From Acutalibacteraceae bacterium (GTDB lineage Bacteria; Bacillota; Clostridia; Oscillospirales; Acutalibacteraceae): 64,000 bases of DNA. The stretch covers positions 17,237 through 81,236 of the forward strand of contig JAZNPE010000048.1 of the NCBI GenBank assembly GCA_045589535.1, given 5' to 3'. Both the position numbers and the translations under genes were made by a program. The notes beneath the pieces were generated by a model. That model saw only the letters and a program-made list of their open reading frames with translations. It made no database searches and was not told where the DNA came from. Below, piece after piece: positions 1 to 64,000 of this stretch; position 1 is the first letter of the stretch; the number at the start of each line of letters is the position of its first letter.

Positions 1-632
1 GTGCAAAGCCAGGCAATGTAGCTTCCCGGTGCATCCGTACCGCAACCGCTTTCTATACCTTCGGACACAAGGCGTGCGTCCGCTTTTGTGTAATAATAAA
101 AAGGCGGACAGCACCAGTTTGTTGCAGGTGTCGGGGATTTTTCCGTCATGCTAAGCACCTTGTCATCACCGTCAATTGCGACAACTCCGCACTTCAGAAG
201 CTTCTGAAACTCAGGCTCGTAGTAACGCATAATGCAAGATGCATTCTTCTCCTTTGCGTAGTGTATAAACTTCGTCAGGCTGAAATCAAGAACATTATCC
301 CCTGCTATAACGAGCATATCGTCATCAATATTAAGACTTTCAATTGCAAACTGAATATCTTTTACCGCACCGAGGCGAGTTTCATTTGATGACGTACCGT
401 CGTCTACAACAGTTACTTTCTGCTTCTTGGTCTTTGCCCATTCATCAAAATGACAGGCAAATTTGTGGTTTGATATAACTATATACTCGTCCACCAAACC
501 TGACTTATCAATATCATCAACGAGCCAATCAAGGATTGTCTTGTCGCCAACTTCAAGAAGCGGTTTAGGAAAGTTTTCAGTTAAAGGATAAAGCCGCGTT
601 GCATAGCCCGCGGCAAGAATAAGGCATTTCAT
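1..632 (-). CDS. sugar-1-phosphate nucleotidylyltransferase (C-terminus runs off the window)
   Basis: Manual translation from the ATG at 632 gives MKCLILAAGYATRLYPLTENFPKPLLEVGDK..., an NTP-transferase N-terminal motif. The frame stays open to position 1. The gene starts 7 nt after the stop of the upstream kinase. Confidence 0.8.
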   Translation of the reverse strand, partial: MKCLILAAGYATRLYPLTENFPKPLLEVGDKTILDWLVDDIDKSGLVDEYIVISNHKFACHFDEWAKTKKQKVTVVDDGTSSNETRLGAVKDIQFAIESLNIDDDMLVIAGDNVLDFSLTKFIHYAKEKNASCIMRYYEPEFQKLLKCGVVAIDGDDKVLSMTEKSPTPATNWCCPPFYYYTKADARLVSEGIESGCGTDAPGSYIAWLC

Positions 633-638
633 AATTTA

Positions 639-1829
639 TCATTCCTCAAGATTTATACCGTCCGCACTTTCGCAGATATGGCAGGAAAACTTACCTTCAA
701 GCTCCGGAAAAGCCTTAAGATATTCCGCCGTTACGGTTTCTACAATGCTTTCTTCATATGCAGGGTCAATCAGCGCCATACAGCAACCCTTGAAGCCTGC
801 ACCTGAGAATCGTCCGCCGTAGATTCCCTTTGTTTTTGTCATTATATCATAAAGAGTTATCAACTCCGGCGAACCTGTTTCCCAATTTTCAATTGAAGAT
901 TTTCCGCTTTCAAAAGAAAGCCTGCCGAATTCTTCAATATCTCCCCTGCGCCATGCTTCAGCACCCTCCTGCACACGGAAGAATTCGGTATACCAGTGTT
1001 CGGCACGTTTTTGCCAGTTTTCGGGAAGCTTGTCCTTATACTTTAGATAAACATCATAAGGAACATCACGGAGATTTGTTTCCTCGAATTTGCCGTAATC
1101 CATACCTGCGTACGCTTTGAGTGCATATGCGGCACTCCGGCACTCGTCAACCCTCATATTAAAAGCTGAACCCGCAAGGCTTCTTTCAATACCGCTGAAG
1201 AATATTGCAATCTTATAGGGCTTCATGCAGGGATGCTGCGGTATGAGTTCATATGTGTCGTTCTGCAGATCCATATATAACAGATTTTCTTTTCTGCAAT
1301 AAATCTCGCACGACTGATCAAGCTTTCCGCAGGAAACACCGACATATTTATTTTCAGCTTCCTGAGAAATCGTTATGAGCTCAGACGGCGTAAGGATTAT
1401 TCCGTTCATCCTGCAAAGAGCAGACAAAAATGTAATAATTACAGCTGCAGAAGACGATAAACCACCAATCGGAAGTTCACCGTCAACAACAGCACAAAGT
1501 CCGCGACGCAAAGGATAGCGTTTATCAAGAGCAATAGTAGCACCTCTGAGATGATCCGCCCAGTCGCCCTGTTTCTCAGCAGGTGTTGCCTGAACATGCC
1601 ATTGAGCACGTTTTTCAAACTGAAGAGACTGAATCTCGATAACACCGTTTTCCTTCGGCCCGTATGCTATATTAACACCTTTATTGATTGCCATACCCGT
1701 AATCTTACCGAGCTGATGATCACTGTGCGCACCAATCGGACAAATGCGGTATGGTGTGAATGCAACGCATTGAGGCGTTTTTTTATATATTTTTTCGAAC
1801 AAATCAGCTGATGCTGTCATAGTTTTCAC
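639..1829 (-). CDS. GHMP-family sugar 1-kinase (galactokinase-like)
   Basis: 396 aa. Contains a PIGAHSDHQ (GalK-signature-like) motif and a PIGGLSSSAAV GHMP ATP-binding motif. Confidence 0.8.
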   Translation of the reverse strand: MKTMTASADLFEKIYKKTPQCVAFTPYRICPIGAHSDHQLGKITGMAINKGVNIAYGPKENGVIEIQSLQFEKRAQWHVQATPAEKQGDWADHLRGATIALDKRYPLRRGLCAVVDGELPIGGLSSSAAVIITFLSALCRMNGIILTPSELITISQEAENKYVGVSCGKLDQSCEIYCRKENLLYMDLQNDTYELIPQHPCMKPYKIAIFFSGIERSLAGSAFNMRVDECRSAAYALKAYAGMDYGKFEETNLRDVPYDVYLKYKDKLPENWQKRAEHWYTEFFRVQEGAEAWRRGDIEEFGRLSFESGKSSIENWETGSPELITLYDIMTKTKGIYGGRFSGAGFKGCCMALIDPAYEESIVETVTAEYLKAFPELEGKFSCHICESADGINLEE

Positions 1830-1841
1830 CTTTAATTCAAA

Positions 1842-3026
1842 TCAAAACTTTCTCCAGACCATTTTTTCTACAACACCTGTATAAGATTGGATAATTTTAA
1901 CAACCTTTGTACTGACGTTTTCTTCAACATAATCAGGTACGGGGATTCCGTAATCTCCGCTGTCATTCATATCAACAGCAGTAGTTACAGCCTGAAGAAG
2001 GCTTTTTTCGTCAATGCCGGCAAGAACAAAGCAAGCTTTATCAAGAGCCTCGGGTCGTTCGGTTGATGTTCTTATACAAACAGCCGGAAACGGATGGCCT
2101 ACACTCGTAAAGAAGCTTGATTCCTCGGGAAGTGTACCGCTGTCCGAAACAACTGCATAAGCGTTCATCTGTAATTTATTATAATCATGGAAGCCGAGAG
2201 GTTCATTTCTGATTACCCTCTTATCAAGCACAAAACCGCTTTTTTCAAGACGGTTTCGGCTTCTCGGGTGGCAGGAATAAAGAATCGGCATATCATATTT
2301 TTCCGCCAATTTGTTTATAGCATTAAACAAGCTGAGGAAATTTTTTTCTGTATCAATATTTTCTTCTCTGTGGGCAGAAAGCAAGATATACTTTTTCGGT
2401 TCTAGACCAAGACGATCAAGCACGTCGCTCGACTCAATTTCACAAAGATTCTGATGAAGCACCTCTGCCATCGGAGAACCCGTTACATAGGTACGTTCTT
2501 TAGGAAGCCCACACTCGTGAAGATATTTTCTTGCATGTTCACTATACGCAAGGTTAACATCAGAAATAATATCAACGATACGGCGGTTTGTTTCTTCGGG
2601 CAGACATTCATCCTTACACCTGTTGCCTGCTTCCATATGGAAAATCGGAATATGAAGTCTTTTTGCCGCAATTGCTGAAAGGCAGGAATTTGTGTCACCC
2701 AGAATAAGAAGAGCATCCGGCTTTATCTCTGCCATAAGCTTGTATGAACAGTTAATTATATTTCCGACTGTTGCACCAAGGTCATCACCTACGGCATTCA
2801 TATACACTTCAGGATCGGCAAGCTTAAGATCTCTGAAAAAAACACCGTTAAGATTGTAGTCATAATTCTGACCCGTATGAGCAAGGACAGTGTCAAAATA
2901 CCTGCGGCACTTATTTATAACAGCAGCAAGACGGATAATCTCCGGTCTTGTACCGACGATGATAAGTAGCTTCAACTTGCCGTTATTCTGAAAATTCACA
3001 TCACTGTAATCAAGTTTAATATCCAT
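1842..3026 (-). CDS. fnlC: UDP-N-acetylglucosamine 2-epimerase, non-hydrolysing (FnlC/CapG type)
   Basis: 394 aa. Epimerase_2-like sequence (IVGTRPEIIRLA, HTGQNYD, HMEAGNR). It is the third gene of a CapE/F/G-like trio. Confidence 0.75.
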   Translation of the reverse strand: MDIKLDYSDVNFQNNGKLKLLIIVGTRPEIIRLAAVINKCRRYFDTVLAHTGQNYDYNLNGVFFRDLKLADPEVYMNAVGDDLGATVGNIINCSYKLMAEIKPDALLILGDTNSCLSAIAAKRLHIPIFHMEAGNRCKDECLPEETNRRIVDIISDVNLAYSEHARKYLHECGLPKERTYVTGSPMAEVLHQNLCEIESSDVLDRLGLEPKKYILLSAHREENIDTEKNFLSLFNAINKLAEKYDMPILYSCHPRSRNRLEKSGFVLDKRVIRNEPLGFHDYNKLQMNAYAVVSDSGTLPEESSFFTSVGHPFPAVCIRTSTERPEALDKACFVLAGIDEKSLLQAVTTAVDMNDSGDYGIPVPDYVEENVSTKVVKIIQSYTGVVEKMVWRKF

Positions 3027-3050
3027 GGTTTATCCCTTTCGTAATAACGC

Positions 3051-4250
3051 TTATTCAACGATTTCAAAAAATGTATCGGGACGGTTCGGGTCAAACTGTT
3101 CATTCGCCCACATAACCGTTACAAGATTTTCGGTTTCTGAAAGATTGATTATGTTATGTGTATAACCCGGGAGCATATGAATTGCTTCAATTTTATCTCC
3201 GCTGACTTCAAAATTTAAAACCTCATCAGTGCCTATTTTTCTTTCCTGAATAAGACCGTGTCCGCTGACAACAATAAAAAATTCCCATTTAGAATGGTGC
3301 CAATGCTGACCTTTAGTTATACCCGGCTTAGAGATATTCACAGAAAACTGACCGCATTTTTCTGTTTTAAGAAGCTCGGTAAAGCTTCCTCTGTCATCCG
3401 TATTCATTTTCAAGGGGAATGAAACTTTTTCTTTTGGAAGATAGGACAAGAAGGTACTGTAAAGCTTCTTTGCAAACGAATTATCGGGGATTTCAGGCAT
3501 AACTAATGTGCACGCCTGATTTTTGAAAGTTTCAAGCAAATCAACTATTTCACCGAGAGTAACCTTATGCGTAACGGGAACAGCGCAGTATTTGCCCTCT
3601 TCACAGAGTACCGTTTCAATTCCGTCGAAAACACAATGATGTTCTTTATTTTCAAGCACATCAAGCATTTCGGCAACCAAATCATCAATATAAAGCAGCT
3701 CCAACTGAACTGCTCTGTTACTGACAGTTATCGGAAGATCATTTGCAATGTTGTTACAGAAAGTTGCAACAGCACTGTTATAGTTCGGTCTGCACCATTT
3801 GCCGAAAAGATTCGGAAAACGGTAAACATAAACCTTAGCTCCGGTTTCTTCGCCGTATGCAAAAATCAGGTCCTCACCTGCCTTTTTGCTTCTGCCGTAA
3901 TCACTGTCATAACGGCCGATGCAGGTTGCCTGGATTGAAGATGAAATCATAACAGGACAAGCATTATTGTGTTTTCTGAGCATTTCGAGAAGCTCTGCCG
4001 CAAAGCCGAAATTGCCCTGCATAAACTCTTCCGGATTCTGCGGACGGTTAATTCCGGCAAGATTGAAAACAAAATCAGCTTTTGCACAGTATTCATCAAG
4101 CAAAGCTTTATCTGTGTCAATATCGAACTCAAAAACCTCACCAATTTTAATTTCCGGACGTGTTCTGTCCTTACCGTCTCTTATATTTTTAAGACTTGCA
4201 CAAAGGTTTTTACCCACAAATCCTTTAGCGCCTGTTACAAGTATATTCAT
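3051..4250 (-). CDS. fnlB: UDP-L-FucNAc pathway reductase/epimerase (FnlB/CapF type, SDR plus C-terminal cupin)
   Basis: 399 aa. N-terminal Rossmann motif MNILVTGAKGFVGKNL, C-terminal cupin-like region (GQHWHH...). Lies between the fnlA-like and fnlC-like genes. Confidence 0.7.
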   Translation of the reverse strand: MNILVTGAKGFVGKNLCASLKNIRDGKDRTRPEIKIGEVFEFDIDTDKALLDEYCAKADFVFNLAGINRPQNPEEFMQGNFGFAAELLEMLRKHNNACPVMISSSIQATCIGRYDSDYGRSKKAGEDLIFAYGEETGAKVYVYRFPNLFGKWCRPNYNSAVATFCNNIANDLPITVSNRAVQLELLYIDDLVAEMLDVLENKEHHCVFDGIETVLCEEGKYCAVPVTHKVTLGEIVDLLETFKNQACTLVMPEIPDNSFAKKLYSTFLSYLPKEKVSFPLKMNTDDRGSFTELLKTEKCGQFSVNISKPGITKGQHWHHSKWEFFIVVSGHGLIQERKIGTDEVLNFEVSGDKIEAIHMLPGYTHNIINLSETENLVTVMWANEQFDPNRPDTFFEIVE

Positions 4251-4252
4251 AC

Positions 4253-5293
4253 TTATTTTGCCTCCTTTGCAAGCTCTTCCTGAATATACGCAAGAGATGC
4301 AATCTTAGCTTTCGTTTCTTCTACTGTAAGAAGCTGTGTGTTATTGGAATTAAATTCAGTAAGAACATTTCGCTCTGCATCGCCCTCACTGAAATATTTA
4401 TCGTAATTAAGTCCTCTCTTATCACAAGGTACTCTGTAAAACTCACCCATATCGACAGCGTTAGCACACTCTTCGTTTGTGAGCAAAGTTTCATACATTT
4501 TCTCACCGTGACGGATACCGATGATTTTAATATCATCTTTATTACCGCCAAAAAGTTCACACACAGCTTCAGCCTGTGTCTGAATTGTGCAGGCAGGTGC
4601 TTTCTGCACAAGAATATCGCCCGGTTCACCGTTTTCAAATGCAAACAGAACAAGATCAACTGCTTCGTCAAGTGACATTATAAAACGAGTCATAGAAGGC
4701 TCTGTTACCGTGATAGGATTGCCTTTTTTTATCTGTTCTATCCAAAGAGGGATAACCGAACCGCGTGAACACATAACGTTACCGTAACGTGTACAGCAGA
4801 TTTTTGTCTTGGTTGTTGTTCGTGCCTTAGCGACAACAACCTTTTCCATCATAGCTTTAGATGTACCCATTGCATTAACCGGATAAGCAGCCTTATCCGT
4901 TGAGAGACATACAACGTTCTGTACCCCCGCTTCAATCGCTGCAGTCAATACGTTTTCAGTTCCGAGAACGTTTGTCTTAACCGCTTCAATCGGGAAAAAC
5001 TCACATGACGGAACCTGCTTAAGTGCCGCTGCATGGAAAATATAATCAACACCGTACATCGCACTCTTAACGGAAGCAAGATCGCGCACGTCGCCGATAT
5101 AAAATTTAATTTTATCAGCAACTTCAGGCATTTTCACCTGAAACTCATGGCGCATATCATCCTGCTTTTTCTCATCACGAGAAAAAATACGTATTTCTCC
5201 TATATCAGTACGAAGAAAACGGTTAAGTACAGCGTTGCCGAATGAACCTGTACCGCCGGTAATGAGTAAAGTTTTACCTGTAAAATTAGCCAT
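4253..5293 (-). CDS. fnlA: UDP-GlcNAc 4,6-dehydratase/5-epimerase (FnlA/CapE type)
   Basis: 346 aa. Starts KTLLITGGTGSFGNAV and matches the CapD/PseB-like short-chain dehydratase family. Confidence 0.75.
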   Translation of the reverse strand: MANFTGKTLLITGGTGSFGNAVLNRFLRTDIGEIRIFSRDEKKQDDMRHEFQVKMPEVADKIKFYIGDVRDLASVKSAMYGVDYIFHAAALKQVPSCEFFPIEAVKTNVLGTENVLTAAIEAGVQNVVCLSTDKAAYPVNAMGTSKAMMEKVVVAKARTTTKTKICCTRYGNVMCSRGSVIPLWIEQIKKGNPITVTEPSMTRFIMSLDEAVDLVLFAFENGEPGDILVQKAPACTIQTQAEAVCELFGGNKDDIKIIGIRHGEKMYETLLTNEECANAVDMGEFYRVPCDKRGLNYDKYFSEGDAERNVLTEFNSNNTQLLTVEETKAKIASLAYIQEELAKEAK

Positions 5294-5308
5294 ATTATTT
5301 CTCCTATT

Positions 5309-6589
5309 TCATTCTATATTTTCGCCACAAATAATACTTTTTACAAATTCACTGTTCTTTTTCAAACTGTGATTTTTATCTGCAAGAATTAAGGCGTTTT
5401 CAACATATTTTTCTCTGAATGTTTTATCTTCAATACATTTAGTTAAAATCTCTTTAAGTTCATCTTCATCAGATGCAATATGTGCTGCGTTATGTTCATC
5501 AAAATACTGCACAAAAGGATATTTACGCAACGCATAAATAAGCGTTGGTATTCCGCAAGCCAGATAATCCGCGAGCTTTGTTGAAAATGCACAAAGCAAG
5601 TCATCCAGACCTTCTGGATTCTCGCAGTGAATTACCATAGAACAATTTTTAGTTTCTTCTAACACTTGAGTATACGGTATTCTTCCGCCAAACTCCACAT
5701 TAGGACAATTAGTTAACTGTTCTTTTGTTGTGTTATCCGGAAAAGAGCCGAATAATTTCAGTCTGGCTGTAGGGTCAACTTCGTAAAGAACTTTTGCCAA
5801 CGACAATAATGTCGCTGATCGTCCCACTCCAAGATTTCCACAATATAACAAAGTAAACTGTTCCGGTTCTTTATGTTCGGAACGGTAATCATTCATACCA
5901 GAAGCCGTATATACGGATTTGCTATTCCCATAATGTGGATATGTAAGCTGATACTGATTTTCTAAATACTCCGTAATATAGAAGCAGTAATCCACCTTCT
6001 TCATAAATTCTGAATAGGCTTTTTTCAACCGGTTCTTCAACAAAAAATGCCACACAGAATGCTTCTTGGCACTTGCATATAACACTTCTTTAAGAACATA
6101 GTTTTCACAGTTATACATATATAAGGGAATCCTGCGCTTATTTGCGATCGTTCTTGCAATGTCATACATGAACGGAGCATCACCAGCATACAACAAAACA
6201 GCCTGCGGTGAGAAATCATTCAAGAACTGTTCGAAATCAGAAGTCCACCATCTTCTCATCGACCAAATCAAATCTCGAATATATAAATTTCTGCACGACC
6301 GGACAATAGAATTATCCTTTACCGAAGATTCATAAGTTTCGCTGACACTGTTTGATATCACTTTACCGCGAATAGTTTTTCTAAATAACGGATTAATTAC
6401 AGTTTTAAGTGCACTCTTATCCGAAATCTGATAATAATACTTACAACAAGAAAAATCAGGTTTATCCTTAATGTAAAACTGTGCAAGTTCTTTAGCGTCA
6501 AAACCATGCAACAAATTTTTCAGAGTACGTCCGTTTGAAGAAGAGTTGTTCATTGCAGTATTTGAAATAATCAATAAACGTTTCATCAC
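5309..6589 (-). CDS. glycosyltransferase (GT-B fold, GT4-like C-terminal half)
   Basis: 426 aa. The C-terminal region (STKLADYLACGIPTLIY) resembles the GT1/GT4 nucleotide-sugar binding half. EPS locus context. Confidence 0.55.
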   Translation of the reverse strand: MMKRLLIISNTAMNNSSSNGRTLKNLLHGFDAKELAQFYIKDKPDFSCCKYYYQISDKSALKTVINPLFRKTIRGKVISNSVSETYESSVKDNSIVRSCRNLYIRDLIWSMRRWWTSDFEQFLNDFSPQAVLLYAGDAPFMYDIARTIANKRRIPLYMYNCENYVLKEVLYASAKKHSVWHFLLKNRLKKAYSEFMKKVDYCFYITEYLENQYQLTYPHYGNSKSVYTASGMNDYRSEHKEPEQFTLLYCGNLGVGRSATLLSLAKVLYEVDPTARLKLFGSFPDNTTKEQLTNCPNVEFGGRIPYTQVLEETKNCSMVIHCENPEGLDDLLCAFSTKLADYLACGIPTLIYALRKYPFVQYFDEHNAAHIASDEDELKEILTKCIEDKTFREKYVENALILADKNHSLKKNSEFVKSIICGENIE

Positions 6590-6674
6590 TGTATTCTCCT
6601 TACTTTTTTACTGACAGTATCAATACCCAATACTTAACCTTATTGCTTAATACGAAAACATCTATATAGCTTAA

Positions 6675-8201
6675 TTATTTATGCTTTTTGTATTTAATTA
6701 TCCCAAAAAGTTTTTCAGCCTCAGATTTCAAATACATACGATTTGTCGAGAAACATAAAAGAATACTGAAATAAACAACACCACAAATAGCAACTTCAAC
6801 AAACTGCCATATTAATCCTGACGGGATATATCTTTGCATTATATAAGCAAATACACCCATCACAACGGATGACAGAATAATCTCTTTTACTGAGATAAAC
6901 ATTTTAAGAGGTGAAATCCTAAAACTAAATTTCATAAAAAACATATGTACAACAACTATCTGCAAAAAAGCAAATGAACGTAACCAAACAAGAGTACTAA
7001 ACCCTTGTCTTACAGAGTATACGCATACAGGGATCACAAAAGCAAGATGTAAAAGCTGGGCTACTAATGAAATTTTCGGTTTTCCTTTAGCTCGATACAC
7101 CTCTCTGCTGAATGTTCCGAAAACACAAACAATCGACGTACACAGACCCCAGATTCCGACAAAATCAGCAGCTTCCATCCATTGTTTACCCAACAACAAC
7201 AATGTTACAAGATCGCGAAAACAAAATATTCCAACTCCTAACGGAAGAACAAACATCGCAACATTCTTCTGAAAAGTAAAAAAAAGCTGTTCAAATTTTT
7301 CACTATCATCCTGGCAGCGGGATAAAGCTGAAAATAAAACAGTAGTAGTAGCACCTGTAACAATAGTTAAAATACTTGTAACTGTGCTCTGTGAATTCTT
7401 ATACAGTCCTGTGTAGTAATTTCCGAGAACATTACTGATAACCAGAATATCAATATAATTGCTTGCCCACAATGCAATCGACTCCAGTAAAGTCCATATA
7501 CTGAAAGAGAGCATTTTCTTAAGAAGTTTAACACTGTAAAAGAAATTTGGTTTCCAGTCTGAAGCATATGTCAGTAAAATTGATTTTAGTAATCCGCCTG
7601 TTAAATTGCCTATGATAAGTGACCAGTGCTTTAATCCCAGTAATGCAAGTGGTACAGTAACAATAAGTGGAAGCAACGAAACAGACAATCTTTTAACAAA
7701 AAGAATCTTGAAATTCAGTTTTCTCTGAAACAATGCTTCCTGTATGCTACTGAAGGATGTCAGCGGTAGCGACAAAGCTGCAATTGCTAACGCAAAACCA
7801 TATCCCTGATTTCCCAATGCAACAGAAATCTGGTTTCTGAACACTGCTATAAGTCCCCATGCCAATAAAGAAATACTTATATTAGTCCAAAAAGCAACAG
7901 AAGCACCTTTATGTAATTCTTCTTTAGCACTATATTGGTGCTGAATAAGATACTTTTGGAATCCCGCTGTCGACAACATATCAGCAAAACTGATAATCAT
8001 ATTAATTGATGCAATTATACCGAAAATCTCTGGGGCAAGAATTCGTGCAAGAATCATATTCGAAATTGGAACAATTAATTTGGCTGACAATTCTGCCGCG
8101 AAAGACCATATAGTGGCTTTTCCTACCGAATCACCTGAATTTTTATTCATTTTGATTGAATCTGTCACATAATACGCTCCTTTCGCTACACAAGTCTTCA
8201 A
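6675..8201 (-). CDS. wzx: Wzx-type polysaccharide flippase (MOP superfamily)
   Basis: About 490-508 aa and polytopic, with a multi-TM profile typical of polysaccharide biosynthesis (Wzx) proteins. The true start is probably the internal MNKNSGDS. Confidence 0.7.
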   Translation of the reverse strand: MKTCVAKGAYYVTDSIKMNKNSGDSVGKATIWSFAAELSAKLIVPISNMILARILAPEIFGIIASINMIISFADMLSTAGFQKYLIQHQYSAKEELHKGASVAFWTNISISLLAWGLIAVFRNQISVALGNQGYGFALAIAALSLPLTSFSSIQEALFQRKLNFKILFVKRLSVSLLPLIVTVPLALLGLKHWSLIIGNLTGGLLKSILLTYASDWKPNFFYSVKLLKKMLSFSIWTLLESIALWASNYIDILVISNVLGNYYTGLYKNSQSTVTSILTIVTGATTTVLFSALSRCQDDSEKFEQLFFTFQKNVAMFVLPLGVGIFCFRDLVTLLLLGKQWMEAADFVGIWGLCTSIVCVFGTFSREVYRAKGKPKISLVAQLLHLAFVIPVCVYSVRQGFSTLVWLRSFAFLQIVVVHMFFMKFSFRISPLKMFISVKEIILSSVVMGVFAYIMQRYIPSGLIWQFVEVAICGVVYFSILLCFSTNRMYLKSEAEKLFGIIKYKKHK

Positions 8202-8233
8202 AAAAATATCGCAGATTTACACAAATTCTTATA

Positions 8234-9520
8234 TTACCTAATCAAAGACTTATTAAGCATATAGTGTTTCCAGTCAGCAATCACAATACCCCAAAAAGTC
8301 GCCGTTATGGTAATGTGTGTAAATGTAATAAAATAATTAGTGAACAATGATAACACGATTGAAATAATAAGTGATGCTCCTGCAGCCTTTGCACCAGGAT
8401 AGCCAGTTTTGATCATCTTTCTACAAGCAATGAACATTTTAGCATACAGGTTAATAATTAATATAAGCGCAAAAACACCATAATTATACATTATTTCAAG
8501 AAAATCATTATGTGCACCCGACTCACTTCCATAAACCAACTGAATACCACTTAATCCGTGTCCGAAAAAGAAACCGTAAAAATCAGATACCGTAATCGCT
8601 TTCCAAACACCTGAGTATATATCATCACGACCGCTACCACCATCTGTAGTAATCGTTTCCATTCTATCAAACAGTGACAAATTAAGTTTTGACTCAAGTA
8701 AAAAATATGCTATAAACAAAAATACGGCCACTACAAATAATTTAATCAAAACCTTAAAAAAATCTTCTATGTTTTTCTTTTGAATAGAACCAATTATGTA
8801 ATACACAAATACAGCGCATACCATTGCTATAAAGCCTGCACGCTTTCCTGCCATCATAAGACACACAACGAGAGGTATTAGTTTGATATACATATTTGTT
8901 TTCTTATCAAACAGAAAAACCAATGGTAAAGCACACAAAAGAAAATAAGCATCCGACTGATAAACATTCGTATGATTCAAAGCCACGCGAGAATACATTA
9001 GAAACAAAGTAAAGGCAGCTAACGCAAAATATAAAACACTATATACCTTGTATTCAAATTTTGAGATGCCTTTTGAGGCTGCATAATAAAAAACAAAGAT
9101 TACGGATGCAAAATAAAACAACATTGCATACGAAAAAACGATGTTAATAGAAAAGTTTTTTAGGTTCAACAGTGAAATGACCGCAACATAAAAGCTATAC
9201 ATAAAAGCGTCTTTGATTACAATCGGCAACGTTATGCTTTTTTTTATACAACTCATTAAAAGTAGTACCGACAATGCAATAAAACTGATGTTTAATACAT
9301 TCCATATACCTCCCGAAGAACCACTAGCACCTACCAAGGAGTTCCTGTACATTTTCAATATTGCATACAAAAATGAAATAAAGAGCCATATAGCTAGCAC
9401 CCAGTTACGCGTGACTGAATTATTCTTTTTTATTTCACCTTCAACCGCAAGAGAGCATAAGTTAGACCTTTCAGTTGAACCATGACCAGAACATATTCTT
9501 TCATTGCTATCGTTTTTCAT
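8234..9520 (-). CDS. O-antigen ligase/Wzy-like polysaccharide polymerase
   Basis: 428 aa with more than 10 predicted TM helices and a large loop containing GAHNDFLEIMYNYG (Wzy_C-like). Adjacent to wzx. Confidence 0.6.
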   Translation of the reverse strand: MKNDSNERICSGHGSTERSNLCSLAVEGEIKKNNSVTRNWVLAIWLFISFLYAILKMYRNSLVGASGSSGGIWNVLNISFIALSVLLLMSCIKKSITLPIVIKDAFMYSFYVAVISLLNLKNFSINIVFSYAMLFYFASVIFVFYYAASKGISKFEYKVYSVLYFALAAFTLFLMYSRVALNHTNVYQSDAYFLLCALPLVFLFDKKTNMYIKLIPLVVCLMMAGKRAGFIAMVCAVFVYYIIGSIQKKNIEDFFKVLIKLFVVAVFLFIAYFLLESKLNLSLFDRMETITTDGGSGRDDIYSGVWKAITVSDFYGFFFGHGLSGIQLVYGSESGAHNDFLEIMYNYGVFALILIINLYAKMFIACRKMIKTGYPGAKAAGASLIISIVLSLFTNYFITFTHITITATFWGIVIADWKHYMLNKSLIR

Positions 9521-10622
9521 TCACATAATTCCCCAAATTATTCAAGTAACCAAAAGATTCTTTTTTCTTTTCATTTACCACAGTTTCAAAATTATTGTAG
9601 TTAACATCTTCAAAATCGGCATACTTTGTATCATTTTTTCGCACAAGTCTGTTTTCCAAACCAAACATACTGCATAATGCAATTGCACGCTCAGGCTTAT
9701 AATCAATCAACGAGTAAAACTTTTTATTAAAAATAATTGAAAATGCAGTTGCGTGAAAAGATGTTGTAACCACTGCACCCGCATCACGGATCAACTGTAC
9801 AAATTCCTGCGGTGTGACATCAAACAGATATTTGTCTGCTTTTATTTTTTTATCTACACGCGGCTGAATTGACACGACCTGCCAACCTGTCTCTTTTTTC
9901 AGTTTGTCAACAAGAGTCTGAAACGCATCATGACGCAACATTCTGAAACACAGAATATACGGTTCTTTTATACGAGCTTCAGGCGTAATCTTATTCCATT
10001 GCTCTCTATCCAACAAAAAAACAGGATCTATATGTGTCTGACAGGATAAACCCAATGTGTTTTTAATATATTCTGTACCCTGTTCTTCCCTTGAAGAAAT
10101 ACAGTCAAACTGTGAAAGTCTTTTTTTCAGATACTTAACACTTTTCTCATCTTTTTCATACAAACCTTTACTTGCCGCATAACTTGCGCGAACCGTTTCA
10201 GGACCGCCAAAATCAAGAAAACGGATTGGTACCAAATCATTTCCAAGCGAAAAAACCTGATCGCTACCTGTTAAATAAATTTCTGCTTCCGGCGGTGTTC
10301 TCTGTACTTCTTCAACCGAATAGTATGGTCTTGTCTGTTTTAAAAAATCTTTACGGAACCCGAGAAACCTGTTTGACAATTTCTTATTTCTGCCATAATA
10401 GACAAGATTTTGCACCTTTATAATCGCTTGTCTGATTACTACTTTCAAATTTGAAGCACGTTGATCAGAAACACTCACATCAAGAATTTCATTTTCATAT
10501 CCAAGTTCAATCAGTGTCTGTTGGAGAGCGTATGCCTGCAATACTGCTCCGTAGTTATCCGCTTTCTGTGTTGTAACAGTAACAATCTTCATTTCATACA
10601 CTCCTTCATTAACTCCATACAT
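9507..10622 (-). CDS. polysaccharide pyruvyl transferase
   Basis: The N-terminus KIVTVTTQKADNYGAVLQAYALQ and the C-terminal VVTTSFHATAFSIIF are typical of the PS_pyruv_trans family. The likely start is MKIVTV. Confidence 0.7.
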   Translation of the reverse strand: MYGVNEGVYEMKIVTVTTQKADNYGAVLQAYALQQTLIELGYENEILDVSVSDQRASNLKVVIRQAIIKVQNLVYYGRNKKLSNRFLGFRKDFLKQTRPYYSVEEVQRTPPEAEIYLTGSDQVFSLGNDLVPIRFLDFGGPETVRASYAASKGLYEKDEKSVKYLKKRLSQFDCISSREEQGTEYIKNTLGLSCQTHIDPVFLLDREQWNKITPEARIKEPYILCFRMLRHDAFQTLVDKLKKETGWQVVSIQPRVDKKIKADKYLFDVTPQEFVQLIRDAGAVVTTSFHATAFSIIFNKKFYSLIDYKPERAIALCSMFGLENRLVRKNDTKYADFEDVNYNNFETVVNEKKKESFGYLNNLGNYVNEKR

Positions 10623-10625
10623 AAA

Positions 10626-11429
10626 TCAATATTCAACATCATTAAAAGGTTTCATTTCCTTATAACCCTCATTGCCACACTTCATCCACTTAAGCTTTTC
10701 AGAAAAGGAAAGGTTGCTCAGTTTGCTTGTCCTTGCAGCAAAATACAGCATCCAGGCAAATTTAGTTTTTGGATGTGCTGACTGATAAAATGCACCTTTT
10801 CCGTAATACATTTTTTCATCAAACCCGCTGAACCAAGTAGAATTTTCAAAGTCAACCTTACCGATAGTTTCCTTAGAAACGTAGAAAGTCAAGCCTTTTT
10901 TTCTTGCATCTGTAAGCCACATACTGTCTTCGCCTGACGGGAAGATGCATCCGCCACCAAAAAGGGTTGTAAACCACACATTTGCTTTACGGATTGAATT
11001 GAGCCTTACAGCAATCCTTACTCCGCCCCAAGGCATTTTACAGAATCGGCTACACTTTTTTGTTTCGCTATACTTTATCTGTTTTCTGTCAGAATCTGTG
11101 TCAAGATGAAAAATAATAACATCCGCATCGGGGTGTGTATCAAATTCAGCAAGTACCTTTTCTTCAACATCATCGTTATATGTCACATCATCATCGGCAA
11201 AAAGACAGATTTCACCTTTTGCATACATCAGAGCAAGATTACGGTTAATGCCTACTCCCCTTGTGTCTGTTGTAATCATACGCGCAAGGTGACCGTCAAA
11301 CTCTTTTTCTTCAAAGGAAGTTCTGTCTGCCTGATTAGCAAACACAACATCAGAATGAATATTCATCTGTTCAATTTTGGAAAAGTCTTTCTGGTGCATA
11401 GTAACGCACAAAATTTCAAATCTTGACAT
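10626..11429 (-). CDS. glycosyltransferase family 2-like
   Basis: 267 aa with a FADDDV (DxD) motif and a GT-A-like N-terminal half. Confidence 0.6.
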   Translation of the reverse strand: MSRFEILCVTMHQKDFSKIEQMNIHSDVVFANQADRTSFEEKEFDGHLARMITTDTRGVGINRNLALMYAKGEICLFADDDVTYNDDVEEKVLAEFDTHPDADVIIFHLDTDSDRKQIKYSETKKCSRFCKMPWGGVRIAVRLNSIRKANVWFTTLFGGGCIFPSGEDSMWLTDARKKGLTFYVSKETIGKVDFENSTWFSGFDEKMYYGKGAFYQSAHPKTKFAWMLYFAARTSKLSNLSFSEKLKWMKCGNEGYKEMKPFNDVEY

Positions 11430-12298
11430 TAAACATTCCCCAAATACTCGGTATAATTTTTCTCTGTGTCAAAAACATACGCGTGAACAGCAGCTTTGCG
11501 CTGCTCTTCACTCGGTAATTTCATATAATCACCGTAACGGTATGTAAGATACTCTTTTATTCTCTCAGAACCGAGAAGGTTGGTATCTTCAAAATTGATA
11601 TCGACGGGCTTCTCAAAAAAAGATTTATCAAACAAACCGTTTCTGAATTTTGCGGGGGTTATCCAATAGCAATACTTATAATTATCTTTTCTGCCGTCGT
11701 ATCTGTAAATATGGCTATATGCAATTCGTGCCATAAGCTTACAGGGCATAAATTTCAGGGAGTCGAGAACGACTTTCTGTGACTTACTTTTCGGCTTCCA
11801 GTTTCTTTGGGACAATCCGTAAAGCGTTACAAACTTGGATTCATAGTAAACCATTTTCTGAATAAATTTATTCTCCGGAACCTTATGAAGAATCATTATA
11901 TCAACATATATACCGTGGTGCATATCCATGCAGTTTTTGAAGTTCTCTTCAATAAACGTAGTGCCATTCATACGCACCTTTGCATATTCAAGATACTTAT
12001 TATCAGTTCGCCATTCCTGAAGGACAAACTGTTCGTTCTTGGTGTTTTCAAAAACTGTTTTGAATTTTTTGTATTGGTCGGGAGTCATAAATATATCCAG
12101 ATCATCGTCCCAGGGAATAAATCCTCCGTGGCGGACCGCACCGAGTGCCGTGCCACCCATTATATAATAAACAATCCCGTGTTCGCGGCACAGTTTGTCT
12201 ATAAACTTCATAGTTTCAAGAATTTTATCCTGTACGCTACGCACGGACCGCTGACTCATAAATCCACTTCTTTTCTTTTTACTAAGCTTTCTTTGCAA
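11429..12298 (-). CDS. LicD-family phosphotransferase (phospho-alcohol transfer to glycan)
   Basis: Contains the LicD hallmark YYIMGGTALGAVRHGGFIPWDDDLDIFM. Confidence 0.8.
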   Translation of the reverse strand: MQRKLSKKKRSGFMSQRSVRSVQDKILETMKFIDKLCREHGIVYYIMGGTALGAVRHGGFIPWDDDLDIFMTPDQYKKFKTVFENTKNEQFVLQEWRTDNKYLEYAKVRMNGTTFIEENFKNCMDMHHGIYVDIMILHKVPENKFIQKMVYYESKFVTLYGLSQRNWKPKSKSQKVVLDSLKFMPCKLMARIAYSHIYRYDGRKDNYKYCYWITPAKFRNGLFDKSFFEKPVDINFEDTNLLGSERIKEYLTYRYGDYMKLPSEEQRKAAVHAYVFDTEKNYTEYLGNV

Positions 12299-13112
12299 GA
12301 TAATAATACTTGCTCATTATTTTATTAAAAATCGGTATTCTTATCAAAATCTTTGCGACAAATTTCAACACTTTAAATATCGATGTTTTCACTGTATAAA
12401 CAACAACAGACTCCGTCCAACGGTGCGGATGGATACTGATTATGTTACCCTTAGTCTTATCTAATGCCTCTGATAAATAGTCAAGATTTTTATAAGGTAC
12501 ATTTTTATCATCGGTATTGACAACATCGTTATTTATCGGGTCATAAATGAGTTTAAACATTCGACCCGCATCTGAAAAATACAGATAATCTGTCGGTATT
12601 TTCTCTTTGAAATTTACCATTATATCCGCGATTTCAGGATATAATTCACGAACTTTTTCATTCCTGAAAAAATCACGGTTCGAGTGATAGCCGTTTCTCT
12701 CAACTATAGGATTGCCATGTTGGCAAACCGTTTTAATTTCAAATCCGTTGTCCTCAAACATCTTTTTGTTCTTTGCAAACTCTTCGATAGCTTTTTCAAA
12801 ATCACCTTTGCAAGCATCAAGAACGTCATAATGATATGAAATTTCGTGTCCCATATCCTGCATCTCAGACAACATTTTGATATTGCGTTCTTCTTCCAAC
12901 AAATACGCCTGCACATAATACGAACCTCTGTGTCCGTACTGATTTTCAATCTGTGCAATTCTGTACGCATGTGAAACATCAGTTTCAACATCGTGCTTCA
13001 GAACAAGATAATTGCCCGAATCGGATTTAACTTCGCAAGCAGGAATACTTTTGAAATTCTTTTCTTTTAACACAGAACAAAACTCTGCCCATTTTTTATA
13101 TACAAAAATCAT
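12282..13112 (-). CDS. hypothetical EPS-locus protein, possibly polysaccharide deacetylase-fold
   Basis: 276 aa. Only weak motif similarity (LKHDVETDV, H-rich segments). No firm assignment. Confidence 0.3.
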   Translation of the reverse strand: MIFVYKKWAEFCSVLKEKNFKSIPACEVKSDSGNYLVLKHDVETDVSHAYRIAQIENQYGHRGSYYVQAYLLEEERNIKMLSEMQDMGHEISYHYDVLDACKGDFEKAIEEFAKNKKMFEDNGFEIKTVCQHGNPIVERNGYHSNRDFFRNEKVRELYPEIADIMVNFKEKIPTDYLYFSDAGRMFKLIYDPINNDVVNTDDKNVPYKNLDYLSEALDKTKGNIISIHPHRWTESVVVYTVKTSIFKVLKFVAKILIRIPIFNKIMSKYYYLAKKA

Positions 13113-13534
13113 TCTTTATTAAGCCTTTCACGCAAAATAGTTGATGAAATACCGTCAGTATGAGACAAATACACAACGGAACATCCTTCAGATGCAAACT
13201 CCTCTTCATACTTGTTCCACGACGGTGTACCCTGCCAGTCAGAGCCCACAAAAACAGCATCAACATTGTACTTTTTTACGGCTGAAAGCTTGTCCATATC
13301 GTTCTGCAAAACAACTTTATCTACATATCTGATAGAATTAACTATTTCAACTCGCTCTTCTTCGCAGATAATAGGCTTTTTGTTTTTTCTCCTCATACAG
13401 AGTTCATCGGTTGTAACTCCGACAATAAGATACTCACACTGCTCTTTTGCACGTTTTATAATATTCAAGTGCCCGATATGAAACATATCGTAAACACCTG
13501 TTGTGTATCCGATTTTATACTTCTTTTCAGCCAT
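13109..13534 (-). CDS. tagD: glycerol-3-phosphate cytidylyltransferase
   Basis: 141 aa. Contains GYTTGVYDMFHIGHLNIIKRAKE (HxGH cytidylyltransferase motif) and RYVD. Size matches TagD/TarD. Confidence 0.85.
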   Translation of the reverse strand: MAEKKYKIGYTTGVYDMFHIGHLNIIKRAKEQCEYLIVGVTTDELCMRRKNKKPIICEEERVEIVNSIRYVDKVVLQNDMDKLSAVKKYNVDAVFVGSDWQGTPSWNKYEEEFASEGCSVVYLSHTDGISSTILRERLNKE

Positions 13535-13537
13535 AAC

Positions 13538-14371
13538 TTAAACCGTCTTTCTGGCAAATTTTTTAAACACCCAACTGCGGACTTTGTTAGGCAACAGCAT
13601 CTGAACAACCAGTCTTTCACCAACATTGACAAGGAATCTGTCAAGCCCTATAACCTTGTTATCCAACATATATTTCTGCAACTTAGCTTCACTAAGGAAG
13701 TATTTTGTTCCGCCACGACGCTGATACATCTCCTTGCCGATACGGACATTAACAAGATAGTCCGGCAGATTAGCAAACTTTGCTCCGTCCAGAAATAAGC
13801 GAAGCCACAGATATGTATCCTCTTCGCAGTACCAATCAATGTATCCTCCGACACTGTCAACACGGCTCTTTTTGAACATAACCGTAACCTGATTCATCGG
13901 GCATCTTCTCTTCATATCTTCTTTTATGGATGCATCATCAGATTTAACAACACGTGCCTCAACAATATTGTCAGGATATCCGACAAATTCCGTAATATTT
14001 CCGCCTACAACAGTAAGCTCAGGATCGCTTTCAAACAGCACAAGCTGCTTTTCGAACCTGTCCTCAGCACTGATATCATCCGCATCCATTAAAGCCACAA
14101 GCTCGTTAGAGCAGTTGTTTAAACCGACTCGACGCGCTTCTCCGTGACCTTTGTTCTCAGGCAAACGAATAACTTTAAATATTGAATTTTGCTCAAAATG
14201 GTTAATTACAACATCAAGCACTTGCGGAACAGGACCGTCAACCACAAGAACTACCTCATCGGGTTTTCTTGTCTGATTAAGGATACTGTCAACCGCAGTT
14301 CTGAACCATTCCGGATTATCCTTGCCGTAAACACACATGGATACAGAAAATTTTGTATCAGGCATCATCAT
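13538..14371 (-). CDS. glycosyltransferase family 2
   Basis: Contains FSVSMCVYGKDNPEWFRTAVDSILNQT and MDADDIS (DxD). Confidence 0.75.
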   Translation of the reverse strand: MMMPDTKFSVSMCVYGKDNPEWFRTAVDSILNQTRKPDEVVLVVDGPVPQVLDVVINHFEQNSIFKVIRLPENKGHGEARRVGLNNCSNELVALMDADDISAEDRFEKQLVLFESDPELTVVGGNITEFVGYPDNIVEARVVKSDDASIKEDMKRRCPMNQVTVMFKKSRVDSVGGYIDWYCEEDTYLWLRLFLDGAKFANLPDYLVNVRIGKEMYQRRGGTKYFLSEAKLQKYMLDNKVIGLDRFLVNVGERLVVQMLLPNKVRSWVFKKFARKTV

Positions 14372-15072
14372 ACCTCCAGGAGATCTTTTGCTTCTTTCTG
14401 GCGAAGTTCATATTCTTCGTTTGTCACTTCGCCTTTTTGTAGCAGATAGTCACCAAAATCAAGGTCACTTACCGTTCCTTCTCGGACTGTATCTGCTCTT
14501 TCAAAAACTTTTATTGCTGTTTTAAAAACAATCTTCGCATCATTCAAAAACGTTATTCCGTTTTCTATGTACTCAATATCATATTCGAACTTCTTTTCCC
14601 AACTGATATTGTTTCTTCCGTTTACCTGAGCCCAACCTGTTAATCCTGGCATTACACTGTGACGTACCCTCTGCTTCGGTGTCATAAACACCATATCCCG
14701 CACCAACTGCGGTCTGGGACCTACAATTGACATATCGCCTTTGAGAATATTTATAAGTTCGGGTAATTCATCCATTGATGTTGCACGAAGAAACCTTCCG
14801 TACCTTGTAAGACGTTTTTCATCAGGTAAAAGTTTTCCGTCAGCATCTTTTTTATTAGTCATTGAACGGAATTTTATTAACTTAAAAATTTTTTCGTTCT
14901 TTCCCGGTCTGGGTTGTGTAAAGAACGGATTGCCTCCCATCTTAACAGTGCCGATAATTATAAGCACCAATATCAATGGCGAAAGTATCACCAAGGCTAT
15001 CAGAGAAAGCAAAAAATCTATCATTCTTTTAAAAAACTTTTGGTACATACCTAAAACCCTCAATCGAAGCAA
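14368..15072 (-). CDS. undecaprenyl-phosphate sugar-phosphotransferase (small PglC/WcfS-like bacterial sugar transferase)
   Basis: One N-terminal TM helix followed by KFRSM...DELPQL-type motifs (DELPELINILKGDMSIVGPRP). The start is either TTG at 15072 or ATG at 15048. Confidence 0.8.
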   Translation of the reverse strand: MLRLRVLGMYQKFFKRMIDFLLSLIALVILSPLILVLIIIGTVKMGGNPFFTQPRPGKNEKIFKLIKFRSMTNKKDADGKLLPDEKRLTRYGRFLRATSMDELPELINILKGDMSIVGPRPQLVRDMVFMTPKQRVRHSVMPGLTGWAQVNGRNNISWEKKFEYDIEYIENGITFLNDAKIVFKTAIKVFERADTVREGTVSDLDFGDYLLQKGEVTNEEYELRQKEAKDLLEV

Positions 15073-16319
15073 CTTCTAACAATTTCAATAATTGCATTCT
15101 GCTCATCTGCCGTCATCTTTATATCACTGGGCAAACACAAGCCACGCTCAAAAATATCCATACTCACATCGAAAACTCCGCCCTCGATATAAGCGTCTGT
15201 TTTCGCTCTTAACGAACCGCTTCTTGTCACAAACTCATGCATACGGTACATCGGTTGCATATGCATCGGCTTCCAGAGAGGTCTGCCCTCTGCATTATAG
15301 CTTGCAAGTTTTTCAAGAATTTCCGTCGGGCAGGTTTTGCCTTTTTCCCTGACATAAAGTGCCTTGGAATCGTCTCTCACCTGACGGCACATATAATCCT
15401 TATCAATAATCATAGCTGAGAGCCAATAGTTAGGCTCTGTTTCGTCTGCTATAGGATTCATCTTCACCGGAAGATACTTGAATCCTTCACAATAACGTTC
15501 ATAAAGAGCTTTTTTACGTTCGATATGCTCTTCAAGATACTTGTACTGACCGCGGATAACACCTGCGACAACATTGCTCATGCGGTAGTTATAGCCAACC
15601 TCTTCGTGCTGATACCACGGGGCATTTTCCCTCGCCTGAGTTGACCATTTGCTTGCCTTATTTGCAACTTCCTGATCATCAGTAAGAAGACATCCGCCTG
15701 CTGAACCCGTGATAATTTTATTTCCGTTATAGCTTATTGCGGAATAGTCACCGAAAGAACCGCACTGTCTGCCGACTACTGTTGCGCCCATAGCCTCGGC
15801 AGCATCTTCAATAAGAAGTGCACCGTGCTTTTCACAGATCTCTTTAATTTTATCAATTCTTCCCGGGAAACCGTAAAGCTCAGCATAAACAACAAGCTTT
15901 ACATCAGGATAGAGTTCAAAGGCTTTTTCAAGAGCAACGGGATCCATATTCCATGAATCTTCCTCGGTATCAATAAAGACAGGAATACCGCCTTCATAAA
16001 CAACCGGATTGAGTGTTGCAGCAAAAGTCATATCGGAACAGAAAACACGCTTGTTTTCGAGTGCGCCGTGGCTGATTGCCGGTCTGCCGTAAAGCCTTTC
16101 ACCAGCAGCTTTCACCGTAAGGTGGAGCGCTGCCGTACACGACGAAAGCCCAACCGCATATTTCTTTTCAGCCTTCTCGGCGGCTATTCTCTCAACCTCA
16201 TTGATGTTTGCACCAACTGTAGACATCCAGTTTGTTTCATAAGCCTCTTTCATATATTCAAGCTCTTCTCCGTGCATTGTAGGAGTTGCAAGCCATATTT
16301 TTTTACTGAATCTTTCCAA
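15060..16319 (-). CDS. DegT/DnrJ/EryC1/StrS-family sugar aminotransferase
   Basis: 419 aa. PLP sugar aminotransferase pattern (PTMHGEELEYM, NGNKIITGSAGGCL). TTG start preceded by AGAGGG. Confidence 0.8.
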   Translation of the reverse strand: MERFSKKIWLATPTMHGEELEYMKEAYETNWMSTVGANINEVERIAAEKAEKKYAVGLSSCTAALHLTVKAAGERLYGRPAISHGALENKRVFCSDMTFAATLNPVVYEGGIPVFIDTEEDSWNMDPVALEKAFELYPDVKLVVYAELYGFPGRIDKIKEICEKHGALLIEDAAEAMGATVVGRQCGSFGDYSAISYNGNKIITGSAGGCLLTDDQEVANKASKWSTQARENAPWYQHEEVGYNYRMSNVVAGVIRGQYKYLEEHIERKKALYERYCEGFKYLPVKMNPIADETEPNYWLSAMIIDKDYMCRQVRDDSKALYVREKGKTCPTEILEKLASYNAEGRPLWKPMHMQPMYRMHEFVTRSGSLRAKTDAYIEGGVFDVSMDIFERGLCLPSDIKMTADEQNAIIEIVRSCFD

Positions 16320-16373
16320 AATAATCTGCCCTCTTTTTGTAAAGTTTCTTAAAAATAACAGTATATTTTAAAG

Positions 16374-17531
16374 CTATTTCAAATTTAATTTATCGAACAA
16401 TTTATGGTCGTAATCACTTTTCAATGCTAATTCAAGCCTGTTGGCATAGGTTTCCTTGAAGCCCTTCTTTTTACCGAACATCAGTGAAAAAATCCTGTAA
16501 AACTCATAAAACAGAGTAAGAATCGGATATTTTTCAAGTATCGGATAATCACGTTTTAAATATCTGTACGGAACGAAAACTCTTGAAATTATATATCTGA
16601 TCTTGCCGCCGGCGCGTTGATTGGCAGACTCATCTCTTGTTTTTGCAGAACCGAAAGTTCCGCCTTCAAGAATAAACTTTTCCATCTGTAATGTTATTTC
16701 GTCGTGCTCTTCATCGCTGAACCACACACGGCTGAGTTTTCTTGCGCTTTCAGCAAATGTTAAAAGTTTGCCATTTTTAAGAGTTTTATGTATTTCAGCG
16801 GTATATCCGCACTTGTTATCTATAAGTAACAGATCAATGAACGGTCGCAATCCGCATCCGCCGAGTCTGAAATGCTTTGCCATATGAAGAATATGGTAGT
16901 AATAAAAAATCTCATCGCTGAGTTTGTATCTGAAACCTGAGTCTTCACATGTCTTTGCCGTTTTCCAGATATCTTTAATCACCTTGGAATAAAGCGGTGA
17001 TTTTTTACTGCCAAGTAATTTATAATGAAGTTCAACAACCGTTTTATTATCTGAAAGAAAAACAATATCGTGTTTGCTTTCGCCTTTTTTTGAATAACCT
17101 TTGATACTAAGAATTGCATCAGTTGCCTTTTTCAGATCTTTTTCTTTAACAAGAATATCAACATCACAGCTCGTTCTCATCCATGGCTGAGGATACAGAC
17201 TGCGTATTTCTGCACCTTTCAGCGGAATGAACGGAATTCCCGTTTTTTCTAACACAGAACAAACTTCATCAAAGGATTTGCTCATTTTTTCCTGTTCAAA
17301 AACTGCCTTGTAAAATTCGTTCATAAACTGACCTTTCTGAGGACAGTTCATAAAATAACCGTTATTATTTAATGCTGAAGCCGCAAGATGTGCAACGTTA
17401 TGTTTATAAGACAACACAAGCAGCTCAACCAAATCTTTTTCGCTTAACGAAGCTGCATCGCACAAATCAAGTTTCTGTTGAAAAACTTCGTGTTTTATAA
17501 GATTCAATAAAATTCTGTCGATTTGCTCCAT
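16374..17531 (-). CDS. uncharacterised nucleotidyltransferase (PF14907/NTP_transf_5-like)
   Basis: 385 aa. The motif IPLKGAEIRSLYPQPWMRTSCDVDILV is characteristic of this family. Last gene of the peptide-modification module. Confidence 0.65.
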   Translation of the reverse strand: MEQIDRILLNLIKHEVFQQKLDLCDAASLSEKDLVELLVLSYKHNVAHLAASALNNNGYFMNCPQKGQFMNEFYKAVFEQEKMSKSFDEVCSVLEKTGIPFIPLKGAEIRSLYPQPWMRTSCDVDILVKEKDLKKATDAILSIKGYSKKGESKHDIVFLSDNKTVVELHYKLLGSKKSPLYSKVIKDIWKTAKTCEDSGFRYKLSDEIFYYYHILHMAKHFRLGGCGLRPFIDLLLIDNKCGYTAEIHKTLKNGKLLTFAESARKLSRVWFSDEEHDEITLQMEKFILEGGTFGSAKTRDESANQRAGGKIRYIISRVFVPYRYLKRDYPILEKYPILTLFYEFYRIFSLMFGKKKGFKETYANRLELALKSDYDHKLFDKLNLK

Positions 17532-17544
17532 AGTGTTGCTCCGA

Positions 17545-18009
17545 TTATTTTTTGTTTTTAATTCGTCTTATATTAAACCACAGACGCATAAAAAGCGGAC
17601 GAATCGGGGTAAGAAGTTCCCATATAAATGCAAAAATTTTCCAATAAACTGACTCTGAGCTTTTCCGTTTTCCCTTCCGTTCAATTTCACTCACACAGGC
17701 AACCACCTGCGACTTTTCAACTTTTTCACATTTCGTTTGTGCGTCACCGCAAAGAAGCATTGAACCATCAGGGCAGATTTTTTTAACTCTGTGAAGTACC
17801 AGTAAACCGTCTTTTCTTTTAAAAAGGAGAATACTGCCCTTGCTCAAATCTTTCTCCGCATACTTTTTGAGATAAACAATATCACGTCTGCTGATAAGAA
17901 AAGGATTCATACTGCTACCCGAAACACAGAGAGGTACAGTTGCACCTTCGGCAATTAAATTTTCAATCGAATCTGAAATCTCATATAGCGAGCAGTTATA
18001 CTTTTCCAT
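17545..18009 (-). CDS. S24/S26-family serine peptidase (signal-peptidase-like)
   Basis: 154 aa. Contains a GSSMNPFL Ser motif, an LHRVKK Lys motif and a C-terminal hydrophobic/amphipathic tail. Confidence 0.65.
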   Translation of the reverse strand: MEKYNCSLYEISDSIENLIAEGATVPLCVSGSSMNPFLISRRDIVYLKKYAEKDLSKGSILLFKRKDGLLVLHRVKKICPDGSMLLCGDAQTKCEKVEKSQVVACVSEIERKGKRKSSESVYWKIFAFIWELLTPIRPLFMRLWFNIRRIKNKK

Positions 18010-18012
18010 AAT

Positions 18013-18774
18013 TCACCCAAAAATCTCATTATATGTCAATCTTACTGCCTCTTCATCGGGTCTGCATTCAAGAATAAAAACTGGTGTTCTTTTTAAAAGA
18101 CAATCAAAAGTATCAAGAGTCTTATTAAGGCAATCTTTATCCCAATGAGGTAAAAAGATATGCGGCATAAGATATTCCGTTGCAGTTTCAACAAGCTTTG
18201 TTATGCGGTTTTCAGCAGACTGCCTCAATACAACTATCGCACTCAGGGGTGCTTTTCTGTTAAGACAATACTCTGATGAGCCTTTCCAAGGAAGACCGAA
18301 AGCAAAAAATGTTTCGTCAATTTCTCTTACAAAAGCTTTATCACCGTTTACGATTTCAGCACCAAGGAACTCCCCCCAGAGTTCAGCCTGAGTGGTTTTT
18401 CCGACACCTGAGTAGCCTGTAAAAAGAATCCCCTTTCCGTTAAGTGTTACAAACGAAGAATGTGTAAGTAAAGTGTTGAAAGAAGAAAATCTTGAACATA
18501 TTGCCGCAAGCGGTAAAGCAAAATCTCTGTCATAATCCGGATGGTAATATGAAACGGCCTCGCTCCAATTATTATTGGCAAGAAGTATATCACCGTTCCT
18601 GCCTCTTAATAAATGCTCCGGTTTTTCCAAAAGATACTGTACAGAATGACATTCCTGCATCTTATCTTCAAATTTAATTTTTATTACCGAATCTTTTTCG
18701 CCGGTTAAAAAATCTTCTGCGAAACCACAATTCTCTTTCTGCCAGTCAACCGACAGATCTGCAATCCGTATCAT
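18013..18774 (-). CDS. HPr-kinase-like P-loop protein (HprK C-terminal domain homolog)
   Basis: P-loop GILFTGYSGVGKTTQAELW. I moved the start to the ATG at 18774 because it forms an ATGA overlap with the stop of the 94-aa gene. The track start is 18798. Confidence 0.65.
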   Translation of the reverse strand: MIRIADLSVDWQKENCGFAEDFLTGEKDSVIKIKFEDKMQECHSVQYLLEKPEHLLRGRNGDILLANNNWSEAVSYYHPDYDRDFALPLAAICSRFSSFNTLLTHSSFVTLNGKGILFTGYSGVGKTTQAELWGEFLGAEIVNGDKAFVREIDETFFAFGLPWKGSSEYCLNRKAPLSAIVVLRQSAENRITKLVETATEYLMPHIFLPHWDKDCLNKTLDTFDCLLKRTPVFILECRPDEEAVRLTYNEIFG

Positions 18775-19055
18775 GTGTTCTGTGAACCGTTGAAGCAAAA
18801 GAAATAAGCTTCATATGCTCCATGTTTTTTAACCTGTTCCATAAGGTCGTTGTAATAATGAATAAAGTCTGTTCCCGGCAAATCTTTTGATACTGCAAGC
18901 TTTCCGGTGTATGTTTCACGGCAACCGTCCAGTTCGAATTTAAACTGAATAACAGCCATACCGCCAACTACATCATCGCCGACCGAAGCAGCGATACTTT
19001 CATTAAGATTAAGCGCAATAAGCTTACTTTCGGGAGCTACGTATTCTTTCTTCAT
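18771..19055 (-). CDS. 94-aa protein, candidate substrate or precursor of the adjacent radical SAM enzyme
   Basis: ATGA overlaps with the genes on both sides. Leader-like N-terminus MKKEYVAPESKLIALNLNESIAAS, a VVGG motif, and 2 Cys. Confidence 0.55.
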   Translation of the reverse strand: MKKEYVAPESKLIALNLNESIAASVGDDVVGGMAVIQFKFELDGCRETYTGKLAVSKDLPGTDFIHYYNDLMEQVKKHGAYEAYFFCFNGSQNT

Positions 19056-20110
19056 AATTCTTTCTCCTTCTTTTTTATATCATATAGTTGCTTAAGCTGT
19101 TTTGCTATATCACAAAAGGTTTCTGCCGGTTTCTCGGGATGTCCGCTTTCCGCACACAATACAGCCGGACAACGCTGACAGAATTCTTTCCATTCGCAAT
19201 CCGAACACTCTTTCGGATTTTTAATTTTTTCAAGCTGAGTATATAAATTTTTAAAATCTTTACTTATATCCCCTGAATATTCCGCACACGGTTCATTAAG
19301 AAACGAACATAGCTGAAGCTTTCCGTGCCAGGTAATATAAAGAGATTTACGATAACTTGCACACATTGAGAACGGGAATTCCGGGAAACGGTACTTACTT
19401 TTTTCAAGATCATCTAAAGTATATTCATAAGAGAAATCCGCAATACCTAACCTTGAGGTTTCTGCTGTGTTTGTTGCACCTCTTGACGATTTTAAAACAG
19501 AAACAGTGTGTTGAAGATGTACCCTTTTTTCTCTTGCAAACTGATAAATCTGCTGAAGGTCACCTGCATTTTCTTTTACTATTGTTGAAGAAAGAGTAAG
19601 CGGCACGCCAGCTTCTTTGATAAGGTCAATTGCCTTTGAGATATGGTCAAATCCGTCCGATACCCCGCATAGTCTGCGATAAGTTTCGTTGCTTGCACCG
19701 TATACTGTCAACTGCATATTGTGCGGCATACCGTAAAGTCGGAACTTTTCCATAGCTGTTTCATCTATAAAATATCCGTTAGAAAAAATCGTAATCCAGA
19801 AACCCATCTTATTAAGACGGCTGTAGATCTCCCAAAACTGAGGATGAGTGAAAACCTCACCGCCTGTAAGCAGAATTTTAAGGGTGCCCATTTCACGAAG
19901 CCTTTCGGCAATTTCAATCCACTCTTCTGCAGCAAGCATTGTTCCCTGCAAAGCTGCCTGTTCTTTGTCCAGACGGACATAGCACATAACACAATTAAAA
20001 TTACAGAAAGGTGTAAGTTCAAATGTTACAGAAAAAGGCGCACAATGTTCAACTGCCCATAAGTTGAGCTTGGCTAAAAAACCGTCGCCGAAACTTTCAC
20101 ATCCAAGCAT
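19052..20110 (-). CDS. radical SAM enzyme with C-terminal SPASM-type auxiliary cluster domain
   Basis: Contains CNFNCVMC (CX3CX2C). The C-terminus has C-x12-G-x4-C (CASYRKSLYITWHGKLQLC) and CSDCEWKEFCQRC (C-x2-C-x5-C-x2-C). Confidence 0.8.
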   Translation of the reverse strand: MLGCESFGDGFLAKLNLWAVEHCAPFSVTFELTPFCNFNCVMCYVRLDKEQAALQGTMLAAEEWIEIAERLREMGTLKILLTGGEVFTHPQFWEIYSRLNKMGFWITIFSNGYFIDETAMEKFRLYGMPHNMQLTVYGASNETYRRLCGVSDGFDHISKAIDLIKEAGVPLTLSSTIVKENAGDLQQIYQFAREKRVHLQHTVSVLKSSRGATNTAETSRLGIADFSYEYTLDDLEKSKYRFPEFPFSMCASYRKSLYITWHGKLQLCSFLNEPCAEYSGDISKDFKNLYTQLEKIKNPKECSDCEWKEFCQRCPAVLCAESGHPEKPAETFCDIAKQLKQLYDIKKKEKEL

Positions 20111-20379
20111 TATTCCAACGCTCCCTGTTCTTTTAACGAATTAATGAATTTTTCAACATCTTCAGCTGCAACAATTTTTTCGACCTCGTAGTTTTCGACA
20201 ATAATTTCAGTCAGTTCTTCAAGCGTAGCACCCTTCTCAAGTACCTTCCATAAAAGCTCTCCGCTTTCGCTTAAAGCAATCATTCCGTGCATCTTTGAAG
20301 TTTGTTCACCAACCGGAACGGCCATTACATATTCACCAATTTTACGGACAATAAAGCCATCCTTAACACGATATACCAT
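20110..20379 (-). CDS. PqqD-family protein (RiPP recognition element-like chaperone)
   Basis: 89 aa from the ATG at 20379, preceded by GGGGGAAAG (the track start at 20391 is a TTG). PqqD-like sequence LSESGELLWKVLEKGATLEELTEIIVENYEV. TAATG overlap with the rSAM gene. Confidence 0.7.
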   Translation of the reverse strand: MVYRVKDGFIVRKIGEYVMAVPVGEQTSKMHGMIALSESGELLWKVLEKGATLEELTEIIVENYEVEKIVAAEDVEKFINSLKEQGALE

Positions 20380-20423
20380 ACTTTCCCCCAAAAAACACTA
20401 CACCTATCTTATTTTACTAATAG

Positions 20424-20452
20424 ATTATAGCATTTTAACGTCATCAAATCAA
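20424..20452 (-). promoter_or_regulatory. sigma-A type promoter of the PqqD/rSAM module
   Basis: On the minus strand: TTGATT, 17 nt spacer, TGcTATAAT (extended -10). Lies about 45 nt upstream of the PqqD start. Confidence 0.55.
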
Positions 20453-20492
20453 TATTTTATTGTAAAAAATAATCGTAAAATTGAACAAATTG

Positions 20493-20530
20493 ACAAAAAT
20501 AAAGTGCATCATTTTCATATGACGCACTTT
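20493..20530 (-). terminator. rho-independent terminator after the ABC exporter
   Basis: Minus strand AAAGTGCGTCAT-atgaaa-ATGATGCACTTT followed by ATTTTTGT, immediately after the stop at 20535. Confidence 0.6.
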
Positions 20531-20534
20531 ATAA

Positions 20535-22265
20535 TTATTTATCTGTCTGTGAAAGACTTCCCTCTTCATCAACCCTGTAAACACGGTCACAATACTGTAG
20601 CATACTCGGTCTGTGAGTTGTTATGACACAGGTCCTGTTCGGATAAGATTTCATAATATTGGCAAGAACTTTTTTCTCTGTTTCAGCATCAAGTGCACTC
20701 GTTGCCTCATCCATAACAAGAACAGGTGAATTTTTAAGAATTGCCCTCGCAATTGAGATTCTCTGAATCTGACCTTCGGAAAAATTGACACCCTTTTCGT
20801 TTATAACCGTATAAATACCCAACGGAAGTTTTTCAATAAAGCTCCACGCTTCAGCTGTTTTCAGAACATCAACCAATTCGTCATCCGTAGCATCAGGATT
20901 AACCATACGCAGGTTATCTGCAATACTTCCCGCAAACACGGCATTCTCCTGCGGAACATAAGAGCAGAATCTGCGTGTACTTGCAGAAATATCGGTTTTT
21001 CTTCCATCCGCTACAGACATCGTCATTCTGCCCTTCTGTGGCTTGACAAGTCCTAAAATCAACCTGAGAATTGTTGTTTTTCCCTCACCCGAAGGGCCCA
21101 CAAGAGCGATGGTTTCACCCGGATTTACATAGAATGAAATGTCTTTTACGACAGGAGTTTTTCCGTCTTTATAGGAGTATGTAAGATTATCACAATTAAG
21201 ATATACACCCTTGTCGTAAGCTAACTGTTCAAGCTCTTCAACTTCAGCAGCATTAGCGGTATCCTCAACATCAAGCTCGGTGATTTCCATAACCCTTCCC
21301 GCAGCTGTTGCAATTGAAATTGAAGTCGGCAGAAGAGAAACAATAGAAGAAAAAGAGGAAGTCAACTGTCCCGAAATCTGAAGAAAGAGTGTCATTGTAC
21401 CGTAAGTTATCGCACCCTGCCAAAGACGCCATACACCCCAACCGTAACAAAGGTAAGAAACTGCAAGTCCGATGACAGAAAGACACATCGTCATAATAAT
21501 CGAAAACTTACCGTGGTCAAGACGCATTTTTCTGTAAATAAAAAGGTAATCCTTGAGCTGATTCACATAACGTTTAGTCACTCCGAAAGCCTTGATTGTC
21601 TGAATATTCTGGATTGATTCAGAATAAAACGAAAGGATTTTTCCGTTCATTTCTCTGCTTTCTTTGTTGTATTTACGCATCATCTTTGCTGAAATCCTTG
21701 AGGTTAAGGCAAGGAAAGGCGCACTCATAAAAGCAAACAAAGCCATTACCGGATCGTAGTATAAAACGACAGCAAGACAACCTACGAACTGTGTCACTCG
21801 GGTAAATACACTCGGAATAAATGAAATAATACTGCTTGAAATGGCTGAAACGTCACCTTCGATTCTGTTAAGAAGGTCACCTGAATGATATTTACTTATG
21901 TCTTCCCAATCGGCATACACAACGTGCTCATACACATTACTGCGGATTTCATTACTTATTTTCGAACCAACCACAGTTGCAACTCTTGATGTCGCAGAAG
22001 AAACCAAAATTTGCAGAAGACCGAGACCTACAGCAAAAACCGCACTTGAAACTATAGTCTTTTCATTGTGTGTAACAACAGAGTCGATAAGATATTTTGA
22101 AGCAACCGTTGAACCGATTCCCATCAACGTACCTATAATTCCGATGACAATATACAAAAAAATCTGAAAGCGATAACCTGAAGCATGCCGAATAAGCCAC
22201 TTCCATTCTTTAATTAAAGAACGGTACAACGTGGCATATTCACCCGGCTTTTTCATAATTATCAC
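20535..22265 (-). CDS. ABC exporter, fused permease/ATPase (MsbA/McjD-like architecture)
   Basis: 576 aa. Six-TM N-terminal half, Walker A GPSGEGKTT, signature FSEGQIQR, Walker B LVMDEATS. No C39 peptidase domain. Confidence 0.8.
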   Translation of the reverse strand: MIIMKKPGEYATLYRSLIKEWKWLIRHASGYRFQIFLYIVIGIIGTLMGIGSTVASKYLIDSVVTHNEKTIVSSAVFAVGLGLLQILVSSATSRVATVVGSKISNEIRSNVYEHVVYADWEDISKYHSGDLLNRIEGDVSAISSSIISFIPSVFTRVTQFVGCLAVVLYYDPVMALFAFMSAPFLALTSRISAKMMRKYNKESREMNGKILSFYSESIQNIQTIKAFGVTKRYVNQLKDYLFIYRKMRLDHGKFSIIMTMCLSVIGLAVSYLCYGWGVWRLWQGAITYGTMTLFLQISGQLTSSFSSIVSLLPTSISIATAAGRVMEITELDVEDTANAAEVEELEQLAYDKGVYLNCDNLTYSYKDGKTPVVKDISFYVNPGETIALVGPSGEGKTTILRLILGLVKPQKGRMTMSVADGRKTDISASTRRFCSYVPQENAVFAGSIADNLRMVNPDATDDELVDVLKTAEAWSFIEKLPLGIYTVINEKGVNFSEGQIQRISIARAILKNSPVLVMDEATSALDAETEKKVLANIMKSYPNRTCVITTHRPSMLQYCDRVYRVDEEGSLSQTDK

Positions 22266-22280
22266 CTCAATTCTTGTGTT

Positions 22281-23756
22281 TTAGTTTTTAGTTTTTGCTT
22301 TTTTCTTATCTGAATAACCGTATTTTGAAGAATAACCGTAGCGGTAAGAATATCTGTTGTAGTATCCGCCGTATCGGTAATATCCGCCGTATCCGCCAAT
22401 TCCTCCGGCAGCACCGTTAAGAACACAACCAAGGAACTCCGCGTCAGTTTCAAGCATTGAGTTGATACCCGCGCGGATAGTCTTCTGAATGACCGCATCT
22501 TCCCTGATTACATAAATAATTGAGTCTACCATCTGTGCAACAATCGTTGCATCCGAAATAATTCCGCACGGAGGGGTATCAACCAACACTAAATCATAGT
22601 CCGCTTTAAGACTCTCCAATTTTTTCTTAATCTCATCCGTACGAAGTATTTTCTGAACACTTTCAGCCTTTGGCTTAAATGTAAGCAAATAAAAGCCGAG
22701 AGAATCAATAAAATCTATCCGGTAATACTTATTATCCTCCACTTTTGTTCTAACAGTTTTGTCTTCACCCAACAGTGTTTGAATTCCGGAATCCCGCAAA
22801 TCCGCATCTACCATCAAAACCTTCTTTTCATTTTTCGCGAAAATTGATGCAAGATTAACCGAGAAAACTGTTTTACCTTCAGACGGAGCAGTACTGGTAA
22901 CCATAATTGTATTTTTATTTTCATCTATCAGGCTTTGAACAGCACCTCGAATCAACCTCAGAGACTCCATAAACTCGTTTCCGACAAGCGGATTGGACAG
23001 AATTATTCTTCGGTCAATCTCTCTTCTGTATTTTTTAAACACAACCTGCGGCAAAACGCCAAGACAGTGTTGATTGAGAACAGTTCGGATATCCTCTTTC
23101 GTTCGGATAGTTTTTCTGAGCAAAGCATACATCACTATCCATAAAACACCGAGAACAAAACCCACAAGAGCTGCCTTTGCAACTGAAGACACCCATACTC
23201 CGGAATTCGAAGGTTTTTCAGCAACTTCCGGTTCACTGATCATTACCAGTTTTGTTCTTCCAATAATATAGTCTGCAACAAAAGAGTAATTATCAATAAC
23301 AGACATCAGTGTATCATATGTCAATTGAGCATCTGTTCCTGTAGATGTGAGTGTAACCATATTGGTTCCCTGAACACAAGTTGCATTGACCGTCGCAGGC
23401 ATACTTTCTACTCCAAGATCGTTACAGACCTTGCTCTGAAGAATTTTATTACTTACTATATGCGGAAAAACCGTTTCCAACTGGTCAGCAGTTTCTCTGT
23501 CATAGTAATATGAATATGCCGCGATACCATTATCACCGGTAAGCACCTGATTCTCTGTGTGAACAGTAAAAGTTGCTGTTGTTTTGTACATAGGAACAAA
23601 ATGAACATAGCTTCTGTAAAACTGTATACCCGACAAAAGAACAGCAAGAGCAAGTGCTACCCAACCGAATTTTTTAATTCCGCGTAACACATCGCTTATC
23701 AGAACACCTATTTCTATGGTCATTTCTTCTTTTTCGTTTTCAATCGTATAGTTCAT
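22281..23756 (-). CDS. fused Wzz chain-length regulator / BY-type tyrosine autokinase, with Tyr-rich tail
   Basis: 491 aa. Two-TM Wzz-like N-terminal half, Walker A TSTAPSEGKT, LVLVDTPP, and C-terminal tail GGYGGYYRYGGYYNRYSYRYGYSSKYGYS. Confidence 0.8.
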   Translation of the reverse strand: MNYTIENEKEEMTIEIGVLISDVLRGIKKFGWVALALAVLLSGIQFYRSYVHFVPMYKTTATFTVHTENQVLTGDNGIAAYSYYYDRETADQLETVFPHIVSNKILQSKVCNDLGVESMPATVNATCVQGTNMVTLTSTGTDAQLTYDTLMSVIDNYSFVADYIIGRTKLVMISEPEVAEKPSNSGVWVSSVAKAALVGFVLGVLWIVMYALLRKTIRTKEDIRTVLNQHCLGVLPQVVFKKYRREIDRRIILSNPLVGNEFMESLRLIRGAVQSLIDENKNTIMVTSTAPSEGKTVFSVNLASIFAKNEKKVLMVDADLRDSGIQTLLGEDKTVRTKVEDNKYYRIDFIDSLGFYLLTFKPKAESVQKILRTDEIKKKLESLKADYDLVLVDTPPCGIISDATIVAQMVDSIIYVIREDAVIQKTIRAGINSMLETDAEFLGCVLNGAAGGIGGYGGYYRYGGYYNRYSYRYGYSSKYGYSDKKKAKTKN

Positions 23757-23766
23757 AATACCAATC

Positions 23767-25281
23767 CTATTCGTTTCGGTTTAAGTTATCCAATGAATTT
23801 TCTGAAAAACCGCCATTATCCTGCGGAACTTCATCGGACACGGATTTACCTGTTTTGGAATAAGCATAATAGTTGCTCTGTCCGTGATAACCGCGTTCGT
23901 CAGCACCCAACTGTCCAAACAAAGTAAACGGTTTATATACGTTGTTAAGTACACAACCTTCGATATTTCCTCCCGCTTCTGTAATATTAAGAATAACTTC
24001 ATTGATATCCTCAACAGGAACACAGTCCGTACGAACAACAAGAACCGACGCATCAGCTACTTCCGCAATCGTTATCGCGTCAGCCGAAACAGAAATCGGC
24101 GGCGTATCAATTATAATAAAATCAGCCTTTTGTTCTATTTGAGTCAAAGCATTTTTAACCACAAGGTTATTGGAAAGAAGATCCGAACTTTCATGTGTTT
24201 TTTTATTGAATGCTATAGTAAGATTGCTCTTTCTGTATCTGTAAAATTTAAAATTTGCAAGTTCAACATCCTTGGATAATACATCTGAAAAATCCGTTTC
24301 AACTTCTTCGTGGAAATCAAAAATCTTGTGAATAGACGGTTTTCTGACATCAAGATCAAGAAGAACAACATTGTATCCTCTGTCCGACAATGCCAAAGAA
24401 ATATTTGCCGCAACCGTTGATTTGCCTTCATTTTCAGCTACACTTGAAATAACAAAAGATTTTTTATTCTGATTCTTATGTAAATATTCAAATTTTGTAC
24501 AGAGCTTTTGATAATCTTCAGTAAAGCGCAGACTTGAATATGCATCATTAATAAGCAACGCTCGTTTCTTTCTCTTGAACCTTTCTTTCTTTGAAAGATG
24601 CGGTCGTTCATGTGACACTGTTCCGATCAGCTTAGAATCGACTTTATCAGAAAAGCCCTTTTCCTCCTTCACTGTTCCTCGTAATAAAGAGAACAGCACT
24701 ACTAATCCGCCTTCAAATAACATCGCCAAAACTATAATCTGTTTTCTGTAAACTGTAAGGCGTGAATTAGACGGCGTCGTAGCCATTGTAGGCTCTGAAA
24801 CAACATCAATAATTGAATCTGTAAACACAGCTTCTGTTACTTCCGGATAAACCTCAAGTATAGATGTAAGCAATTTGAACGCCAGTTCAGGTTCTTCCGC
24901 CCTTACAGCAACATTCAAGAGATTTGTGGATTCGGTCAGACTTGTAGAAATTGTTCCGTCGAATGACTCTAATCCGAGATTTTCTGCGGCCAACTTTTTA
25001 AGTGAATTCTGTTTAAAAACATCTTTGAAAATATTTGCCATTTCTACCGAAGCTGTAAGGCTGCTGAACGCGCCTGTTGTTCCTACTCTTGAACGGACAA
25101 CCAAAACAGCCTTGCTGGTGTAAGTGGGTGTATAAATACTTTTTTCAACAATCTGAATCCCCATCAGAGCTATAAGAGCAATAAGAATGATTGCCCAGAA
25201 GCTGCGAACAATATCCTTTATCAAGCTGTTCCATTCAAAATTAAAACTAATTCCTGAACTGTTCCTTTTCACTCTTATCAC
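23767..25281 (-). CDS. second fused Wzz / BY-kinase-like protein
   Basis: 504 aa. Wzz-like N-terminal half, Walker A SSVAENEGKST, FIIIDTPP, and a shorter Tyr cluster YHGQSNYYAYSK. Confidence 0.75.
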   Translation of the reverse strand: MIRVKRNSSGISFNFEWNSLIKDIVRSFWAIILIALIALMGIQIVEKSIYTPTYTSKAVLVVRSRVGTTGAFSSLTASVEMANIFKDVFKQNSLKKLAAENLGLESFDGTISTSLTESTNLLNVAVRAEEPELAFKLLTSILEVYPEVTEAVFTDSIIDVVSEPTMATTPSNSRLTVYRKQIIVLAMLFEGGLVVLFSLLRGTVKEEKGFSDKVDSKLIGTVSHERPHLSKKERFKRKKRALLINDAYSSLRFTEDYQKLCTKFEYLHKNQNKKSFVISSVAENEGKSTVAANISLALSDRGYNVVLLDLDVRKPSIHKIFDFHEEVETDFSDVLSKDVELANFKFYRYRKSNLTIAFNKKTHESSDLLSNNLVVKNALTQIEQKADFIIIDTPPISVSADAITIAEVADASVLVVRTDCVPVEDINEVILNITEAGGNIEGCVLNNVYKPFTLFGQLGADERGYHGQSNYYAYSKTGKSVSDEVPQDNGGFSENSLDNLNRNE

Positions 25282-26105
25282 TCCTCTACTACAACCGTCA
25301 TAATTGAATGGCCTTCATAGCCGTCTTTGGTTGAAATATAATAATGAACATTATATGTTCCGGCTTCTTCTGAATCAAAGTTTGTAGAAATCAGCAATTG
25401 GATATCTTCCGGTTTCATCAGCACGCCGTTTACTGTAACATCACCAAGATAATCTTCGAACTTAGGTGTTTCGCCCTTCTTTATGTAAATAAGGCTCTTC
25501 TTCAGCTGAATCTGCGGAGCCATTGTTTCATTACCCTCAACATGTACCGTTACATCCAGGTAAATCGTATCACCTTTGCTGTTTGAAACCTGTAAGGAAA
25601 CAGTAAAAACACCCGCAGTATTTCTTATGTAGTCCGTTGTAACAATAGCGACTCTGTCGCTTATATCACCATCTATGCAGTCACGTGCACCGACAGCCCC
25701 TCTGATATCAAGTGCCTCGTCAACGCTGTAAACCAAAGCACGTTTCATATAAAACTCCGGTTTTGTATAGTCAGTATACTTAAGCGTTCTTGTCTTTTTT
25801 ACAACATGCTTGTCCGAGTCAGCAACAGCATAAGTAACCGTACACACACCCGGCTCAATGAACTTGGAAACCGATTCAATACAAACCCAATCTGTAATGT
25901 CACCGTCTTTTTCATCATAGGCAGCAACACCCTGCAAAAGCATTTCTTCTTTATCTTTTACGCTGAGTTCAATAACTTCGCTATCAATGGTAATTTCCGG
26001 AATAGTTGTATCTGTTGTTATTTTTTCAACAACAGAAAAAATAATGAACGCAATTAACATCAATACAAAAAGAGCAAGCGTAAGTCTTCTGAGCAATCTG
26101 ACCAT
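25278..26105 (-). CDS. membrane-anchored protein with repeated Ig-like (DUF5011-like) domains
   Basis: N-terminal TM helix. The pattern A.D..DGDI(T/S)..V recurs about three times. Confidence 0.45.
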   Translation of the reverse strand: MVRLLRRLTLALFVLMLIAFIIFSVVEKITTDTTIPEITIDSEVIELSVKDKEEMLLQGVAAYDEKDGDITDWVCIESVSKFIEPGVCTVTYAVADSDKHVVKKTRTLKYTDYTKPEFYMKRALVYSVDEALDIRGAVGARDCIDGDISDRVAIVTTDYIRNTAGVFTVSLQVSNSKGDTIYLDVTVHVEGNETMAPQIQLKKSLIYIKKGETPKFEDYLGDVTVNGVLMKPEDIQLLISTNFDSEEAGTYNVHYYISTKDGYEGHSIMTVVVEE

Positions 26106-26111
26106 AATTTT

Positions 26112-26837
26112 TCACCGTATTTCTATATTATTTATAACCTTCAAGGGATTTTCCGAGAATAACACATCGGCGTATTCATATGAATACTTTTCGCAAACAA
26201 TTTCATGAGCCTCAGACATATCGGGGGTTCTGGTATACTGACTGTGAGCATCGCTGGCAACAAAATCAGCAAGTTTATTTTTCAATATGTATTCCGAAAC
26301 AATTTTCGGATATCTTCCGAATCCACCGATTATACTGTGAGCATTAAGTTGAATAAAGGCCCCGCATTTTTTCAGTTTCAGAACTGAATCACTGTTTCCG
26401 AAAGCAAATGCATATCTCTCGGGATGAGCAACTATCGGAACGTAGCCATACGAAACCAATTCTTGTACAGCAGCACACGCTTCTGATTCCGAAGTTTTAA
26501 AATCAAATTCAAGCAGAACATATTTTGATCTGTTAAGGGTTATCAGGTCACCTTTTCTTAACTTAGACAAAATATCACCGTAAGAAAAAATTTCCTGACC
26601 CGGATAAATCTTTATATCAATTCCCCGATTTGAAAATTCAGTGTTAAGTGTTTGAATTTTTTCATCAAATGAATCTGTCCAATAGTTTTCAAAAACGCCC
26701 GAAATATTGCAGTGCGGTGTTGCAATTATACCTTTTACACCTGATCTTACAGCAAGTGAAGCCATTTCGACAGAATCAGCTATACCGCCTGAACCATCAT
26801 CAACATACGGTATTATATGACAATGAATATCGTACAT
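26112..26837 (-). CDS. cpsB: CpsB/CapC-type PHP-family protein-tyrosine phosphatase
   Basis: Starts MYDIHCHIIPYVDDGS and contains ATPH and AHPERY motifs. Start set at the ATG at 26837, preceded by AGGTGA. Confidence 0.85.
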   Translation of the reverse strand: MYDIHCHIIPYVDDGSGGIADSVEMASLAVRSGVKGIIATPHCNISGVFENYWTDSFDEKIQTLNTEFSNRGIDIKIYPGQEIFSYGDILSKLRKGDLITLNRSKYVLLEFDFKTSESEACAAVQELVSYGYVPIVAHPERYAFAFGNSDSVLKLKKCGAFIQLNAHSIIGGFGRYPKIVSEYILKNKLADFVASDAHSQYTRTPDMSEAHEIVCEKYSYEYADVLFSENPLKVINNIEIR

Positions 26838-26973
26838 TGTTTCACCTGCCTCACCGATTTTTTTAAAACACAAACACTTCCGCTTATATTTAAATAATTA
26901 TAGCATAATGCGTAAAAAAATACAACAACAAAATATCTATAAAAAAATCCCTGCCCGAGGCAGGGATTGATAA

Positions 26974-27693
26974 TTATCTGGCTTGGTCATCTCCGAGGAG
27001 AAGTTTATAGGTTTCAAGAACACACTTAAGGTCGATTAAGAACGATTGTTTTTCAATGTATTCAACGTCCCATGCGACCTTCTCTTCAGGCTTCAGCTCA
27101 TAACCGCCGTTAATCTGTGCCCATCCTGTAAGACCCGGTTTCACATAAAGTCTGTGTTTGAAGCCGACAATATATGACTCAAATTCGTTGTAAAAGAACT
27201 GGCGTTCCGGACGCGGACCTACAACACTCATATCCCCTTTAAGGATATTCCAAAATTGCGGAATTTCATCCAGGTGCGTTTTTCTGAGAAGTGCACCGAT
27301 CTTCGTTACTCTGTCGTCATCCTTCTTAGCCCACACCGCACCGTCTTTTTCAGCATCGGTAACCATTGTACGAAATTTATAAATGTTAAACTCTGCACCA
27401 TTCTTTCCAAGACGCTTCTGTGAATAAATCACGGGACCTTTTGATGTTACAGCAATACAAAAAGCAATCACAAGCGACGGAATCGAAAAAATAAGGAGAG
27501 CAACTAAAGAGCAAATGATATCGAAAACCCGCTTTCCAAAAAGGAAAAATTTTCCACCATTTACCCTCACCGGTTCTTTCACCACGAACTTTCTCCCATC
27601 GTCAAAATTTTCGACAGATAAATGAGATTTCACAACTTCGTGCTGATTGTCAGAAATAACAATATCAACTTTTTCGTTTACCGTTTTTTTCAT
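26974..27693 (-). CDS. undecaprenyl-phosphate sugar-phosphotransferase (second initiating transferase)
   Basis: Contains KFRTM, LDEIPQFWNILKGDMSVVGPRP and GLTGWAQING. First gene of the locus. Confidence 0.8.
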   Translation of the reverse strand: MKKTVNEKVDIVISDNQHEVVKSHLSVENFDDGRKFVVKEPVRVNGGKFFLFGKRVFDIICSLVALLIFSIPSLVIAFCIAVTSKGPVIYSQKRLGKNGAEFNIYKFRTMVTDAEKDGAVWAKKDDDRVTKIGALLRKTHLDEIPQFWNILKGDMSVVGPRPERQFFYNEFESYIVGFKHRLYVKPGLTGWAQINGGYELKPEEKVAWDVEYIEKQSFLIDLKCVLETYKLLLGDDQAR

Positions 27694-27722
27694 AAAAGCC
27701 CTCTAATGTATAATTCCAAGTA

Positions 27723-27751
27723 ATTATATCACTTAAAAAAGCAATAATCAA
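27723..27751 (-). promoter_or_regulatory. candidate promoter of the EPS locus
   Basis: Minus strand TTGATT, 17 nt spacer, TATAAT, about 30 nt upstream of the AGAGGG RBS. Confidence 0.4.
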
Positions 27752-28071
27752 CCACCAAATTATACAATTTCGTTGCTGTTATTTATAAATCAAAAAGAAA
27801 AACCTCTCATATTTCCAAAACAGAAAAATAAGAAGTTTGTTTTAATTTTAAATTCGATATTTTAAAAACAGACTGTAATCACAATCTGTTTGTTATTTTT
27901 TCAGTATTATTTTTTCAGCATTATTTTTCAGAATTTATGAAACATAATGCACTTACAATGAGCTTAATAATAACCGAAATCGTAAGAACCGTACTCAATA
28001 CATCCGCAACAGTAATCAGTTTTCTGTCTGCTTCTGCCATTTTCAAAAAAGTTTTTGCTGTAAGTGCGGTG

Positions 28072-29103
28072 TTATTTTTCATTATTTCCCCTCCCGTTTG
28101 TCAGAAAAATTCCGTGAGCAATTGAAGGTATACTTTCGCCCTGAAATGGTGAAATTGAGGAAAGCAAGGCGCCTGTTGCCACAACCAGCACTTTTCCGAG
28201 CTTACCGTTTTTCAGCTCATTCAGGATTTTTGTACACAAAACAGTACCGCAACAAGCACAACCGCTTCCTCCTGCATGGACATCCTGCTCATCAAGATAA
28301 TATATCATCAGTCCCGCATCGTTGTGGACGTTTCTTATATTTATTGAAAATTCATTTTCAAGCAGTTCATAGAGCAACCCGGTTCCGACCTTACCGAGAT
28401 CACCTGTAAGAATCAAATCGTAATCCTCGGGTACCGTATTTGTATCTTCAAGAAAATCCGCTATGGTCTGTGCCGCAGCAGGTGCCATCGCCGCACCCAT
28501 ATTGGCAGCATCCGTTACGCCTTTATCAACAATACGGCCGATAATTGCTTTTTCGATTTTGGGATAAACCTCTGTTTTTTCATTACTGACCAAAGCCGAT
28601 GCGGCGCCCGTAACTGTCCATTGAGCCGTCGGAGTGCGCTGACCGCCGTACTCAAGAGGCTGACGGAATTGCTTTTCAGCAGAGCAGAAATGCGATGAGG
28701 TTGAAGAAATTGCCCTTTTGAAAACACCTGAATTCACACCGATAGCGGCGTTGATCATCGAAAGAACAGATGTTGAGCAGGCTCCGTAAACTCCGCTGAA
28801 AGGGATATTATAGTCTCTTATACCGAAGCCTGTACCGCTGCATTGATTGAGAAGGTCACCTGCAAAAATGACATCGACATCTTCATCTTTTACACCTGCT
28901 TTATCAAGAAGTATTCCTATTGCAGTTTTCTGAAGTTCGCTCTCTGCCTGCTCCCAGGTGTCCTTACCGTCGGTTGCATCGGTGATTATCATATCAAAAA
29001 GATTTTCTAACGGACCTTCACTCTCTTTCTGACCTGCTACAGCCGACCATTCAACTACAGACGGCTTGTTTTCAAACTCAATTGTATATCTCCCCTGCCT
29101 CAC
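28072..29103 (-). CDS. spoVAD: stage V sporulation protein AD
   Basis: 343 aa. Thiolase-like SpoVAD sequence with N-terminus ...VVEWSAVAGQKESEGPL. Directly follows spoVAC with a 4-nt overlap. Confidence 0.85.
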   Translation of the reverse strand: MRQGRYTIEFENKPSVVEWSAVAGQKESEGPLENLFDMIITDATDGKDTWEQAESELQKTAIGILLDKAGVKDEDVDVIFAGDLLNQCSGTGFGIRDYNIPFSGVYGACSTSVLSMINAAIGVNSGVFKRAISSTSSHFCSAEKQFRQPLEYGGQRTPTAQWTVTGAASALVSNEKTEVYPKIEKAIIGRIVDKGVTDAANMGAAMAPAAAQTIADFLEDTNTVPEDYDLILTGDLGKVGTGLLYELLENEFSINIRNVHNDAGLMIYYLDEQDVHAGGSGCACCGTVLCTKILNELKNGKLGKVLVVATGALLSSISPFQGESIPSIAHGIFLTNGRGNNEK

Positions 29104-29549
29104 GTCATCACCTTCTGCACAATGTAATATACAAGACCGAACACTGTTGATGCAAAAATACCGTAAGCAATAACCGGACCCGAAACCTTAAAAATATTAG
29201 CACCCGTACCCATAACAAAGCCTTCACTCTTATGCTCAAGTGCAGGTGCAACAACTGAATTGGCAAAACCTGTGATCGGAACAACAGTCCCTGCACCCGC
29301 GTATTTTGCAATCTTGTCAAAGATTCCGATACCCGTAAGAATTGCTGCTATAACAATCAGGGTTACGGACACCATTGTACGTGTTTCTACGGTATCCATA
29401 CCGAACATACCGTACAGTTTGAACAGCACTTCACCAAAGCAGCAGATTGCACCGCCGACACTAAATGCCCACAGACAATTTTTCAACACCGGCGATGGTG
29501 GCGATGCTTTTTTTACCATTTCATTGTATTTTTTATTTGAAATATCCAT
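29100..29549 (-). CDS. spoVAC: stage V sporulation protein AC
   Basis: 149 aa. Contains FSVGGAICCFGE and AGAGTVVPITGFANS, conserved SpoVAC/AEb motifs. Confidence 0.85.
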   Translation of the reverse strand: MDISNKKYNEMVKKASPPSPVLKNCLWAFSVGGAICCFGEVLFKLYGMFGMDTVETRTMVSVTLIVIAAILTGIGIFDKIAKYAGAGTVVPITGFANSVVAPALEHKSEGFVMGTGANIFKVSGPVIAYGIFASTVFGLVYYIVQKVMT

Positions 29550-29594
29550 TTCATCAACTCGCTTTCAGATTTATTATCTGCAAACTGATTGATA

Positions 29595-29630
29595 AAATGC
29601 AAAAACCAACCTCTCACGAAGTTGGTTTTT
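29595..29630 (-). terminator. hairpin terminator after the ASKHA-domain gene
   Basis: AAAAACCAAC-N10-GTTGGTTTTT. U-tracts are possible on both strands. Confidence 0.5.
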
Positions 29631-29632
29631 GA

Positions 29633-31015
29633 TTAAAACATCATATTTTCAATAAAAAGCTGTGAAAAATCATTTGTTGATGAAAGATCGACATATTCTG
29701 AATTTTCAAGTATTGATTTCGTTTTGTCTGTTCCGCAGGCATATCTGACTGTTCCGAGCAAGCTGCTGTTGTTAATAGCCTTGCATTTATTTTCTAAGTC
29801 CTTCGGAATAAGACCTGTTTTCACAGCATTATGGAGATTGATTTTTGCGGAAAAACCACCTGAAATATAAACTTTTTCAACATCGTCGTGCATTAATTTT
29901 TTATACTTTAAAAGACTTTCAACTGCTGAAAATATAGCTGATTTTGCAAGCTGATACTGCCTTACATCTGTCTGAGAAATTGAAACTCCGTCTGCAATTC
30001 CAAAAATTTCTTTCTCCATATACCCGGTTTCGTCGATTTCATCATAAAGCAATTCTGCGATAACATCAACAAGTCCCGTACCGCAGATTCCTTTGGGTGC
30101 AACATTACCGACCGTTTGGCAGCCTGACTGAGAATATGCATATACAGCACCGTCGGACGCGTTCATTCCGCAGGAAATATTCGCACCCTCAAAGCAAGGA
30201 CCTGCTGCCGCGGATGTGCAGACAACCTCACTTTCCGAAAACAGTGCGATTTCCGCATTGGTGCCGAGGTCAATGAGCATACTGTATTTTCCGTCTGTAG
30301 GATTCATAATGTAATTCAGTCCTGCAACAATATCTGCACCGACAAACGATGAAATGCAAGGAAGTGATTCTACCCTGCTAATACCTTCCAGACCGATTTC
30401 ACCGCCGTCAGCCGTTTGCTTTTCAAGAAAAACAGGCGTATACGGAGCAACACCTATTGATGACGGGTCAACACCCCAAAACAGATGAAGCATCGTTGTA
30501 TTTCCCGAAACGAAGAGAGGAACGTCTTTTGCACAGTCGAAAGAATCGATCATAGAATTGATTTCATCTATCAGAATTTTATGAAGCGCAGTGTGTGAAG
30601 ATTTACGGCAATACCCGATTCTTGATATCACATCCGCACCGTAAATTTTCTGCGGATTAGTGCGTGTTACTGTATCAATTGCCGCTTTATTATCAAGAGA
30701 AACCAGTGCAAGTGCAAGAGTTGTTGTACCGATATCAAGAGCAAAGCACGCATTCTCCGTTCGTGATGTAACGGTACGGATTCCCGTTTCCGAAATAATT
30801 TCGTTTTTTTCGGGCACAGTAACTTCCATATCCGAGGTTATAATATATTGGCAGGAGAGTTTGGCTTTGCCGTTAACAAGTACGGTGCATTTTTTGCAGG
30901 TACCCTTTCCGCCGCATGGTCGGTCAACGTATATGCCGTTTTTTATAAGTATATCGGAAAGTTTTTCACCGTTTTCGGCATACAGTATTTTATTTTTCAA
31001 AAATATTTCCGGCAT
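29633..31015 (-). CDS. 2Fe-2S ferredoxin domain fused to an ASKHA ATPase (DUF4445 / corrinoid-activase-like)
   Basis: N-terminal CGGKGTCKKC...C ferredoxin motif, followed by actin-like ATPase phosphate motifs FALDIGTTT and IDLGTNAE. Confidence 0.65.
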   Translation of the reverse strand: MPEIFLKNKILYAENGEKLSDILIKNGIYVDRPCGGKGTCKKCTVLVNGKAKLSCQYIITSDMEVTVPEKNEIISETGIRTVTSRTENACFALDIGTTTLALALVSLDNKAAIDTVTRTNPQKIYGADVISRIGYCRKSSHTALHKILIDEINSMIDSFDCAKDVPLFVSGNTTMLHLFWGVDPSSIGVAPYTPVFLEKQTADGGEIGLEGISRVESLPCISSFVGADIVAGLNYIMNPTDGKYSMLIDLGTNAEIALFSESEVVCTSAAAGPCFEGANISCGMNASDGAVYAYSQSGCQTVGNVAPKGICGTGLVDVIAELLYDEIDETGYMEKEIFGIADGVSISQTDVRQYQLAKSAIFSAVESLLKYKKLMHDDVEKVYISGGFSAKINLHNAVKTGLIPKDLENKCKAINNSSLLGTVRYACGTDKTKSILENSEYVDLSSTNDFSQLFIENMMF

Positions 31016-31048
31016 AGTCTCCCTCCTTTGCGGTTAATAATCAAAAGT

Positions 31049-31378
31049 TCAATACAATAATTCTTTCAGTTTATCAAGGAATGCCTCTTCGCCCCAGGTG
31101 TTGATTTTAAAAAACATCGCCTGGCTTCCGCCGGAAGTAATTGCCGAAAGATGAATGGGGCCGTTTCCGTTCTGAAACAGAGTTACATTCATACTGACGC
31201 GATTTCCGCCTGCATAGCTGTAGCGTTCAAAAACGCGGACACTGCACCTTGCATCGCCGTCGCAAAAATCGCTCGAATCTTCAAGCGAAGCCGATACATT
31301 ACCGCCCAATATTCCGTTCTCGATTGTTTTTAATAACTGCTCAAAATCTCCGTTAATGATTTGCTCAAACTTTGCCAT
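31049..31378 (-). CDS. hypothetical 109-aa protein
   Basis: Has the RBS GGAGGG and a TGgTATAAT extended -10 at 31419-31427. No family recognised. Confidence 0.5.
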   Translation of the reverse strand: MAKFEQIINGDFEQLLKTIENGILGGNVSASLEDSSDFCDGDARCSVRVFERYSYAGGNRVSMNVTLFQNGNGPIHLSAITSGGSQAMFFKINTWGEEAFLDKLKELLY

Positions 31379-31437
31379 TGTTTTCCCTCCGTTCTTTTCG
31401 ACTATGTCTGTTTAGTTAATTATACCACATATGTGCA

Positions 31438-31469
31438 CAAAAAAACAACTCCGCCCGAAGCGGAGTTGT
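31438..31469 (-). terminator. rho-independent terminator of trpB
   Basis: Minus strand ACAACTCCGC-ttcgg-GCGGAGTTGT followed by TTTTTTTG. Confidence 0.8.
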
Positions 31470-31474
31470 AATAA

Positions 31475-32695
31475 TTATCTGATGCCGTAATTTTCGATGA
31501 TGTAGTCCATATCCTTGTCGCCTCTGCCTGAGAGGTTGATAAGCACTGAACCGTGATCCATTCTCTCTGCAAGCTTCATACCGTATGCAACAGCGTGTGA
31601 GCTTTCAATTGCAGGAATGATACCCTCAAGACGTGAAAGCTTGAAGAATGCATCAATTGTTTCGTCATCATTGATAACATCATACTTAACCCTACCGATT
31701 TCCTGAAGGAAAGCGTGTTCAGGACCTGATGACGGATAGTCAAGTCCGCTTGCGACAGAATAAACCGGTGCCGGCTCACCGTATTCGTCCTTAAGCATAA
31801 TGCTGTTGAAGCCGTGCATAATGCCCTCTGTGCCGTACTTAAGGCTTGCCGCGTGGTCGCCGAGCTTCTCGCCTCTGCCGAGAGGCTCTATGCCGTAGAT
31901 ATTAACAGGGTCATTGAGGAAGCCTGCAAAAAGACCTGCCGCATTACTGCCGCCGCCGACACAAGCTACGATCGCATTCGGAAGATGACCTGTCATTTCG
32001 ATAAATTGTTCTCTTGCCTCGATACCTACAACACTCTGGAAATCACGTACCATCATCGGAAACGGATGAGGTCCAAGAACTGAGCCGATACAGTAAATAG
32101 CGTCGTTATATTCCTTGCTGTATGCATCAAAAGCCGCGTCAACAGCCTCTTTAAGGGTCTGAAGACCGTGTGTTACCTCAACAACATTTGCGCCGAGAAT
32201 CTTCATTCTTGCAACGTTCGGAGCCTGTTTTTTGATATCAACAGAGCCCATGTAAATATCACATTCAAGTCCGAAATATGCCGCCGCAGTTGCAAGGGCA
32301 ACACCGTGCTGACCTGCGCCTGTTTCAGCAATAACCTTTTTCTTACCCATATATTTTGCAAGAAGAGCCTCACCCATACAATGGTTGAGCTTGTGAGCAC
32401 CTGAGTGGTTAAGGTCCTCACGCTTTGCATAAAGCTGTACTTTTCCGCCGAGCGCATCCGAAAGACGCTCAAGGTGTGTTACGGGAGTCGGTCGGCCCTG
32501 GAACTCCTTACGGATTCTGCGAAGCTCAGCAATAAACTTTCTTGACTGACAGATTGAATAGTAAGCCTCTGTTGTTTCAGCCATAGCTGCTTTGAGCTTA
32601 TCGTCAACAAATACTCCGCCGTATTTGCCGAAATATCCGTTTTTATCGGGGTAGTTATTAAAATAAGTATCAAAATCAATTCCGTTGAGTTTCAT
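31475..32695 (-). CDS. trpB: tryptophan synthase beta chain, stand-alone
   Basis: TrpB sequence ([27 protein letters not shown]). Start set at the second ATG (MKLNGIDF), behind GGAGGAA. No trpA is adjacent. Confidence 0.85.
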
Positions 32696-32799
32696 AATAA
32701 ATTCCTCCATAAGTTAAGATTATAATATTTTCGGTTCAGACTGAGCTTCGCCATCGTTTTGTAAGCAATACCATAATCTTCCTCCTGAAATAGTCTTTC

Positions 32800-33086
32800 T
32801 GACAAAAACAAAACGTCCCTGACAGAATTACTTAATCTGTCAAGGACGAATAAAACTTATCCGCGGTGCCACCTTGTTTCACGGGTTACCGTGCACTTTC
32901 AGAATACTGACATATTCCTGCCAACTAACGTATGGCTGACGTTGCAGAATACTTTGCGTTACGCATTTGACTGCACCCTCCGCGGTCCATTTGACGAAGT
33001 GTTTCTTACCTGATTTTCAGCATCGCAGGCTCTCTGTAAAGGCATCATCGCCGTTATCTCCGCATCAACGGTTTAACTTTAAATTT
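32800..33086 (-). promoter_or_regulatory. T-box riboswitch leader, Trp specifier (UGG at 32987-32989)
   Basis: Minus strand shows an AGAGAG bulge motif, a GCTGAAAA distal loop and the specifier AAA-UGG-A just before the lower helix. The T-box motif GGTGGCACCGCGG is at 32861-32873. The terminator CGTCCTTGACAG...CTGTCAGGGACG is followed by TTTTGTTTTT (32801-32848). Confidence 0.8.
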
Positions 33087-33092
33087 TGGCTT

Positions 33093-33121
33093 ATTATATC
33101 ACCGTAGCTTCAAGTTGTCAA
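33093..33121 (-). promoter_or_regulatory. consensus sigma-A promoter for the trpB T-box leader
   Basis: Minus strand TTGACA, 17 nt spacer, TATAAT. Both hexamers are perfect. Confidence 0.7.
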
Positions 33122-33138
33122 TGGTTTGATGAAAACTT

Positions 33139-34101
33139 TCAGTTGTTAACATCTTCCTTAAGGTATTTTTCGATGCAAGACACGACAAGATTCCTTGCCG
33201 TATTCACGTTTCCGCTTACCGTACACCCTGCAGCCCTCGGATGTCCGCCGCCGCCGAGCATTGCACAGACCGCCGAAGCATCAACACCTTCGTGCGTTCT
33301 CATTGACACTTTGAAGGTTCCGTCTGTTTTTTCACGCATCGTTACACCGACCGCAACACCCTCAATCTGTCTGGGAATCGCGGCAATCGCATCAACTTCA
33401 CTCTCGTCCGAACCGCTTCTGCGGTACATATCCTGAGTAATTGTGATAAATGCACATTTACCGTCAAGATACATTTTCATCGACTCAAGAGCAAGACGTT
33501 CAAGCGCAACATAAGTTCTTGTTTTGGTTTCAAACATTATGACATTGATTTTACTGTGGTCGGCTCCTGATTCAATCATTTCAGCCGCCATACGCATGGT
33601 TCTCGGAGTAACGTTTGCATACCTGAAACAGCCCGTATCTGTTGAAAGTCCCGTGAAAATGCAATCTGCAATACTCTTGGTAATTTCAACACCGAGCTCC
33701 TTTATGACATCAAGAATAATCTCGCACGCTGCCGCCGCAGACGGGTCAAGAAGCGTCTTCTCTGCATAAAGTCTGTTCGAGCCGTGATGGTCAATACAAA
33801 GCTTTACCCTGCCGCCGAAGCGTGCTTCAAAATCTACACCGAGAAGCTTGGCATCTGCAACATCAACCGCAATGATGTTATCATATTCGATGTCTTCCTC
33901 GCACAATCTGCCCATATAAGAATACTTTTCCGGAGCAGTGTCGCCGCAACGGACAACCGCATTTTTTCCGTAGCTTTTCAACGCTTCACAAAGAGCAAAG
34001 CCGCAACCGAGAGTATCCCCGTCAGGGTGTGAATGTGTAAGAATCAGAAAGTCATCATTATTTTTAAGGAATTCTACCGCTTGTTTCAGGTCAATAATCA
34101 T
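33139..34101 (-). CDS. nrnA: DHH/DHHA1 phosphoesterase (NrnA-type oligoribonuclease/pAp phosphatase)
   Basis: Contains LILTHSHPDGDTLGCGFAL, DHH and GGGH motifs. Follows rbfA, as in many Firmicutes. Confidence 0.75.
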   Translation of the reverse strand: MIIDLKQAVEFLKNNDDFLILTHSHPDGDTLGCGFALCEALKSYGKNAVVRCGDTAPEKYSYMGRLCEEDIEYDNIIAVDVADAKLLGVDFEARFGGRVKLCIDHHGSNRLYAEKTLLDPSAAAACEIILDVIKELGVEITKSIADCIFTGLSTDTGCFRYANVTPRTMRMAAEMIESGADHSKINVIMFETKTRTYVALERLALESMKMYLDGKCAFITITQDMYRRSGSDESEVDAIAAIPRQIEGVAVGVTMREKTDGTFKVSMRTHEGVDASAVCAMLGGGGHPRAAGCTVSGNVNTARNLVVSCIEKYLKEDVNN

Positions 34102-34128
34102 AATCCCTCATCCCTCAATTATAACGGA

Positions 34129-34470
34129 TTATTTTAAATCATCCATAATTTTTACAATGTTCATACCGTGTTCAATGGAATCGTCTGCAATAAACACAAG
34201 CTCGGGTGTTTTCCTCAAATGCAGACGCTTTCCAACCTCACGGCGGACATATCCCGTTGCACTCTTAAGACCCTTGACAGCTTCTTTTGCCGTATCAAGA
34301 CCTTCGAGTGCGCTGATGTAAACCTTTGCATACGAAGCATCTGAGCTTACTTCAACACGTACAACGGTAAGCATTTTATCCAGCACCCTAGGATCCTTAA
34401 GCTCACGGATAATTGCAATTATCTCGCGCTTGATATCCTCGGACACTCTGTCAATTCTGTATCCCGCCAT
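34129..34470 (-). CDS. rbfA: ribosome-binding factor A
   Basis: 113 aa. RbfA pattern (RVSEDIKREI...DPRV...VEVS.D...AKVY). Downstream of infB. Confidence 0.85.
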   Translation of the reverse strand: MAGYRIDRVSEDIKREIIAIIRELKDPRVLDKMLTVVRVEVSSDASYAKVYISALEGLDTAKEAVKGLKSATGYVRREVGKRLHLRKTPELVFIADDSIEHGMNIVKIMDDLK

Positions 34471-34482
34471 AAATACCTCTTA

Positions 34483-36882
34483 TCAATCTCTGTATTCTTC
34501 GATAATATATGCTTCGAAGATGTCGCCTTCCTTGATATCGCCGAACTTGTTAAGGCCGATACCGCATTCGTAGTTGGAAGCGACTTCCTTAACGTCATCC
34601 TTGAAACGGCGGAGTGATGAAATTTCGTCATCAGCAAGTACGATACCGTCACGGACAACACGGATTTTTGAATTTCTTGTGATTTTACCGTCAAGAACGT
34701 AACAACCTGCAATCTTACCTACAGAAGAGATGTTGATAACGTTTCTTACCTCACAGCGACCCTGTTCAACCTCACGGAACTTCGGAGCAAGCATACCCTT
34801 GATCGCTGCCTGGATTTCCTCGATGCAGTCGTAGATGATACGGTACATTCTCATTTCAACACCGTCACGCTCTGCAAACTGAACAGCAACGGGGTCGGGA
34901 CGTACATTGAAGCCGACGATGATAGCATTTGATGCGTTAGCAAGCATAACGTCTGACTCACTCGGAGCACCGACGCCGTTATGAATAACACGAACGCGTA
35001 CTTCTTCGTTTGAGAGCTTTTCAAGGCTCTGCTTGACAGCTTCTGCCGAACCCTGAACGTCAGCCTTGACGATAACGTTGAGATCCTTCATTTCGCCTTC
35101 CTTAAGTGAGTCAAAGAGGTTATCAAGAGTAACCTTCTGCATTGAGTTGAACTGATCTTCCTTAGCTTCGCTCTTTCTCTGCTCAACAAGCTCACGTGCA
35201 AGACGCTCGTCGCTTACTGCGTCAAAGATATCGCCTGCCTGCGGAACTTCAGCAAGACCTGTAATTTCAACAGGAACTGACGGACCTGCAACCTTAACCT
35301 TTTTGCCCTTATCATCTGTCATTACACGTACACGGCCGACCGCTGTACCTGCAACGATGATATCACCTGAATTAAGTGTACCCTTCTGAACAAGGAGAGT
35401 TGCAACAGGACCACGACCCTTATCAAGACGGGCTTCGATAACAATACCCTTTGCAGCTCTGTTCGGGTTAGCCTTAAGCTCCTGCATCTCAGCAACAAGA
35501 AGGATATTTTCAAGAAGAGTATCAATACCCATATGAGTTTTTGCAGAAACAGGTACACAGATAACATCACCGCCCCACTCTTCGGGAACAAGGCTGTGCT
35601 CTGTAAGCTGCTGCATAATTCTGTCCGGGTTGACATCCTGCTTATCCATCTTATTGATAGCAACAATAATCTGAACACCTGCAGCCTTTGCGTGGTTGAT
35701 AGCTTCGATTGTCTGCGGCATAATACCGTCATCAGCGGCAACAACAAGAACTGCAATATCTGTAGCCTGAGCACCGCGGGCACGCATTGATGTGAAAGCT
35801 GCGTGGCCGGGAGTGTCAAGGAAAGTAATCTTCTGACCGTTGAGGTCAACTCTGTAAGCACCGATATGCTGAGTGATACCGCCTGCTTCAGTTGTTGTAA
35901 CAGACGTGTTTCTGATAGCGTCAAGAAGCGATGTCTTACCGTGGTCAACGTGACCCATTACGCAGACAACGGGATCACGGAGGACAAGGTCCTCATCTGT
36001 ATCTTCACTGTCGTCGATGATTCTGTCTTCGATTGTGACAACAACTTCTCTTTCAACCTTTGCACCAAGCTCTGTTGCAACGATTTCAGCTGTATCGTAA
36101 TCGATAACTTCGTTTACGCTTGCCATCTGACCGAGCATAAAGAGCTTTTTGATAACTTCTGCAGCTGTCATATGAAGAAGCTCGGCAAGAGCACCGACTG
36201 TGATCTCTTCGGGAACCTGAATCTTAAGCTGAGGCTTCTTTGCTCTCTCTGCTGCGATTCTCTGAAGTCTTTCCTGCTCAGTCTCTCTTCTTGAAGAACG
36301 CATACCCTGCTTACGGTACTGCTGTGACTTCTGCTTGAGCTTCTGTTTATTTACTGTTTTATCGTTCTGAACACCGCGGTTTGCGGGAGCAATATTCTCA
36401 TAACGCTCGTTGTACTTTTCAAGATCAACATTGTTTGCTCTTGTATCAACTGTTCTTGCTTCACCCTTTGTTCTGCTCTGCGGCTTAGCATTGGGATCCT
36501 TTTCCTTTTTCTTCGGAGGATTGTTCTGCGGCTGCTGTGCCTTTTCGGGAGCCTTATTCTGCTTTGCAGGCTCAGCCTTCTTCTCTTTATTACTCTTTTC
36601 CGCAGTAACTTCAGCAGCTTTTTTCTCTGCCTTTTCCTCTTTCTTCGGCTCTTCTGCTTTTTCTTCCTTCTTCGGTTCATTCGCTGTTGCGAAGTAAGCA
36701 TCAAAGCTATCAACGCTGTTTTCCTTGGTATAAACCTCAAAAATAACGTCAAGCTCGTTTTCTTCAAGAGCTGTCATAGACTTTTTCTGTCCGTCAAAAT
36801 ATTTGCCTAAAAGCTCAAGCACACTTTTGCTCGGCACATCGAAATCCTTAGCGACCTCGTGGACTCGGTATTTATTTATCAT
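34483..36882 (-). CDS. infB: translation initiation factor IF-2
   Basis: 799 aa. K/E-rich N-terminal region, G-domain [22 protein letters not shown]. Confidence 0.95.
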
Positions 36883-37208
36883 AAACCTCGCTCCTTTCCG
36901 GATTTGTTATCGTTAATTTTCGTGATTAGTGTTTTTGCAAAACCTTCATCGTCAACCGTAAAAACCGCAGCCTTGAAGCTTGTGGCATTTTTTATATCGA
37001 GCATCGTATAGCTGACATCGAAGATTTTCACACCTGCATTTTTTGCAAGTGAAGTAATTTCATCATTAAGTCTTTGTGAAGCATCACTGCATATTATGCA
37101 AAGACTTGCACTTCCTGCCTTGAGAGCCAGCTTGCAGGCATCGTGACCGAGGCTGAGCTTTCCGGCTTTTCGGCAAAGACCTAAGAGACTGAGTGCTGAA
37201 TCATTCAT
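36879..37208 (-). CDS. L7Ae-family RNA-binding protein (YlxQ-like)
   Basis: 109 aa. Contains [10 protein letters not shown]. Sits between ylxR and infB. Confidence 0.75.
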
Positions 37209-37473
37209 GATTTTTCAGCTCCTCTTCCATTTTATCGTAAACCTCATCGGGAATCTGCATCTGAAAAGATTTTTCGATTCTCTTGGATTTTCTTGCAATT
37301 TTAAGACACTGCGCATTCGGGCAGATATAAGCTCCCCTGCCGTTGACACGCCCCGTAAGGTCCATAAGCACCTCGTCATCGGGAGTTTTGACAACGCGGA
37401 CAAGCTCCTTTTTCGGCTTCATTTCGCCGCAGCCCGTACATTTGCGAAGCGGTATCTTCTTTTTCTGTTGCAT
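37201..37473 (-). CDS. YlxR/RnpM-family (DUF448) RNA-binding protein
   Basis: 90 aa. Contains PLRKCTGCGEMKPKKELVRVV and GRGAYIC. Confidence 0.85.
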   Translation of the reverse strand: MQQKKKIPLRKCTGCGEMKPKKELVRVVKTPDDEVLMDLTGRVNGRGAYICPNAQCLKIARKSKRIEKSFQMQIPDEVYDKMEEELKNHE

Positions 37474-37488
37474 TCCTATTCCTCCTTA

Positions 37489-38565
37489 TTAAAGGATGAT
37501 AGAAGGTTCGATTTTTCCGCTTTCGGGTTTGATATCAATTTTCCAGCCTGTGAGCTTTGCTGCAAGACGTGCATTCTGACCCTTGTTACCGATAGCAAGT
37601 GAAAGCTGAAGGTCAGGAACGATTACACGGCAAGCCTTTTCGCCGTTTTCATCAACTGTTACTGACACAACATCTGCCGGAGCAAGAGCTGCTGCAACGA
37701 ACTCTGCAGGGTTTTCGCTGTACTTAACGATGTCGATTTTCTCACCGTAGAGCATATCAACAATCTTGCCGACACGTGCGCCGCGCGGACCTATACATGC
37801 GCCTACTGCATCAACATTTTCGTCTGCACTGTAAACAGCAATCTTTGTTCTTGAACCTGCCTCACGTGAAACTGACTTGATTTCAACAGTACCGTCGTAG
37901 ATTTCAGGAACCTCTGATTCAAACAATCTCTTTACAAGGCCCGGATGTGTTCTTGAAATGGTAGCTTTAGGACCGCGTCTGCCCATTTCTTTTGCATCTG
38001 AAACGCTTGCAATATAAACCTTGATAAGTGCGCCTGGAACGAGTGTTTCACCCGGAATCTGCTCACTCTTAAAGAGTGTTTCCTGAGCCTTGCCGATTTC
38101 AACAACTGCATCACCTGTTTCAGGATCAACACGTGAAACCTTAGCCGTAACAATTTCCTGATTATGGCTCTGGAATTCTTCACGGAGCCTGCCGTGTTCA
38201 GCCTCCCTGATACCCTGACGGATAACGTGCTTACCCTTGTCAGCAGCGATACGGCTTACTTCCTTTGTTTCAAGCTCAATTTCGATTATATCGCCTACAA
38301 GAGCTGTTGCCTTGTACTTCTGAGCCTGCTCAAGTGTCATATCCTCATCGGGATCAACAATTTCAGAAACAACATTCTTTCTTACGAAAACGCGCATTGT
38401 TTCATCTTCGGGATTGAGCTCACAGAAAACGATATCCTTATTATTATAGTCACGCTTAACTGCTGTCACGAGAGCTCTCTGGATGCCGTCACAAAGTGTT
38501 TCCATCGGGATTCCTTTTTCTTTTTCAAGCATCTTGAGTGCCATAAAAAGTTCCTTGTTTACCAT
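37489..38565 (-). CDS. nusA: transcription termination/antitermination factor NusA
   Basis: 358 aa. S1 and KH domain sequence (GDIIEIE..., IGPRGARV, AIGNKGQNARLAAKLTGWKIDI). Confidence 0.95.
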   Translation of the reverse strand: MVNKELFMALKMLEKEKGIPMETLCDGIQRALVTAVKRDYNNKDIVFCELNPEDETMRVFVRKNVVSEIVDPDEDMTLEQAQKYKATALVGDIIEIELETKEVSRIAADKGKHVIRQGIREAEHGRLREEFQSHNQEIVTAKVSRVDPETGDAVVEIGKAQETLFKSEQIPGETLVPGALIKVYIASVSDAKEMGRRGPKATISRTHPGLVKRLFESEVPEIYDGTVEIKSVSREAGSRTKIAVYSADENVDAVGACIGPRGARVGKIVDMLYGEKIDIVKYSENPAEFVAAALAPADVVSVTVDENGEKACRVIVPDLQLSLAIGNKGQNARLAAKLTGWKIDIKPESGKIEPSIIL

Positions 38566-39050
38566 TATTCTACTCCTCCGAAATCATCAAGTTTAACATA
38601 AGATGTTTCTTTTTTATTAATCATGAGCTTTGTGCCGTCCTCCGACAGAAGCTCAAAGTTTCCGTTATCATAGCTTTCAAGGATACCCTTGAATTCTCTT
38701 TGTCCGTCAACAGGACGGATAAGCTTTACCATAATTTTTTCGCCGAGGCTTTTTTCAAAATGAGCATCACGCTTAAGATCACGTTCCAGACCCGGTGAAG
38801 AAACCTCAAGACAATAGCTCTGTTCGATAGGATCTGCCTCGTCAAGCGGTTTATCAATCGCGTGGCTCATATCAACACAGTCATCAATTGAAACTCCGCC
38901 ATCTTTGTCAATGAATATACGAAGAAACCAATCTGCGCCTTCCTTTTCGAAGCGTACGTCCCAGATTTCAAGACCGAGAGACTGAGCAATAGGCTCTGCA
39001 ATTTCCCATACGGTGTTGACGGTATTACCGCCCTTACCCTTTGAAGCCAT
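38565..39050 (-). CDS. rimP: ribosome maturation factor RimP
   Basis: 161 aa. Contains LEVSSPGLERDLK. Upstream of nusA. Confidence 0.85.
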   Translation of the reverse strand: MASKGKGGNTVNTVWEIAEPIAQSLGLEIWDVRFEKEGADWFLRIFIDKDGGVSIDDCVDMSHAIDKPLDEADPIEQSYCLEVSSPGLERDLKRDAHFEKSLGEKIMVKLIRPVDGQREFKGILESYDNGNFELLSEDGTKLMINKKETSYVKLDDFGGVE

Positions 39051-39136
39051 ACTATAACCTCCTTACTGTTCCATAACAACACAAAAGAGCGGGTTGCCCC
39101 ACTCCTTTGTCAATACATTCTAAAGTTTACTGTAAT

Positions 39137-39165
39137 ATAATATCACATTATTTCTGAAATATCAA
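39137..39165 (-). promoter_or_regulatory. candidate promoter of the rimP-nusA-infB operon
   Basis: Minus strand TTGATA, 17 nt spacer, TATTAT. Confidence 0.45.
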
Positions 39166-39179
39166 GTGTTTTTTTGAAA

Positions 39180-39839
39180 TTAAAGTTTATTAAACTTATT
39201 GAGCACAAGAACTGTTATAACAGCTACTACGATTGTGATGAACATAAGTGTACCTGCGCCCATTGTCGGATCTACGAAATAGAGGAATGCAACACCGGCA
39301 ATAAGAGGAGTAATCATAATCTTCCAATGTTTGAGAATGTAACCTGCAGCAAGTGAACCGAAAAGAGCCGGAAGAACATAATCAAATGCCGGAGCAAGAG
39401 TACCCTCTGTAAGGACGCTGAGGTAAGGACCGAAAGCAAGAACACCGACCGCAATAACAACCGTTGTTACGATTGCAGAAACTGCAATTGCAATAGTTGT
39501 TATAACTTCGCCTTCTTCAGTGTTTGCACGAACCTTAGCCTGCTCCATAGCCTTAAGACCGCAGGGAAGCTTGAGGTTTGAGATATTACCCGTAACAAAG
39601 CTGAGATAAGCACCGCCGGGACCGAGAAGAGGAACATATGTTATAACCTCAACGATGGCGGTAAGCCAATAAAGAGCCATAAGCTTCGGCATAATGCTCA
39701 GAAGTGCATTTGCTTCAGGCCACACATTCCAGCGAATACAAACCGCAACCGGGATACAAAGAAGAACGAGCAATGCACCTATATTCCAAAGTATACCCCA
39801 TCTGTGAACTCTGTCAAAATAATCTTTCTGGTTAATCAT
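39180..39839 (-). CDS. polytopic membrane protein, unknown function
   Basis: 219 aa with about 6 hydrophobic segments. Lies 14 nt downstream of the preceding membrane protein gene. Confidence 0.5.
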   Translation of the reverse strand: MINQKDYFDRVHRWGILWNIGALLVLLCIPVAVCIRWNVWPEANALLSIMPKLMALYWLTAIVEVITYVPLLGPGGAYLSFVTGNISNLKLPCGLKAMEQAKVRANTEEGEVITTIAIAVSAIVTTVVIAVGVLAFGPYLSVLTEGTLAPAFDYVLPALFGSLAAGYILKHWKIMITPLIAGVAFLYFVDPTMGAGTLMFITIVVAVITVLVLNKFNKL

Positions 39840-39853
39840 TGTCTGTCCCTCCC

Positions 39854-40699
39854 TTAACCTTTGATATATTCAGCGCCGACTTCGAACCAACCGTGTGAAA
39901 CTAGGTTCTCGGGAAGCACGTTTGTGAACAATACCGCCATACCCATAGCCGCAAACATTGCGATAGGCATTGCAAACGGCTCGAGCTTTGTGAGCTTGAA
40001 CTTTTTGCATACGATATCGAGAATAAGCATAAAGACTATCGCACAGATAAGCACGAGGATTGACATAAAGCCTGCAGAACCGCTGATCATTTTTACCTTT
40101 TCAATCTGACCTGCTGCGTTTTCTGTTGTAACGGTCTGAGTTGTAACGCTGTAAATCTCTCTTGAAACGAAAGCCATAACAATACCGATAAAAGCTGCTG
40201 CAGAAATAGCATCACCGAACTTTTGTGACTTTTCACTCTTGTTTACTGTTTCGCCGACCTTCTTCTGAAGCTTCTTACAAAGGAACGGAAGAAGAAGCAA
40301 AGGAGCGATACTACCGAGTGTCATAGCCCATGTAATTGTTGCAAACTTCTGAGGATCCGTAACTGAATTGTTAAGGGTATCACCCCAAAAATCAAGAGCA
40401 GACTGTGCTGCTGTTGTTTCATATGCAAGGTTACCGATAACCGAAAGTCTGATCCACGGAAGAACGATACCCAATGCATTTGCAAGAACGATAACCGTAG
40501 CAAGAATCGAAATTGCAGGAGCAACGGTAAACATCGCACTTGAAATCATTGTTGTTCTGAGAGTTTCCTTTGCGATGCCGAGTTCACGCGCTCTCTTCAG
40601 AGACTTGACAAGGAAAAATACGGACTGTACAACTACAAAGCCGATAACGACCAATGCAACCGCGTACATAAATCCGCTTGTTTTGAAATCACCATTCAT
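39854..40699 (-). CDS. polytopic membrane protein, unknown function
   Basis: 281 aa with multiple TM segments. RBS GGGGGA. Confidence 0.5.
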   Translation of the reverse strand: MNGDFKTSGFMYAVALVVIGFVVVQSVFFLVKSLKRARELGIAKETLRTTMISSAMFTVAPAISILATVIVLANALGIVLPWIRLSVIGNLAYETTAAQSALDFWGDTLNNSVTDPQKFATITWAMTLGSIAPLLLLPFLCKKLQKKVGETVNKSEKSQKFGDAISAAAFIGIVMAFVSREIYSVTTQTVTTENAAGQIEKVKMISGSAGFMSILVLICAIVFMLILDIVCKKFKLTKLEPFAMPIAMFAAMGMAVLFTNVLPENLVSHGWFEVGAEYIKG

Positions 40700-40974
40700 C
40701 TGGTTTTATCCCCCAATCACGTTTTAAACGTTAATAGAATGAAGTAATAATAACATAAACCTTTATATATCGTCAAGAGCAGATTGACACGAATAATGCA
40801 TATATATTTTTTGAACAAACATACAAAAACGTCATATTCGCCAAATTGTTTTTTATTCCGATTTGTAATTATTAACAATTTGTTCATATTTTCTCAAACT
40901 TTTCATCAACTCGTTGTGATATAAAAGACACAGAGATAATATCTCTATTTTCATTTTTATTTTCTCTTTCTCTT

Positions 40975-41007
40975 GAAGGCTCCGATGCTGCACACATCGG
41001 AGCCTTC
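40975..41007 (+). other. orphan perfect 13-bp GC-rich hairpin in a gene-free divergent region
   Basis: GAAGGCTCCGATG-ctgcaca-CATCGGAGCCTTC followed by CCCCCTTTTAC on the plus strand. No upstream ORF on either strand. Confidence 0.4.
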
Positions 41008-41150
41008 CCCCTTTTACGGACAAATCTATAACGATGGCTATACATACAGCAGAATTGTATCTCTTGCCGTCAGCTTTTTATCAATCATGAAACGAGAACA
41101 ACAAATTTGGGGTTATCGTGGTCTTTGATTTCGCACAATCTATCTCTGTG

Positions 41151-41318
41151 TGCGTAGGGATGGGCCTCCCGGACCATCCGCAGATTCTGCTGAGTTAACG
41201 GACGGTCGAGGACGCCCGTCCCTACGCAGTTGACCGGAACAAGGTTCGTAGGGGCGCGCATTGCGCGTCCGCTTAATCAATCACTTTTTTACGGACGACC
41301 AATGGTCGCCCCTACGAG
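41151..41318. repeat. four GTAG-headed GC-rich hairpin units in two inverted pairs (REP/REPIN-like)
   Basis: Unit A 41154-41179 (GTAGGGA plus GGATGG/CCATCC). Unit B 41200-41226 (GGACGG/CCGTCC plus CCTAC). Unit C 41248-41270 (GTAGGGG plus CGCGCA/TGCGCG). Unit D 41293-41316 (CGACC/GGTCG plus CCCCTAC). The outer arms TGCGTAGGGA/TCCCTACGCA and TCGTAGGGGCG/CGCCCCTACGA are perfectly complementary. Confidence 0.6.
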
Positions 41319-41702
41319 GTAGATTGAATATTCACCCCGACAAACCCGAATTTACTATGCTTCATCTGATGCCTGTTGTTTGGCGGTTAGAGTATACTTT
41401 AATTACCACCAAGCCGCAAGGTTTTGAAAGGTATATTTCCGCCTCGAATTCGTTAAAAATCCTTGAAATACGTCAGTATATCTACAGATTTTTGCCTTGC
41501 CGAGGCAAAAATCTCCTCTTTCAAAACTGCCTTGCATCTGAAACGCAACAGATTACGTACAGTCGGGTAGCTTTTCGATGCAGTCATACGCGCGTATGTC
41601 AAAAAGAAAACTACACGAATGTGCGTGATATGTTTCGTTTCAGACTTGTGTGTTGGTGATAATTAAAGTATAAAATATTTGTCAAAAAATATCGTCAAAT
41701 TA

Positions 41703-41731
41703 TTGACAAAGTTATCTTTATAGAATAAAAT
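41703..41731 (+). promoter_or_regulatory. candidate promoter of the aconitase-icd-rex operon
   Basis: TTGACA, 17 nt spacer, TAAAAT, 46 nt upstream of the ATG. The RBS GGAGG is at 41759-41763. Confidence 0.55.
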
Positions 41732-41736
41732 AAACT

Positions 41737-41755
41737 TTGTTAAAAAATTAAACAA
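41737..41755 (+). promoter_or_regulatory. Rex-box-like inverted repeat between the -10 and the RBS
   Basis: TTGTTAAAAAATTAAACAA resembles the clostridial Rex consensus TTGTTAA-N4-TTAACAA but is 1 nt longer. rex is encoded in the same operon. Confidence 0.35.
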
Positions 41756-41776
41756 GTCGGAGGTTCAACTGTTTTT

Positions 41777-43708
41777 ATGAACTACACAATCGCGCAGAAA
41801 ATCATTAAAAATCACCTGCTTTCGGGCGATATGACCGTGGGCAGTGAAATCGGTCTAAGAATTGACCAGACTCTCACTCAGGACGCTACAGGTACAATGG
41901 CTTATCTTGAGTTTGAGGCTATGGGAATTGAAAGAGTCAAAACTGAGCTTTCAGTTGCTTATATCGATCACAACACGCTTCAGACAGGCTTTGAAAATGC
42001 TGATGATCACCGTTTTATCCAGAGTGTTGCAAAGAAGAGAGGTCTTCGCTTCTCACGTCCGGGTAACGGAATCTGCCATCAGGTACATCTTGAGCGTTTC
42101 GGAGCCCCCGGCAACACACTTATCGGCTCTGACTCACACACCCCAACAGGTGGCGGTATCGGTATGCTTGCAATGGGTGCAGGCGGACTCGACGTTGCTG
42201 TTGCTATGGGCGGCGGCGCATACTATATTACTATGCCGAAAATGGTAAGAGTTAACCTCACAGGCAAGCTTTCACCGTGGGTTGCCGCAAAGGACATTAT
42301 CCTTGAAGTTCTCCGCATTATGTCCGTTAAGGGCGGTGTCGGGAAGATTGTTGAATACGGCGGAGAAGGTGTCAAAACACTTTCAGTTCCCGAAAGAGCT
42401 ACAATCACAAATATGGGTGCTGAGCTTGGTGCTACAACATCAATCTTCCCGTCAGACGACATCACACGTGAATTCCTTAAAGCTCAGGGCCGTGAAAAAG
42501 ATTGGATTGAACTTTCAGCTGATGAAGGTGCAGAATACGATGAGGTTATCGAAATTAACCTTTCAACTCTCGCTCCCCTTGCAGCTATGCCTCATATGCC
42601 CGATAACGTTAAAAAGGTTGAAGAAATCGGCGAAATCAAAGTTGACCAGGATTGTATCGGTTCCTGCACAAACTCTTCACTTATGGATATGCTCAAGGTT
42701 GCGGCTATTCTTAAGGGTAAGACCGTTTGTCCGTCGGTAAGCCTTTCAATCGCTCCGGGTTCAAAGCAGGTTCTCAATATGCTTGCTCTCAGCGGTGCAC
42801 TTTCAGACATGATTGATGCCGGTGCAAGAATCCTTGAGTCAGCCTGCGGTCCGTGTATCGGTATGGGTCAGTCACCCAACTCGGCAGGTGTATCACTTCG
42901 TACATTCAACCGTAACTTTGAAGGCCGTTCAGGTACTGCAGATGCAGGTATCTACCTTGTAAGCCCCGAGGTTGCAGCGGCATCAGCTCTTACAGGTGTG
43001 CTTACAGATCCTCGCAAGCTCGGCGAAATGCCTGAAATTGAAATGCCTGATGAATTCATCATCAACGACAATATGATCGCGATGCCCGCAGCAATTGAAG
43101 ATGCTGACAGCGTTGAGATTATGTACGGCCCGAACATCAAGCCTTTCCCGAAGACAGAGGCTCTTCCGGAAGAAATTACAGCAAAGGCTGTTCTCAAGGT
43201 CGGCGACAATATCACAACAGACCACATCATGCCTGCAGGCGCAAAGATCCTCCCCTACCGTTCAAACATCCCGTTCCTTTCAAACTTCTGCTTCAAGCAG
43301 TGTGACGAGAAATTCGCAGAGCATTGTAAGGAAGCAGGCAAAGGTATCATCATCGGCGGTGCTAACTACGGTCAGGGTTCTTCAAGAGAGCACGCGGCTC
43401 TTGTTCCGCTTTACCTCGGAATCAAGGCTGTTGTTACAAAGTCTTTCGCACGTATCCATTGTGCAAACCTTGTTAACGCAGGTATTATTCCGTTCACATT
43501 CAAAAACGAGGCTGACTACGATAAAATCAGCGTAAATGACGATCTTTGCCTCGCAAACATCCGTGAAGCTATTGCAAACGGCAGTGAGGTAACACTCAAA
43601 AACATCACAACAGGCGAAGAGTATGCTCTTGATTATCAGCTTTCTGAGCGTCAGAGAGATATTATCCTCGCAGGCAGCCTTCTTGACTACACAAGAGAGA
43701 ACTCATAA
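41777..43708 (+). CDS. acn: aconitate hydratase
   Basis: 643 aa. Aconitase motifs (IDQTLTQDATG, GSDSHT, IGSCTNSS, CGPCIG, GANYGQGSSREHAA). Confidence 0.9.
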   Translation: MNYTIAQKIIKNHLLSGDMTVGSEIGLRIDQTLTQDATGTMAYLEFEAMGIERVKTELSVAYIDHNTLQTGFENADDHRFIQSVAKKRGLRFSRPGNGICHQVHLERFGAPGNTLIGSDSHTPTGGGIGMLAMGAGGLDVAVAMGGGAYYITMPKMVRVNLTGKLSPWVAAKDIILEVLRIMSVKGGVGKIVEYGGEGVKTLSVPERATITNMGAELGATTSIFPSDDITREFLKAQGREKDWIELSADEGAEYDEVIEINLSTLAPLAAMPHMPDNVKKVEEIGEIKVDQDCIGSCTNSSLMDMLKVAAILKGKTVCPSVSLSIAPGSKQVLNMLALSGALSDMIDAGARILESACGPCIGMGQSPNSAGVSLRTFNRNFEGRSGTADAGIYLVSPEVAAASALTGVLTDPRKLGEMPEIEMPDEFIINDNMIAMPAAIEDADSVEIMYGPNIKPFPKTEALPEEITAKAVLKVGDNITTDHIMPAGAKILPYRSNIPFLSNFCFKQCDEKFAEHCKEAGKGIIIGGANYGQGSSREHAALVPLYLGIKAVVTKSFARIHCANLVNAGIIPFTFKNEADYDKISVNDDLCLANIREAIANGSEVTLKNITTGEEYALDYQLSERQRDIILAGSLLDYTRENS

Positions 43709-43719
43709 GGAGAATTACA

Positions 43720-44889
43720 ATGACAGAATTACAGATTAAAAATGCAGTAGAAAAATTTGAAGCTCTTATGCGCGAGCAGAGCGACCGTTCAGATGCTATC
43801 AAGGCTCAGGGCGATTTTGTTGATTTCGAAAAGCTTGATAAAATCATCATCGGCGTTTGCGGCGGTGACGGTATCGGTCCTGTTATTACAAAGGAAAGCG
43901 CAAGAGTTCTTGAATATATGCTTGCCGATAAGGTTGCGTCAGGCAAGGTTGAATTCAAGGTTATTGACGGTCTTACAATTGAAAACCGTGTTGCGGCCAA
44001 CAAGGCTATCCCCGATGACGTTCTTGAAGAGCTCAAGGCTTGTCACGTTATCCTCAAGGGACCCACAACAACACCGCAGGCAGGCGATCCGTGGCCGAAC
44101 ATTGAAAGCGCAAACGTTGCAATGAGAAAGGCTCTCGACCTTTTTGCTAACCTCCGTCCCGTTAAGGTTCCCGACGAGGGTATCGACTGGACATTCTTCC
44201 GTGAGAACACAGAAGGTGCTTACGCTGTCGGCTCAAAGGGCTTCAATGTAACAGACGACCTTGCAGTTGACTTTGTTGTTACAACCACCGAGGGTACTGA
44301 AAGAATCGCAAAGCTTGCATATGATTACGCAAGAAGAAACAAGAAAGACAGAGTTTCAATCATTACAAAGGCAAACATCATCAAGACAACTGACGGTAAA
44401 TTCCTTAACCTTTGCAAAAACATCGGTAAGGATTATCCTGAAATCACAACTGATGAATGGTATATCGACATCACAACAGCAAAGCTTATCGACCCGAAGC
44501 GCCGCAAGGACTTCAAGGTATTCGTTCTTCCCAACCTTTACGGTGATATCATCACAGACGAAGCTGCTGAATTTCAGGGCGGCGTAGGCACTGCAGGCAG
44601 TGCAAATATCGGTAAGAGATACGCTATGTTTGAAGCTATCCACGGTTCAGCTCCCCGAATGATGCGTGAAGGCAGAGGTCAGTACGCTGATCCTTGCTCA
44701 ATGCTCCGTGCTACAGTTATGCTTCTTTCTCACATCGGTGAGCAGGAAAGTGCAGACTTGCTTGAAAGAGCACTTGACATCTGTATGTATGAAGAAAAGA
44801 AGCTTCAGATTACAGGCCGTGACACAGGCTGCACTTGTGAAGAATTCGGCAACTACGTTATGGAAACAGTTAAAAAACTCAGAGCATAA
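43720..44889 (+). CDS. icd: isocitrate dehydrogenase (isocitrate/isopropylmalate dehydrogenase family)
   Basis: 389 aa. Contains FRENTEGAY and NLYGDIITDEAA family motifs. Adjacent to aconitase. Confidence 0.7.
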   Translation: MTELQIKNAVEKFEALMREQSDRSDAIKAQGDFVDFEKLDKIIIGVCGGDGIGPVITKESARVLEYMLADKVASGKVEFKVIDGLTIENRVAANKAIPDDVLEELKACHVILKGPTTTPQAGDPWPNIESANVAMRKALDLFANLRPVKVPDEGIDWTFFRENTEGAYAVGSKGFNVTDDLAVDFVVTTTEGTERIAKLAYDYARRNKKDRVSIITKANIIKTTDGKFLNLCKNIGKDYPEITTDEWYIDITTAKLIDPKRRKDFKVFVLPNLYGDIITDEAAEFQGGVGTAGSANIGKRYAMFEAIHGSAPRMMREGRGQYADPCSMLRATVMLLSHIGEQESADLLERALDICMYEEKKLQITGRDTGCTCEEFGNYVMETVKKLRA

Positions 44890-44913
44890 ATACCATTATA
44901 GGAAGGATTTATT

Positions 44914-45564
44914 ATGCCAAAAGAGAAAAAGGATATATCAATGTCCGTAATCAAGCGTCTGCCGAGATATTACAGATTTCTCGGTGAGCTTAAAAAGAAG
45001 AATATTTCAAGAATTTCATCACGTGAGCTTTCACAGATGATGGGATTCACGGCATCACAGATAAGACAGGATCTTAACTGCTTCGGCGGTTTCGGTCAGC
45101 AGGGATACGGCTATAACGTTGACCAGCTCCGCACTGAAATCGGTTCTATCCTCGGTGTCGGCAACGGGTTCAAAACAATTATTATCGGTTGCGGTAACCT
45201 CGGTAAGGCTATCGCCGCACATATGGCTTTTGAAGACAGAGGATTTGAGCTTGTAGGTATTTTCGACAAGAGATCTGAAGAAATGCAGGATATCAGAATC
45301 AAGGGTATTTCCATCTCCCCTATTGAGGACCTTGAGATTTACTGCAAAGAGGTTGAGCCGATTGTTGCCGTGCTCTGTACTCCGACACTCGCAACTCCCG
45401 AAATTGTTGACAGACTTATAGACTTAGGTATCACAAATTTCTGGAACTTCAGCCATTACGATATCAATTCAGTTTATCCTAAGGCAAATGTTGAAAATGT
45501 TCATCTTAACGACAGTCTTATGACACTCAGCTATCAGATTACAAATAACGGTGGTGCTGAATAA
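44914..45564 (+). CDS. rex: redox-sensing transcriptional repressor Rex
   Basis: 216 aa. Contains VIKRLPRYYRFL, SSRELS...ASQIRQDL and a Rossmann motif IIGCGNLG. Confidence 0.9.
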   Translation: MPKEKKDISMSVIKRLPRYYRFLGELKKKNISRISSRELSQMMGFTASQIRQDLNCFGGFGQQGYGYNVDQLRTEIGSILGVGNGFKTIIIGCGNLGKAIAAHMAFEDRGFELVGIFDKRSEEMQDIRIKGISISPIEDLEIYCKEVEPIVAVLCTPTLATPEIVDRLIDLGITNFWNFSHYDINSVYPKANVENVHLNDSLMTLSYQITNNGGAE

Positions 45565-46322
45565 TGAAAGTTATGACCTTTAATATCCTTTGTCACGGCT
45601 GCGAAGGTCACGATTGGTTTGACCGTCAGAACGACGTCATTGCAACCGTACGCAGATATATGCCCGACATCTTCGGTCTTCAGGAAGCTCATCTTGATTG
45701 GATGAAAGCATTTTGGAAAAATATGCCCGAATATGATTATGTCGGTGTCGGACGTGACGACGGAAAGGAAGACGGTGAATTTTCTCCCGTTTTCTATAAA
45801 AAAGATAAGTTTGACTTCATTGAAGGCAACACTTTCTGGATAAGCGAAACTCCCGATATACCGTCAAGATCCTGGGACACGGCCTGCACGAGGGTATGCT
45901 CTTATGCAAAGCTTCGTGACAAGGAAAGCGGAAACGTTTTTGTCGCAACGAACACTCACCTTGACCATATCAGCGTTGAGGCACGCAAAAACGGTGTTCG
46001 TCTTATCAACGAATTTGCAAAAAACATTGACTGTCCCATCGTTCTCACGGGTGACTTCAACATTCCCGAAAAAACGGACTGCTATCCCGATATGATCGGC
46101 TACGGTATTTTCAGGGATACAAAGTATGTTGCTCCCGTTACTGAGGATACTTTCACGTTCCACGAATTTTTCCACCACAACGGTGAAAGGTCGGTTATCG
46201 ACTTTGTGTTTATAACAGAAGGCTTCAACGCTTTGGTATATCAGGTTGTACAGGATAAAATAGACGGTGCGTTTCCGTCTGACCACTGTCCCGTTATTGC
46301 TGAAATTGAGTTTAATAAATAA
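45564..46322 (+). CDS. endonuclease/exonuclease/phosphatase (EEP) family protein
   Basis: 252 aa. Contains MKVMTFNI, LQEA, THLDH, GDFN and SDHCPV motifs. ATGA-type overlap with the rex stop. Confidence 0.75.
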   Translation: MKVMTFNILCHGCEGHDWFDRQNDVIATVRRYMPDIFGLQEAHLDWMKAFWKNMPEYDYVGVGRDDGKEDGEFSPVFYKKDKFDFIEGNTFWISETPDIPSRSWDTACTRVCSYAKLRDKESGNVFVATNTHLDHISVEARKNGVRLINEFAKNIDCPIVLTGDFNIPEKTDCYPDMIGYGIFRDTKYVAPVTEDTFTFHEFFHHNGERSVIDFVFITEGFNALVYQVVQDKIDGAFPSDHCPVIAEIEFNK

Positions 46323-46326
46323 GCAT

Positions 46327-46357
46327 AAAAACCTCAGGTTGTAACCTGAGGTTTTTA
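46327..46357 (+). terminator. rho-independent terminator of the acn-icd-rex operon
   Basis: AAAACCTCAGGTT-gt-AACCTGAGGTTTTT directly after the stop. Confidence 0.75.
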
Positions 46358-46502
46358 CTTTGTTATGATAAAAACTTAAATATTCAGATTATTTTAATCA
46401 CCCGGAACGAAAGATAAAAAAAGATGATTGAAAACATATGGGGTTTAAAAATATTCGGTTGCACCATGTGACATCAGGGTGTTGTTTTCATCATTTATCT
46501 TA

Positions 46503-46544
46503 TAAAAAGTTTAAACTCCGTAACGCGGTTGCATTACGGAGTTT
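46503..46544 (-). terminator. terminator of the oxidoreductase operon
   Basis: Minus strand AAACTCCGTAA-N10-TTACGGAGTTT followed by AAACTTTTT. Confidence 0.55.
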
Positions 46545-46550
46545 GTTTGA

Positions 46551-47093
46551 TTATTCAGCGTAGTCGTAGCCTGACCTGATAGCTGTTTCGTTAACACCGA
46601 GAAGCTCGATCTTACGTGCAGAAACAACCTTTTTAAGAGCTGCATCAACATTATCAAGAGAGAAACCGTCAACTTCCTTGAGGACCTTACCCGTGATAAT
46701 CATATTTGCAAGAGTCTTGATGTTATTATCATATGCCATCTGTGTTGCAGGGATATAATAAACATCAACATCTGTTCTTTCAACCTTCTTATCAATAAGA
46801 GTTGAGTCAACAAAAATCTTGCCGCCGCTTACAACAGCGTTTTCATATTTCTCAAGCGAAGGAAGGTTCATTGCGATAAGTACATCGGGAGCGTCAACAA
46901 TCGGAGAACCGATCGGCTCATCACTGATGATAACTGAACAGTTAGCTGTACCGCCGCGCATTTCGGGACCGTATGACGGGAGCCAACTTACCTGCTTATC
47001 TTCAATAAGTCCTTTGTATGCAAGGAATTTTCCTGCAAAGAGGATACCCTGTCCGCCGAAGCCTGCAAAAAGCAATCTGCATGTCTTACTCAT
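46551..47093 (-). CDS. 2-oxoacid:ferredoxin oxidoreductase, gamma subunit
   Basis: 180 aa. Contains [12 protein letters not shown] and [10 protein letters not shown] motifs. Confidence 0.85.
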
Positions 47094-47845
47094 TTTGCTT
47101 GCTCCTCTGCATAGATATCTTTATACACGCCGAGAGGATAATACGGAAGCATCTTCTCGTCTACCCATTCGAGTGCCTTTTCAGGAGTCATACCCCAGTT
47201 TGTCGGGCAAGTTGAAACAACCTCGATAAGAGAGAAGCCTTTGCCTTCAAGCTGGTTCTGGAAAGCCTTTTTGATAGCCTTCTTTGCGTTCTTAACGTTC
47301 TTTACGTTATTAACAGCAACACGCTCAAGGTAAGCTGCGCCGTCAACATTTGAAAGGAGTTCACAAACCTTTACGGGATAGCCTACTGTTTCAACATCTC
47401 TGCCGTAAGGTGAAGTCTGTGTAACCTGACCCGGAAGAGTTGTCGGAGCCATCTGGCCACCTGTCATACCGTAGATTGCGTTGTTTACGAAAATAACAGT
47501 GATATTTTCTCTTCTTGCTGCTGCATGTACGGTTTCAGCTGTACCGATAGCTGCAAGGTCACCGTCACCCTGATATGTAAATACGATCTTTGAAGGATCA
47601 CTTCTCTTAACACCTGTTGCAACTGCGGGAGCACGTCCGTGTGCAGCCTGAACAAAGTCACATGTGAAATAGTTATATGCCATAACAGCACATCCAACGG
47701 GCGCAACACCGATTGTATCGCCCTCGATGCCGAGCTCGTCAATAACTTCCGCTACAAGGCGGTGGATAATACCGTGTGTACAACCCGGGCAATAGTGAAG
47801 CACTGCATCTGTGAGTGCCTTCGGCTTTTCAAATACTACTGACAT
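47090..47845 (-). CDS. 2-oxoacid:ferredoxin oxidoreductase, beta (TPP-binding) subunit
   Basis: 251 aa. Contains CPGC.HG, GDGD and [10 protein letters not shown]. Confidence 0.85.
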
Positions 47846-48912
47846 CAGAACGCACCTCCGTTCTCGTTAACTTCATTGATTTTTGCAAGTACCTCTTCAG
47901 GTGTGGGAATCATACCGCCGACACGGTTGCAGAGGTAAACAGGCTTCTTGCAACGGATTGCAAGTTCAACGTCTTCGATCATCTGACCCATGCTCATTTC
48001 AACACAGATGAATGCCTTGCACTTATCTGCTGCAGCTTCAAGAACCTTCTTCGGGAAGGGCCATACTGTGATAGGTCTGATCATACCGACCTTAACGCCG
48101 TTTGCACGAGCTTCATTGATTGCATTCTTAGCAACACGTGAAGTAATACCAAAAGCAACAACGCAAACTTCTGCATCGTCCATAAGGTACTCTTCGTACA
48201 TAACTTCGTTTTCTTCGATTGCCTTATATTTCTCATATCTTTCGAAGTTCTTGATTTCAAGCTCTTCGGGTTTAAGATAAAGTGAGTTTACAATATTATG
48301 TTCACGCTCACACTTTGTACCTGTAAGCGCCCAGGGCTTCTCATATTTTGTAACTTCACCAATATCAAGAGATACAGGCTCCATCATCTGACCCATTGTA
48401 CCGTCAGCAAGGATCATTGAAACCATGCTGTATTTATCTGCAAGGTCAAAAGCCTTTACTGTAAGGCTTGCCATTTCCTGAACTGAAGAAGGAGCGAGAA
48501 CGATGTTTCTGTAGTCGCCGTGTCCGCCACCCTTTGTTGACTGGAAATAGTCAGACTGTGAAGGCTGGATACCGCCGAGACCGGGACCACCTCTCTGAAC
48601 ATTGACAACAACAGCAGGAAGGTCGCAACCTGCAAGGTATGAAATACCCTCAGCCTTAAGAGAAACTCCCGGGCTTGAAGATGATGTCATAACTCTTTTA
48701 CCTGTTGATGCAACACCGATTACCATATTGATAGCAGAAACTTCACTTTCAGCCTGAAGAAAAGTTCCGCCGATTTTCGGCATACGCTTTGCCATATAAG
48801 CCGCAACTTCTGTCTGCGGTGTGATGGGATAGCCGAAGTAATGATGACAGCCTGCCTGAATAGCAGCTTCAGCAATAGCTTCGTTACCCTTCATAAGTAC
48901 TTTTTCTGACAT
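47845..48912 (-). CDS. 2-oxoacid:ferredoxin oxidoreductase, alpha subunit
   Basis: 355 aa. Starts [27 protein letters not shown]. Confidence 0.85.
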
Positions 48913-48919
48913 TATTTTT

Positions 48920-49126
48920 TCACCTCTCTACCGTAATTACACAATCAGGACACATTGTTGCACAGAATGCGCAACCGATGCACTTTTCAGGCTCAGTTAC
49001 TTCTGCGGGGTGATGGCCCTTCGCATTGAGCTTTGTTTCTGACAGTTTAACGATACCTTTCGGACAAGCGCCGACGCAAAGGCTGCAGCCCTTGCAAAGG
49101 TCTGTTTTGAATGTTACTTTTGCCAT
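48920..49126 (-). CDS. 4Fe-4S di-cluster ferredoxin (delta subunit)
   Basis: 68 aa with two CxxCxxCxxxCP motifs. Confidence 0.85.
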   Translation of the reverse strand: MAKVTFKTDLCKGCSLCVGACPKGIVKLSETKLNAKGHHPAEVTEPEKCIGCAFCATMCPDCVITVER

Positions 49127-49140
49127 AGCTTTTACCTCTC

Positions 49141-49803
49141 TTAGTTTATCTTTTCCTGTAGTCTGAGTGGCATTAAATTCTCCACTTTGCCGTACAGATT
49201 ATTATACAACTTTTCATCTACGGTTGTCAACCTCACTGGAATACCCGTAGCCTTTGAAACCTCATTTGCATAGTCGAGAGAATCAAGAACATCCTGTGCC
49301 GTTGTTTCCTCACCTATGTTAGAATTGTTAACGATTGCCGTGAATTTCATTGAGCATGCAGCTTCAATTTCCGCCATAACTTCAAGAGTGCTTTCAACAT
49401 CCCTTGTGAGAGGTCGGTACATATTGATTACCATAAACATCTCGTAGTTATTCTCTTTTTTTAGGCTGTCAGCATAACGTCCGAGGGCATATGCTCCCCT
49501 GTCATCGCCGCCGATGTCCATAACGGCATACTCTGTATTATTATCAACAATGGAATAAACATCCTGCGGCAAAGCCGGAAGGTCGACGTTTGAGCTTGCA
49601 TACTGAGAAGAAATAAGCCTGATTCCCGCTTCAGTCAGTTCTTTTTCGCTGTCTTTTGTTCGGAAATACGGATTAACGATATCAAGATCGGCAATTACTA
49701 CGGGTTTTCCGTCTGCTCTGAGTTTAAGAGCATAATTGACCGCAATATTTGTCTTTCCGCTTCCGTAATGACCTGCAAAAAGTGTTACTCGCTTTGATTC
49801 CAT
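49141..49803 (-). CDS. MinD/ParA/CooC-like P-loop ATPase
   Basis: 220 aa. Deviant Walker A GHYGSGKTN and DLDIVNP. Confidence 0.55.
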   Translation of the reverse strand: MESKRVTLFAGHYGSGKTNIAVNYALKLRADGKPVVIADLDIVNPYFRTKDSEKELTEAGIRLISSQYASSNVDLPALPQDVYSIVDNNTEYAVMDIGGDDRGAYALGRYADSLKKENNYEMFMVINMYRPLTRDVESTLEVMAEIEAACSMKFTAIVNNSNIGEETTAQDVLDSLDYANEVSKATGIPVRLTTVDEKLYNNLYGKVENLMPLRLQEKIN

Positions 49804-49816
49804 TGTATCACCTCTT

Positions 49817-52084
49817 TTAAAGCTTATTTCTTATGATCTTTCCGCTGATAGTCTTCGGAAGCTCTGTTCTGAATTCGACTATTCTCGGATACTTGTAAGG
49901 TGCTGTATGCTCCTTAACATATTTCTGGATTTCCTTCTTGAGTTCTTCCGTAGGCGCTGTGCCCTTTGTAAGAACGACGCTTGCCTTTACAACCTGACCT
50001 CTGATTTCATCGGGTGCAGCCGAAACACCGCATTCAAGAACATAAGGAAGCTCCATAATAACATTTTCAATTTCGAACGGTCCGATACGGTAACCGGATG
50101 ACTTGATAACGTCGTCAATTCTGCCGACATACCAGTAGTAACCGTCTTCGTCTGCCCACGCTGTATCACCTGTATGATAATAACCGTCATACATAACATC
50201 GTTGGTTGCTTCTTCGTTGAGATAATATCCGATAAACAAACCGCAAGGCACCTTGTCACTTGTTCTGATACAGATTTCGCCGGTCTCACCGAGATCTGCC
50301 GGTGTTCCGTCCGGACGGAGAATCTGGATATCGTAAAGCGGAACAGGTTTACCCATTGAACCGGGCTTCGGATTCATACCTGTAAGATTTGCAATGGAAA
50401 GCGTTGTTTCGGTCTGTCCGAAGCCCTCCATAAGCGTAAGTCCCGTTGCGTTATAGAACTGTTTGAATACTTCGGGGTTCAGAGCCTCACCGGCAACTGT
50501 TGCGTGCTTGATGGAGCTGAGATCGTACTTGCTGATATCCTGCTTGATAAGCATTCTGTACATTGTCGGAGGTGCACAGAATGTTGAAATCTGATACTTT
50601 GCGAACAACGGAAGGATATCTGCAGCATCGAAACGATCGAAGTCATAGGTAAAGATTGAGCCTTCGCAGAGCCACTGACCGTAGAGTTTACCCCAGAGTG
50701 CCTTACCCCAACCTGTTTCGGAGATTGTAAAGTGAAGTCCGTCCTTGCTTACACAATGCCAGTACTTAGCAGTAATGTAATGACCGAGAGGATATTTATA
50801 GCTGTGTGTTGCGATTTTGGGATAACCCGTTGTACCTGATGTAAAAAGCATAAGCATCGGGTCGTCACCGCACGGTGAATCCTCTTCTCTTCTGTAACGA
50901 CGGCTGAAAAGGCAATACTCTTCGTCGAAGTTATGCCATCCCTCTCTTGTGCCGTTAACAATAATTTTATTTTTAAGTGTTCCTGTTACTGCGTCTGCAA
51001 GCTCAGCCTGTCTTGCCGTGTCGCCGTCTGCTGTACAGATGATTGTTGAAACGTTTGCCGCCTTGAATCTGTATTCAAAGTCATGCTGAACAAGAAGATT
51101 TGTTGCAGGAATTGCAATCGCACCGATTTTATGAAGACCAAGGATTGCAAACCAGAACTGATAATGACGCTTCATAACAAGCATTACAGTATCACCCTTC
51201 TTGATACCGAGTGACCTGAAATAGTTTGCAGCCTGGCTCGAATGCTCTTTGATGTCTTTATAAGTGAAGATTCTTTCGTTCTTATCCTTATCAAGGTGAA
51301 TCATAGCACGCTTGTCAGGTGACTTTCTGCCGATGTTATCCACGATATCAAAAGCAAAATTGAAAGTATCTGCATTATTGAAATCGATTGAAACGAGGTT
51401 TCCGTTTTCGTCCTCAACAGCATCAATGTACTTTTCGCATACAAGACTGCCCGAAGTTTTTGTGCCCTTGACTGCTCTGTCGTGAACAATCTTTTCAACA
51501 GGTTCATCGGTTGCCATGATCATCGCAAGGAAAACGCAGTCTCTGCCTTCAACAGCAATCATACCGTGAGGTGTTGAGCTGTTGTAGTAAATGCTGTCAC
51601 CCTCTTCAAGGATTTCCTCATGGTTACCGATTCTGACCTTGAGCTTACCGCTGATAACAAGGTCAAACTCCTGACCTGCATGAGTTGTTGTATGAATCGG
51701 CTGATTTTCAAGCTCAGCTGAATACTCGTAACGTACCATATACGGATCCGAAAGTCTTTTTCTGAATTTCGGAGCAAGGTTTTTGATTTCGATACCGTTT
51801 TCACTTGCAGTCGTCTGACCCTTGCCCTTTCTTGTTACCGTATAAGATGTAAGAACGGCACTGTGTCCTTCAAGAAGGTCAGTAAGACCGATATCAAAAG
51901 CAAGAGCACACTTATGCACAAAAGTAAACGGAAGATCTACTTCTCCTGCTTCATAAACATTATACTGTTCAACAGATACTTCTGTTTTTTCAGCCATTTC
52001 TTCTACACTGAAGCCGCAGATATCGCGCATTTCCTTAATTCGCTGTGCAACCTCGTAGAGCTTATTTGTTGTGTTGTTTTCCAT
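49817..52084 (-). CDS. fusion protein: XRE HTH, cupin and AMP-forming acyl-CoA synthetase
   Basis: 755 aa. N-terminal HTH (LYEVAQRIKEMRDICGFSVEEMAEKTEVS), cupin (GDSIYYNSSTPHGM) and AMP-binding motif LFTSGTTGYPK. RBS AGGAGG. Confidence 0.75.
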   Translation of the reverse strand: MENNTTNKLYEVAQRIKEMRDICGFSVEEMAEKTEVSVEQYNVYEAGEVDLPFTFVHKCALAFDIGLTDLLEGHSAVLTSYTVTRKGKGQTTASENGIEIKNLAPKFRKRLSDPYMVRYEYSAELENQPIHTTTHAGQEFDLVISGKLKVRIGNHEEILEEGDSIYYNSSTPHGMIAVEGRDCVFLAMIMATDEPVEKIVHDRAVKGTKTSGSLVCEKYIDAVEDENGNLVSIDFNNADTFNFAFDIVDNIGRKSPDKRAMIHLDKDKNERIFTYKDIKEHSSQAANYFRSLGIKKGDTVMLVMKRHYQFWFAILGLHKIGAIAIPATNLLVQHDFEYRFKAANVSTIICTADGDTARQAELADAVTGTLKNKIIVNGTREGWHNFDEEYCLFSRRYRREEDSPCGDDPMLMLFTSGTTGYPKIATHSYKYPLGHYITAKYWHCVSKDGLHFTISETGWGKALWGKLYGQWLCEGSIFTYDFDRFDAADILPLFAKYQISTFCAPPTMYRMLIKQDISKYDLSSIKHATVAGEALNPEVFKQFYNATGLTLMEGFGQTETTLSIANLTGMNPKPGSMGKPVPLYDIQILRPDGTPADLGETGEICIRTSDKVPCGLFIGYYLNEEATNDVMYDGYYHTGDTAWADEDGYYWYVGRIDDVIKSSGYRIGPFEIENVIMELPYVLECGVSAAPDEIRGQVVKASVVLTKGTAPTEELKKEIQKYVKEHTAPYKYPRIVEFRTELPKTISGKIIRNKL

Positions 52085-52111
52085 AAAATTACCTCCTTTT
52101 TTGTGACTTTG

Positions 52112-52408
52112 AGGAAATAAAAAACCGTCTCAAAGTCTTTAAAAACTTTGAGACGGAAAATAAAATCCGCGGTACCACTCAAATTGCACTCAGCTATTGC
52201 TTTGTGCCACTCATCAGGGTCAGCCAACCCCTTAACACTAACGTAGTCATACGGAAGAAACTATTTGCACTAAGCTTTCATCTCTTCGGCTCAGAAGTGA
52301 TAGGTTATACCCGCCCGAAACTGTCGGTCTCGCACCATCCGCCGACTCTCTTGAAGTTTCAAAAACGTAACCGTCTTCGTCACAGCCTTTATAAACAATT
52401 ACTTGTTG
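52112..52408 (-). promoter_or_regulatory. T-box riboswitch leader, probable Ile specifier (AUC at 52299-52301)
   Basis: Minus strand shows the CAAGAGAG AG-bulge motif, a GGTGCGAG distal loop, and U-AUC-A just before the lower helix CTTC/GAAG next to a TGA...GA K-turn. The T-box motif GTGGTACCGCGG is at 52167-52178. The terminator CCGTCTCAAAG...CTTTGAGACGG is followed by TTTTT (52115-52156). Confidence 0.75.
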
Positions 52409-52414
52409 CGATAC

Positions 52415-52443
52415 ATTATAAACTTATTATACATCATTTTCAA
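52415..52443 (-). promoter_or_regulatory. candidate internal promoter ahead of the Ile T-box
   Basis: Minus strand TTGAAA, 17 nt spacer, TATAAT. A second overlapping TATAAT lies 11 nt upstream. Confidence 0.45.
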
Positions 52444-52488
52444 GATACAGTTTGTAATTTATTCATTACATCTTGTAATATATGATGT

Positions 52489-54996
52489 TTATGCGGTTAC
52501 AACTGAATTTGCTTTCTGCAAGCCGTATTTTTCAACAGCCATTTCACGCATTTTATACTTAAGAATCTTACCTGCGGCATTCATCGGGAATTCCTTGACG
52601 AAGTCGATATACTTCGGCACCTTGTGCTTAGCCATATGGTCAAGAACATACTGCTTCATTTCTTCAACAGTCATCTCCTCGCCCTCATGAAGGATGATAC
52701 AAGCCATAATCTCTTCACCGAGACCCTCATCAGGCACACCGATAACCTGGACATCCTTGACTTTATCGTGCGTATAAATAAACTCTTCTATTTCCTTCGG
52801 ATAGATATTCTCACCGCCACGGATAATCATATCCTTAAGTCTGCCCGTAATCTTGAAATTACCGTCGGGGGTTCTGCAAGCAAGGTCACCCGTATGAAGC
52901 CAGCCGTCCTTATCGATAGCCTCAGCAGTAGCCTTCGGCATCTTGTAGTATCCCTTCATAATGTTGTAACCTCTTGCAACGAATTCACCGTTGACATTAT
53001 CAGGACATTCAAGACCTGTTTCGGGATCGATTACCTTACACTCAATCTTCGGCAAGGCTCTGCCGACTGTTGCAACACGAACCTCAAGCGGGTCATCCGT
53101 ACTTGACATTGTACAGCCCGGTGAAGCTTCCGTCTGACCGTAAACGATTGTAATTTCCTTCATATTCATCTTGTCAACAACTTCGCGCATCTTTGCAATC
53201 GGACAGGGTGAACCTGCCATAATACCTGTTCTGACATAAGAGAAATCTGTCTTTTCAAAATCAGGATGCTGAAGCATCGCGATAAACATTGTCGGAACGC
53301 CGTGGAAAGCAGTAATTCTTTCATTATTTACACAGGCAAGCGATGATTTGGGCGAGAAATACGGCAAAGGAAGCACCGTACCGCCGTGAGTCATTGTTGC
53401 TGTCATTGCAAGAACCATACCGAAGCAATGGAACATCGGAACCTGAATCATCATTCTGTCCGCTGTTGAAAGATCCATTCTGTCACCGATACACTTACCG
53501 TTATTGACAACGTTATAGTGAGTAAGCATAACGCCCTTCGGGAAGCCTGTTGTACCTGAGGTGTACTGCATATTACATACGTCATCCTTTTTAACAAGAG
53601 ATGCCATACGGTAAACTTCCTCAACAGGTACCTGAGAAGACTTTTCAAGTGCTTCATTCCATGTCATACAGCCTTTCTGCTCATATCCGACTGTGATGAT
53701 GTTACGAAGGAACGGAAGCTTCTTTGAATGAAGCTGTTCACCCGGCTTAAGTGTTTCAAGCTCGGGGCAGAGTTCTGCCATAATCTCGTCGTAGTGAGAA
53801 TCTCTGTAACCCTGTACCATAACGAGAGTATGTGTATCAGACTGTCTGAAAAGGTACTCTGCTTCGTGGATTTTGTAAGCTGTGTTGACCGTTACAAGAA
53901 CTGCACCGATTTTAGTTGCTGCCCAGAATGCGATATACCACTGCGGTACATTAGTTGCCCATACAGCAACGTGAGTACCTGCCTTTACACCCATAGCAAT
54001 GAGTGCACGTGCGAAGGTATCAACGTCGTCACGGAATTCCGAGTATGTTCTTGTATAGTCAAGTGTCGTATATTTGAACGCAAGCTGGTCAGGGAATTCT
54101 TCAACCATTGTGTCAAGAACCTGAGAGAAGGTCTTTTCAATAAGCTCTTCCTTTTCCCATACAAACTTACCTGTTCTTGTTTTATTATAAAAATACTTTT
54201 TATTGCTCTTTGTGCTGCCCATAGCTTCCATAAAGCTTTCATAATGGGTAAGGATGATTTCAAGGTCATCAATCTCGCTCATCCATTCGGGATTCCACTC
54301 AATACAAACGAAACCTGCATAGTTGATTGAGCGAAGAGCATTTGTCATTTCCTCAACAGGGAGCTTACCCTCACCTATGAGAGTGTGTCTGCCGTATTCT
54401 TCAGCATCTGTCATATGCACAAGCTTTACATACGCACCGAGGTTTTTGATTGTCTTCTCGGCATCCTCTCTTGCTTTGAAGAAGGTTTCGTACATATTCC
54501 AGTCTGCGCCTATATAATCGCTTGCAAAGAAGTTGAGAAGCTCGCAGAGCTTGTCTGTATCAGCGTAAATGCCGACAGTTTCAACAAGAAGAACGACGTT
54601 ATTTTTCTCGCAAAGGCTGATTACGTCTGCCATAAAATCAGTAACATAGCTTACTGCATCTTCGTCGTCGCTTTCAGCGTAAACCTTGATGTATGAAACG
54701 TTTATATTTCTTGCAACAGCAACTGCTGCTTCGATTTTTTTCATAACCTCTTGGGCATTTTCTTTGTCTGCAACGTTACAGTCAACATCGATACAGGCAA
54801 TCGCTTTCTTTGCATTGATAAGGGTGCGCTTTGTTACGGATGCCATATCGGGGCTGAAGGGAGAAGCCTTGCCCGAAAAAGCATCTGCCTTGATATCGTG
54901 AATTTCTATTCCTTCATAGCGAAGCTCCTCGGCAATCTTAAGAAAATCGCCAAGACACGATGCTTTATGGAATTTTGTTGAAAAAGCTAAATTCAC
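52489..54996 (-). CDS. fusion protein: xylose-isomerase-like TIM barrel plus AMP-forming acyl-CoA ligase
   Basis: 835 aa. GTG start behind GAGGAGGAA. The N-terminal ~260 aa resemble sugar-phosphate isomerase/AP-endonuclease-2 TIM barrels. The C-terminal part has the YTSGTTGFPKGV AMP-binding motif. Confidence 0.65.
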   Translation of the reverse strand: MNLAFSTKFHKASCLGDFLKIAEELRYEGIEIHDIKADAFSGKASPFSPDMASVTKRTLINAKKAIACIDVDCNVADKENAQEVMKKIEAAVAVARNINVSYIKVYAESDDEDAVSYVTDFMADVISLCEKNNVVLLVETVGIYADTDKLCELLNFFASDYIGADWNMYETFFKAREDAEKTIKNLGAYVKLVHMTDAEEYGRHTLIGEGKLPVEEMTNALRSINYAGFVCIEWNPEWMSEIDDLEIILTHYESFMEAMGSTKSNKKYFYNKTRTGKFVWEKEELIEKTFSQVLDTMVEEFPDQLAFKYTTLDYTRTYSEFRDDVDTFARALIAMGVKAGTHVAVWATNVPQWYIAFWAATKIGAVLVTVNTAYKIHEAEYLFRQSDTHTLVMVQGYRDSHYDEIMAELCPELETLKPGEQLHSKKLPFLRNIITVGYEQKGCMTWNEALEKSSQVPVEEVYRMASLVKKDDVCNMQYTSGTTGFPKGVMLTHYNVVNNGKCIGDRMDLSTADRMMIQVPMFHCFGMVLAMTATMTHGGTVLPLPYFSPKSSLACVNNERITAFHGVPTMFIAMLQHPDFEKTDFSYVRTGIMAGSPCPIAKMREVVDKMNMKEITIVYGQTEASPGCTMSSTDDPLEVRVATVGRALPKIECKVIDPETGLECPDNVNGEFVARGYNIMKGYYKMPKATAEAIDKDGWLHTGDLACRTPDGNFKITGRLKDMIIRGGENIYPKEIEEFIYTHDKVKDVQVIGVPDEGLGEEIMACIILHEGEEMTVEEMKQYVLDHMAKHKVPKYIDFVKEFPMNAAGKILKYKMREMAVEKYGLQKANSVVTA

Positions 54997-54998
54997 TT

Positions 54999-56414
54999 TT
55001 ATTCCTCCTCGTAGGCGATTTTATTAAGTGCGCTTACGTAAGCTCTGATACTTGCTCCGATAACGTCTGTTGAGATACCTGTACCTGAATAGAGCTTACC
55101 GCTTGCTGAGCGAAGCTTAACGAGAGCCGAGCCCATAGCTTCACGACCTTCGGTTACTGACTTAATTTGGAAATCGTCAAGCTCGTAGTGATGTCCGATA
55201 ATATGCTCAATTGCAAGGAATGCTGCGTCAATCGGTCCGTCACCAACGCTTACACCACTCATCGGCTCGCCGTCTTTGAGAAGGCGGATGTTAGCTGTTG
55301 CGGTGATAACGTTACCGCTGTTGATAACATAGCTTTCAATTGTATATGTTGCAGGTACCTGAAGTGCAGTTGAAGCGATGATAGCCTCAAGCTCCTTTGT
55401 GCCGACAAATTCTTTTTTTGCCGCAACACGCTTGAATGCTTCATATACTTTTGAGTTATCCTCTTCGGAAAGATCATAACCAATCTTCTTAACTGCCTTG
55501 ATAACTGTTGAGATTGTATCGTTCTTATCAAGAGTGAGTGATTCTGCATTATCGTTCACACCGTTTTCAAAGGGTGAATTTTCGCTCTTTGTTGTGTTAA
55601 CCATTCTCTTCATCTGGTTAACAACTCTTGAAAGCTCTGTTGTACGGATTTTGCTTGAAACACCGTTTGAATCACCGCGGAGCTTGAACACGTTCATTAC
55701 GTCTTCAATTGATGGGAAGCTGAAACCTTCAACAGTTGTCTTAATCTCTCCTGCTCCTGCGCTGATTGCTGAAAATGCGCAGGCAACAGCCATATTGAGC
55801 TGGTCGCTGAGTTCAACAGAGAAAGTTACATCCTTCATTTCGGGAATATTTTCAAAAACAGCCTTTACGAAATCGTAAATTTCAGACGGCATAATTGTTC
55901 CTTCTGAATCACAGATGTTAATGCGCTTTGCACCTGCCGCGATTGCGGCACGGATTACATCATAGAGGAATTCCTTCTCTGCTCTGATTGCATCCTCAGC
56001 AGAAAACTCAACGTTGTCTGAATATTTCTTACACTCAGCTATAAGTGAAGCAACCATTTCCTTTACAACGGGAGGCTTCTTACCGCATTTATATTCCATC
56101 TGAACTGCAGAAACAGGAACACTTACCTTAAGAGAAGCCTTCTTTGCAGCCTTAACGCTGTTCCACGCTGTTTCAACGCTTTCAGCGGTCATGCCAACAG
56201 GAACACATACTTCAGAATGCTTCATAAGTGACGCGATCGTCTTAATCAAGAGAACATCTGTAGATACATTTTTAATTTCAGGCATTTCAATGCTGTTGAA
56301 ATGTAGCTTATCCATTAGCTTTGCCATTTCAATTTTCTCTTTAAAGCTGAGTGAATGGTCTGCAGAATTTGCACACTCTCTCAATGTTATGTCTGATACA
56401 TGAATCTTTCTCAT
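54999..56414 (-). CDS. 2-isopropylmalate synthase-like protein with substituted catalytic metal ligands
   Basis: About 471 aa from the ATG at 56414, behind AGGAG. Aligns by eye to LeuA, including the C-terminal regulatory domain (GDGPIDAAFLAIE, GISTDVIGASIRAYVSALNKI). However, TLRDGEQ is TLRECAN and HCHND is VELSD. Confidence 0.6.
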   Translation of the reverse strand: MRKIHVSDITLRECANSADHSLSFKEKIEMAKLMDKLHFNSIEMPEIKNVSTDVLLIKTIASLMKHSEVCVPVGMTAESVETAWNSVKAAKKASLKVSVPVSAVQMEYKCGKKPPVVKEMVASLIAECKKYSDNVEFSAEDAIRAEKEFLYDVIRAAIAAGAKRINICDSEGTIMPSEIYDFVKAVFENIPEMKDVTFSVELSDQLNMAVACAFSAISAGAGEIKTTVEGFSFPSIEDVMNVFKLRGDSNGVSSKIRTTELSRVVNQMKRMVNTTKSENSPFENGVNDNAESLTLDKNDTISTVIKAVKKIGYDLSEEDNSKVYEAFKRVAAKKEFVGTKELEAIIASTALQVPATYTIESYVINSGNVITATANIRLLKDGEPMSGVSVGDGPIDAAFLAIEHIIGHHYELDDFQIKSVTEGREAMGSALVKLRSASGKLYSGTGISTDVIGASIRAYVSALNKIAYEEE

Positions 56415-56432
56415 AAATATTCTCCTTATCAT

Positions 56433-56708
56433 AAAAAAATCCCTGAAACACTCTGTGCTTCAGGGACGATAAACAAATTTACCGTGGTACCACCCGGATT
56501 GCTGAAAAACAGCCACTCTTCGGATTCTTTCAAATCCTAAGCTATGATAACGGTGCTTGCCGTGACTCCTTATGCAGTAAAAAACGGTTAGGGAGCCAAG
56601 CTCAGATACGAGACAGCCTAAACTTTCAAATACTGACTTTCACCAGCCGTCAGCTCTCTGCAAAATTACGGAAAAGGCTTAATATCTTCAAAGCTTTTCA
56701 AAAATATT
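56433..56708 (-). promoter_or_regulatory. T-box riboswitch leader, probable Leu specifier (CUC at 56610-56612)
   Basis: Minus strand shows GCAGAGAG, a GGTGAAAG distal loop, and GU-CUC-G before the lower helix TATCT/AGATA next to a TGA...GA K-turn. The T-box motif GGGTGGTACCACGG is at 56482-56495. The terminator TCCCTGAAGCAC...GTTTCAGGGA is followed by TTTTTTT (56433-56466). Confidence 0.75.
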
Positions 56709-56714
56709 GAAAAT

Positions 56715-56743
56715 ATTATATATTTACGTACATTTTTTGTAAA
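56715..56743 (-). promoter_or_regulatory. candidate promoter ahead of the Leu T-box
   Basis: Minus strand TTTACA, 17 nt spacer, TATAAT. It overlaps a weak AT-rich hairpin (56745-56768) after rhaD. Confidence 0.5.
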
Positions 56744-56769
56744 TAGACAAAACCACTGTTTTGTCTAAA

Positions 56770-57591
56770 TTATTTTAAAAGGTCCGCATTGAGTGTCTGA
56801 CCGTAAGCAGCAGCAACATCAATAAGGCCCTGGTCCTCAATTGTCTGACGGATGGGCTGACCGAGAGAGAGGATTCTGCAGTAAATTTCTGCCGACTTCT
56901 CGATTGTGTGCATAAGACCGTATGCGTTGTCAAATGTGTCGCCTGATACAAAAAGACCGTGGTGAGCCCATACAACTGCATCATATGTTTTAAGAAGCTC
57001 ACAGGTTCTGTGTGCGATTTCTGCACCGCCCGGAATCATCCATTCAACAACACCTACGCCGTTAGGGAAAATAATCGGACATTCTGTCATGCTCTGCCAG
57101 AGAACCTTTGAGAAAGCCTCTGATGTGAGAGGAAGAACGAATGTGAGAGCGATGATGTTAACGGGATGTGCGTGGTAGATAACACGGCACTTGCCGTCTG
57201 TTGCAGCAACGCGAACGCTGTGGTTCATAAAGTGTGTCGGGAATTCGCTTGTCGGGCCACCGCCGTTAACAAGACCCCAAACAATTCTGTAGCTGTCGCC
57301 TGCATCGTTGATTTCAACAATACAGATATTTGCAGCGGGATCAAGGATTGCATTACGGAAGAACTTGCCCGTACCTGTTACCATAAAATACTCATTTTTA
57401 AGGTTATCTGCCTGAACACCCATGTTAACCCAGGGTCTGTCATATGTAAAGTAAGGCTTACAAGCTTCAACTTCTTCGTTTGTCATACGGTATGAAAGGT
57501 TACCGCCGTTTCTTTCGTGCCAACCCTCTGAATAACCGTCGTCACATACTCTTACAAAACTTTTGATTACGTCAAGATCCAAAATACTCAT
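56770..57591 (-). CDS. rhaD: rhamnulose-1-phosphate aldolase
   Basis: 273 aa. Close by-eye match to RhaD (GWHERNGGNLSYR, VTGTGKFFRN, DPAAN, PTSEFPTHF). Confidence 0.85.
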   Translation of the reverse strand: MSILDLDVIKSFVRVCDDGYSEGWHERNGGNLSYRMTNEEVEACKPYFTYDRPWVNMGVQADNLKNEYFMVTGTGKFFRNAILDPAANICIVEINDAGDSYRIVWGLVNGGGPTSEFPTHFMNHSVRVAATDGKCRVIYHAHPVNIIALTFVLPLTSEAFSKVLWQSMTECPIIFPNGVGVVEWMIPGGAEIAHRTCELLKTYDAVVWAHHGLFVSGDTFDNAYGLMHTIEKSAEIYCRILSLGQPIRQTIEDQGLIDVAAAYGQTLNADLLK

Positions 57592-57777
57592 TTTAATATC
57601 TCCTTATTTTTAATTACATATTTTTACCACATAAATATTATCACTACAGAAGAACAATGTCAATATTCAAGAAAAAAGATGTTAATATATTCAGTACTGT
57701 TACAGATATGCTTTACCCTTTACTTTTTTCCTTTAGTGTGTTAAAATCACAAATATAAGTACTTCGGAGGTAGCTTT

Positions 57778-58818
57778 ATGACATGGATGTCCTTCACGCG
57801 GCTTCTCATAGCAATTCTTATGATGCCGTATTATCTTTTTAACTACACTTTCAACGACTATGCCTACCCTGCTTACAGCACGTCGGGCGCATACCTTTTC
57901 TGCTACTTTACGGGAAATGAAATTGAAAACCAGACGCTTCATTTCGCTGTCAGCACGGACGGTTACCACTTCAAGGCGCTCAACAACAACGAGGCCGTCA
58001 TCACGCAGACACTCGGTACAAAATGCGTACGTGACCCGTACATACTCAAAGGTGTTGACGAAAACGGTAAGGACTGCTTCTTCATAATTGCAACGGATAT
58101 GGATGCAGGCCTCGGCTGGCTTTCGAACCACAGCCTTATAACCTGGAAGTCCTATGACCTTGTGAACTGGATTGACGAAACGGTTATCGATATCCGCCAG
58201 TTTGAGGGTTTCGAAAACACAAACAGAGCGTGGGCACCGCAGGCAATCTGGGACGAGAACGTCGGTATGTACATGGTCTATTGGGCAAACTCAACAGTTG
58301 AGAACGACTGCGCAGGTCATTACTACGCATACACCAAGGATTTCAAGACATTTGAAACTGAGCCTCAGGTACTTTTCGGACGTTGGAATGAATATGTTCC
58401 CGAGCGCGACGAAGTGATGAACATTCAGTGCATCGACGGTGACATCATATACAACGAAAAAGACGGTTATTATTACCTCTATTTCAAGGAAGACTTAACA
58501 CAGAAAATTGCCTACGTCAGATCAAAGAATCTTACGGGACCGTACAACACGGATTACACAATCTGCTCGCTCAACTGGTTCGGTGTTGAAGGAAGCTCAA
58601 TGTACCGAATCACGGGTACGGACGCATGGATGATGATTATGGACGAATACGGTAACGGTACATTCTTCGCACAGATGACAAGGGACTTCGAAAACTTCAG
58701 GCAGTTCCAGCGTTCATCAATGGAGATTGACCATCTTAAGCCGCGTCACGGCTCAGTTGTTGCGATAACTGAAGATGAATACAAAACACTTGTTGAACAC
58801 TACGGAGTTCAGGAGTAA
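57778..58818 (+). CDS. glycoside hydrolase family 43-like
   Basis: 346 aa. RBS GGAGG. Contains VRDPYIL and WAPQ motifs, with a beta-propeller-like repeat pattern. Confidence 0.6.
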   Translation: MTWMSFTRLLIAILMMPYYLFNYTFNDYAYPAYSTSGAYLFCYFTGNEIENQTLHFAVSTDGYHFKALNNNEAVITQTLGTKCVRDPYILKGVDENGKDCFFIIATDMDAGLGWLSNHSLITWKSYDLVNWIDETVIDIRQFEGFENTNRAWAPQAIWDENVGMYMVYWANSTVENDCAGHYYAYTKDFKTFETEPQVLFGRWNEYVPERDEVMNIQCIDGDIIYNEKDGYYYLYFKEDLTQKIAYVRSKNLTGPYNTDYTICSLNWFGVEGSSMYRITGTDAWMMIMDEYGNGTFFAQMTRDFENFRQFQRSSMEIDHLKPRHGSVVAITEDEYKTLVEHYGVQE

Positions 58819-58900
58819 TTTAAGGGAAACAGGTATGTGTCAGCACAGATAACATTTCTGCATCCTTATTAAGTGGTTTTGAAAGCAAGAAGGTCAGCTA

Positions 58901-59323
58901 ATGGATCAAATATTATTTAAAATTATTTTCTCGGTTATTGGGATTTTAGCTATACTCATTTCAGGGCTAATTATAGCTTTTGGAAAGAAAAGAGGCTCTT
59001 CCAAATTAATTAAGGACAAACTTTCAAAAAAGAGAAAGACAGAATTTGTTATTATACTGCTTATCTCACTGCTTCTGTCAATTTACACAGGATATATGTC
59101 CTTGGATTTAATAAAAAAAGATTTTGTTGTTTCTGAACTGACTCTTATCAGCAATTCAAGATGTGACTTATTCGGGAAAAATTATATGTTTGATATAGGT
59201 AACGGGAAATATATAAAGCTATCTACATCTGAAAAAGATTGTATTCTGAACGAAGGTGAAGTTTATACAGTCACCTATGCCCACAGAAGTCAGGTTTTAA
59301 TTAGTGTGGATAGTGCTGATTAA
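58901..59323 (+). CDS. small membrane protein, unknown function
   Basis: 140 aa with two hydrophobic helices near the N-terminus. No family recognised. Confidence 0.4.
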   Translation: MDQILFKIIFSVIGILAILISGLIIAFGKKRGSSKLIKDKLSKKRKTEFVIILLISLLLSIYTGYMSLDLIKKDFVVSELTLISNSRCDLFGKNYMFDIGNGKYIKLSTSEKDCILNEGEVYTVTYAHRSQVLISVDSAD

Positions 59324-59525
59324 TATTTTAATATTCCGAATTTATATATTGATTCCCTAAAAAATGCACAGAATGAACAAACCAAGCCAGAACAAAGCTT
59401 GTGCTTTGTTTTAGGCACCCGAAGGCGTACAAAGTAGTGCATCGAGAAACGAAGTTTGTTTATAGCATAAATACTATTTTTCAAAAACTTTTTCTGCTTT
59501 TTATAATTTCAACAATTGCTTATAC

Positions 59526-59716
59526 AAATTCGGGTTTGTCAGGATGTTTTATTATAACGGTTGCTTGCAACCTACACCTCATCAGTCACTTCGTGACAGC
59601 TTCTCCTCAAGGAGAAGCCTTGGATTTACGCTGTTTCTCAGCCTTCCCCTTGAGGGGAAGGTGCCGAGGAACGAGGCGGATGAGGTGGCAACAAACAAAT
59701 AGACAAACCCGAATTT
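59526..59716. mobile_element. 191-bp MITE-like palindromic element with 15-bp perfect terminal inverted repeats
   Basis: The TIRs are AAATTCGGGTTTGTC (59526-59540) and GACAAACCCGAATTT (59702-59716). Internal arms are CACCTCATC/GATGAGGTG. Sub-palindromes are CTTCTCC-TCAA-GGAGAAG and CCTTCCCC-TTGA-GGGGAAGG. Confidence 0.55.
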
Positions 59717-59784
59717 TACGAACAGATTTCAAATCAACATCGTACTTCATATCATCTACCCGCGGGTTTGGCACAAAAAATGGC

Positions 59785-59810
59785 GGGAGCATATTATGCT
59801 CCCCTACGAA
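59785..59810. repeat. REP-like unit (hairpin plus CCCCTACGA)
   Basis: GGGAGCATA-T-TATGCTCCC followed by CTACGAA. Same architecture as units B and D at 41.2 kb. Confidence 0.5.
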
Positions 59811-59871
59811 CCCAATTCTAACGAGATCGTAGAGACAGGCACCCTCCTTTTTGATATCCGATGTTAAATTA

Positions 59872-60078
59872 TCACCATTGCATTACAAGCTCAATATCTT
59901 TATTGTTTAGAAATTTCGGAGACTTGACTACAATATTGTAATCACCGAGGTTGTAAGAAGGAACGATGTCACACTCACAGCCATCAACAACAACCTTATT
60001 GCAAGGTGAATCAGTAGTTTCATCAATCTTTAACAGTGAATACTCGCCAATTTTTAATTCGCTGATTATCTTAGCCAT
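59872..60078 (-). CDS. small hypothetical protein (68 aa)
   Basis: ORF with AAAGGG upstream of the second ATG (MAKIISEL...). No family recognised. Confidence 0.4.
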   Translation of the reverse strand: MAKIISELKIGEYSLLKIDETTDSPCNKVVVDGCECDIVPSYNLGDYNIVVKSPKFLNNKDIELVMQW

Positions 60079-60199
60079 TACCATTGCCCTTTCTATATTC
60101 TTTCAATAAATTTTCATAATGTTCAAGAACTTTTTCTGTTTCCACTCGTGGTATTCTGTACTTTGGAGCTTTCTCAATCAAGAAAAGTACAACATAATA

Positions 60200-60232
60200 T
60201 CGACACGTCGCAAGCGTCGTGCCCTACCAACC
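60200..60232. repeat. REP-like unit (hairpin plus CCCTAC)
   Basis: Plus strand CGACACGTCGCAAGCGTCGTGCCCTACCA. On the minus strand this reads GTAGGGCACGACGC-TT-GCGACGTG. Confidence 0.45.
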
Positions 60233-60278
60233 ACGATTCAGGCAGCTGTGCAAATGACAGATACACCGTCCCAACACG

Positions 60279-60455
60279 CTACATCTGTTTTTCAAAGGAT
60301 GGAACATAATCTTTAGCGTTTCCACCATTATTCATATATTCGCAAAAAAGAATTTGCTCTTTTTCAAACTGTTTACAAGTCATTCCATCTCTAAAGAACG
60401 GATATTCCGTTATTAACTCAGGACACTCGTTTCTATATAATCTATCATTACTCAT
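60279..60455 (-). CDS. small protein (58 aa) sharing a domain with the upstream 107-aa protein
   Basis: ATG at 60455 behind GGAG (the track start at 60491 is a GTG). The motif YPFFRDGMTCKQFEKEQ is paralogous to VPFWRDDMTPEEYEVER. Confidence 0.5.
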   Translation of the reverse strand: MSNDRLYRNECPELITEYPFFRDGMTCKQFEKEQILFCEYMNNGGNAKDYVPSFEKQM

Positions 60456-60503
60456 ATTGAATCTCCGACTCTTTACAAAAACTTCTAACACTACTTAATC
60501 AAG

Positions 60504-60827
60504 CTATATATCTGTCGCAACAAACTCATATGGAGAAAAAAGATCGTACTCTTCTGTATCATCTACTATCCTATACCACCCATTTTCAATCGAAACAACA
60601 TTGTATATTTTTCCATTCGTCAAGGATACATCAGATTGACCTATATACTTAACCTTCATCAAAATCGCTTCACTTTGATTCTGCTTCCAAAGTGGTGTGT
60701 ACTTACCTTTGGTATAATCATCCCAATGTTCAATAAAATATGTTCTTTCGACCTCATATTCTTCAGGGGTCATATCATCTCTCCAGAAAGGCACTTCCCT
60801 TAGAGTTTCTGTTGCCCAATCATTCAT
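60504..60827 (-). CDS. small protein (107 aa), N-terminal PFWRDDMT domain plus SH3-like C-terminus
   Basis: RBS GGTGAT. The C-terminal GKIYNVVSIENGWYRIVDDTEEYDLFSPYEF resembles small SH3-like domains common in immunity or accessory proteins. Confidence 0.5.
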   Translation of the reverse strand: MNDWATETLREVPFWRDDMTPEEYEVERTYFIEHWDDYTKGKYTPLWKQNQSEAILMKVKYIGQSDVSLTNGKIYNVVSIENGWYRIVDDTEEYDLFSPYEFVATDI

Positions 60828-60983
60828 TTAAATCACCACAACAATAACAATTAAGTCTCTTTTTTCAGATTCTAAACTATAATTCGTATTTTGTCAATTT
60901 GACTTACGGCATCGATTTATTGATTGATTTTATCGTCACAGGTGGTATAATTATAATAGAATTAGTTTTTAAAGGATACAGCT

Positions 60984-61991
60984 ATGAACAAGATACTTTT
61001 AATCCTCACGGGCGGAACAATCTGCTCTTTTGAAAACGCTGACGGCAAGAGAGATGTCTGTGCTGAAAGTGCAAAATACAAGATTATATCTGAATTCATT
61101 AAAAGCGACTCCCCTTTTAATGGTGTTGAGTTTGATACCGTTATGCCGCTTGACACACTGAGTGAAAATATGACTGTTAACAAGTGGGACATTCTGCTTG
61201 ATGAATTGAGAAAAGTTGAAAGCGAAAAGCACAAGGGAATCATCATTCTTCACGGGACGGACACATTGGCTTACTCTGCTTCTCTTTTATCACTTGTTAT
61301 GAGTGAAAAGAATCTGCCTGTCTGCCTTGTTTCGAGCCACTCACCTGTTGACTGTGAAGGCACGAATGCAAACATCAATTTCAGAACATCAGTTGAGCTG
61401 ATTATGAACGGGCTGAAACCGAATGTTTACGCGGTTTATCAGAATTCTGACGGCAGGACTTATCTTCATTACGGTGCACATCTGCTCCAATGCGGAAATT
61501 ACAGTAACGACTTTTTCAGCAAGGATATGATTGCCGTTGACGATATTGAAGCTGTCTGTGCAGAAAGTAAGGCTTTTGAGGTAAACAACAATTTATTAAA
61601 TGAAATTAAAGCACTTGATGCGAAAGTTCTTCTGATAAACCCTTTTGTTGGTTTGGATTATAACAGCATTAATCTTGAAAATGTTTCTGCTGTTGTGCAT
61701 ACGACCTATCATTCTCAGACTGTCTGTGTTGACGGTGACACCAATTCATTCGCAGAATTTGCAAAAAGGTGCAAAAAAGAAGGTGTAAGCCTTATACTTA
61801 CACCTTGTGATAAAAATTCATATTCTTATGTTTCAACTGCATCAGCACTTGAAAACGGAGTTATTCCCGTAAGCGATATGTCAAACGAAATGGTTTATGC
61901 AAAAGCTGTTATTGGTTGCTCGTTGGGTTTAAGATCGGATGAACTTACAGAGTTTTTAAATAAAAACATCAATCACGAAAGTGTCTATTGA
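60984..61991 (+). CDS. L-asparaginase, type I family
   Basis: 335 aa. N-terminal ILLILTGGTICS (TGGTI motif) and HGTDTLAYSA. Confidence 0.75.
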   Translation: MNKILLILTGGTICSFENADGKRDVCAESAKYKIISEFIKSDSPFNGVEFDTVMPLDTLSENMTVNKWDILLDELRKVESEKHKGIIILHGTDTLAYSASLLSLVMSEKNLPVCLVSSHSPVDCEGTNANINFRTSVELIMNGLKPNVYAVYQNSDGRTYLHYGAHLLQCGNYSNDFFSKDMIAVDDIEAVCAESKAFEVNNNLLNEIKALDAKVLLINPFVGLDYNSINLENVSAVVHTTYHSQTVCVDGDTNSFAEFAKRCKKEGVSLILTPCDKNSYSYVSTASALENGVIPVSDMSNEMVYAKAVIGCSLGLRSDELTEFLNKNINHESVY

Positions 61992-63081
61992 TGAAATCAA
62001 ACATACCGTGCCAGTCATCACGGGCAAAATAGTGTTTACCGTGGCGGAAGTATAATCCTATGCTTCCGTCATGTAACATTTTACCGCAGTTGAGGTAATC
62101 GTCCTCTTCGTAAACAAAGCCTTTTTTGCCGTAAAGCTCGTAGACTTCGGATGCCGCCGCACAGCAAAGGAACTGCAGCTCGGGTCCTGCCCACTTGTCC
62201 TCTTCCGCAGAACCGATATGAACGGGTCTTGGTGCAATCAAGGCGTGCATAAAGTGCTGTTCAAACTCGGTTTCATTATCCTTGCCGTAATAATTCTTAT
62301 AGTTTTCACAGAACCAGAATTCAAAGCAATCGATAATATTACCTATTGTTTCCGTTCCCGGCTGTGCACCTCTGTTAAGGGAGTCACCGCTGCAGCCTGC
62401 GCAGTTAGAATGAACGCAGGAAAAACGTTCATCGGAGATGCCTGCAAGAAGCGCAGTTTTGCCGAGCCTTGAGTGACCGCAGACAGTTACGCAGTCGAGG
62501 TCAACTTCTTCACGTGTTTCAAGGAAGTCCATAACACGCATAGCCGCCCATGCCCACATTGCGATTTTTCCGGGTGAATAGAGTGTTCTTTCCTGATTTT
62601 TATAAATCACGCCTGCAAGTCCGTTTGTAAAGTCACCGTCATCACTCGTTACGTCCTTATAGCAGAACGATGCAACCGCAAAACCGTTATCAACAATTTC
62701 TTCTGTCGGGATATACTTGTCGGGAATATCGGGACGGAAATTGATACAGACAAAGGTTCTGATTTTACCCTGAGCCTTGGTGGGACAAACATATGTAATC
62801 GGAAAAGTAAATTCCTCTCCGTATACCTTTGACGTTATTTCAACCTGAGCTATGGAAGCCTTACCCGCGCAGAAGCGACTATCAGGCTCACTCACATACT
62901 TAAATGATACACTTTCAGGCTTTTCGGGAAGATAGCCATACTCGCATTTATACATCATTTCCCTGACGAGGGATTTTAGCTTTTCCCACTCTTCGACCGT
63001 TTTTGCTCTTTTCCCCGTAACCTCAAGCGGTGACGGAACATTCAATGCCTGTAAACGTTCTTTAACTGTCATAACTATCAC
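61969..63081 (-). CDS. carbohydrate esterase family 15-like (glucuronoyl esterase) alpha/beta hydrolase
   Basis: 370 aa. GHSRLGKTAL resembles the CE15 G-C-S-R-x-G nucleophile motif. Confidence 0.55.
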   Translation of the reverse strand: MIVMTVKERLQALNVPSPLEVTGKRAKTVEEWEKLKSLVREMMYKCEYGYLPEKPESVSFKYVSEPDSRFCAGKASIAQVEITSKVYGEEFTFPITYVCPTKAQGKIRTFVCINFRPDIPDKYIPTEEIVDNGFAVASFCYKDVTSDDGDFTNGLAGVIYKNQERTLYSPGKIAMWAWAAMRVMDFLETREEVDLDCVTVCGHSRLGKTALLAGISDERFSCVHSNCAGCSGDSLNRGAQPGTETIGNIIDCFEFWFCENYKNYYGKDNETEFEQHFMHALIAPRPVHIGSAEEDKWAGPELQFLCCAAASEVYELYGKKGFVYEEDDYLNCGKMLHDGSIGLYFRHGKHYFARDDWHGMFDFINRHFRD

Positions 63082-63728
63082 CTTTCTGAAGAAAGTCTGA
63101 ACACATCCCCTGCTTTACCGATAACCATAATATGATCATCCGTTCCGAACACATAATCCGGTCCGGGCATTGTGTTCAGCAAACTGCCTTTTTTGATTGC
63201 GATTATATTCACCTTGTAGTGCTGTCTGACGCCAAGGTTCGCAATTGTTTTTCCTGTCCATGCCGCGGGAGCCGGTATTTCATAAATTGCATACTCGGGA
63301 GTAAGCTTTATAAAATCAAAAATGTTGTCCGCATTGTACCTGACAGCAAGCTTTTCAGCAATTTCACGTTCAGGATATACGACTTCATCTGCACCGATTT
63401 GTTTTAACAAATCTGCTTGTATATCACGCTTAGCCGTTGCTACTATTTTCTGTGCATGATGAGTTTTCAATAACGATGTTACAACAAGTGAAGCTTCAAA
63501 ATCAGAATCAATTGTAACAAAGCAGATATCAAAATTCTCTACTCCGAGAGCCATAATAACATTTTCATTTGTGCAGTCACCGATATTGGCATCACCGTGT
63601 ATCGGTGAAAGACTTTCAATTATTTCCGGCTCTTTGTCAATAACCATAACCTCATTGCCAAGCTCCAGCATTTTTGTTGACAAGTGTCTTCCGAGCCTTC
63701 CCATACCTATTACAAGAATTGATTTCAT
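63078..63728 (-). CDS. trkA: Trk/Ktr potassium uptake NAD-binding subunit
   Basis: 216 aa. Contains ILVIGMGRLGRHL (Rossmann) and a C-terminal RCK_C-like region. Confidence 0.8.
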   Translation of the reverse strand: MKSILVIGMGRLGRHLSTKMLELGNEVMVIDKEPEIIESLSPIHGDANIGDCTNENVIMALGVENFDICFVTIDSDFEASLVVTSLLKTHHAQKIVATAKRDIQADLLKQIGADEVVYPEREIAEKLAVRYNADNIFDFIKLTPEYAIYEIPAPAAWTGKTIANLGVRQHYKVNIIAIKKGSLLNTMPGPDYVFGTDDHIMVIGKAGDVFRLSSER

Positions 63729-63739
63729 ACTAATCCGTC

Positions 63740-64000
63740 CTAACCTATCATAATTTTGCCCGTCGGGCGTTTGAGGATAGCCGTTTTGTTCCGTTTTGAA
63801 AGAAGCATTATAAAAGACAGTGCGCCTATTCGTCCTGCATACATCAAAACAATAACGATCACCTTTGAAGCCGCCGAAAGAGTTGCCGTAACATTCATCG
63901 AAAGACCGACTGTTGCAACCGCTGACACTACTTCAAAAAGCACTTCGCGGAGATTCAACGGTTCAATCCAGCTTATTACCAAAGATGCTGCAAAAATCAT
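63740..64000 (-). CDS. TrkH/KtrB-family potassium transporter membrane subunit (C-terminal fragment, gene continues past 64000)
   Basis: The open frame reaches the window edge. Contains EVVSAVATVGLS and YAGRIG motifs. Upstream of trkA. Confidence 0.7.
   Translation of the reverse strand: MIFAASLVISWIEPLNLREVLFEVVSAVATVGLSMNVTATLSAASKVIVIVLMYAGRIGALSFIMLLSKRNKTAILKRPTGKIMIG

Follow-up and report, generated by a model that had tools for sequence, protein, structure and literature searches.

The capsule or exopolysaccharide (EPS) locus of more than 100 uncultured gut Clostridia species carries a gene cassette which probably encodes a leader-dependent (RRE-dependent) radical-SAM system for peptide or protein maturation, which has settled as a lasting accessory in one kind of Wzx/Wzy capsule locus among Acutalibacteraceae and their relatives in the Oscillospirales. 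We base this reading on gene content, folds, motifs, the conservation of leader and core, synteny, co-divergence and operon coupling. For the stretch of DNA analysed here (the window, 64,000 nt from an Acutalibacteraceae bacterium), the initial annotation had proposed a RiPP-like peptide-modification module, and this proposal stands: a PqqD-family RiPP recognition element (RRE) and a radical SAM (rSAM) enzyme with SPASM-type cysteines are encoded next to a small gene with a conserved leader. The combination is not unprecedented, as had been suggested, since PqqD, rSAM/SPASM and an HPr-kinase-like ScmC protein together follow the logic of SynChlorMet, a bioinformatic precedent known from NCBIfam/TIGRFAM models and PF27840. 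The cassette itself appears to be undescribed, both in its product and in its link to the polysaccharide.

The arrangement of the genes is far beyond chance, because the same order recurs in 77 loci, each from a species representative among Acutalibacteraceae and other Oscillospirales MAGs. The PqqD, rSAM and small genes are contiguous in all 77, the ScmC-like gene comes next after the small gene in 73 of 74, and neighbouring cassette genes mostly share a 4-nt overlap. A conserved EPS head (Ig-like protein, two PCP-tyrosine-kinases and ABC exporter) lies beside the cassette in 69 of 70 loci; the neighbourhood, singled out initially as something to check, is widely recurrent and almost always found in EPS loci. 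Adjacency to the head persists down to about 50% rSAM identity, is retained where the cassette sits on the other side of the head (locus L141), and extends to about 12 loci in which the head and a minimal cassette remain but the downstream DNA covered encodes no glycosyltransferases. Head divergence correlates with cassette divergence (rho 0.8-0.9), and the ABC tree implies only two changes in cassette presence or absence. The EPS association could be mostly historical, reflecting one ancient insertion followed by vertical inheritance.

In the window, where all genes discussed lie on the minus strand, Pfam matches place the EPS head at 22281..26105: an Ig-like membrane protein at 25278-26105, then two PCP (Wzz)/BY-kinase fusions in tandem at 23767-25281 and 22281-23756, of which the second has a Tyr-rich tail. 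They are followed by an MsbA-like ABC exporter without a C39 peptidase domain (20535..22265; PF00664 and PF00005), whose gene is upstream of the cassette in 71 of 73 loci. It does lie directly upstream of the module with a terminator-like site between, as initially described, but it is not dedicated to the module: its orthologues also stand behind the Ig-like/BY-kinase pair in seven or more cassette-less EPS loci, counting those with sufficient downstream DNA. The exporter belongs to the conserved EPS head and may serve the product as a non-dedicated route. Downstream of the cassette is the variable part of a Wzx/Wzy-dependent EPS locus (639..16319), which encodes a DegT aminotransferase, Bac_transf, GT2, CTP-transferase, LicD, pyruvyl transferase, GT1 and sugar-nucleotide enzymes, together with the locus's own Wzx (6675-8201) and Wzy (8234-9520). 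In agreement with the initial annotation, neither a lasso cyclase nor a B2 protease is encoded in the annotated EPS locus (639-27693) or among ten larger ORFs sampled beyond it.

The tight coupling of the six cassette genes was recovered in full: all six open reading frames are present, TAATG at 20110 and ATGA at 19052-19055 and 18771-18774 were read as coupling overlaps, and gaps of 3 nt and 13 nt separate the ScmC-like gene from the peptidase gene and the latter from the nucleotidyltransferase gene. A terminator-like hairpin with a 14-bp stem and a T run (20499..20532) follows the ABC gene, as had been claimed. The module's supposed own promoter could be located in the 143-nt gap between the ABC and PqqD genes (20424..20452; TTGATT-17-TATAAT with an extended -10 TG), but the TTGATT-17-TGcTATAAT site alone is weak evidence, because promoter-like sites are not enriched as a class (48 found against 44.6 expected). 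Half of the related loci leave no more than 20 nt between the ABC and PqqD genes, so the promoter is clade-specific. No terminator-like site was found on the minus strand between the nucleotidyltransferase stop (16374) and the aminotransferase gene, and the gap between the nucleotidyltransferase and priming transferase genes has a median of -1 nt (32 loci); both agree with the earlier suggestion that the module may be cotranscribed with downstream sugar genes.

The PqqD-family protein (20110..20391; 89 aa from the ATG at 20379, with the ORF running from a TTG at 20391) bears out its domain call, matching PF05402 with an E-value of 1.5e-13 (51.3 bits, cutoff 23.4), and weakly resembles the PqqD chaperones of lasso and GeoRSP systems. 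The 352-aa enzyme encoded next (19052..20110) is a radical SAM protein by PF04055 (E 1.3e-24), with an invariant CX3CX2C motif among homologues (C36/C40/C43) and eight more invariant cysteines in its C-terminal part (C250, C268, C302, C305, C311, C314, C319 and C333); the SPASM half of its earlier designation is less firm, as the SPASM HMM reaches only E 0.068, and we describe a SPASM-type C-terminal cysteine array. Its nearest solved structures by sequence are the peptide or protein maturases SkfB (the closest, E 1.8e-18), PqqE and anSME. The HMM check put forward initially did not separate the two kinds of family, with cofactor enzymes (AhbD, NirJ, MoaA) matching as strongly as peptide maturases and no NCBIfam family, including models of characterised maturases, reached at its cutoff.

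The putative precursor is the 94-aa protein (18771..19055), in which leader-like residues 1-24 (MKKEYVAPESKLIALNLNESIAAS; consensus MKKxYxxPxSKL...E.IAxS) precede a core of about 70 aa. These 24 residues are almost invariant and the core is more variable (column entropy 0.98 against 1.99 bits). Y5, P8, S10, E19, I21 and Y49 are conserved in 100% of sequences and C45 and C87 in 99%; the conserved positions of the core are C45-R46, Y49 and C87. Core length ranges from 60 to 105 aa across related loci, and median core identity (45%, against 57% for the rSAM enzyme) indicates moderate conservation rather than hypervariability. Searches of Pfam and NCBIfam returned no family, and only 30 representative clusters occur among 1.84 billion proteins. 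AF2 predicts mostly coil and no autonomous fold (pLDDT 43.5) from a shallow alignment of 19 sequences, which makes "disordered" weak evidence. The analogy first invoked, C-terminal Ser phosphorylation as in paeninodin, fails: the tail varies between homologues, many of them have no Ser there, and no C-terminal Ser is conserved. No phospho-acceptor residue stands out. The A-x-S at the leader end is kept even in loci that encode no peptidase.

Three further enzymes complete the cassette. The ScmC-like P-loop protein (18013..18774; 253 aa), a putative peptide kinase, matches the HPr-kinase HMM weakly (E 0.0027), yet its fold confirms the HPr-kinase-like call: the AF2 model (pLDDT 91.3) has HPrK/P structures 1jb1 (E 1.7e-6), 3tqf and 1ko7, and PEPCK, as its best Foldseek matches. 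Its GxSGxGKTT and NGDK motifs are invariant, and precomputed PF27840 (ScmC) assignments cover all homologues among the matches listed (120 of 388). The 154-aa peptidase (17545..18009), a putative leader peptidase, is S26-like as proposed, with GxSMxP (G31, S33, M34, P36) and H73-R74 invariant in 57 homologues, but of a Ser/His, SipW/ER type rather than Ser/Lys, the invariant His-Arg occupying the position of Lys in bacterial S26/S24 enzymes; its HMM matches are all below cutoff (sigpep_I_arch E 1.1e-5, SipW 8.8e-4, PF00717 0.0014). The nucleotidyltransferase (16374..17531; 385 aa) is a PF14907 (NTP_transf_5) member at E 4.4e-36, as first called, with a KG...DxD motif invariant in 62 homologues, and its gene often overlaps that of the priming glycosyltransferase. 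Both are dispensable for the cassette: the peptidase gene is present in 49 and the nucleotidyltransferase gene in 55 of 69 loci, with 20 lacking the former, 14 the latter and 12 both.

Taken together, these components suggest a route in which the PqqD protein would hold the N-terminal 24 or so residues of the 94-aa product as a leader and offer the core of about 70 aa to the rSAM/SPASM enzyme, which would most likely introduce Cys-derived, thioether-type crosslinks at C45 and C87. The HPr-kinase-fold enzyme could then place a phosphate on a hydroxyl side chain, which the nucleotidyltransferase, where encoded, might extend as in pseudomycoidin, and the SipW-like peptidase, where encoded, would cut off the leader, plausibly behind the invariant A22-x-S24, which offers small residues at -3 and -1. 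The mature product may leave through the neighbouring MsbA-like ABC transporter and may work on the cell surface in concert with the Ig-like/PCP-tyrosine-kinase head. A peptide-glycan conjugate as the product is pure speculation.

By analogy, the closest working model is QhpC/QhpD maturation combined with kinase and nucleotidyltransferase tailoring of the lasso type. In the maturation of the QHNDH gamma subunit, QhpC, a mostly coil protein of about 80 aa, carries the leader, and QhpD, QhpE and QhpF are the rSAM enzyme, protease and ABC exporter (PMC7876137). Shared features are a leader-bearing, mostly coil small protein (about 80-110 aa), Cys crosslinking by a leader-gripping rSAM/SPASM enzyme (for our cassette a chemistry suggested by analogy), leader removal by a serine protease (here predicted), an adjoining MsbA-like ABC exporter without a peptidase domain and a product belonging to a larger extracytoplasmic assembly rather than a free natural product, as we propose here (PMC7876137). 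Unlike QHNDH, the cassette has no sequence relation to QhpC/QhpD beyond the generic rSAM level, a stand-alone PqqD as its RRE, an S26-like instead of a subtilisin-like protease, an added kinase-like enzyme and nucleotidyltransferase, no dehydrogenase subunits, an EPS-locus context and a non-dedicated ABC exporter. HPrK-like kinases and nucleotidyltransferases tailor Firmicute lasso peptides (paeninodin PadeK; pseudomycoidin PsmK/PsmN), whose clusters share the HPr-kinase-fold enzyme, PF14907 nucleotidyltransferase, PqqD RRE and ABC exporter (PMC8498205); the cassette differs in having an rSAM enzyme, no lasso cyclase or B2 protease within the DNA covered above, and a precursor 3-4 times longer without a conserved C-terminal Ser. 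SynChlorMet (Scm), a predicted and uncharacterised peptide-modification cassette, shares a PqqD homologue, a PqqE-like rSAM/SPASM enzyme and a ScmC-type protein, but our proteins fall far short of its equivalog cutoffs (ScmC 12.7 against 125 bits, ScmE 70 against 400), there is one rSAM enzyme instead of two, a precursor candidate is evident, and an S26 peptidase, nucleotidyltransferase and EPS context are added. Sactipeptide and ranthipeptide maturases (SkfB, AlbA, CteB, PapB) are rSAM/SPASM enzymes that work with an RRE on Cys-containing cores; similarity to them is confined to residues 22-196, the rSAM core, and stays below every family cutoff, and the cassette has an unfused RRE, a much larger core and crosslinks that are putative by analogy.

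The most serious competitor, which we nevertheless consider rather unlikely, is an ordinary secreted RiPP, i.e. a phospho-tailored bacteriocin or pheromone of the sacti- or ranthipeptide type, inserted once in an ancestral EPS operon and sharing only its transcription. Related cassettes that lie away from any EPS genes or occupy a different position (L085; the paralogous cassettes of L063 and L074), the two state changes on the ABC tree, a co-divergence of cassette and head expected under vertical inheritance, and the promoter and upstream terminator in the window would all suit it. Against it stand the persistence of head adjacency across divergence, rearrangement and minimal loci, the moderately conserved core, the translational coupling of the nucleotidyltransferase to the priming transferase, and the presence of neither an immunity gene nor a dedicated C39 exporter with the cassette. 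Far less probable still is a small molecule or cofactor cut from the precursor, as with PQQ or mycofactocin, and possibly glycosylated later. Mycofactocin undergoes glycosylation, among NCBIfam models the rSAM core matches PqqE best and mycofactocin MftC as well, and a peptidase and a sugar- or nucleotide-transferring enzyme are encoded; such precursors, however, measure about 20-30 aa and end in an invariant C-terminal motif, in contrast to the long, length-variable core with its unconserved tail seen here, and oxidoreductase partners were not seen in the loci examined.

An improbable third reading makes the 94-aa protein a structural or adaptor subunit and directs the enzymes to the BY-kinase Tyr-rich tails, to the Ig-like protein, or to an EPS intermediate that is a sugar or is lipid-linked. 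For the reading favoured here, it is a difficulty that RiPPs do not typically have a 70-aa core conserved from end to end, and the protein could be a folded accessory one; the small protein is indeed conserved throughout, with several invariant aromatic residues, HMMs assign the rSAM enzyme to no peptide family, and the enzymes are located in a sugar operon. Yet PqqD domains bind peptide leaders, AF2 gives the protein no fold, and its N-terminus is the most conserved part, a leader pattern unlike that of a folded subunit. The leader-dependent maturation that we favour gains independent support from the paralogous and variant cassettes, in which ORFs of 54, 95 and 130 aa combine an MKKxYxxP leader with Cys-containing cores, the 54-aa peptides sharing the motif where the ScmC-like enzyme itself carries a fused PqqD domain. 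Across 91 loci, the leader motif occurs at 100 ORF starts, against 9 in reversed-sequence controls.

The six minus-strand genes examined here encode a PqqD-like protein (20110-20379/20391), a radical SAM enzyme (rSAM, 19052-20110), a small protein of 94 aa (18771-19055), a ScmC-like P-loop protein (18013-18774), an S26-like peptidase (17545-18009) and a PF14907 nucleotidyltransferase (NTase, 16374-17531), and together they form a solid, widely conserved, candidate RiPP-like pathway that is apparently undescribed. These ORFs, like that of the MsbA-like ABC exporter upstream (20535-22265), lie where the initial annotation had placed them, and the coupling overlaps that it described are present in the sequence: the stop codon of PqqD shares TAATG (20110) with the start codon of the rSAM gene, and ATGA overlaps join the rSAM gene to the small gene (19052-19055) and the small gene to the ScmC-like gene (18771-18774), the other intergenic gaps of the set being 3 and 13 nt. 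The 143-nt gap between the ABC and PqqD genes holds, on the minus strand, a terminator-like hairpin with a 14-bp stem (20532-20499) and a promoter-like TTGATT-17-TATAAT site with an extended -10 TG (20452-20424); this site is only suggestive, since promoter-like matches as a class show no excess over shuffles (48 observed vs 44.6). Between the NTase gene and the downstream aminotransferase gene we found no minus-strand terminator-like site, as had been proposed.

The cassette lies, on the same strand, inside a complete Wzx/Wzy-dependent EPS locus (639-27693). Upstream of it come, in order, a priming sugar-phosphate transferase (Bac_transf), a CpsB phosphatase, an Ig-like membrane protein, two fused PCP(Wzz)/BY-kinase proteins in tandem (BYK1 and BYK2) and the ABC exporter; downstream follow DegT, a second Bac_transf, glycosyltransferases, a CTP-transferase, LicD, a pyruvyl transferase, Wzy, Wzx and sugar-nucleotide enzymes. 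All components of a cps-type locus are thus encoded, namely CpsB, PCP/BY-kinase, priming Bac_transf, Wzx flippase, Wzy polymerase and glycosyltransferases, and because the locus has its own Wzx alongside Wzy, it has no need of the ABC protein as a flippase, a role that was ruled out for that protein. One Bac_transf gene stands ahead of CpsB (26974-27693) and the other after the cassette and DegT (14368-15072), while a 276-aa ORF without a Pfam family (12282-13112), between the CTP-transferase and LicD genes, is conserved in a related locus (L003, 14649-15479). The stretch formed by the single-pass Ig-like protein, BYK1, BYK2 and the ABC exporter, hereafter the head (22281-26105 and 20535-22265), is typical of the lineage; by eye, both BY-kinases have intact Walker A, A' and B motifs, and the second carries a long Tyr-rich tail. 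Flanking genes are housekeeping ones, for example SpoVAD, IF-2, NusA and aconitase, which places the locus in the core chromosome rather than on an island. Two large AMP-binding (adenylate-forming) proteins are also encoded in the window, with unusual N-terminal fusions to an HTH and cupin (49817-52084) and to a xylose-isomerase-like TIM barrel (52489-54996).

With 848 clusters at E <= 1e-10 the rSAM family is large. Among species-representative genomes we found 116 relatives, and the 80 loci that we retrieved belong almost all to MAGs of Acutalibacteraceae, other Oscillospirales or unclassified Clostridia, many of them from goat, sheep and deer gut samples; among the loci listed with a record title, all derive from MAGs. 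Among the 77 loci carrying the small gene, PqqD, rSAM and small genes are contiguous without exception (77/77), the PqqD-type recognition element adjoining the rSAM gene each time; the ScmC-like gene comes next in 73/74, the ABC gene lies upstream in 71/73, and the Ig-like and both BY-kinase genes are upstream in 69/70. CpsB is found upstream in 46/69 loci and a priming transferase downstream in 49/67. The six-gene order put forward in the initial annotation recurs near constantly for its first four genes, but the peptidase is present in only 49 of 69 loci and the NTase in 55 of 69, both being absent from 12 of 69. Junctions within the cassette are mostly 4-nt overlaps, and the gap from NTase to Bac_transf has a median of -1 nt. 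The downstream sugar genes differ from locus to locus and the 5' block is constant, which is the usual layout of capsule loci, with their conserved head and serotype-specific tail; about 12 loci retain just Ig-BYK1-BYK2-ABC-PqqD-rSAM-small-ScmC, the downstream DNA covered being free of glycosyltransferase genes.

Two of the proteins are clear family members: the PqqD protein by PF05402 (E 1.5e-13, 51.3 bits vs a cutoff of 23.4) and the 385-aa NTase by PF14907 (E 4.4e-36, with an invariant KG...DxD motif), the latter as had been called. The rSAM (352 aa) matches PF04055 (E 1.3e-24) and has an invariant CX3CX2C cluster motif (C36-X3-C40-X2-C43). Its proposed SPASM domain stands less firmly: eight further invariant Cys occur in the C-terminus with SPASM-like spacing, including C250...G263-X4-C268 and C302-X2-C305-X5-C311-X2-C314-X4-C319, but the last Cys pair departs from the canonical CX3C and the SPASM HMM (PF13186, E 0.068) stays below its cutoff. 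HMM searches did not place the rSAM in a known family, as no NCBIfam model came near its cutoff and the best partial matches included, with similar scores, peptide maturases (PqqE, ScmE, StsB, MftC, AlbA, SkfB) and cofactor enzymes (AhbD, NirJ, MoaA); nor does any of the curated families of sacti- or ranthipeptide maturases include it. The leading matches with solved structures are SkfB, PqqE and anSME.

The HPr-kinase-like call for the ScmC-like protein (253 aa) was weak by sequence, where similarity is limited to the surroundings of the P-loop, and was borne out by fold. Since a PDB sequence search gave only P-loop-level matches (E about 0.3), a fold comparison was needed; in Foldseek the confident AF2 model (pLDDT 91.3) had as its best matches HPrK/P (E 1.7e-6) and PEPCK, to which HPrK/P is structurally related (E about 1e-6, probability 1.00). 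Both GxSGxGKTT and NGDK are invariant, and the new Pfam family PF27840 (ScmC) is precomputed on every homologue listed (120 of 388 ScmC-like homologues), the precomputed record for the window's own copy being marked weak. For the 154-aa peptidase all HMM matches are sub-threshold: archaeal signal peptidase I (E 1.1e-5, 25.4 bits vs 51.85), SipW (8.8e-4, 18.9 bits vs 190) and S24 (0.0014). G31, S33, M34, P36 and H73-R74 are nevertheless invariant in 57 sequences, and GxSMxP and HR[VI] are what we take to be S26 boxes B and D, with the nucleophile Ser and general-base His of the SipW/ER type (S26B). The protein is an S26-like peptidase whose motifs fit the SipW/ER Ser/His type instead of the Ser/Lys S24/S26 enzyme first suggested. 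It has no N-terminal hydrophobic segment or membrane anchor, only a C-terminal hydrophobic stretch, and a SodX-like leader peptidase of the cytoplasm is the more likely identity.

Neither Pfam nor NCBIfam has a family for the small protein, and among 1.84 billion representatives scanned in full with HMMER there are 30 clusters only, almost all of 84-104 aa and matching from residue 1. Across 76 distinct sequences (84-104 aa), residues 1-24 are the most conserved (mean column entropy 0.98 bits vs 1.99 for the remainder), with Y5, P8, S10, E19 and I21 conserved in all; with charged residues throughout, this N-terminus is not a Sec signal. A variable-length insert follows S24, and the conserved positions of the core are only I36, F38, C45-R46, Y49, Y67 and C87. 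The gene adjoining the rSAM thus encodes a leader-like conserved N-terminus and a more variable core, and its leader motif recurs on the short precursors of the paralogues. The AF2 model, built on a shallow alignment, is mostly coil with two short helices and of low confidence (pLDDT 43.5). A22-x-S24 was considered as a marker of the S26 peptidase and cannot be tied to that enzyme, as the motif is kept in loci without it. As a separate observation, the small-protein profile matches weakly, over residues 18-59, nine tandem Ig-like repeats of a 1799-aa surface protein (P0270; total E 1.9e-16), whose repeats ...GSGIDRIEYRVGEDGTWETYTSPFEV... resemble ...GGMAVIQFKFELDGCRETYTG...; this is probably a repeat-inflated chance match, though it might point to a core folded as a beta-hairpin like theirs.

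Variant cassettes extend this picture. About ten loci carry a second set consisting of an S26-like gene, an rSAM (380-406 aa), a 54-56-aa ORF (MKKTYETPVAEKIEFRYNDQVVASGTSCTQIWYGYGDFITPNCTHEVAVPDSGY) and a ScmC/HPrK-like protein of 378 aa to whose C-terminus a PqqD domain (PF05402, 2.9e-13) is fused, some copies having their own PF14907 NTase. It lies between ABC and PqqD (L023:6454-9579; L046:6439-9575; also L024, L029, L031, L035, L041 and L043) or upstream of CpsB (L063:644-4849; L074:80-3318). The short ORFs start with MKKxYxTPVAEKIEF...QVVAS and have a core of ~30 aa with two Cys. This second cassette resembles a classical RiPP cluster with a short precursor, within the same superfamily. 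Precursor-like ORFs also occur in more distant cassettes, with lengths of 95 aa (L085), 130 aa (L138) and about 85 aa (L169), each with the same MK(K)xYxxP leader and a Cys-containing core; at L085 (8137-11014) the order is a 95-aa Cys-rich ORF (MMKKVYEKPRAY...), S26-like, PqqD, ScmC-like and rSAM (31% identical), adjoining a 2658-aa surface protein outside any EPS head. The leader motif begins ORFs of 30-160 aa 100 times in 91 loci, compared with 9 in reversed-sequence controls. A kinase-fold/RRE fusion, and one leader shared by cores that differ greatly in length, agree with what a leader-guided peptide-modification system predicts.

Like lasso clusters of the paeninodin/pseudomycoidin type, the cassette encodes an HPr-kinase homologue and a PF14907 NTase, but the absence of a lasso cyclase (Asn-synthetase-like) and of a B2 protease, noted at the outset, holds by Pfam for all genes of the EPS locus and ten of the larger ORFs beyond, and neither appears in the related loci mapped. 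The expectation of a paeninodin-type C-terminal Ser phospho-acceptor did not survive, the small-protein tails being variable in length and sequence (NGSQNT, KRK, YQFSG, CIGA, ...) and many lacking Ser. With cyclase, B2 protease and conserved C-terminal Ser all absent, this is not a lasso cluster. SynChlorMet cassettes share the same logic and the Pfam ScmC family, yet the equivalog models rejected identity: the window's ScmC-like protein scores 12.7 bits against the ScmC cutoff of 125 (TIGR04249), and the single rSAM of the window, where SynChlorMet has two PqqE-like rSAM/SPASM enzymes, scores 70.3 against ScmE and 50.8 against ScmF (cutoff 400 for each). The qhp (QHNDH) maturation system is an analogue in logic only, as the EPS locus has no QhpA/QhpB dehydrogenase genes and the small protein matches no family. 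QhpC is the closest working counterpart for so large a substrate: it is a mostly coil protein of ~80 aa whose 28-residue leader is needed for QhpD binding, and it is rSAM-crosslinked, trimmed by a serine protease and ABC-exported to join a larger complex (PMC7876137).

Taken together, we consider an RRE-dependent radical-SAM RiPP-like maturation system the probable overall kind, each step of its mechanism deserving less confidence; the chemistry and function of the cassette are inferred throughout, and each of its enzyme families taken singly is already known. PqqD would bind the conserved leader and the rSAM/SPASM enzyme would modify the core, Cys-derived thioether crosslinks being the best guess because at least two Cys are the only feature common to all cores. 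Such crosslinks are made by SkfB, QhpD, AlbA and PapB. For QhpD they are also described in PMC7876137. The HPrK-fold enzyme may phosphorylate a hydroxyl, there being a lasso precedent for a kinase acting on the linear precursor, and the PF14907 enzyme may extend the phosphate in the manner of PsmN, which adds hexoses (PMC8498205). The S26-like peptidase may cleave after A22-x-S24, a site that fits the -3/-1 rule yet is conserved in peptidase-less loci, and export through the adjacent ABC is possible. By analogy with QhpC, and from gene linkage only, the product may have its role at the surface, alongside the Ig-like/PCP-kinase head.

A conventional secreted RiPP merely riding in the EPS operon is unlikely; the short-precursor paralogues and the cassette outside any EPS head can be set on its side, and the near-constant Ig-like and BY-kinase neighbourhood on the other. 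Less likely still is that the product is a crosslinked, phosphorylated and (via the PF14907 enzyme) phospho-glycosylated peptide of ~70 aa dedicated to capsule assembly, either as polysaccharide primer or anchor, which would be a ribosomal peptide-polysaccharide conjugate, or as an extracytoplasmic ligand of the Ig-like/PCP-tyrosine-kinase head setting EPS export or chain length; if it were true, RiPP chemistry would be integral to the Wzy-dependent capsule pathway across a whole gut Clostridia family. We regard it as very unlikely that the enzymes have some other target, with the small protein as an adaptor, a reading that has the shared leader on the paralogous cores against it. A cofactor-like small molecule excised from the precursor is highly improbable, with partial rSAM matches to PqqE and MftC on one side and the large core of variable length on the other.

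The unusual features of the favoured maturation system are its ~70-aa core, the combination of an rSAM with lasso-type kinase and NTase tailoring, the SipW-like peptidase and the fixed residence in a conserved capsule head across a bacterial family. If our reading is right, this would be an uncharacterised RiPP-like class with a very large core and a SipW-like leader peptidase, in which rSAM crosslinking is joined by tailoring through a kinase and a nucleotidyltransferase, hitherto known from lasso peptides alone, and fixed in the capsule loci of >100 species of gut Clostridia, abundant but uncultured, of herbivores and humans; PF27840 (ScmC) and PF14907, both orphan families, would gain a defined substrate candidate. 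We found no published description of the cassette in literature covered largely without subscription journals, where absence is no proof, and in the searchable literature no description that connects the modification of ribosomal peptides with capsule/EPS biogenesis or with its control by tyrosine kinases. The cassette offers a concrete, testable link of this kind, its tie to capsule biogenesis being intriguing but unproven.

The history of the head bears on the exporter. In a metagenome scan anchored on the Ig-like protein, CpsB-Ig-BYK1-BYK2-ABC was also found without PqqD, rSAM, small or ScmC genes within the DNA covered, and in at least seven such loci with enough downstream DNA (L109, L110, L112, L117, L120, L136 and L137) the head leads directly into CapD-like, DegT or Bac_transf genes. 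The ABC exporter, which the initial annotation had noted immediately upstream of the module, thus belongs to the EPS head and not specifically to the cassette, and its candidacy as a dedicated peptide exporter is weakened. A separate clade has the order BYK2-S26-ABC. In a human-gut clade with BYK2, an S26-like peptidase and ABC (L150:13661-16466 and L152-L168), which has no rSAM within the DNA covered, a 75-aa ORF follows that is sortase-substrate-like; it carries a signal peptide and ends in PQTG, a hydrophobic stretch and a basic tail. On the ABC tree, presence and absence of the cassette need two changes only, with 'present' as the midpoint-rooted ancestral state, and identity to the window co-varies between cassette and head proteins (Spearman 0.76-0.92); the cassette is accordingly old in the lineage, mostly retained and occasionally lost. 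At one locus (L141) it lies on the other side of the head and in the opposite order, still adjoining the head.

Follow-up and report, generated by a model that had tools for sequence, protein, structure and literature searches.

A conserved 94-residue protein in a capsule locus of Acutalibacteraceae, probable precursor of a leader-dependent peptide modification pathway with a radical SAM enzyme

What is made from the 94-residue protein that is encoded between a radical SAM gene and an HPr-kinase-like gene in a capsule locus of an Acutalibacteraceae bacterium? An earlier note on the window (the whole stretch of DNA analysed, 64,000 nucleotides long) had read it as a candidate substrate with a leader-like N-terminus. 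We found evidence that it is probably the precursor for leader-dependent peptide modification, in a pathway that has a radical SAM enzyme and is related to the system for linear polyphosphorylated peptides (LPP), lppA-K-B-S-D-N, of Paenibacillus alginolyticus (Popov et al., Nat Commun 2026, PMC13381572). The cassette and its upstream partners, in window coordinates, are as follows.

22281..26105, minus strand: two Wzz-fused tyrosine autokinase genes (22281-23756 and 23767-25281; TIGR01007 2e-28 and 1e-30) and a membrane Ig-like gene (25278-26105), the usual upstream partners
20535..22265, minus strand: MsbA-like ABC exporter, 576 aa, without a C39 peptidase domain (ABC_membrane over residues 35-304, ABC_tran over 373-523)
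20424..20532, minus strand: terminator-like hairpin (20532-20499) 3' of the ABC gene and promoter-like TTGATT, 17 nt, TG-TATAAT (20452-20424) before the PqqD gene (consensus scan, pattern matches only)
20110..20379, minus strand: discrete PqqD-type RiPP recognition element (RRE), 89 aa from its ATG, with TTG 20391 as the start in the ORF listing (PF05402, E 1.5e-13)
19052..20110, minus strand: radical SAM/SPASM enzyme, 352 aa, translationally coupled to the precursor (PF04055, E 1.3e-24)
18771..19055, minus strand: the 94-aa predicted precursor gene, stop codon included (ORF translation, ATGA overlaps, RBS, homologues, dN/dS)
18013..18774, minus strand: HPr-kinase-like (ScmC/LppK-like) P-loop protein, 253 aa, translationally coupled to the precursor (weak Hpr_kinase_C, HprK_rel_B and ScmC matches)
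17545..18009, minus strand: SipW/archaeal-type signal-peptidase-like protein, 154 aa, a predicted leader peptidase (TIGR02228 E 1.1e-5, Peptidase_S24 E 1.4e-3)
16374..17531, minus strand: NTP_transf_5 nucleotidyltransferase-fold protein, 385 aa, LppN/PsmN homologue (PF14907, E 4.4e-36)

The 94-residue ORF is a real, conserved gene and more than a chance ORF. Translation from 19055 to 18771 on the minus strand gives exactly the sequence quoted in the earlier note, and the ATGA overlap that it had claimed on both sides is visible on inspection: the precursor ATG (19055-19053) overlaps the radical SAM stop TGA (19054-19052), and the precursor stop TGA (18773-18771) overlaps the ATG of the HPrK-like gene (18774-18772, 'MIRIADL...'). 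The ORF listing extends this last gene to a TTG at 18798, and in related loci it begins at most 4 nt from the precursor stop. A Shine-Dalgarno sequence, AAGGAG, lies at 19069-19064, 8 nt 5' of the precursor ATG. Homologues came as 24 protein clusters in one search and as 92 in a profile search, all of 84-105 aa, about 100 homologues in this size range are known in total, and a scan of GTDB genomes with the close alignment gave 25 further loci; P0031, P0043 and P0052 were rejected as spurious, being large repeat or low-complexity proteins matched via many short stretches. Pairwise dN/dS has a median of 0.156 over the whole protein, with 0.063 in residues 1-24 and 0.235 in residues 33-94. Coupling, ribosome-binding site, homologues and dN/dS thus bear out the claim of genuine translation, and a housekeeping family, which the earlier note had named among the outcomes that would count against a substrate, did not emerge, as the 94-aa protein had no match in Pfam, NCBIfam, PDB sequence profile or PDB fold searches.

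The company that this gene keeps is equally constant. As the earlier note had expected of a true substrate, PqqD and radical SAM genes adjoin the precursor in 41 of 41 loci, and the order PqqD, radical SAM, precursor, HPrK-like is kept in all of them as far as the sequence reaches, with one precursor copy per locus; this takes in precursors that share as little as about 30% identity. Every locus is from a single clade, made up of metagenome-assembled genomes of Acutalibacteraceae and of related Clostridia, so this conserved order partly reflects shared descent. The MsbA-like exporter, the SipW-like peptidase and the NTP_transf_5 protein are usual companions of the precursor module; the SipW-like gene is missing from seven otherwise complete loci (L029-L033, L038, L039) and from L041, and the NTP_transf_5 gene from about six loci, so that the peptidase and NTP-transferase steps are not universal. 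The Ig-like and tyrosine-kinase genes stand upstream of the cassette in every locus with sufficient upstream sequence bar L010, which has pyruvate formate-lyase genes there instead, and for this reason a universal tie to the kinase pair was rejected; the link persists without nearby glycosyltransferase genes (L029, L030, L038-L041).

The radical SAM enzyme, found in 41 of 41 loci (40 of 40 plus L041), carries the motif CxxxCxxC (residues 36-43) and, towards the C-terminus, conserved cysteines with a SPASM-like arrangement, has sub-threshold matches to PqqE, ScmE and sactipeptide maturases and PDB matches to SkfB and PqqE, and has the peptide-modifying enzymes PqqE, SkfB, AlbA and ScmE as its nearest relatives; its homologues amount to roughly 838 clusters. 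The PqqD-type protein has the lasso PqqD chaperone as its top NCBIfam match, below cutoff, and is 25% identical to LppB (E 8e-7) and 40% to a Desulfosporosinus RRE (E 1e-23). For the HPrK-like protein, similarity to kinase models is limited to the surroundings of the P-loop and lies far below curated cutoffs; the P-loop GxSGxGKT and the following Asp are conserved, it is 32% identical to LppK over 108 aa (E 1e-10), and its homologues elsewhere match PF27840 ScmC. The SipW-like protein, with TIGR02228 as best match, is 28% identical to LppS (E 4e-10), and among its invariant residues in 28 sequences (G31, S33, M34, P36, F37, H72, R73, G88, D89), S33, H72 and D89 correspond to LppS S29, H68 and D93. 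The NTP_transf_5 protein is 26% identical to LppN over 176 aa (E 1e-5). The best NCBIfam matches of the ABC exporter are MsbA-related; a role as capsule flippase was considered for it and rejected, since the window capsule locus encodes its own Wzx and Wzy, so that the exporter is not required for this, and the transporter is retained in loci without sugar genes.

Within the precursor, conservation divides the sequence into three parts (per-residue counts refer to a 91-member family alignment, counts for the C-terminal tail to 107 members).

18984..19055, minus strand: leader, residues 1-24 (MKKEYVAPESKLIALNLNESIAAS), the predicted PqqD/RRE-binding region with YxxP and the predicted cleavage and phospho-Ser junction E19-x-I21-A22-x-S24 (conservation, dN/dS, hhalign)
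18960..18983, minus strand: residues 25-32 (VGDDVVGG), a variable Gly/Ser/Asp-rich linker holding the Gly-Gly (family alignment)
18774..18959, minus strand: core, residues 33-94, a predicted small alpha/beta domain with C45-R46 and the invariant C87 (alignment, AF2)

A near-invariant N-terminus of 24 residues, a variable Gly/Ser-rich linker and a faster-evolving core of about 60 aa support the reading of the ORF as a substrate with a leader. The boundary of that leader, placed by the earlier note at the Gly-Gly some 32 residues in, has to be moved: the conserved block stops at residue 24, so the proposed pattern of a conserved N-terminus and a variable core holds for residues 1-24 and fails for residues 25-32, which belong to a linker of changing length. 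Y5, P8, E19 and A22 are invariant (91/91), and S10 (89), L12 (90), I21 (90) and S24 (82) nearly so. The invariant Tyr, Pro and Glu would be features of an RRE motif; in the LPP system, the YxxP motif is bound experimentally by LppB, the RRE (PMC13381572). Compared with the LPP motif YxxPxVLxHQxIxFET/xxS, only the KKxYxxP start aligns, over leader residues 1-10 (hhalign probability 32%, 10 columns), and the part V-L-x-H-Q-x-I-x-F-E-T is lacking. E19 lies at the same distance from the Tyr as the Glu of F-E-T, and S24 one residue beyond the position of core Ser3, with no equivalent of the Phe or Thr; since nothing aligns past residue 10 and F-E-T is missing, the cleavage site and the phospho-Ser are transferred by analogy only. 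A Sec-type signal peptide was also considered, given the signal-peptidase-like gene, and rejected: direct reading of residues 1-24 found no uninterrupted hydrophobic stretch of about 10-15 residues, as E4, E9, K11, N16, N18 and E19 break the sequence and leave L-I-A-L as the longest hydrophobic run.

Between A22 and F38 the family has 13-34 residues, of which 36% are Gly, 14% Ser and 11% Asp. The Gly-Gly at residues 31-32 is present in the window protein, as had been reported, but as a family cleavage motif it falls away: GG occurs at the linker site in 34 of 91 members, position 31 is Ser in 37 and Gly in 30, and G32 is fairly conserved (Gly in 77). The features of a double-glycine leader that were looked for, a conserved GG and a C39 match on the 576-aa exporter, were not found, which together with the variable length of the linker speaks against leader cleavage at this site.

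In the core, only C87 is invariant (91/91), followed by C45 (85) and R46, Y49 and Y67 (84 each), and the last Cys lies 2-9 residues before the C-terminus in 106 of 107 members. Distant members (P0108-P0113) retain the leader and the C-terminal Cys and have unrelated cores. The S-Q-N-T ending, which the earlier note had offered as a hydroxyl acceptor for the kinase, is confined to the closest subfamily; the sequences after C87 are unrelated across the family, the tail is absent from about half of the members, and nine of 107 end in Ser or Thr. Moreover, the characterised homologue LppK phosphorylates core Ser3 of LppA, beside the cleavage site (PMC13381572), which goes against a kinase acting at the C-terminus. 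An AF2 model from the 91-sequence alignment has pLDDT 72-91 over the 10-residue blocks that cover residues 31-90, with strands at 29-31, 35-40 and 46-49 and helices at 64-78 and 81-88, and leaves the leader unstructured (pLDDT below 50 at residues 19-25); a run with 25 close sequences gave pLDDT 43.9 and was uninformative, so that the usable model comes from the larger alignment. The core model had no PDB fold match. Peptide substrates seldom fold in the way modelled for this core, which would also suit a small protein as partner. The length of 94 aa, on the other hand, which had been thought large for a RiPP precursor, is no objection, as LPP precursors range from 35 to 200 aa (PMC13381572).

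The modelled core bears directly on a first alternative, in which the protein is no substrate but a small folded accessory that serves the neighbouring enzymes, or the tyrosine-kinase/chain-length proteins, as scaffold, adaptor or regulator, with the radical SAM enzyme acting elsewhere, for example on a capsule sugar. A compact alpha/beta core predicted with fair confidence, its length of about 70 residues, purifying selection along the whole protein and the place of the cassette inside capsule loci, almost always beside the two tyrosine-kinase genes, are all compatible with it. We nevertheless regard it as unlikely, because a discrete PqqD protein has no known role besides peptide presentation, the first 24 residues, although modelled without structure, are the most conserved and include the RRE-binding YxxP, distant members exchange the whole core while retaining leader and terminal Cys, and loci that lack sugar-pathway genes in the vicinity still hold the PqqD, radical SAM, precursor and kinase-like genes. 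A second alternative is an ordinary secreted antimicrobial, a bacteriocin of sactipeptide- or ranthipeptide-like type whose cluster sits in a capsule locus by chance. The layout of a radical SAM/SPASM enzyme, an RRE, a Cys-bearing precursor and an ABC exporter is the classic one, the evolutionary rate of the core is about fourfold that of the leader, and the LPP authors see a patchy, conflict-like distribution of related systems (PMC13381572). Against this stand the lack of an evident immunity gene and the single precursor copy per locus, a position that is flanked by the tyrosine-kinase genes and the priming transferase and is kept from 99% to about 30% precursor identity, a link to the Ig-like and two kinase genes that survives the loss of the sugar genes, and a core dN/dS that is purifying and not diversifying, so that we hold a bacteriocin to be distinctly improbable. 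Least of all do we favour a double-glycine-type precursor, with a 32-residue leader cut after Gly31-Gly32 on export and a kinase phosphorylating the S-Q-N-T hydroxyls, which is very doubtful: the V-V-G-G-M at residues 29-33, the frequent Gly at position 32, the S-Q-N-T end and the phosphorylation of a C-terminal Ser by lasso-type HPrK-like kinases (PMC6993621) speak for it, but Ser outnumbers Gly at position 31 in a linker of variable length, the exporter lacks C39 while the cassette has a SipW-like LppS homologue of its own, the few residues after C87 are not conserved, and LppK, the closest characterised kinase, acts near the start of its core.

We therefore return to the precursor of a leader-dependent modification pathway, all of whose chemical steps we infer. 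The motif K-K-x-Y5-x-x-P8 ... E19-x-I-A22-x-S24 would bind the discrete PqqD-type protein, which would hand the precursor to the radical SAM/SPASM enzyme for modification of the core; the most plausible target would be Cys87, perhaps also Cys45, and the product a thioether-type cross-link. The HPr-kinase-like protein could then phosphorylate a Ser by the leader/core junction, with Ser24 as the candidate by analogy with LppA Ser3, and the SipW-like peptidase, where present, may cut off the leader around residues 20-22; LppS cuts 16 residues after the YxxP tyrosine (PMC13381572). The NTP_transf_5 protein, where present, might decorate the phosphate; in pseudomycoidin, PsmN is needed to add a hexose to phospho-Ser (PMC6993621). 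Finally, the MsbA-like ABC transporter would export the product of about 70 residues. By this analogy, cleavage near residues 20-22 and phosphorylation of Ser24 appear more likely than a cut at the Gly-Gly and an acceptor in S-Q-N-T.

The cell envelope is the probable site of action of the product, in concert with the Ig-like protein and the chain-length/tyrosine-kinase pair encoded beside it. It is conceivable, as a tentative extension, that the product is protein-sized, a cross-linked domain of about 70 residues with a phosphorylated or glycophosphorylated Ser near its new N-terminus, working directly with the Ig-like and the two kinase proteins, once exported, as a dedicated regulator, cofactor or anchor of capsule assembly. 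If so, it would be a peptide component of the capsule machinery in gut Clostridia, rather than a toxin or signal, and this would explain why the module stays with the kinase pair where the sugar genes sit elsewhere. The module keeps closer company with the capsule genes for chain length and tyrosine kinases than with any sugar genes. The locus extends the LPP-type toolkit to abundant, uncultured Clostridia of the ruminant gut, with a radical SAM/SPASM step and a core that is long and bears Cys. It also offers two handles: a defined, invariant cysteine as the site of a probable new radical SAM modification, and loci with and without glycosyltransferases, peptidase or NTP transferase, a natural comparison that could tell what capsule-associated peptides of this kind do.

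Several known systems share parts of this design. QhpC is a protein of about 80-110 aa with a leader, whose Cys residues are cross-linked by the radical SAM/SPASM enzyme QhpD before a dedicated serine protease cuts the leader off; the product folds as a small domain and is the gamma subunit of quinohemoprotein amine dehydrogenase in Proteobacteria. The protein-sized substrate, the radical SAM/SPASM enzyme and leader removal by a serine protease would be alike, whereas the Qhp system is not known to have a kinase, NTP transferase or capsule link and its product is an enzyme subunit. The window cassette resembles the radical SAM/SPASM maturases with a separate PqqD partner (PqqD/PqqE, MftB/MftC) and those of sactipeptides and ranthipeptides (AlbA, SkfB, CteB) in its SPASM-like C-terminal cysteines and its Cys-containing substrate, and it has a discrete RRE like the PQQ and mycofactocin systems. 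Against PqqE, the mycofactocin maturase, SkfB and AlbA, the radical SAM domain reaches E 1e-14 to 1e-21, far below the curated cutoff in every case (PqqE 74 vs 381 bits), so that the enzyme belongs to none of these families; likewise, the enzyme type and the invariant Cys are compatible with sactipeptides and ranthipeptides, although their family models score far below cutoff. To our knowledge, none of the PqqE, MftC, sactipeptide or ranthipeptide systems combines its radical SAM enzyme with a kinase, an NTP transferase and a protease of signal-peptidase-like type. The cutoffs of the SynChlorMet cassette are not reached either (ScmC, TIGR04249, 12.8 vs 125 bits; ScmE, TIGR04250, 70.3 vs 400), the broader Pfam family PF27840 being the sole ScmC-type family matched, via the homologues. 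A literature search returned nothing on SynChlorMet, nor on four combinations: PqqD with HPr kinase, nucleotidyltransferase and radical SAM; HPr kinase with PqqD and exopolysaccharide; RiPPs with radical SAM, PqqD and capsular polysaccharide; and RiPPs with radical SAM and HprK.

The lasso peptides paeninodin and pseudomycoidin (PMC6993621) come closer, with a Y/WxxP leader and a discrete PqqD-type RRE, a polyphosphorylating HPrK-like kinase, the NTP_transf_5-type PsmN and an ABC exporter. They differ in the lasso cyclase and the transglutaminase-type B2 protease, as no Asn-synthetase-like cyclase or B2 protease was matched among the seven cassette proteins or the called genes of related loci; furthermore, the core is not lasso-like, and the C-terminal Ser, the kinase target in lasso peptides, is not conserved in the window family.

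The closest likeness is to the LPP system, whose core set was defined by the PqqD, NTP_transf_5, TIGR02228, TIGR02203 and TIGR04249 models (PMC13381572). Five cassette proteins are homologous to LppB, LppK, LppS, LppN and LppD-type proteins and are detected by the same models: the discrete RRE, the HprK-like kinase, the SipW-like peptidase with its Ser/His/Asp residues, the NTP_transf_5 protein and the MsbA-like exporter. Both precursors start with M-K-K-x-Y-x-x-P and combine a conserved N-terminus with a variable C-terminus at a length within the same range, and both systems lie in capsular polysaccharide loci adjoining a chain-length/tyrosine-kinase gene. BLAST of the precursor against LppA gave no match. 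The window peptidase and RRE are nearer to network cluster 4 of the LPP paper, left unanalysed there (Desulfosporosinus, 35% and 40%), than to LppS and LppB (28% and 25%). Network clusters 4 and 9 of that paper hold peptidase and RRE loci of Desulfosporosinus/Dehalobacter and Ruminococcus. LPP cores are Gly/Asn/Pro-rich and of low complexity, whereas that of the window family has about 70 aa, is predicted to be folded and ends on an invariant Cys; LPP count as linear products modified primarily by polyphosphorylation, with no further enzyme acting on the core, whereas a radical SAM/SPASM gene lies between RRE and precursor, coupled to the latter, in every locus here, and the text and accessible supplements of the LPP paper mention no radical SAM enzyme (PMC13381572). 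Peptidase and NTP transferase are, in addition, dispensable in some loci of the window family. The LPP family is described from Bacilli only, with a capsule or biofilm link on which its authors only speculate (PMC13381572), and the window host belongs to the Clostridia (Acutalibacteraceae). Three things have no counterpart in the LPP description: a radical SAM enzyme, a core that is long and bears Cys, and a host among the Clostridia.

The 94-residue open reading frame is a real gene and not a chance ORF: it lies on the minus strand, read from 19055 to 18771, with the sequence that the earlier note had quoted, and the ATGA overlaps described on both its sides are seen in the raw sequence. Its ATG (19055-19053) overlaps the TGA of the radical SAM gene (19054-19052) and its own TGA (18773-18771) overlaps the ATG (18774-18772) of the HPr-kinase-like gene ('MIRIADL...'), each as a four-base overlap, and a ribosome-binding site, AAGGAG (19069-19064), stands 8 nt 5' of the precursor ATG. 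A mechanical ORF listing stretches the HPr-kinase-like gene to a start at TTG 18798; in related loci this gene begins at, or a few bases from, the precursor stop. Homologues of the precursor were recovered by word-indexed search (24 clusters of 93-97 aa, 56-99% identity), by exhaustive profile search (26 additional small homologues, 84-104 aa) and by a profile search of a 5.8-billion-protein set (92 homologous clusters), and the median dN/dS over pairs of 31 distinct genes was 0.156.

Genes of the cassette in the window
20535-22265, minus: MsbA-like ABC exporter, without a C39 domain
20110-20379, minus: discrete PqqD protein
19052-20110, minus: radical SAM enzyme with CxxxCxxC and a conserved SPASM-like C-terminal cysteine pattern
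18771-19055, minus: precursor, 94 residues
18013-18774, minus: HPr-kinase-like P-loop protein
17545-18009, minus: small SipW/archaeal-type signal-peptidase-like protein
16374-17531, minus: NTP_transf_5 protein

Five residues of the precursor (Y5, P8, E19, A22 and C87) are identical in all 91/91 aligned members, and the leader block is further conserved at S10 (89/91), L12 (90/91), N16 (87/91), I21 (90/91) and S24 (82/91), with which the conserved N-terminal block ends. A variable linker of 13-34 residues (36% Gly, 14% Ser, 11% Asp) lies between A22 and F38, followed by a region with I36, F38, C45-R46 and Y49, then by F64 and Y67 within an aromatic-rich segment; in 106/107 members the last Cys is 2-9 residues from the C-terminus. 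The most distant homologues (P0108-P0113) retain leader, linker and terminal Cys; their cores are otherwise unrelated, some without C45. Residues 1-24 had a dN/dS of 0.063, residues 33-94 one of 0.235. AlphaFold2, run on the 91-sequence alignment (mean pLDDT 74), leaves leader and junction unstructured, with pLDDT <50 at residues 19-25, and models the core as a small alpha/beta domain (strands 29-31, 35-40 and 46-49; helices 64-78 and 81-88) in which 10-residue blocks over residues 31-90 average pLDDT 72-91. Foldseek found no match for the model in the PDB, sequence searches of Pfam, NCBIfam and PDB gave no family match, and no housekeeping fold was assigned; nor were homologues found without radical SAM/PqqD neighbours, which, like such a fold, the earlier note had regarded as telling against its proposal.

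The reading of the ORF as translated, and as a candidate substrate that bears a leader, is supported, and the 94-aa protein is probably the leader-dependent substrate of the cassette. Two details were not supported. A leader that runs for about 32 residues and ends in Gly-Gly finds no backing, since GG occurs in 34/91 members and G31 is more often Ser; the supposed Gly-Gly cleavage site falls in the variable linker, and the exporter has no C39 domain. A C-terminal S-Q-N-T kinase acceptor is likewise unsupported, because only 9/107 members end in Ser/Thr and about half lack the tail.

A Wzx/Wzy-dependent capsule locus surrounds the cassette, with CpsB, a membrane Ig-like protein and two Wzz-fused tyrosine autokinases encoded upstream, and DegT, a priming transferase, glycosyltransferases, Wzy and Wzx downstream; given Wzx, the locus does not need the ABC transporter as flippase. 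In Firmicutes the chain-length and tyrosine-kinase parts are usually separate proteins, CpsC and CpsD. In each of the two tandem genes in the window (22281-25281, minus), a Wzz-like chain-length domain is joined with a tyrosine autokinase domain whose C-terminus is Tyr-rich; the two are only ~23% identical to one another, and both are retained in nearly all related loci. Within 20424-20532 (minus), a 14-bp hairpin and T-run directly follow the ABC gene, and the PqqD gene is preceded by an extended -10 promoter-like site, so that the PqqD-to-NTP_transf_5 genes may also have transcription separate from that of the kinase and ABC genes. Elsewhere in the capsule locus, a 276-aa ORF between cytidylyltransferase and LicD genes (12282-13112, minus) matches no Pfam family at E <= 0.001.

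The comparison covered 41 related loci. Of these, 25 came from one-genome-per-species GTDB contigs and the others from metagenomes, and all belong to Acutalibacteraceae or to unclassified Clostridia metagenome-assembled genomes, for the most part of ruminant gut. The order PqqD, radical SAM, precursor, HPrK-like holds in every locus extending far enough, and a radical SAM gene is present in 41/41 (40/40 plus L041). Seven loci that are otherwise complete (L029-L033, L038, L039) lack the signal-peptidase-like gene, as does L041; NTP_transf_5 is absent from about 6 loci, and L010 and L040 have no adjacent ABC gene. Wherever there is upstream sequence, the cassette directly follows the Ig-like gene and two tyrosine-kinase genes, with the exception of L010, the sole locus in which Ig-like, kinase and ABC genes do not precede it (L010:1-8700); upstream there, genes for a dockerin/Listeria-Bacteroides-repeat protein, a flavodoxin-like protein, and pyruvate formate-lyase with its activase are found instead, an arrangement that may reflect rearrangement or mis-assembly in a metagenome-assembled genome. 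Since loci without glycosyltransferase genes in their flanks (L029, L030, L038-L041) still keep the cassette together with the Ig-like gene and the kinase pair, the stable partner is the chain-length/kinase pair and not any sugar pathway, and since all the genomes are related, shared descent accounts for part of the gene-order conservation.

Near or adjoining the module in loci without the signal-peptidase-like gene is a phosphodiesterase-type gene (GDPD or PI-PLC-X) on the opposite strand (L029:1133-2155; L030:637-1659; L031:12312-13199; L032:12316-13197; L038:15231-16085), which could be relevant to phosphodiester-linked decorations or be coincidence. Locus L038 also carries, ~7 kb downstream of the main module on the same contig (16290-20258), a second, different set: a LysM/G5/M23 peptidase gene, then genes for a ScmC-like protein, PqqD and an ABC exporter. 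Among the genes called between them none is for a radical SAM enzyme; the set may be a plain cassette like those for linear polyphosphorylated peptides (LPP).

We hypothesise that the PqqD protein would bind the YxxP leader and the radical SAM/SPASM enzyme would modify the core, possibly as a thioether and likeliest at the invariant Cys87, plus Cys45 where present. The kinase-like protein would phosphorylate a junction Ser, the peptidase would take off the leader, the NTP_transf_5 protein would perhaps decorate the phosphate and the ABC transporter would export the product; mechanism and chemistry are, as a whole, predicted. By analogy with LppA, the LPP precursor, two cleavage registers are possible: its Tyr-to-cut spacing (Tyr at -16) would place the cut after residue 20, bringing invariant E19 opposite the F-E-T Glu, and its core start A-Q-S, laid on A22-x-S24, would place it after I21. 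Under either register Ser24 appears the best candidate phospho-acceptor, and the 8 members with Gly24 (e.g. those of L031 and L032) have Ser25. We hold these predicted sites (a cut at 20-22, phospho-Ser24, modification at Cys87) with less confidence than the substrate role.

The LPP family was defined by Popov et al. (Nat Commun 2026, PMC13381572), found by full-text search for the YxxP leader motif. Its gene clusters often lie inside capsule loci of Bacilli; of the proteins that they encode, LppS is a SipW-like leader peptidase, LppB a discrete RRE, LppK an HprK-like kinase, LppN an NTP_transf_5 protein and LppD an MsbA-like exporter, and the precursors of the family (35-200 aa) share a conserved N-terminus, YxxPxVLxHQxIxFETxxS, and variable C-termini (PMC13381572). 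Experimentally, LppB bound the YxxP leader and presented it to LppS, which cut after Thr-1, LppK polyphosphorylated Ser3 of the core, and LppN was inactive in the heterologous host (PMC13381572). For the related lasso peptide pseudomycoidin, an HPrK-like kinase phosphorylates the C-terminal Ser, and the NTP-transferase-like PsmN is required to put one or two hexoses on the phosphate (PMC6993621).

Against LPP proteins from the supplements of PMC13381572, the window's peptidase matched LppS (28% identity, E 4e-10), PqqD matched LppB (25%, E 8e-7), the HPrK-like protein LppK (32% over 108 aa, E 1e-10) and the NTP_transf_5 protein LppN (26% over 176 aa, E 1e-5); judged by these alignments, they are homologous. 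The models by which LPP core genes were classed (PqqD, NTP_transf_5, TIGR02228, TIGR02203 and TIGR04249; PMC13381572) also match here. The peptidase and RRE are nearer a Desulfosporosinus pair of network cluster 4 (35% and 40% identity), which suggests that the radical-SAM variant may reach beyond Acutalibacteraceae; Supplementary Data 1 of PMC13381572 pairs signal-peptidase-like proteins with discrete RREs in clusters 4 and 9 (Desulfosporosinus, Dehalobacter, Ruminococcus, Firmicutes CAG:56), unanalysed there. Radical SAM, SPASM and Clostridia go unmentioned in the main text and supplements searched of that paper, and our literature search found no paper joining radical SAM, RiPP and HprK. 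Among Bacilli LPP precursors (e.g. MKKAYIAPTVLKHQQIVFETKPSKPHPCDNGGHTGSPNCK), several have a core with a Cys pair, one near the C-terminus, that echoes C45/C87; no radical SAM enzyme is reported for those clusters.

LPP and the window cassette share the enzyme toolkit and the capsule-locus setting, and their precursors the M-K-K-x-Y-x-x-P start and the leader/variable-core design. In contrast to LPP, the window family always has a radical SAM/SPASM enzyme, whose gene is translationally coupled to that of the precursor; its leader matches LPP leaders over the first 10 residues only (hhalign probability 32%), with no BLAST match between LppA and the precursor; its core is long and predicted to fold, with an invariant C-terminal Cys; its hosts are Clostridia; and its peptidase and NTP transferase are optional. 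Since LPP are defined by a linear product and no other core-modifying enzyme, the cassette is not a plain member: with its real precursor gene, it represents a Clostridial, radical-SAM-bearing form, not described before, of the LPP-type capsule-associated peptide pathway, which bears on peptide natural-product and capsule biology.

Follow-up and report, generated by a model that had tools for sequence, protein, structure and literature searches.

Introduction

T-boxes induce genes when the cognate tRNA is uncharged, i.e., when the cell is starved of the corresponding amino acid. In Firmicutes, the T-box-controlled genes of branched-chain amino acid metabolism (ilv-leu of B. subtilis with the Leu specifier CUC, as well as ileS, valS and leuS) serve the de novo pathway or encode a tRNA synthetase or a transporter. 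The four-subunit 2-ketoisovalerate:ferredoxin oxidoreductase (VOR) of archaea and anaerobes consists of delta, alpha, beta and gamma subunits, and the reaction direction of such 2-oxoacid:ferredoxin oxidoreductases (OFORs) is not fixed by sequence. In the literature (e.g., 10.1101/401489), OFORs of the VOR type are connected with the production of branched fatty acids in proteolytic clostridia. Among acyl-CoA synthetases, MacsMa from Methanosarcina acetivorans prefers 2-methylbutyrate; it adenylates propionate, yet only 2-methylbutyrate goes through the full reaction. MbcS from Staphylococcus aureus is selective for 2-methylbutyrate and isobutyrate, handles isovalerate poorly and accepts propionate as a poor substrate only. 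LeuA and citramalate synthase combine a TIM-barrel fold with a C-terminal LeuA_dimer domain. The conversion of branched acids into amino acids has been known in physiology since the 1960s. PMC2812497 cites the reductive carboxylation of branched acids as long known in rumen organisms. This classical rumen and methanogen physiology (isovalerate, 2-methylbutyrate, isobutyrate) defined no genes; the cluster described here has the same habitat and, as proposed below, the same overall chemistry, and gives candidates for them.

Results

Organization of the gene cluster

In the 64-kb stretch of DNA analysed here (the window), the minus strand carries one tight gene string, in which neighbouring genes overlap or are separated by at most 14 nt (Table 1). 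All genes named in an earlier sequence-only reading of this DNA were recovered by profile searches and ORF analysis, and the promoter which it had placed before each T-box was found as well. The terminator expected after the oxidoreductase genes exists as a hairpin, located just outside the start coordinate (46551) that had been given for the string. Only a Leu and an Ile module are present; the window is without a Val-type synthetase module, and no aminotransferase gene was found anywhere within it.

Table 1. Features of the T-box-controlled gene cluster in the window.
Feature	Coordinates	Strand	Evidence
Sigma-70-type promoter, Leu module, TTTACA-17-TATAAT	56715..56743	-	11/12 consensus matches
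T-box leader, Leu module	56459..56700	-	RF00230 94.0 bits, E 2.6e-19
Leu-leader terminator, hairpin and U-run	56467-56439	-	MFE -25.9 kcal/mol, z -4.25
Pseudo-isopropylmalate-synthase (pseudo-IPMS), 471 aa	54999..56414	-	Pfam HMGL-like 2.6e-40, LeuA_dimer 2.9e-29
Xylose-isomerase-like TIM barrel and FadD-like acyl-CoA synthetase fusion (TIM-synthetase), 835 aa	52489..54996	-	Pfam
Sigma-70-type promoter, Ile module, TTGAAA-17-TATAAT	52415..52443	-	11/12 consensus matches
T-box leader, Ile module	52146..52392	-	RF00230 95.0 bits, E 1.4e-19
Ile-leader terminator, hairpin and U-run	52156-52125	-	Folding
XRE-type HTH, cupin and MacsMa/MbcS-type acyl-CoA synthetase fusion (HTH-cupin-synthetase), 755 aa	49817..52084	-	Pfam
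SIMIBI-class P-loop NTPase, 220 aa, Walker A GHYGSGKT	49141..49803	-	Pfam CbiA
Perfect sigma-70 consensus inside P-loop gene, TTGACA-18-TATAAT	49201..49230	-	12/12
OFOR delta, 2x[4Fe-4S] ferredoxin domain, 68 aa	48920..49126	-	Pfam Fer4 family, NCBIfam OorD/OGOR-delta-like
OFOR alpha, VOR-type, 355 aa	47845..48912	-	Pfam POR_N and PFOR_II
OFOR beta, TPP-binding, 251 aa	47090..47845	-	Pfam TPP_enzyme_C 4.4e-23
OFOR gamma, 180 aa	46551..47093	-	Pfam POR 1.3e-32
Intrinsic terminator closing the operon, U-run	46513..46544	-	14-pair stem; -21 kcal/mol, z -7.47

The locus was compared with 80 related loci from at least 589 species genomes, which derived from rumen, caecum, colon and faecal metagenome-assembled genomes of Oscillospirales and Christensenellales. 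The order synthetase(s), P-loop gene and vorDABG was conserved in 51 of the 80 loci; the other 29 were without a VOR, many of them ending at a contig edge and some, with both flanks complete, carrying only a synthetase. A single P-loop gene and a single four-subunit VOR are common to the Ile, Val and Leu modules, and the pseudo-IPMS/TIM-synthetase pair adjoins the synthetase-VOR cluster. Of the 47 loci that could be evaluated, 38 encoded a branched-chain aminotransferase (IlvE equivalog, 495 bits versus a cutoff of 307) within the cluster.

Equivalent promoters of the TTGACA type were found approximately 30-40 nt 5' of the leaders in related loci. The P-loop gene contains a perfect promoter-like site 75 nt ahead of vorD, which is not conserved in the relatives (10/12 matches in locus L001, background level in the others); in this genome, it could possibly allow vor to be expressed independently of the T-box. 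The vor genes are not under the direct control of the Leu T-box here. Transcription that reads through from the Leu module runs into the terminator of the Ile T-box, so that leucine synthesis would need either basal vor expression or this non-conserved internal site.

T-box leaders and specifiers

Alignment to the Rfam covariance model RF00230 (gathering score 93) matched both leaders and placed the specifiers as they had been read before, i.e., CUC (Leu) at 56612-56610, followed by G, and AUC (Ile) at 52301-52299, followed by A. With scores above the gathering score and terminators present, both T-boxes are real. With covariance models of our own, the Leu leader scored 80.4 bits (stem-I model) and the Ile leader 77.3 bits. 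A third RF00230 match of the window (33077-32839) carries the specifier UGG and lies upstream of trpB (TIGR00263, 509 bits versus a cutoff of 392), thus providing an internal control for the specifier register. The T-box core of this Trp leader is UGGC, whereas it is UGGU in the Ile and Leu leaders of the window and, with one exception only, in all Ile, Val and Leu leaders of the cluster.

Among 149 distinct leaders, pairing in the stem-I helices reached 99.3%, 11 of 12 pairs showed compensatory changes, and sliding the partners lowered the paired cells to 20-48%. Rfam's own model independently detected three leaders each in the related loci L005 and L009. Orthologues of the HTH-cupin-synthetase were preceded by an Ile specifier (AUC) in 75 of 75 leaders, its tandem paralogue, which is not in the window, by a Val specifier (GUA or GUC) in 45 of 45, and the LeuA-like/TIM-synthetase pair by a Leu specifier (CUC or CUG) in 40 of 40. 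Specifier and enzyme class therefore agreed in all 160 cases of the 80 related loci. In approximately ten loci, the second paralogue was not preceded by its own leader.

Compared with the known T-box genes of Firmicutes, these leaders represent the same riboswitch class, with the same specifiers (AUC, CUC, GUA/GUC), UGGN-acceptor pairing and terminator/antiterminator logic, and share the aim of a greater supply of the cognate amino acid. In contrast, they control acyl-CoA synthetases together with a ferredoxin-dependent 2-oxoacid oxidoreductase, and three leaders with different specifiers feed into one common enzyme.

The HTH-cupin-synthetase

Pfam predicted four domains in the 755-aa protein: HTH_19, Cupin_2, AMP-binding and AMP-binding_C. 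Its best NCBIfam match was MbcS (430.5 bits, below the equivalog cutoff of 850), and the synthetase domain scored 631 bits against MacsMa (PDB 3ETC), with the AKYW and GWGK motifs, including the MacsMa Trp and Gly, conserved. Unlike MacsMa and MbcS, the protein has an additional N-terminal part of about 235 aa with the XRE-type HTH and the cupin, and its proposed role differs from that of MbcS in being amino acid synthesis and not lipid priming. Comparison of the GW[G/A]K motif revealed Gly in all 81 Ile-type enzymes and Ala in all 48 Val-type enzymes; the class-specific pocket residue of the protein in the window is Gly460. A single Gly/Ala difference fits two similar branched acids one carbon apart. 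On the basis of these residues and relatives, we propose that the fusion may function as a 2-methylbutyrate-CoA ligase.

The Leu module

The first gene of the string, previously read as LeuA-like, does encode HMGL-like and LeuA_dimer domains, and its AlphaFold2 (AF2) model superimposed on IPMS catalytic domains with an rmsd of 1.5-2.9 Å. The start at 56414 is preceded by an AAGGAG site, and the homologues are also 471 aa long. However, the protein scored below every NCBIfam LeuA cutoff (307.8 versus 532), DTTLRDGEQ is changed to DITLRECAN and HxHND to ELSDQ, none of the three metal ligands (Asp, His, His) is retained and GERAGN is deleted. With the metal site and GERAGN gone, it is not a credible isopropylmalate synthase. 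Within the family, the formerly catalytic positions are variable and the C-terminal LeuA_dimer domain is nearly invariant. Moreover, its genomic partner is an acyl-CoA synthetase, in contrast to LeuA. The protein is probably a pseudoenzyme or sensor, corresponding at most to the regulatory half of LeuA, and is proposed to be a putative leucine-sensing partner of the TIM-synthetase.

The TIM-synthetase gene is invariably located downstream of the pseudo-IPMS gene in related loci, with a gap of 5-36 nt. The fusion named in the earlier reading was evident from an AP_endonuc_2 domain (residues 20-236) followed by AMP-binding (3.1e-90) and AMP-binding_C; its best NCBIfam match was PRK12583 (685 bits, below the cutoff of 832). 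The canonical E-D-H-E residues of the TIM domain show no conservation (25 of 44 sequences have K in place of E139, and 32 of 44 have L in place of D165), and the fused barrel looks degenerate. We propose that this protein may act as an isovalerate-CoA ligase. The poor handling of isovalerate by MbcS fits a separate synthetase family serving Leu.

The P-loop protein and the VOR

The P-loop gene is present in every vorD-bearing locus, always directly upstream of vorD. A P-loop ATPase had been named at this position; the protein can be assigned by fold only to generic SIMIBI NTPases. It matched Pfam CbiA with 27.9 bits (cutoff 25.4), has no conserved Cys, and its AF2 model (pLDDT 78) matched SRP GTPases and ATPase-type HypB in Foldseek with a TM score of about 0.6. 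The oxidoreductase has the same delta, alpha, beta and gamma set and the same domains as the known VOR, and its alpha subunit was recognized by NCBIfam PRK07119 ("3-methyl-2-oxobutanoate dehydrogenase subunit VorB") with 545.6 bits, above the cutoff of 399. It differs in always having the dedicated P-loop NTPase gene ahead and in its location within a predicted starvation-induced operon that also encodes the acid-activating enzymes, a setting that implies the synthase direction.

Discussion

The cluster is likely to represent a demand-gated salvage pathway in which branched-chain amino acids are made from exogenous branched short-chain fatty acids. The reductive carboxylation of branched acids, as suggested in the earlier reading, is supported by the match between specifier and enzyme class, the clustered aminotransferase, the nearest synthetases and the pocket residue; the synthetase substrates and the direction of the VOR are what we infer from them. 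According to the proposed mechanism, each acid-activating enzyme would be governed by the T-box leader before it, where an uncharged cognate tRNA would pair through its anticodon with the specifier and stabilize the antiterminator through its acceptor end, leading to transcription read-through. In the Ile module, the HTH-cupin-synthetase would convert 2-methylbutyrate to 2-methylbutyryl-CoA, and the P-loop gene and vorDABG would be cotranscribed with it. In the Leu module, the TIM-synthetase would convert isovalerate to isovaleryl-CoA, accompanied by the presumably catalytically dead IPMS homologue, whose retained regulatory domain is probably a leucine sensor. The single VOR would then form 3-methyl-2-oxopentanoate and 4-methyl-2-oxopentanoate from acyl-CoA, CO2 and reduced ferredoxin, and a branched-chain aminotransferase, encoded in the cluster of most relatives and presumably elsewhere in this genome, would catalyze the final step. 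Any function ascribed to the pseudo-IPMS, the P-loop protein or the HTH-cupin and TIM domains is putative.

The LeuA-like protein might instead be a divergent isopropylmalate or citramalate synthase that is still active and pulls 2-oxoisovalerate made by the VOR into the leucine pathway. The IPMS fold with its LeuA_dimer domain, the position under a Leu T-box, where leuA is often found, and the partly retained Arg/Lys of the LRD motif and EFSAxDA motif speak for such an activity, which is nevertheless unlikely given the substitution of all Asp/His/His ligands at positions variable even within the family, the deleted GERAGN, the score far below the LeuA cutoffs and the strict partnership with an acyl-CoA synthetase and not with leuBCD. 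That the synthetases supply branched acyl-CoA primers for membrane fatty acids, with the VOR being oxidative or unrelated, would agree with the primer role in S. aureus of MbcS, which is the top NCBIfam hit for the 755-aa protein, and with the fact that a shortage of amino acids would mean a shortage of primers too. We regard this as quite unlikely: vorDABG is cotranscribed with the synthetase behind a T-box, an aminotransferase follows in most evaluable loci, an oxidative VOR induced during scarcity would drain the amino acid further, and three separate tRNA-specific switches would be superfluous for primer supply. Lipid priming and amino acid synthesis are not exclusive, and the acyl-CoAs could serve both.

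A route from propionate to 2-oxobutyrate is known in some anaerobes, and the Ile module could activate propionate, with propionyl-CoA being reductively carboxylated to 2-oxobutyrate and converted to isoleucine by IlvBCD. The adenylation of propionate by MacsMa is in line with this route, which appears very improbable since MacsMa completes the reaction with 2-methylbutyrate only, propionate is poor for MbcS, the alpha subunit belongs to the VorB subfamily, the Ile and Val synthetase domains differ at the single Gly/Ala pocket position and a Val module would be needless in an organism with IlvBCD. Finally, the VOR could oxidize branched 2-oxoacids in amino acid fermentation, as do the OFORs that yield branched fatty acids in proteolytic clostridia, the T-box association being incidental. 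This is exceedingly improbable: AMP-forming synthetases run toward acyl-CoA, the complete agreement of specifiers and enzyme classes cannot be incidental, and starvation is the inducing condition for T-boxes, which would be counter-productive for a catabolic oxidoreductase.

No earlier description of this cluster was found in the literature, and it is apparently the genetic basis, not described before, of the physiologically known salvage pathway. The cluster recurs across hundreds of gut and rumen species and supplies candidate genes for the pathway, a putative, T-box-assigned substrate for each synthetase and the regulation of the pathway.

T-box leaders of the Leu and Ile modules

A scan of the window with the Rfam covariance model RF00230 (gathering score 93 bits) revealed three T-box leaders, all of them on the minus strand. 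Two lie within the gene string under study: one precedes the Leu module, which consists of a LeuA-like gene and a fusion of an AP_endonuc_2 TIM barrel with an AMP-binding domain (TIM-synthetase, 835 aa), and the other precedes the Ile module, an HTH-cupin-acyl-CoA synthetase fusion of 755 aa. The sequence-only reading had described two T-boxes with the specifiers CUC (Leu) and AUC (Ile), a promoter before each of them and a terminator after the string. The RF00230 scores, the specifier column of the covariance-model alignment and the near-consensus sigma-70 sites confirmed this arrangement, and the closing terminator was found as well. Domain searches showed that the named gene list was also correct at domain level. 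Adjacent genes of the string overlap or are at most 14 nt apart.

Regulatory features of the gene string and of the Trp leader (window positions)
Feature	Position	Strand	Evidence
Leu T-box leader	56700-56459	-	RF00230 94.0 bits, E 2.6e-19, at or above gathering score
Ile T-box leader	52392-52146	-	RF00230 95.0 bits, E 1.4e-19, at or above gathering score
Trp T-box leader	33077-32839	-	RF00230 98.6 bits
Leu specifier CUC, then G	56612-56610	-	specifier column of covariance-model alignment
Ile specifier AUC, then A	52301-52299	-	specifier column of covariance-model alignment
Promoter before Leu leader	56743-56715	-	near-consensus sigma-70
Promoter before Ile leader	52443-52415	-	near-consensus sigma-70
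Promoter-like site inside the P-loop gene, 75 nt 5' of vorD	49230-49201	-	sigma-70 consensus 12/12, TTGACA-18-TATAAT
Terminator of Leu leader	56467-56439	-	hairpin and U-run
Terminator of Ile leader	52156-52125	-	hairpin and U-run
Terminator closing the gene string	46544-46513	-	

The K-turn, the specifier loop, the AG bulge (AGAGA) and the distal loop of stem I could all be aligned. The 5' arms of both leader terminators overlap the 3' half of the T-box helix. Folding of the leaders placed the terminator within the minimum-energy fold of both, which predicts that their default state is OFF. The UGGN sequence of a T-box pairs with the NCCA end of the tRNA, N being matched to the discriminator base, which is A73 in tRNA-Ile, tRNA-Leu and tRNA-Val and G73 in tRNA-Trp. 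The core is UGGU in the Ile and Leu leaders whereas it is UGGC in the Trp leader, consistent with the discriminator bases of the respective tRNAs. The Trp leader carries the specifier UGG 5' of a bona fide trpB (TIGR00263, 509 bits vs. a cutoff of 392) and thus works as an internal control for the specifier register. This trpB stands alone with its T-box (31475-33077, minus strand), an arrangement that points to salvage of indole and not to a complete trp operon.

The consensus promoter-like site inside the P-loop gene could drive the genes of the four-subunit 2-oxoacid:ferredoxin oxidoreductase VOR (vorDABG) independently of the Ile T-box. As a conserved vor promoter it was rejected, since relatives lack this site. 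Two TTACA-N3-TGTA(A/T) inverted repeats just 5' of the Ile promoter (52445-52490, minus strand) were considered as an operator to which the HTH domain might bind and were also discarded, because among relatives only 1 of 74 Ile leaders has them. A palindrome and k-mer scan 5' of 160 leaders yielded only the -35 box and A/T tracts. DNA binding by the HTH-cupin fusion is thus neither supported nor excluded by these sequence comparisons.

No ilv or leu genes were found within the 64-kb window. The genes at 41777-44889 were considered as LeuCD/LeuB and rejected, as their scores identify an aconitate hydratase and an isocitrate-type dehydrogenase. Together with a Rex redox sensor and an Exo_endo_phos family gene these form a plus-strand group (41777-46358) that is convergent with the vor operon and separated from it by a bidirectional terminator (46325-46358); the position of Rex beside a ferredoxin-dependent operon may be a coincidence. 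A large capsule/polysaccharide synthesis cluster (639-27693) and a RACo-like corrinoid reductive activase gene (29633-31015) are unrelated to the amino-acid cluster.

Gene order and specifiers in related loci

The 755-aa protein has thousands of full-length homologues, which are annotated solely as "AMP-binding protein". With each GTDB species represented by one genome, at least 589 Oscillospirales and Christensenellales genomes were found to encode a relative of the fusion, and the carrier genomes originate from human, ruminant, pig and chicken guts. The comparison covered 80 loci, each taken from a metagenome-assembled genome of gut or rumen origin (Acutalibacteraceae, Oscillospiraceae, Ruminococcus, Faecousia, Christensenellaceae and similar groups). 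Mapping of the window proteins on these loci revealed a conserved order of one, usually two tandem HTH-cupin-synthetase paralogues, the P-loop gene and vorDABG, with the LeuA-like gene and the TIM-synthetase gene adjoining the VOR cluster in either orientation. In several loci the synthetase occurs alone, without VOR nearby.

A stem-I covariance model built from 29 leaders gave 164 matches in a search of all loci, and a T-box core was present 3' of every stem I. The stem-I helices were 99.3% paired, with compensatory changes in 11 of 12 pairs, in an alignment that was itself fitted to the model; when the stem-I partners were slid as a control, the proportion of paired cells fell to 20-48%. Of 163 leaders with an Ile, Val or Leu specifier, 162 have the UGGU core. 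Rfam's own model independently detected three leaders in each of the loci L005 and L009; in L001, the locus most closely related to the window, it detected two.

The specifier followed the downstream gene in every scored case. Orthologues of the window synthetase (at least 66% identity) carried AUC (75/75), the second paralogue (below 66% identity) GUA or GUC (45/45), and the LeuA-like gene CUC or CUG (40/40); for three further Val leaders the contig stops before any gene that could be scored. Each acid-activating enzyme is thereby labelled for one branched-chain amino acid, and the three labelled synthetases would all feed one oxidoreductase. Although the position 3' of a T-box specifier is generally regarded as a conserved purine, C occupies it in 44 of the 164 leaders, among them 30 of the 75 Ile leaders.

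The second paralogue lacks a leader of its own in about ten loci, where it comes directly after the first. In the Faecousia/Oscillospiraceae-type loci L027, L029, L033, L036, L045, L053, L068, L074, L077 and L078 a paralogue with Ala460 starts 40-190 nt after the first synthetase gene, and no Val T-box was detected before it, so that both genes would share the Ile leader.

HTH-cupin-acyl-CoA synthetases of the Ile and Val type

The 755-aa protein contains the Pfam domains AMP-binding and AMP-binding_C. Its synthetase part matches MacsMa of Methanosarcina acetivorans (PDB 3ETC) with 631 bits across the whole domain. 2-Methylbutyrate is the preferred and the sole fully converted substrate of MacsMa, and Trp259 is critical (PMC10455477). 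The AKYW and GWGK motifs of MacsMa are kept in the window protein, which shares with it the alternate pocket Trp (Trp259 in MacsMa) and has Gly in place of the pocket Trp and, on our reading of GWGK, of the pocket Val of acetyl-CoA synthetase. The best NCBIfam model was MbcS, at 430.5 bits and thus short of the equivalog cutoff of 850; by these scores the protein is a relative of MbcS but not an equivalog. MbcS acts selectively on 2-methylbutyrate and isobutyrate, and isovalerate is a very poor substrate (PMC10026030).

Comparison of 81 Ile-type with 48 Val-type sequences (the latter being the tandem paralogue of the related loci) revealed only seven positions that are fixed differently, five of them in the N-terminal HTH-cupin region. 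The sole difference in the synthetase domain is Gly460 in the Ile type, as in MacsMa, vs. Ala in the Val type, within the motif GW[G/A]K. We infer that this residue corresponds to the Val in the acyl pocket of acetyl-CoA synthetase; a larger side chain (Ala) in the enzymes for the acid with one carbon less would be the expected form of a specificity switch.

Two loci, L067 and L080, encode a free-standing xylose-isomerase-like TIM barrel of 316 aa (Pfam 97.9 bits; L067:12263-13210 and L080:12309-13256) between the Ile-type and Val-type synthetase genes. It might, speculatively, be an epimerase or tautomerase acting beside the 2-oxo group of 3-methyl-2-oxopentanoate.

The LeuA-like protein and the TIM-synthetase of the Leu module

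The true start of the LeuA-like gene was placed at 56414, after an AAGGAG site, giving a protein of 471 aa, the same length as its homologues. Its identification as a LeuA did not hold: against curated LeuA models it reached at best 307.8 bits (cutoff 532) and stayed far below all LeuA cutoffs, and the catalytic signatures are lost. Alignment to three solved isopropylmalate synthases (IPMS) showed that DTTLRDGEQ is changed to DITLRECAN, HxHND to ELSDQ, and that GERAGN is deleted. The metal ligands are replaced, the Asp of LRDGxQ by Glu and His-x-His by Glu-x-Ser, and among 18 family members these former ligand positions vary (E/K/V/Q and E/Q/A/C). Conservation in the family is highest in the C-terminal, allosteric LeuA_dimer domain (Pfam 2.9e-29), which is almost invariant in the 18 members, and the protein is still predicted to fold like an isopropylmalate synthase. 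In the related loci the TIM-synthetase gene lies 5-36 nt 3' of the LeuA-like gene wherever downstream DNA is present. We infer that this pseudo-IPMS is a non-catalytic partner of the isovalerate-activating enzyme, and it probably binds leucine.

The TIM-synthetase belongs to a FadD-like, PRK12583-like family. The poor activity of MbcS with isovalerate would explain why the Leu module uses this different family. Its TIM domain matches AP_endonuc_2 (Pfam 58.6 bits vs. gathering 31.1). With ligand positions assigned by motif, the window protein carries E139, D165, H194 and E233, and position 139 is K in 25 and position 165 is L in 32 of 44 homologues, so that the fused barrel appears to have no conserved Glu-Asp-His-Glu set across the homologues. 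The free-standing barrel of L067 and L080, unlike the fused domain, keeps ENIG, WDIGH and IHAHE-type motifs.

VOR, P-loop protein and aminotransferase

All four VOR subunits are encoded together: alpha (POR_N and PFOR_II), beta (TPP-binding), gamma (POR) and delta (2x[4Fe-4S]). The alpha subunit scored above the NCBIfam VorB subfamily cutoff (545.6 vs. 399); beta, gamma and delta matched generic oxidoreductase models with scores below the cutoffs.

The P-loop gene lies immediately 5' of vorD in every locus that bears vorD. The protein has the conserved motifs GHYGSGKT, DLDIVNPYFR, DIGGDDRGA and NNSNLG, a marginal CbiA match in Pfam and, in the homologue comparison, no conserved Cys. Its Walker A motif GHYGSGKT lacks the signature Lys of KGGxGK[ST], which sets it apart from MinD/ParA. 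The structural model, based on a shallow alignment (pLDDT 78), matched only generic SIMIBI NTPases in Foldseek, such as SRP GTPases and ATPase-type HypB (TM about 0.6). An NifH-like or Mrp-like Fe-S ATPase was rejected on account of the missing conserved Cys, the weak PDB sequence matches and the generic SIMIBI matches. That the protein matures or assists VOR is a guess.

Open reading frames in gaps of the related clusters were branched-chain aminotransferases (NF009897, 495 and 487 bits vs. a cutoff of 307). An aminotransferase was present within the cluster in 38 of 47 evaluable loci, in 30 directly after vorG, in four after vorG and a carbon-nitrogen hydrolase gene, and in four between the synthetase and the P-loop gene. 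The L001 cluster includes it; none was found in the 64 kb of the window, where a terminator follows vorG instead. The carbon-nitrogen hydrolase gene stands beside the aminotransferase in L021, L025, L030 and L071 (in the gap between vorG and the aminotransferase gene) and also in L044, L078 and L026. It scored 160 bits in Pfam, and its best NCBIfam model was a YafV-like amidohydrolase, below cutoff. If it were an omega-amidase, it would pull glutamine-dependent transamination towards the amino acid.

Proposed pathway and its control

The best-supported model, judged from sequence, comprises three stages: tRNA switch, acid activation, and carboxylation with transamination. Uncharged tRNA-Leu or tRNA-Ile would stabilise the antiterminator of its own leader; the matching synthetase would then activate isovalerate or 2-methylbutyrate at the cost of ATP to AMP; VOR with reduced ferredoxin would carboxylate the acyl-CoA, and an aminotransferase would complete the amino acid. 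The reductive carboxylation of branched-chain fatty acids put forward by the sequence-only reading is backed by the specifier-enzyme match in all scored loci and by the frequent aminotransferase, and the regulatory logic of T-boxes argues against a catabolic direction. T-box control of vor is limited to the Ile leader in this genome, and the Leu route therefore depends on basal expression of vor, which the promoter-like site inside the P-loop gene might supply.

A second control at the protein level is conceivable but, in our estimate, improbable. Feedback on the isovalerate-CoA ligase would be sensed by the IPMS that lost catalysis and kept its leucine-binding domain, and feedback on the Ile and Val ligases by the HTH-cupin domains; the SIMIBI NTPase encoded before vorD would mature VOR or aid the uphill carboxylation energetically. 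The sensor role of the HTH-cupin domains is suggested by the location of most class-separating residues in that region. If true, an allosteric module would have moved from a de novo to a salvage pathway, and a new accessory factor of 2-oxoacid synthases would be at hand.

It has been known for about 60 years that anaerobes of the rumen and gut require the isoacids isobutyrate, 2-methylbutyrate and isovalerate and use them to make Val, Leu and Ile. To our knowledge, the Firmicutes genes for this route have not been pinned down. A full-text literature search, covering papers outside subscription-only access, found no description of this cluster or regulon. In a methanogen genome paper the pathway was deduced solely from a growth requirement (PMC2812497), and the route goes unmentioned in a large genome-based study that reconstructed amino-acid synthesis across the human gut microbiome (PMC9026213), so that carriers may be mis-scored as branched-chain amino acid auxotrophs.

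The component classes (T-box, 2-oxoacid:ferredoxin oxidoreductase, acyl-CoA synthetase, aminotransferase) are all known already. The cluster would give genes to the old isoacid pathway, and its T-boxes would serve as substrate labels showing which synthetase serves which amino acid, which makes the pathway directly testable by enzyme, tRNA-binding and labelling assays. Several parts are of interest in themselves, namely the HTH-cupin-synthetase fusion, the TIM-synthetase fusion with its pseudo-IPMS and the VOR-linked NTPase. The finding may bear on isoacid feed supplements for ruminants, on the consumers of branched-chain fatty acids in the gut and on the engineering of CO2-fixing 2-oxoacid synthases.
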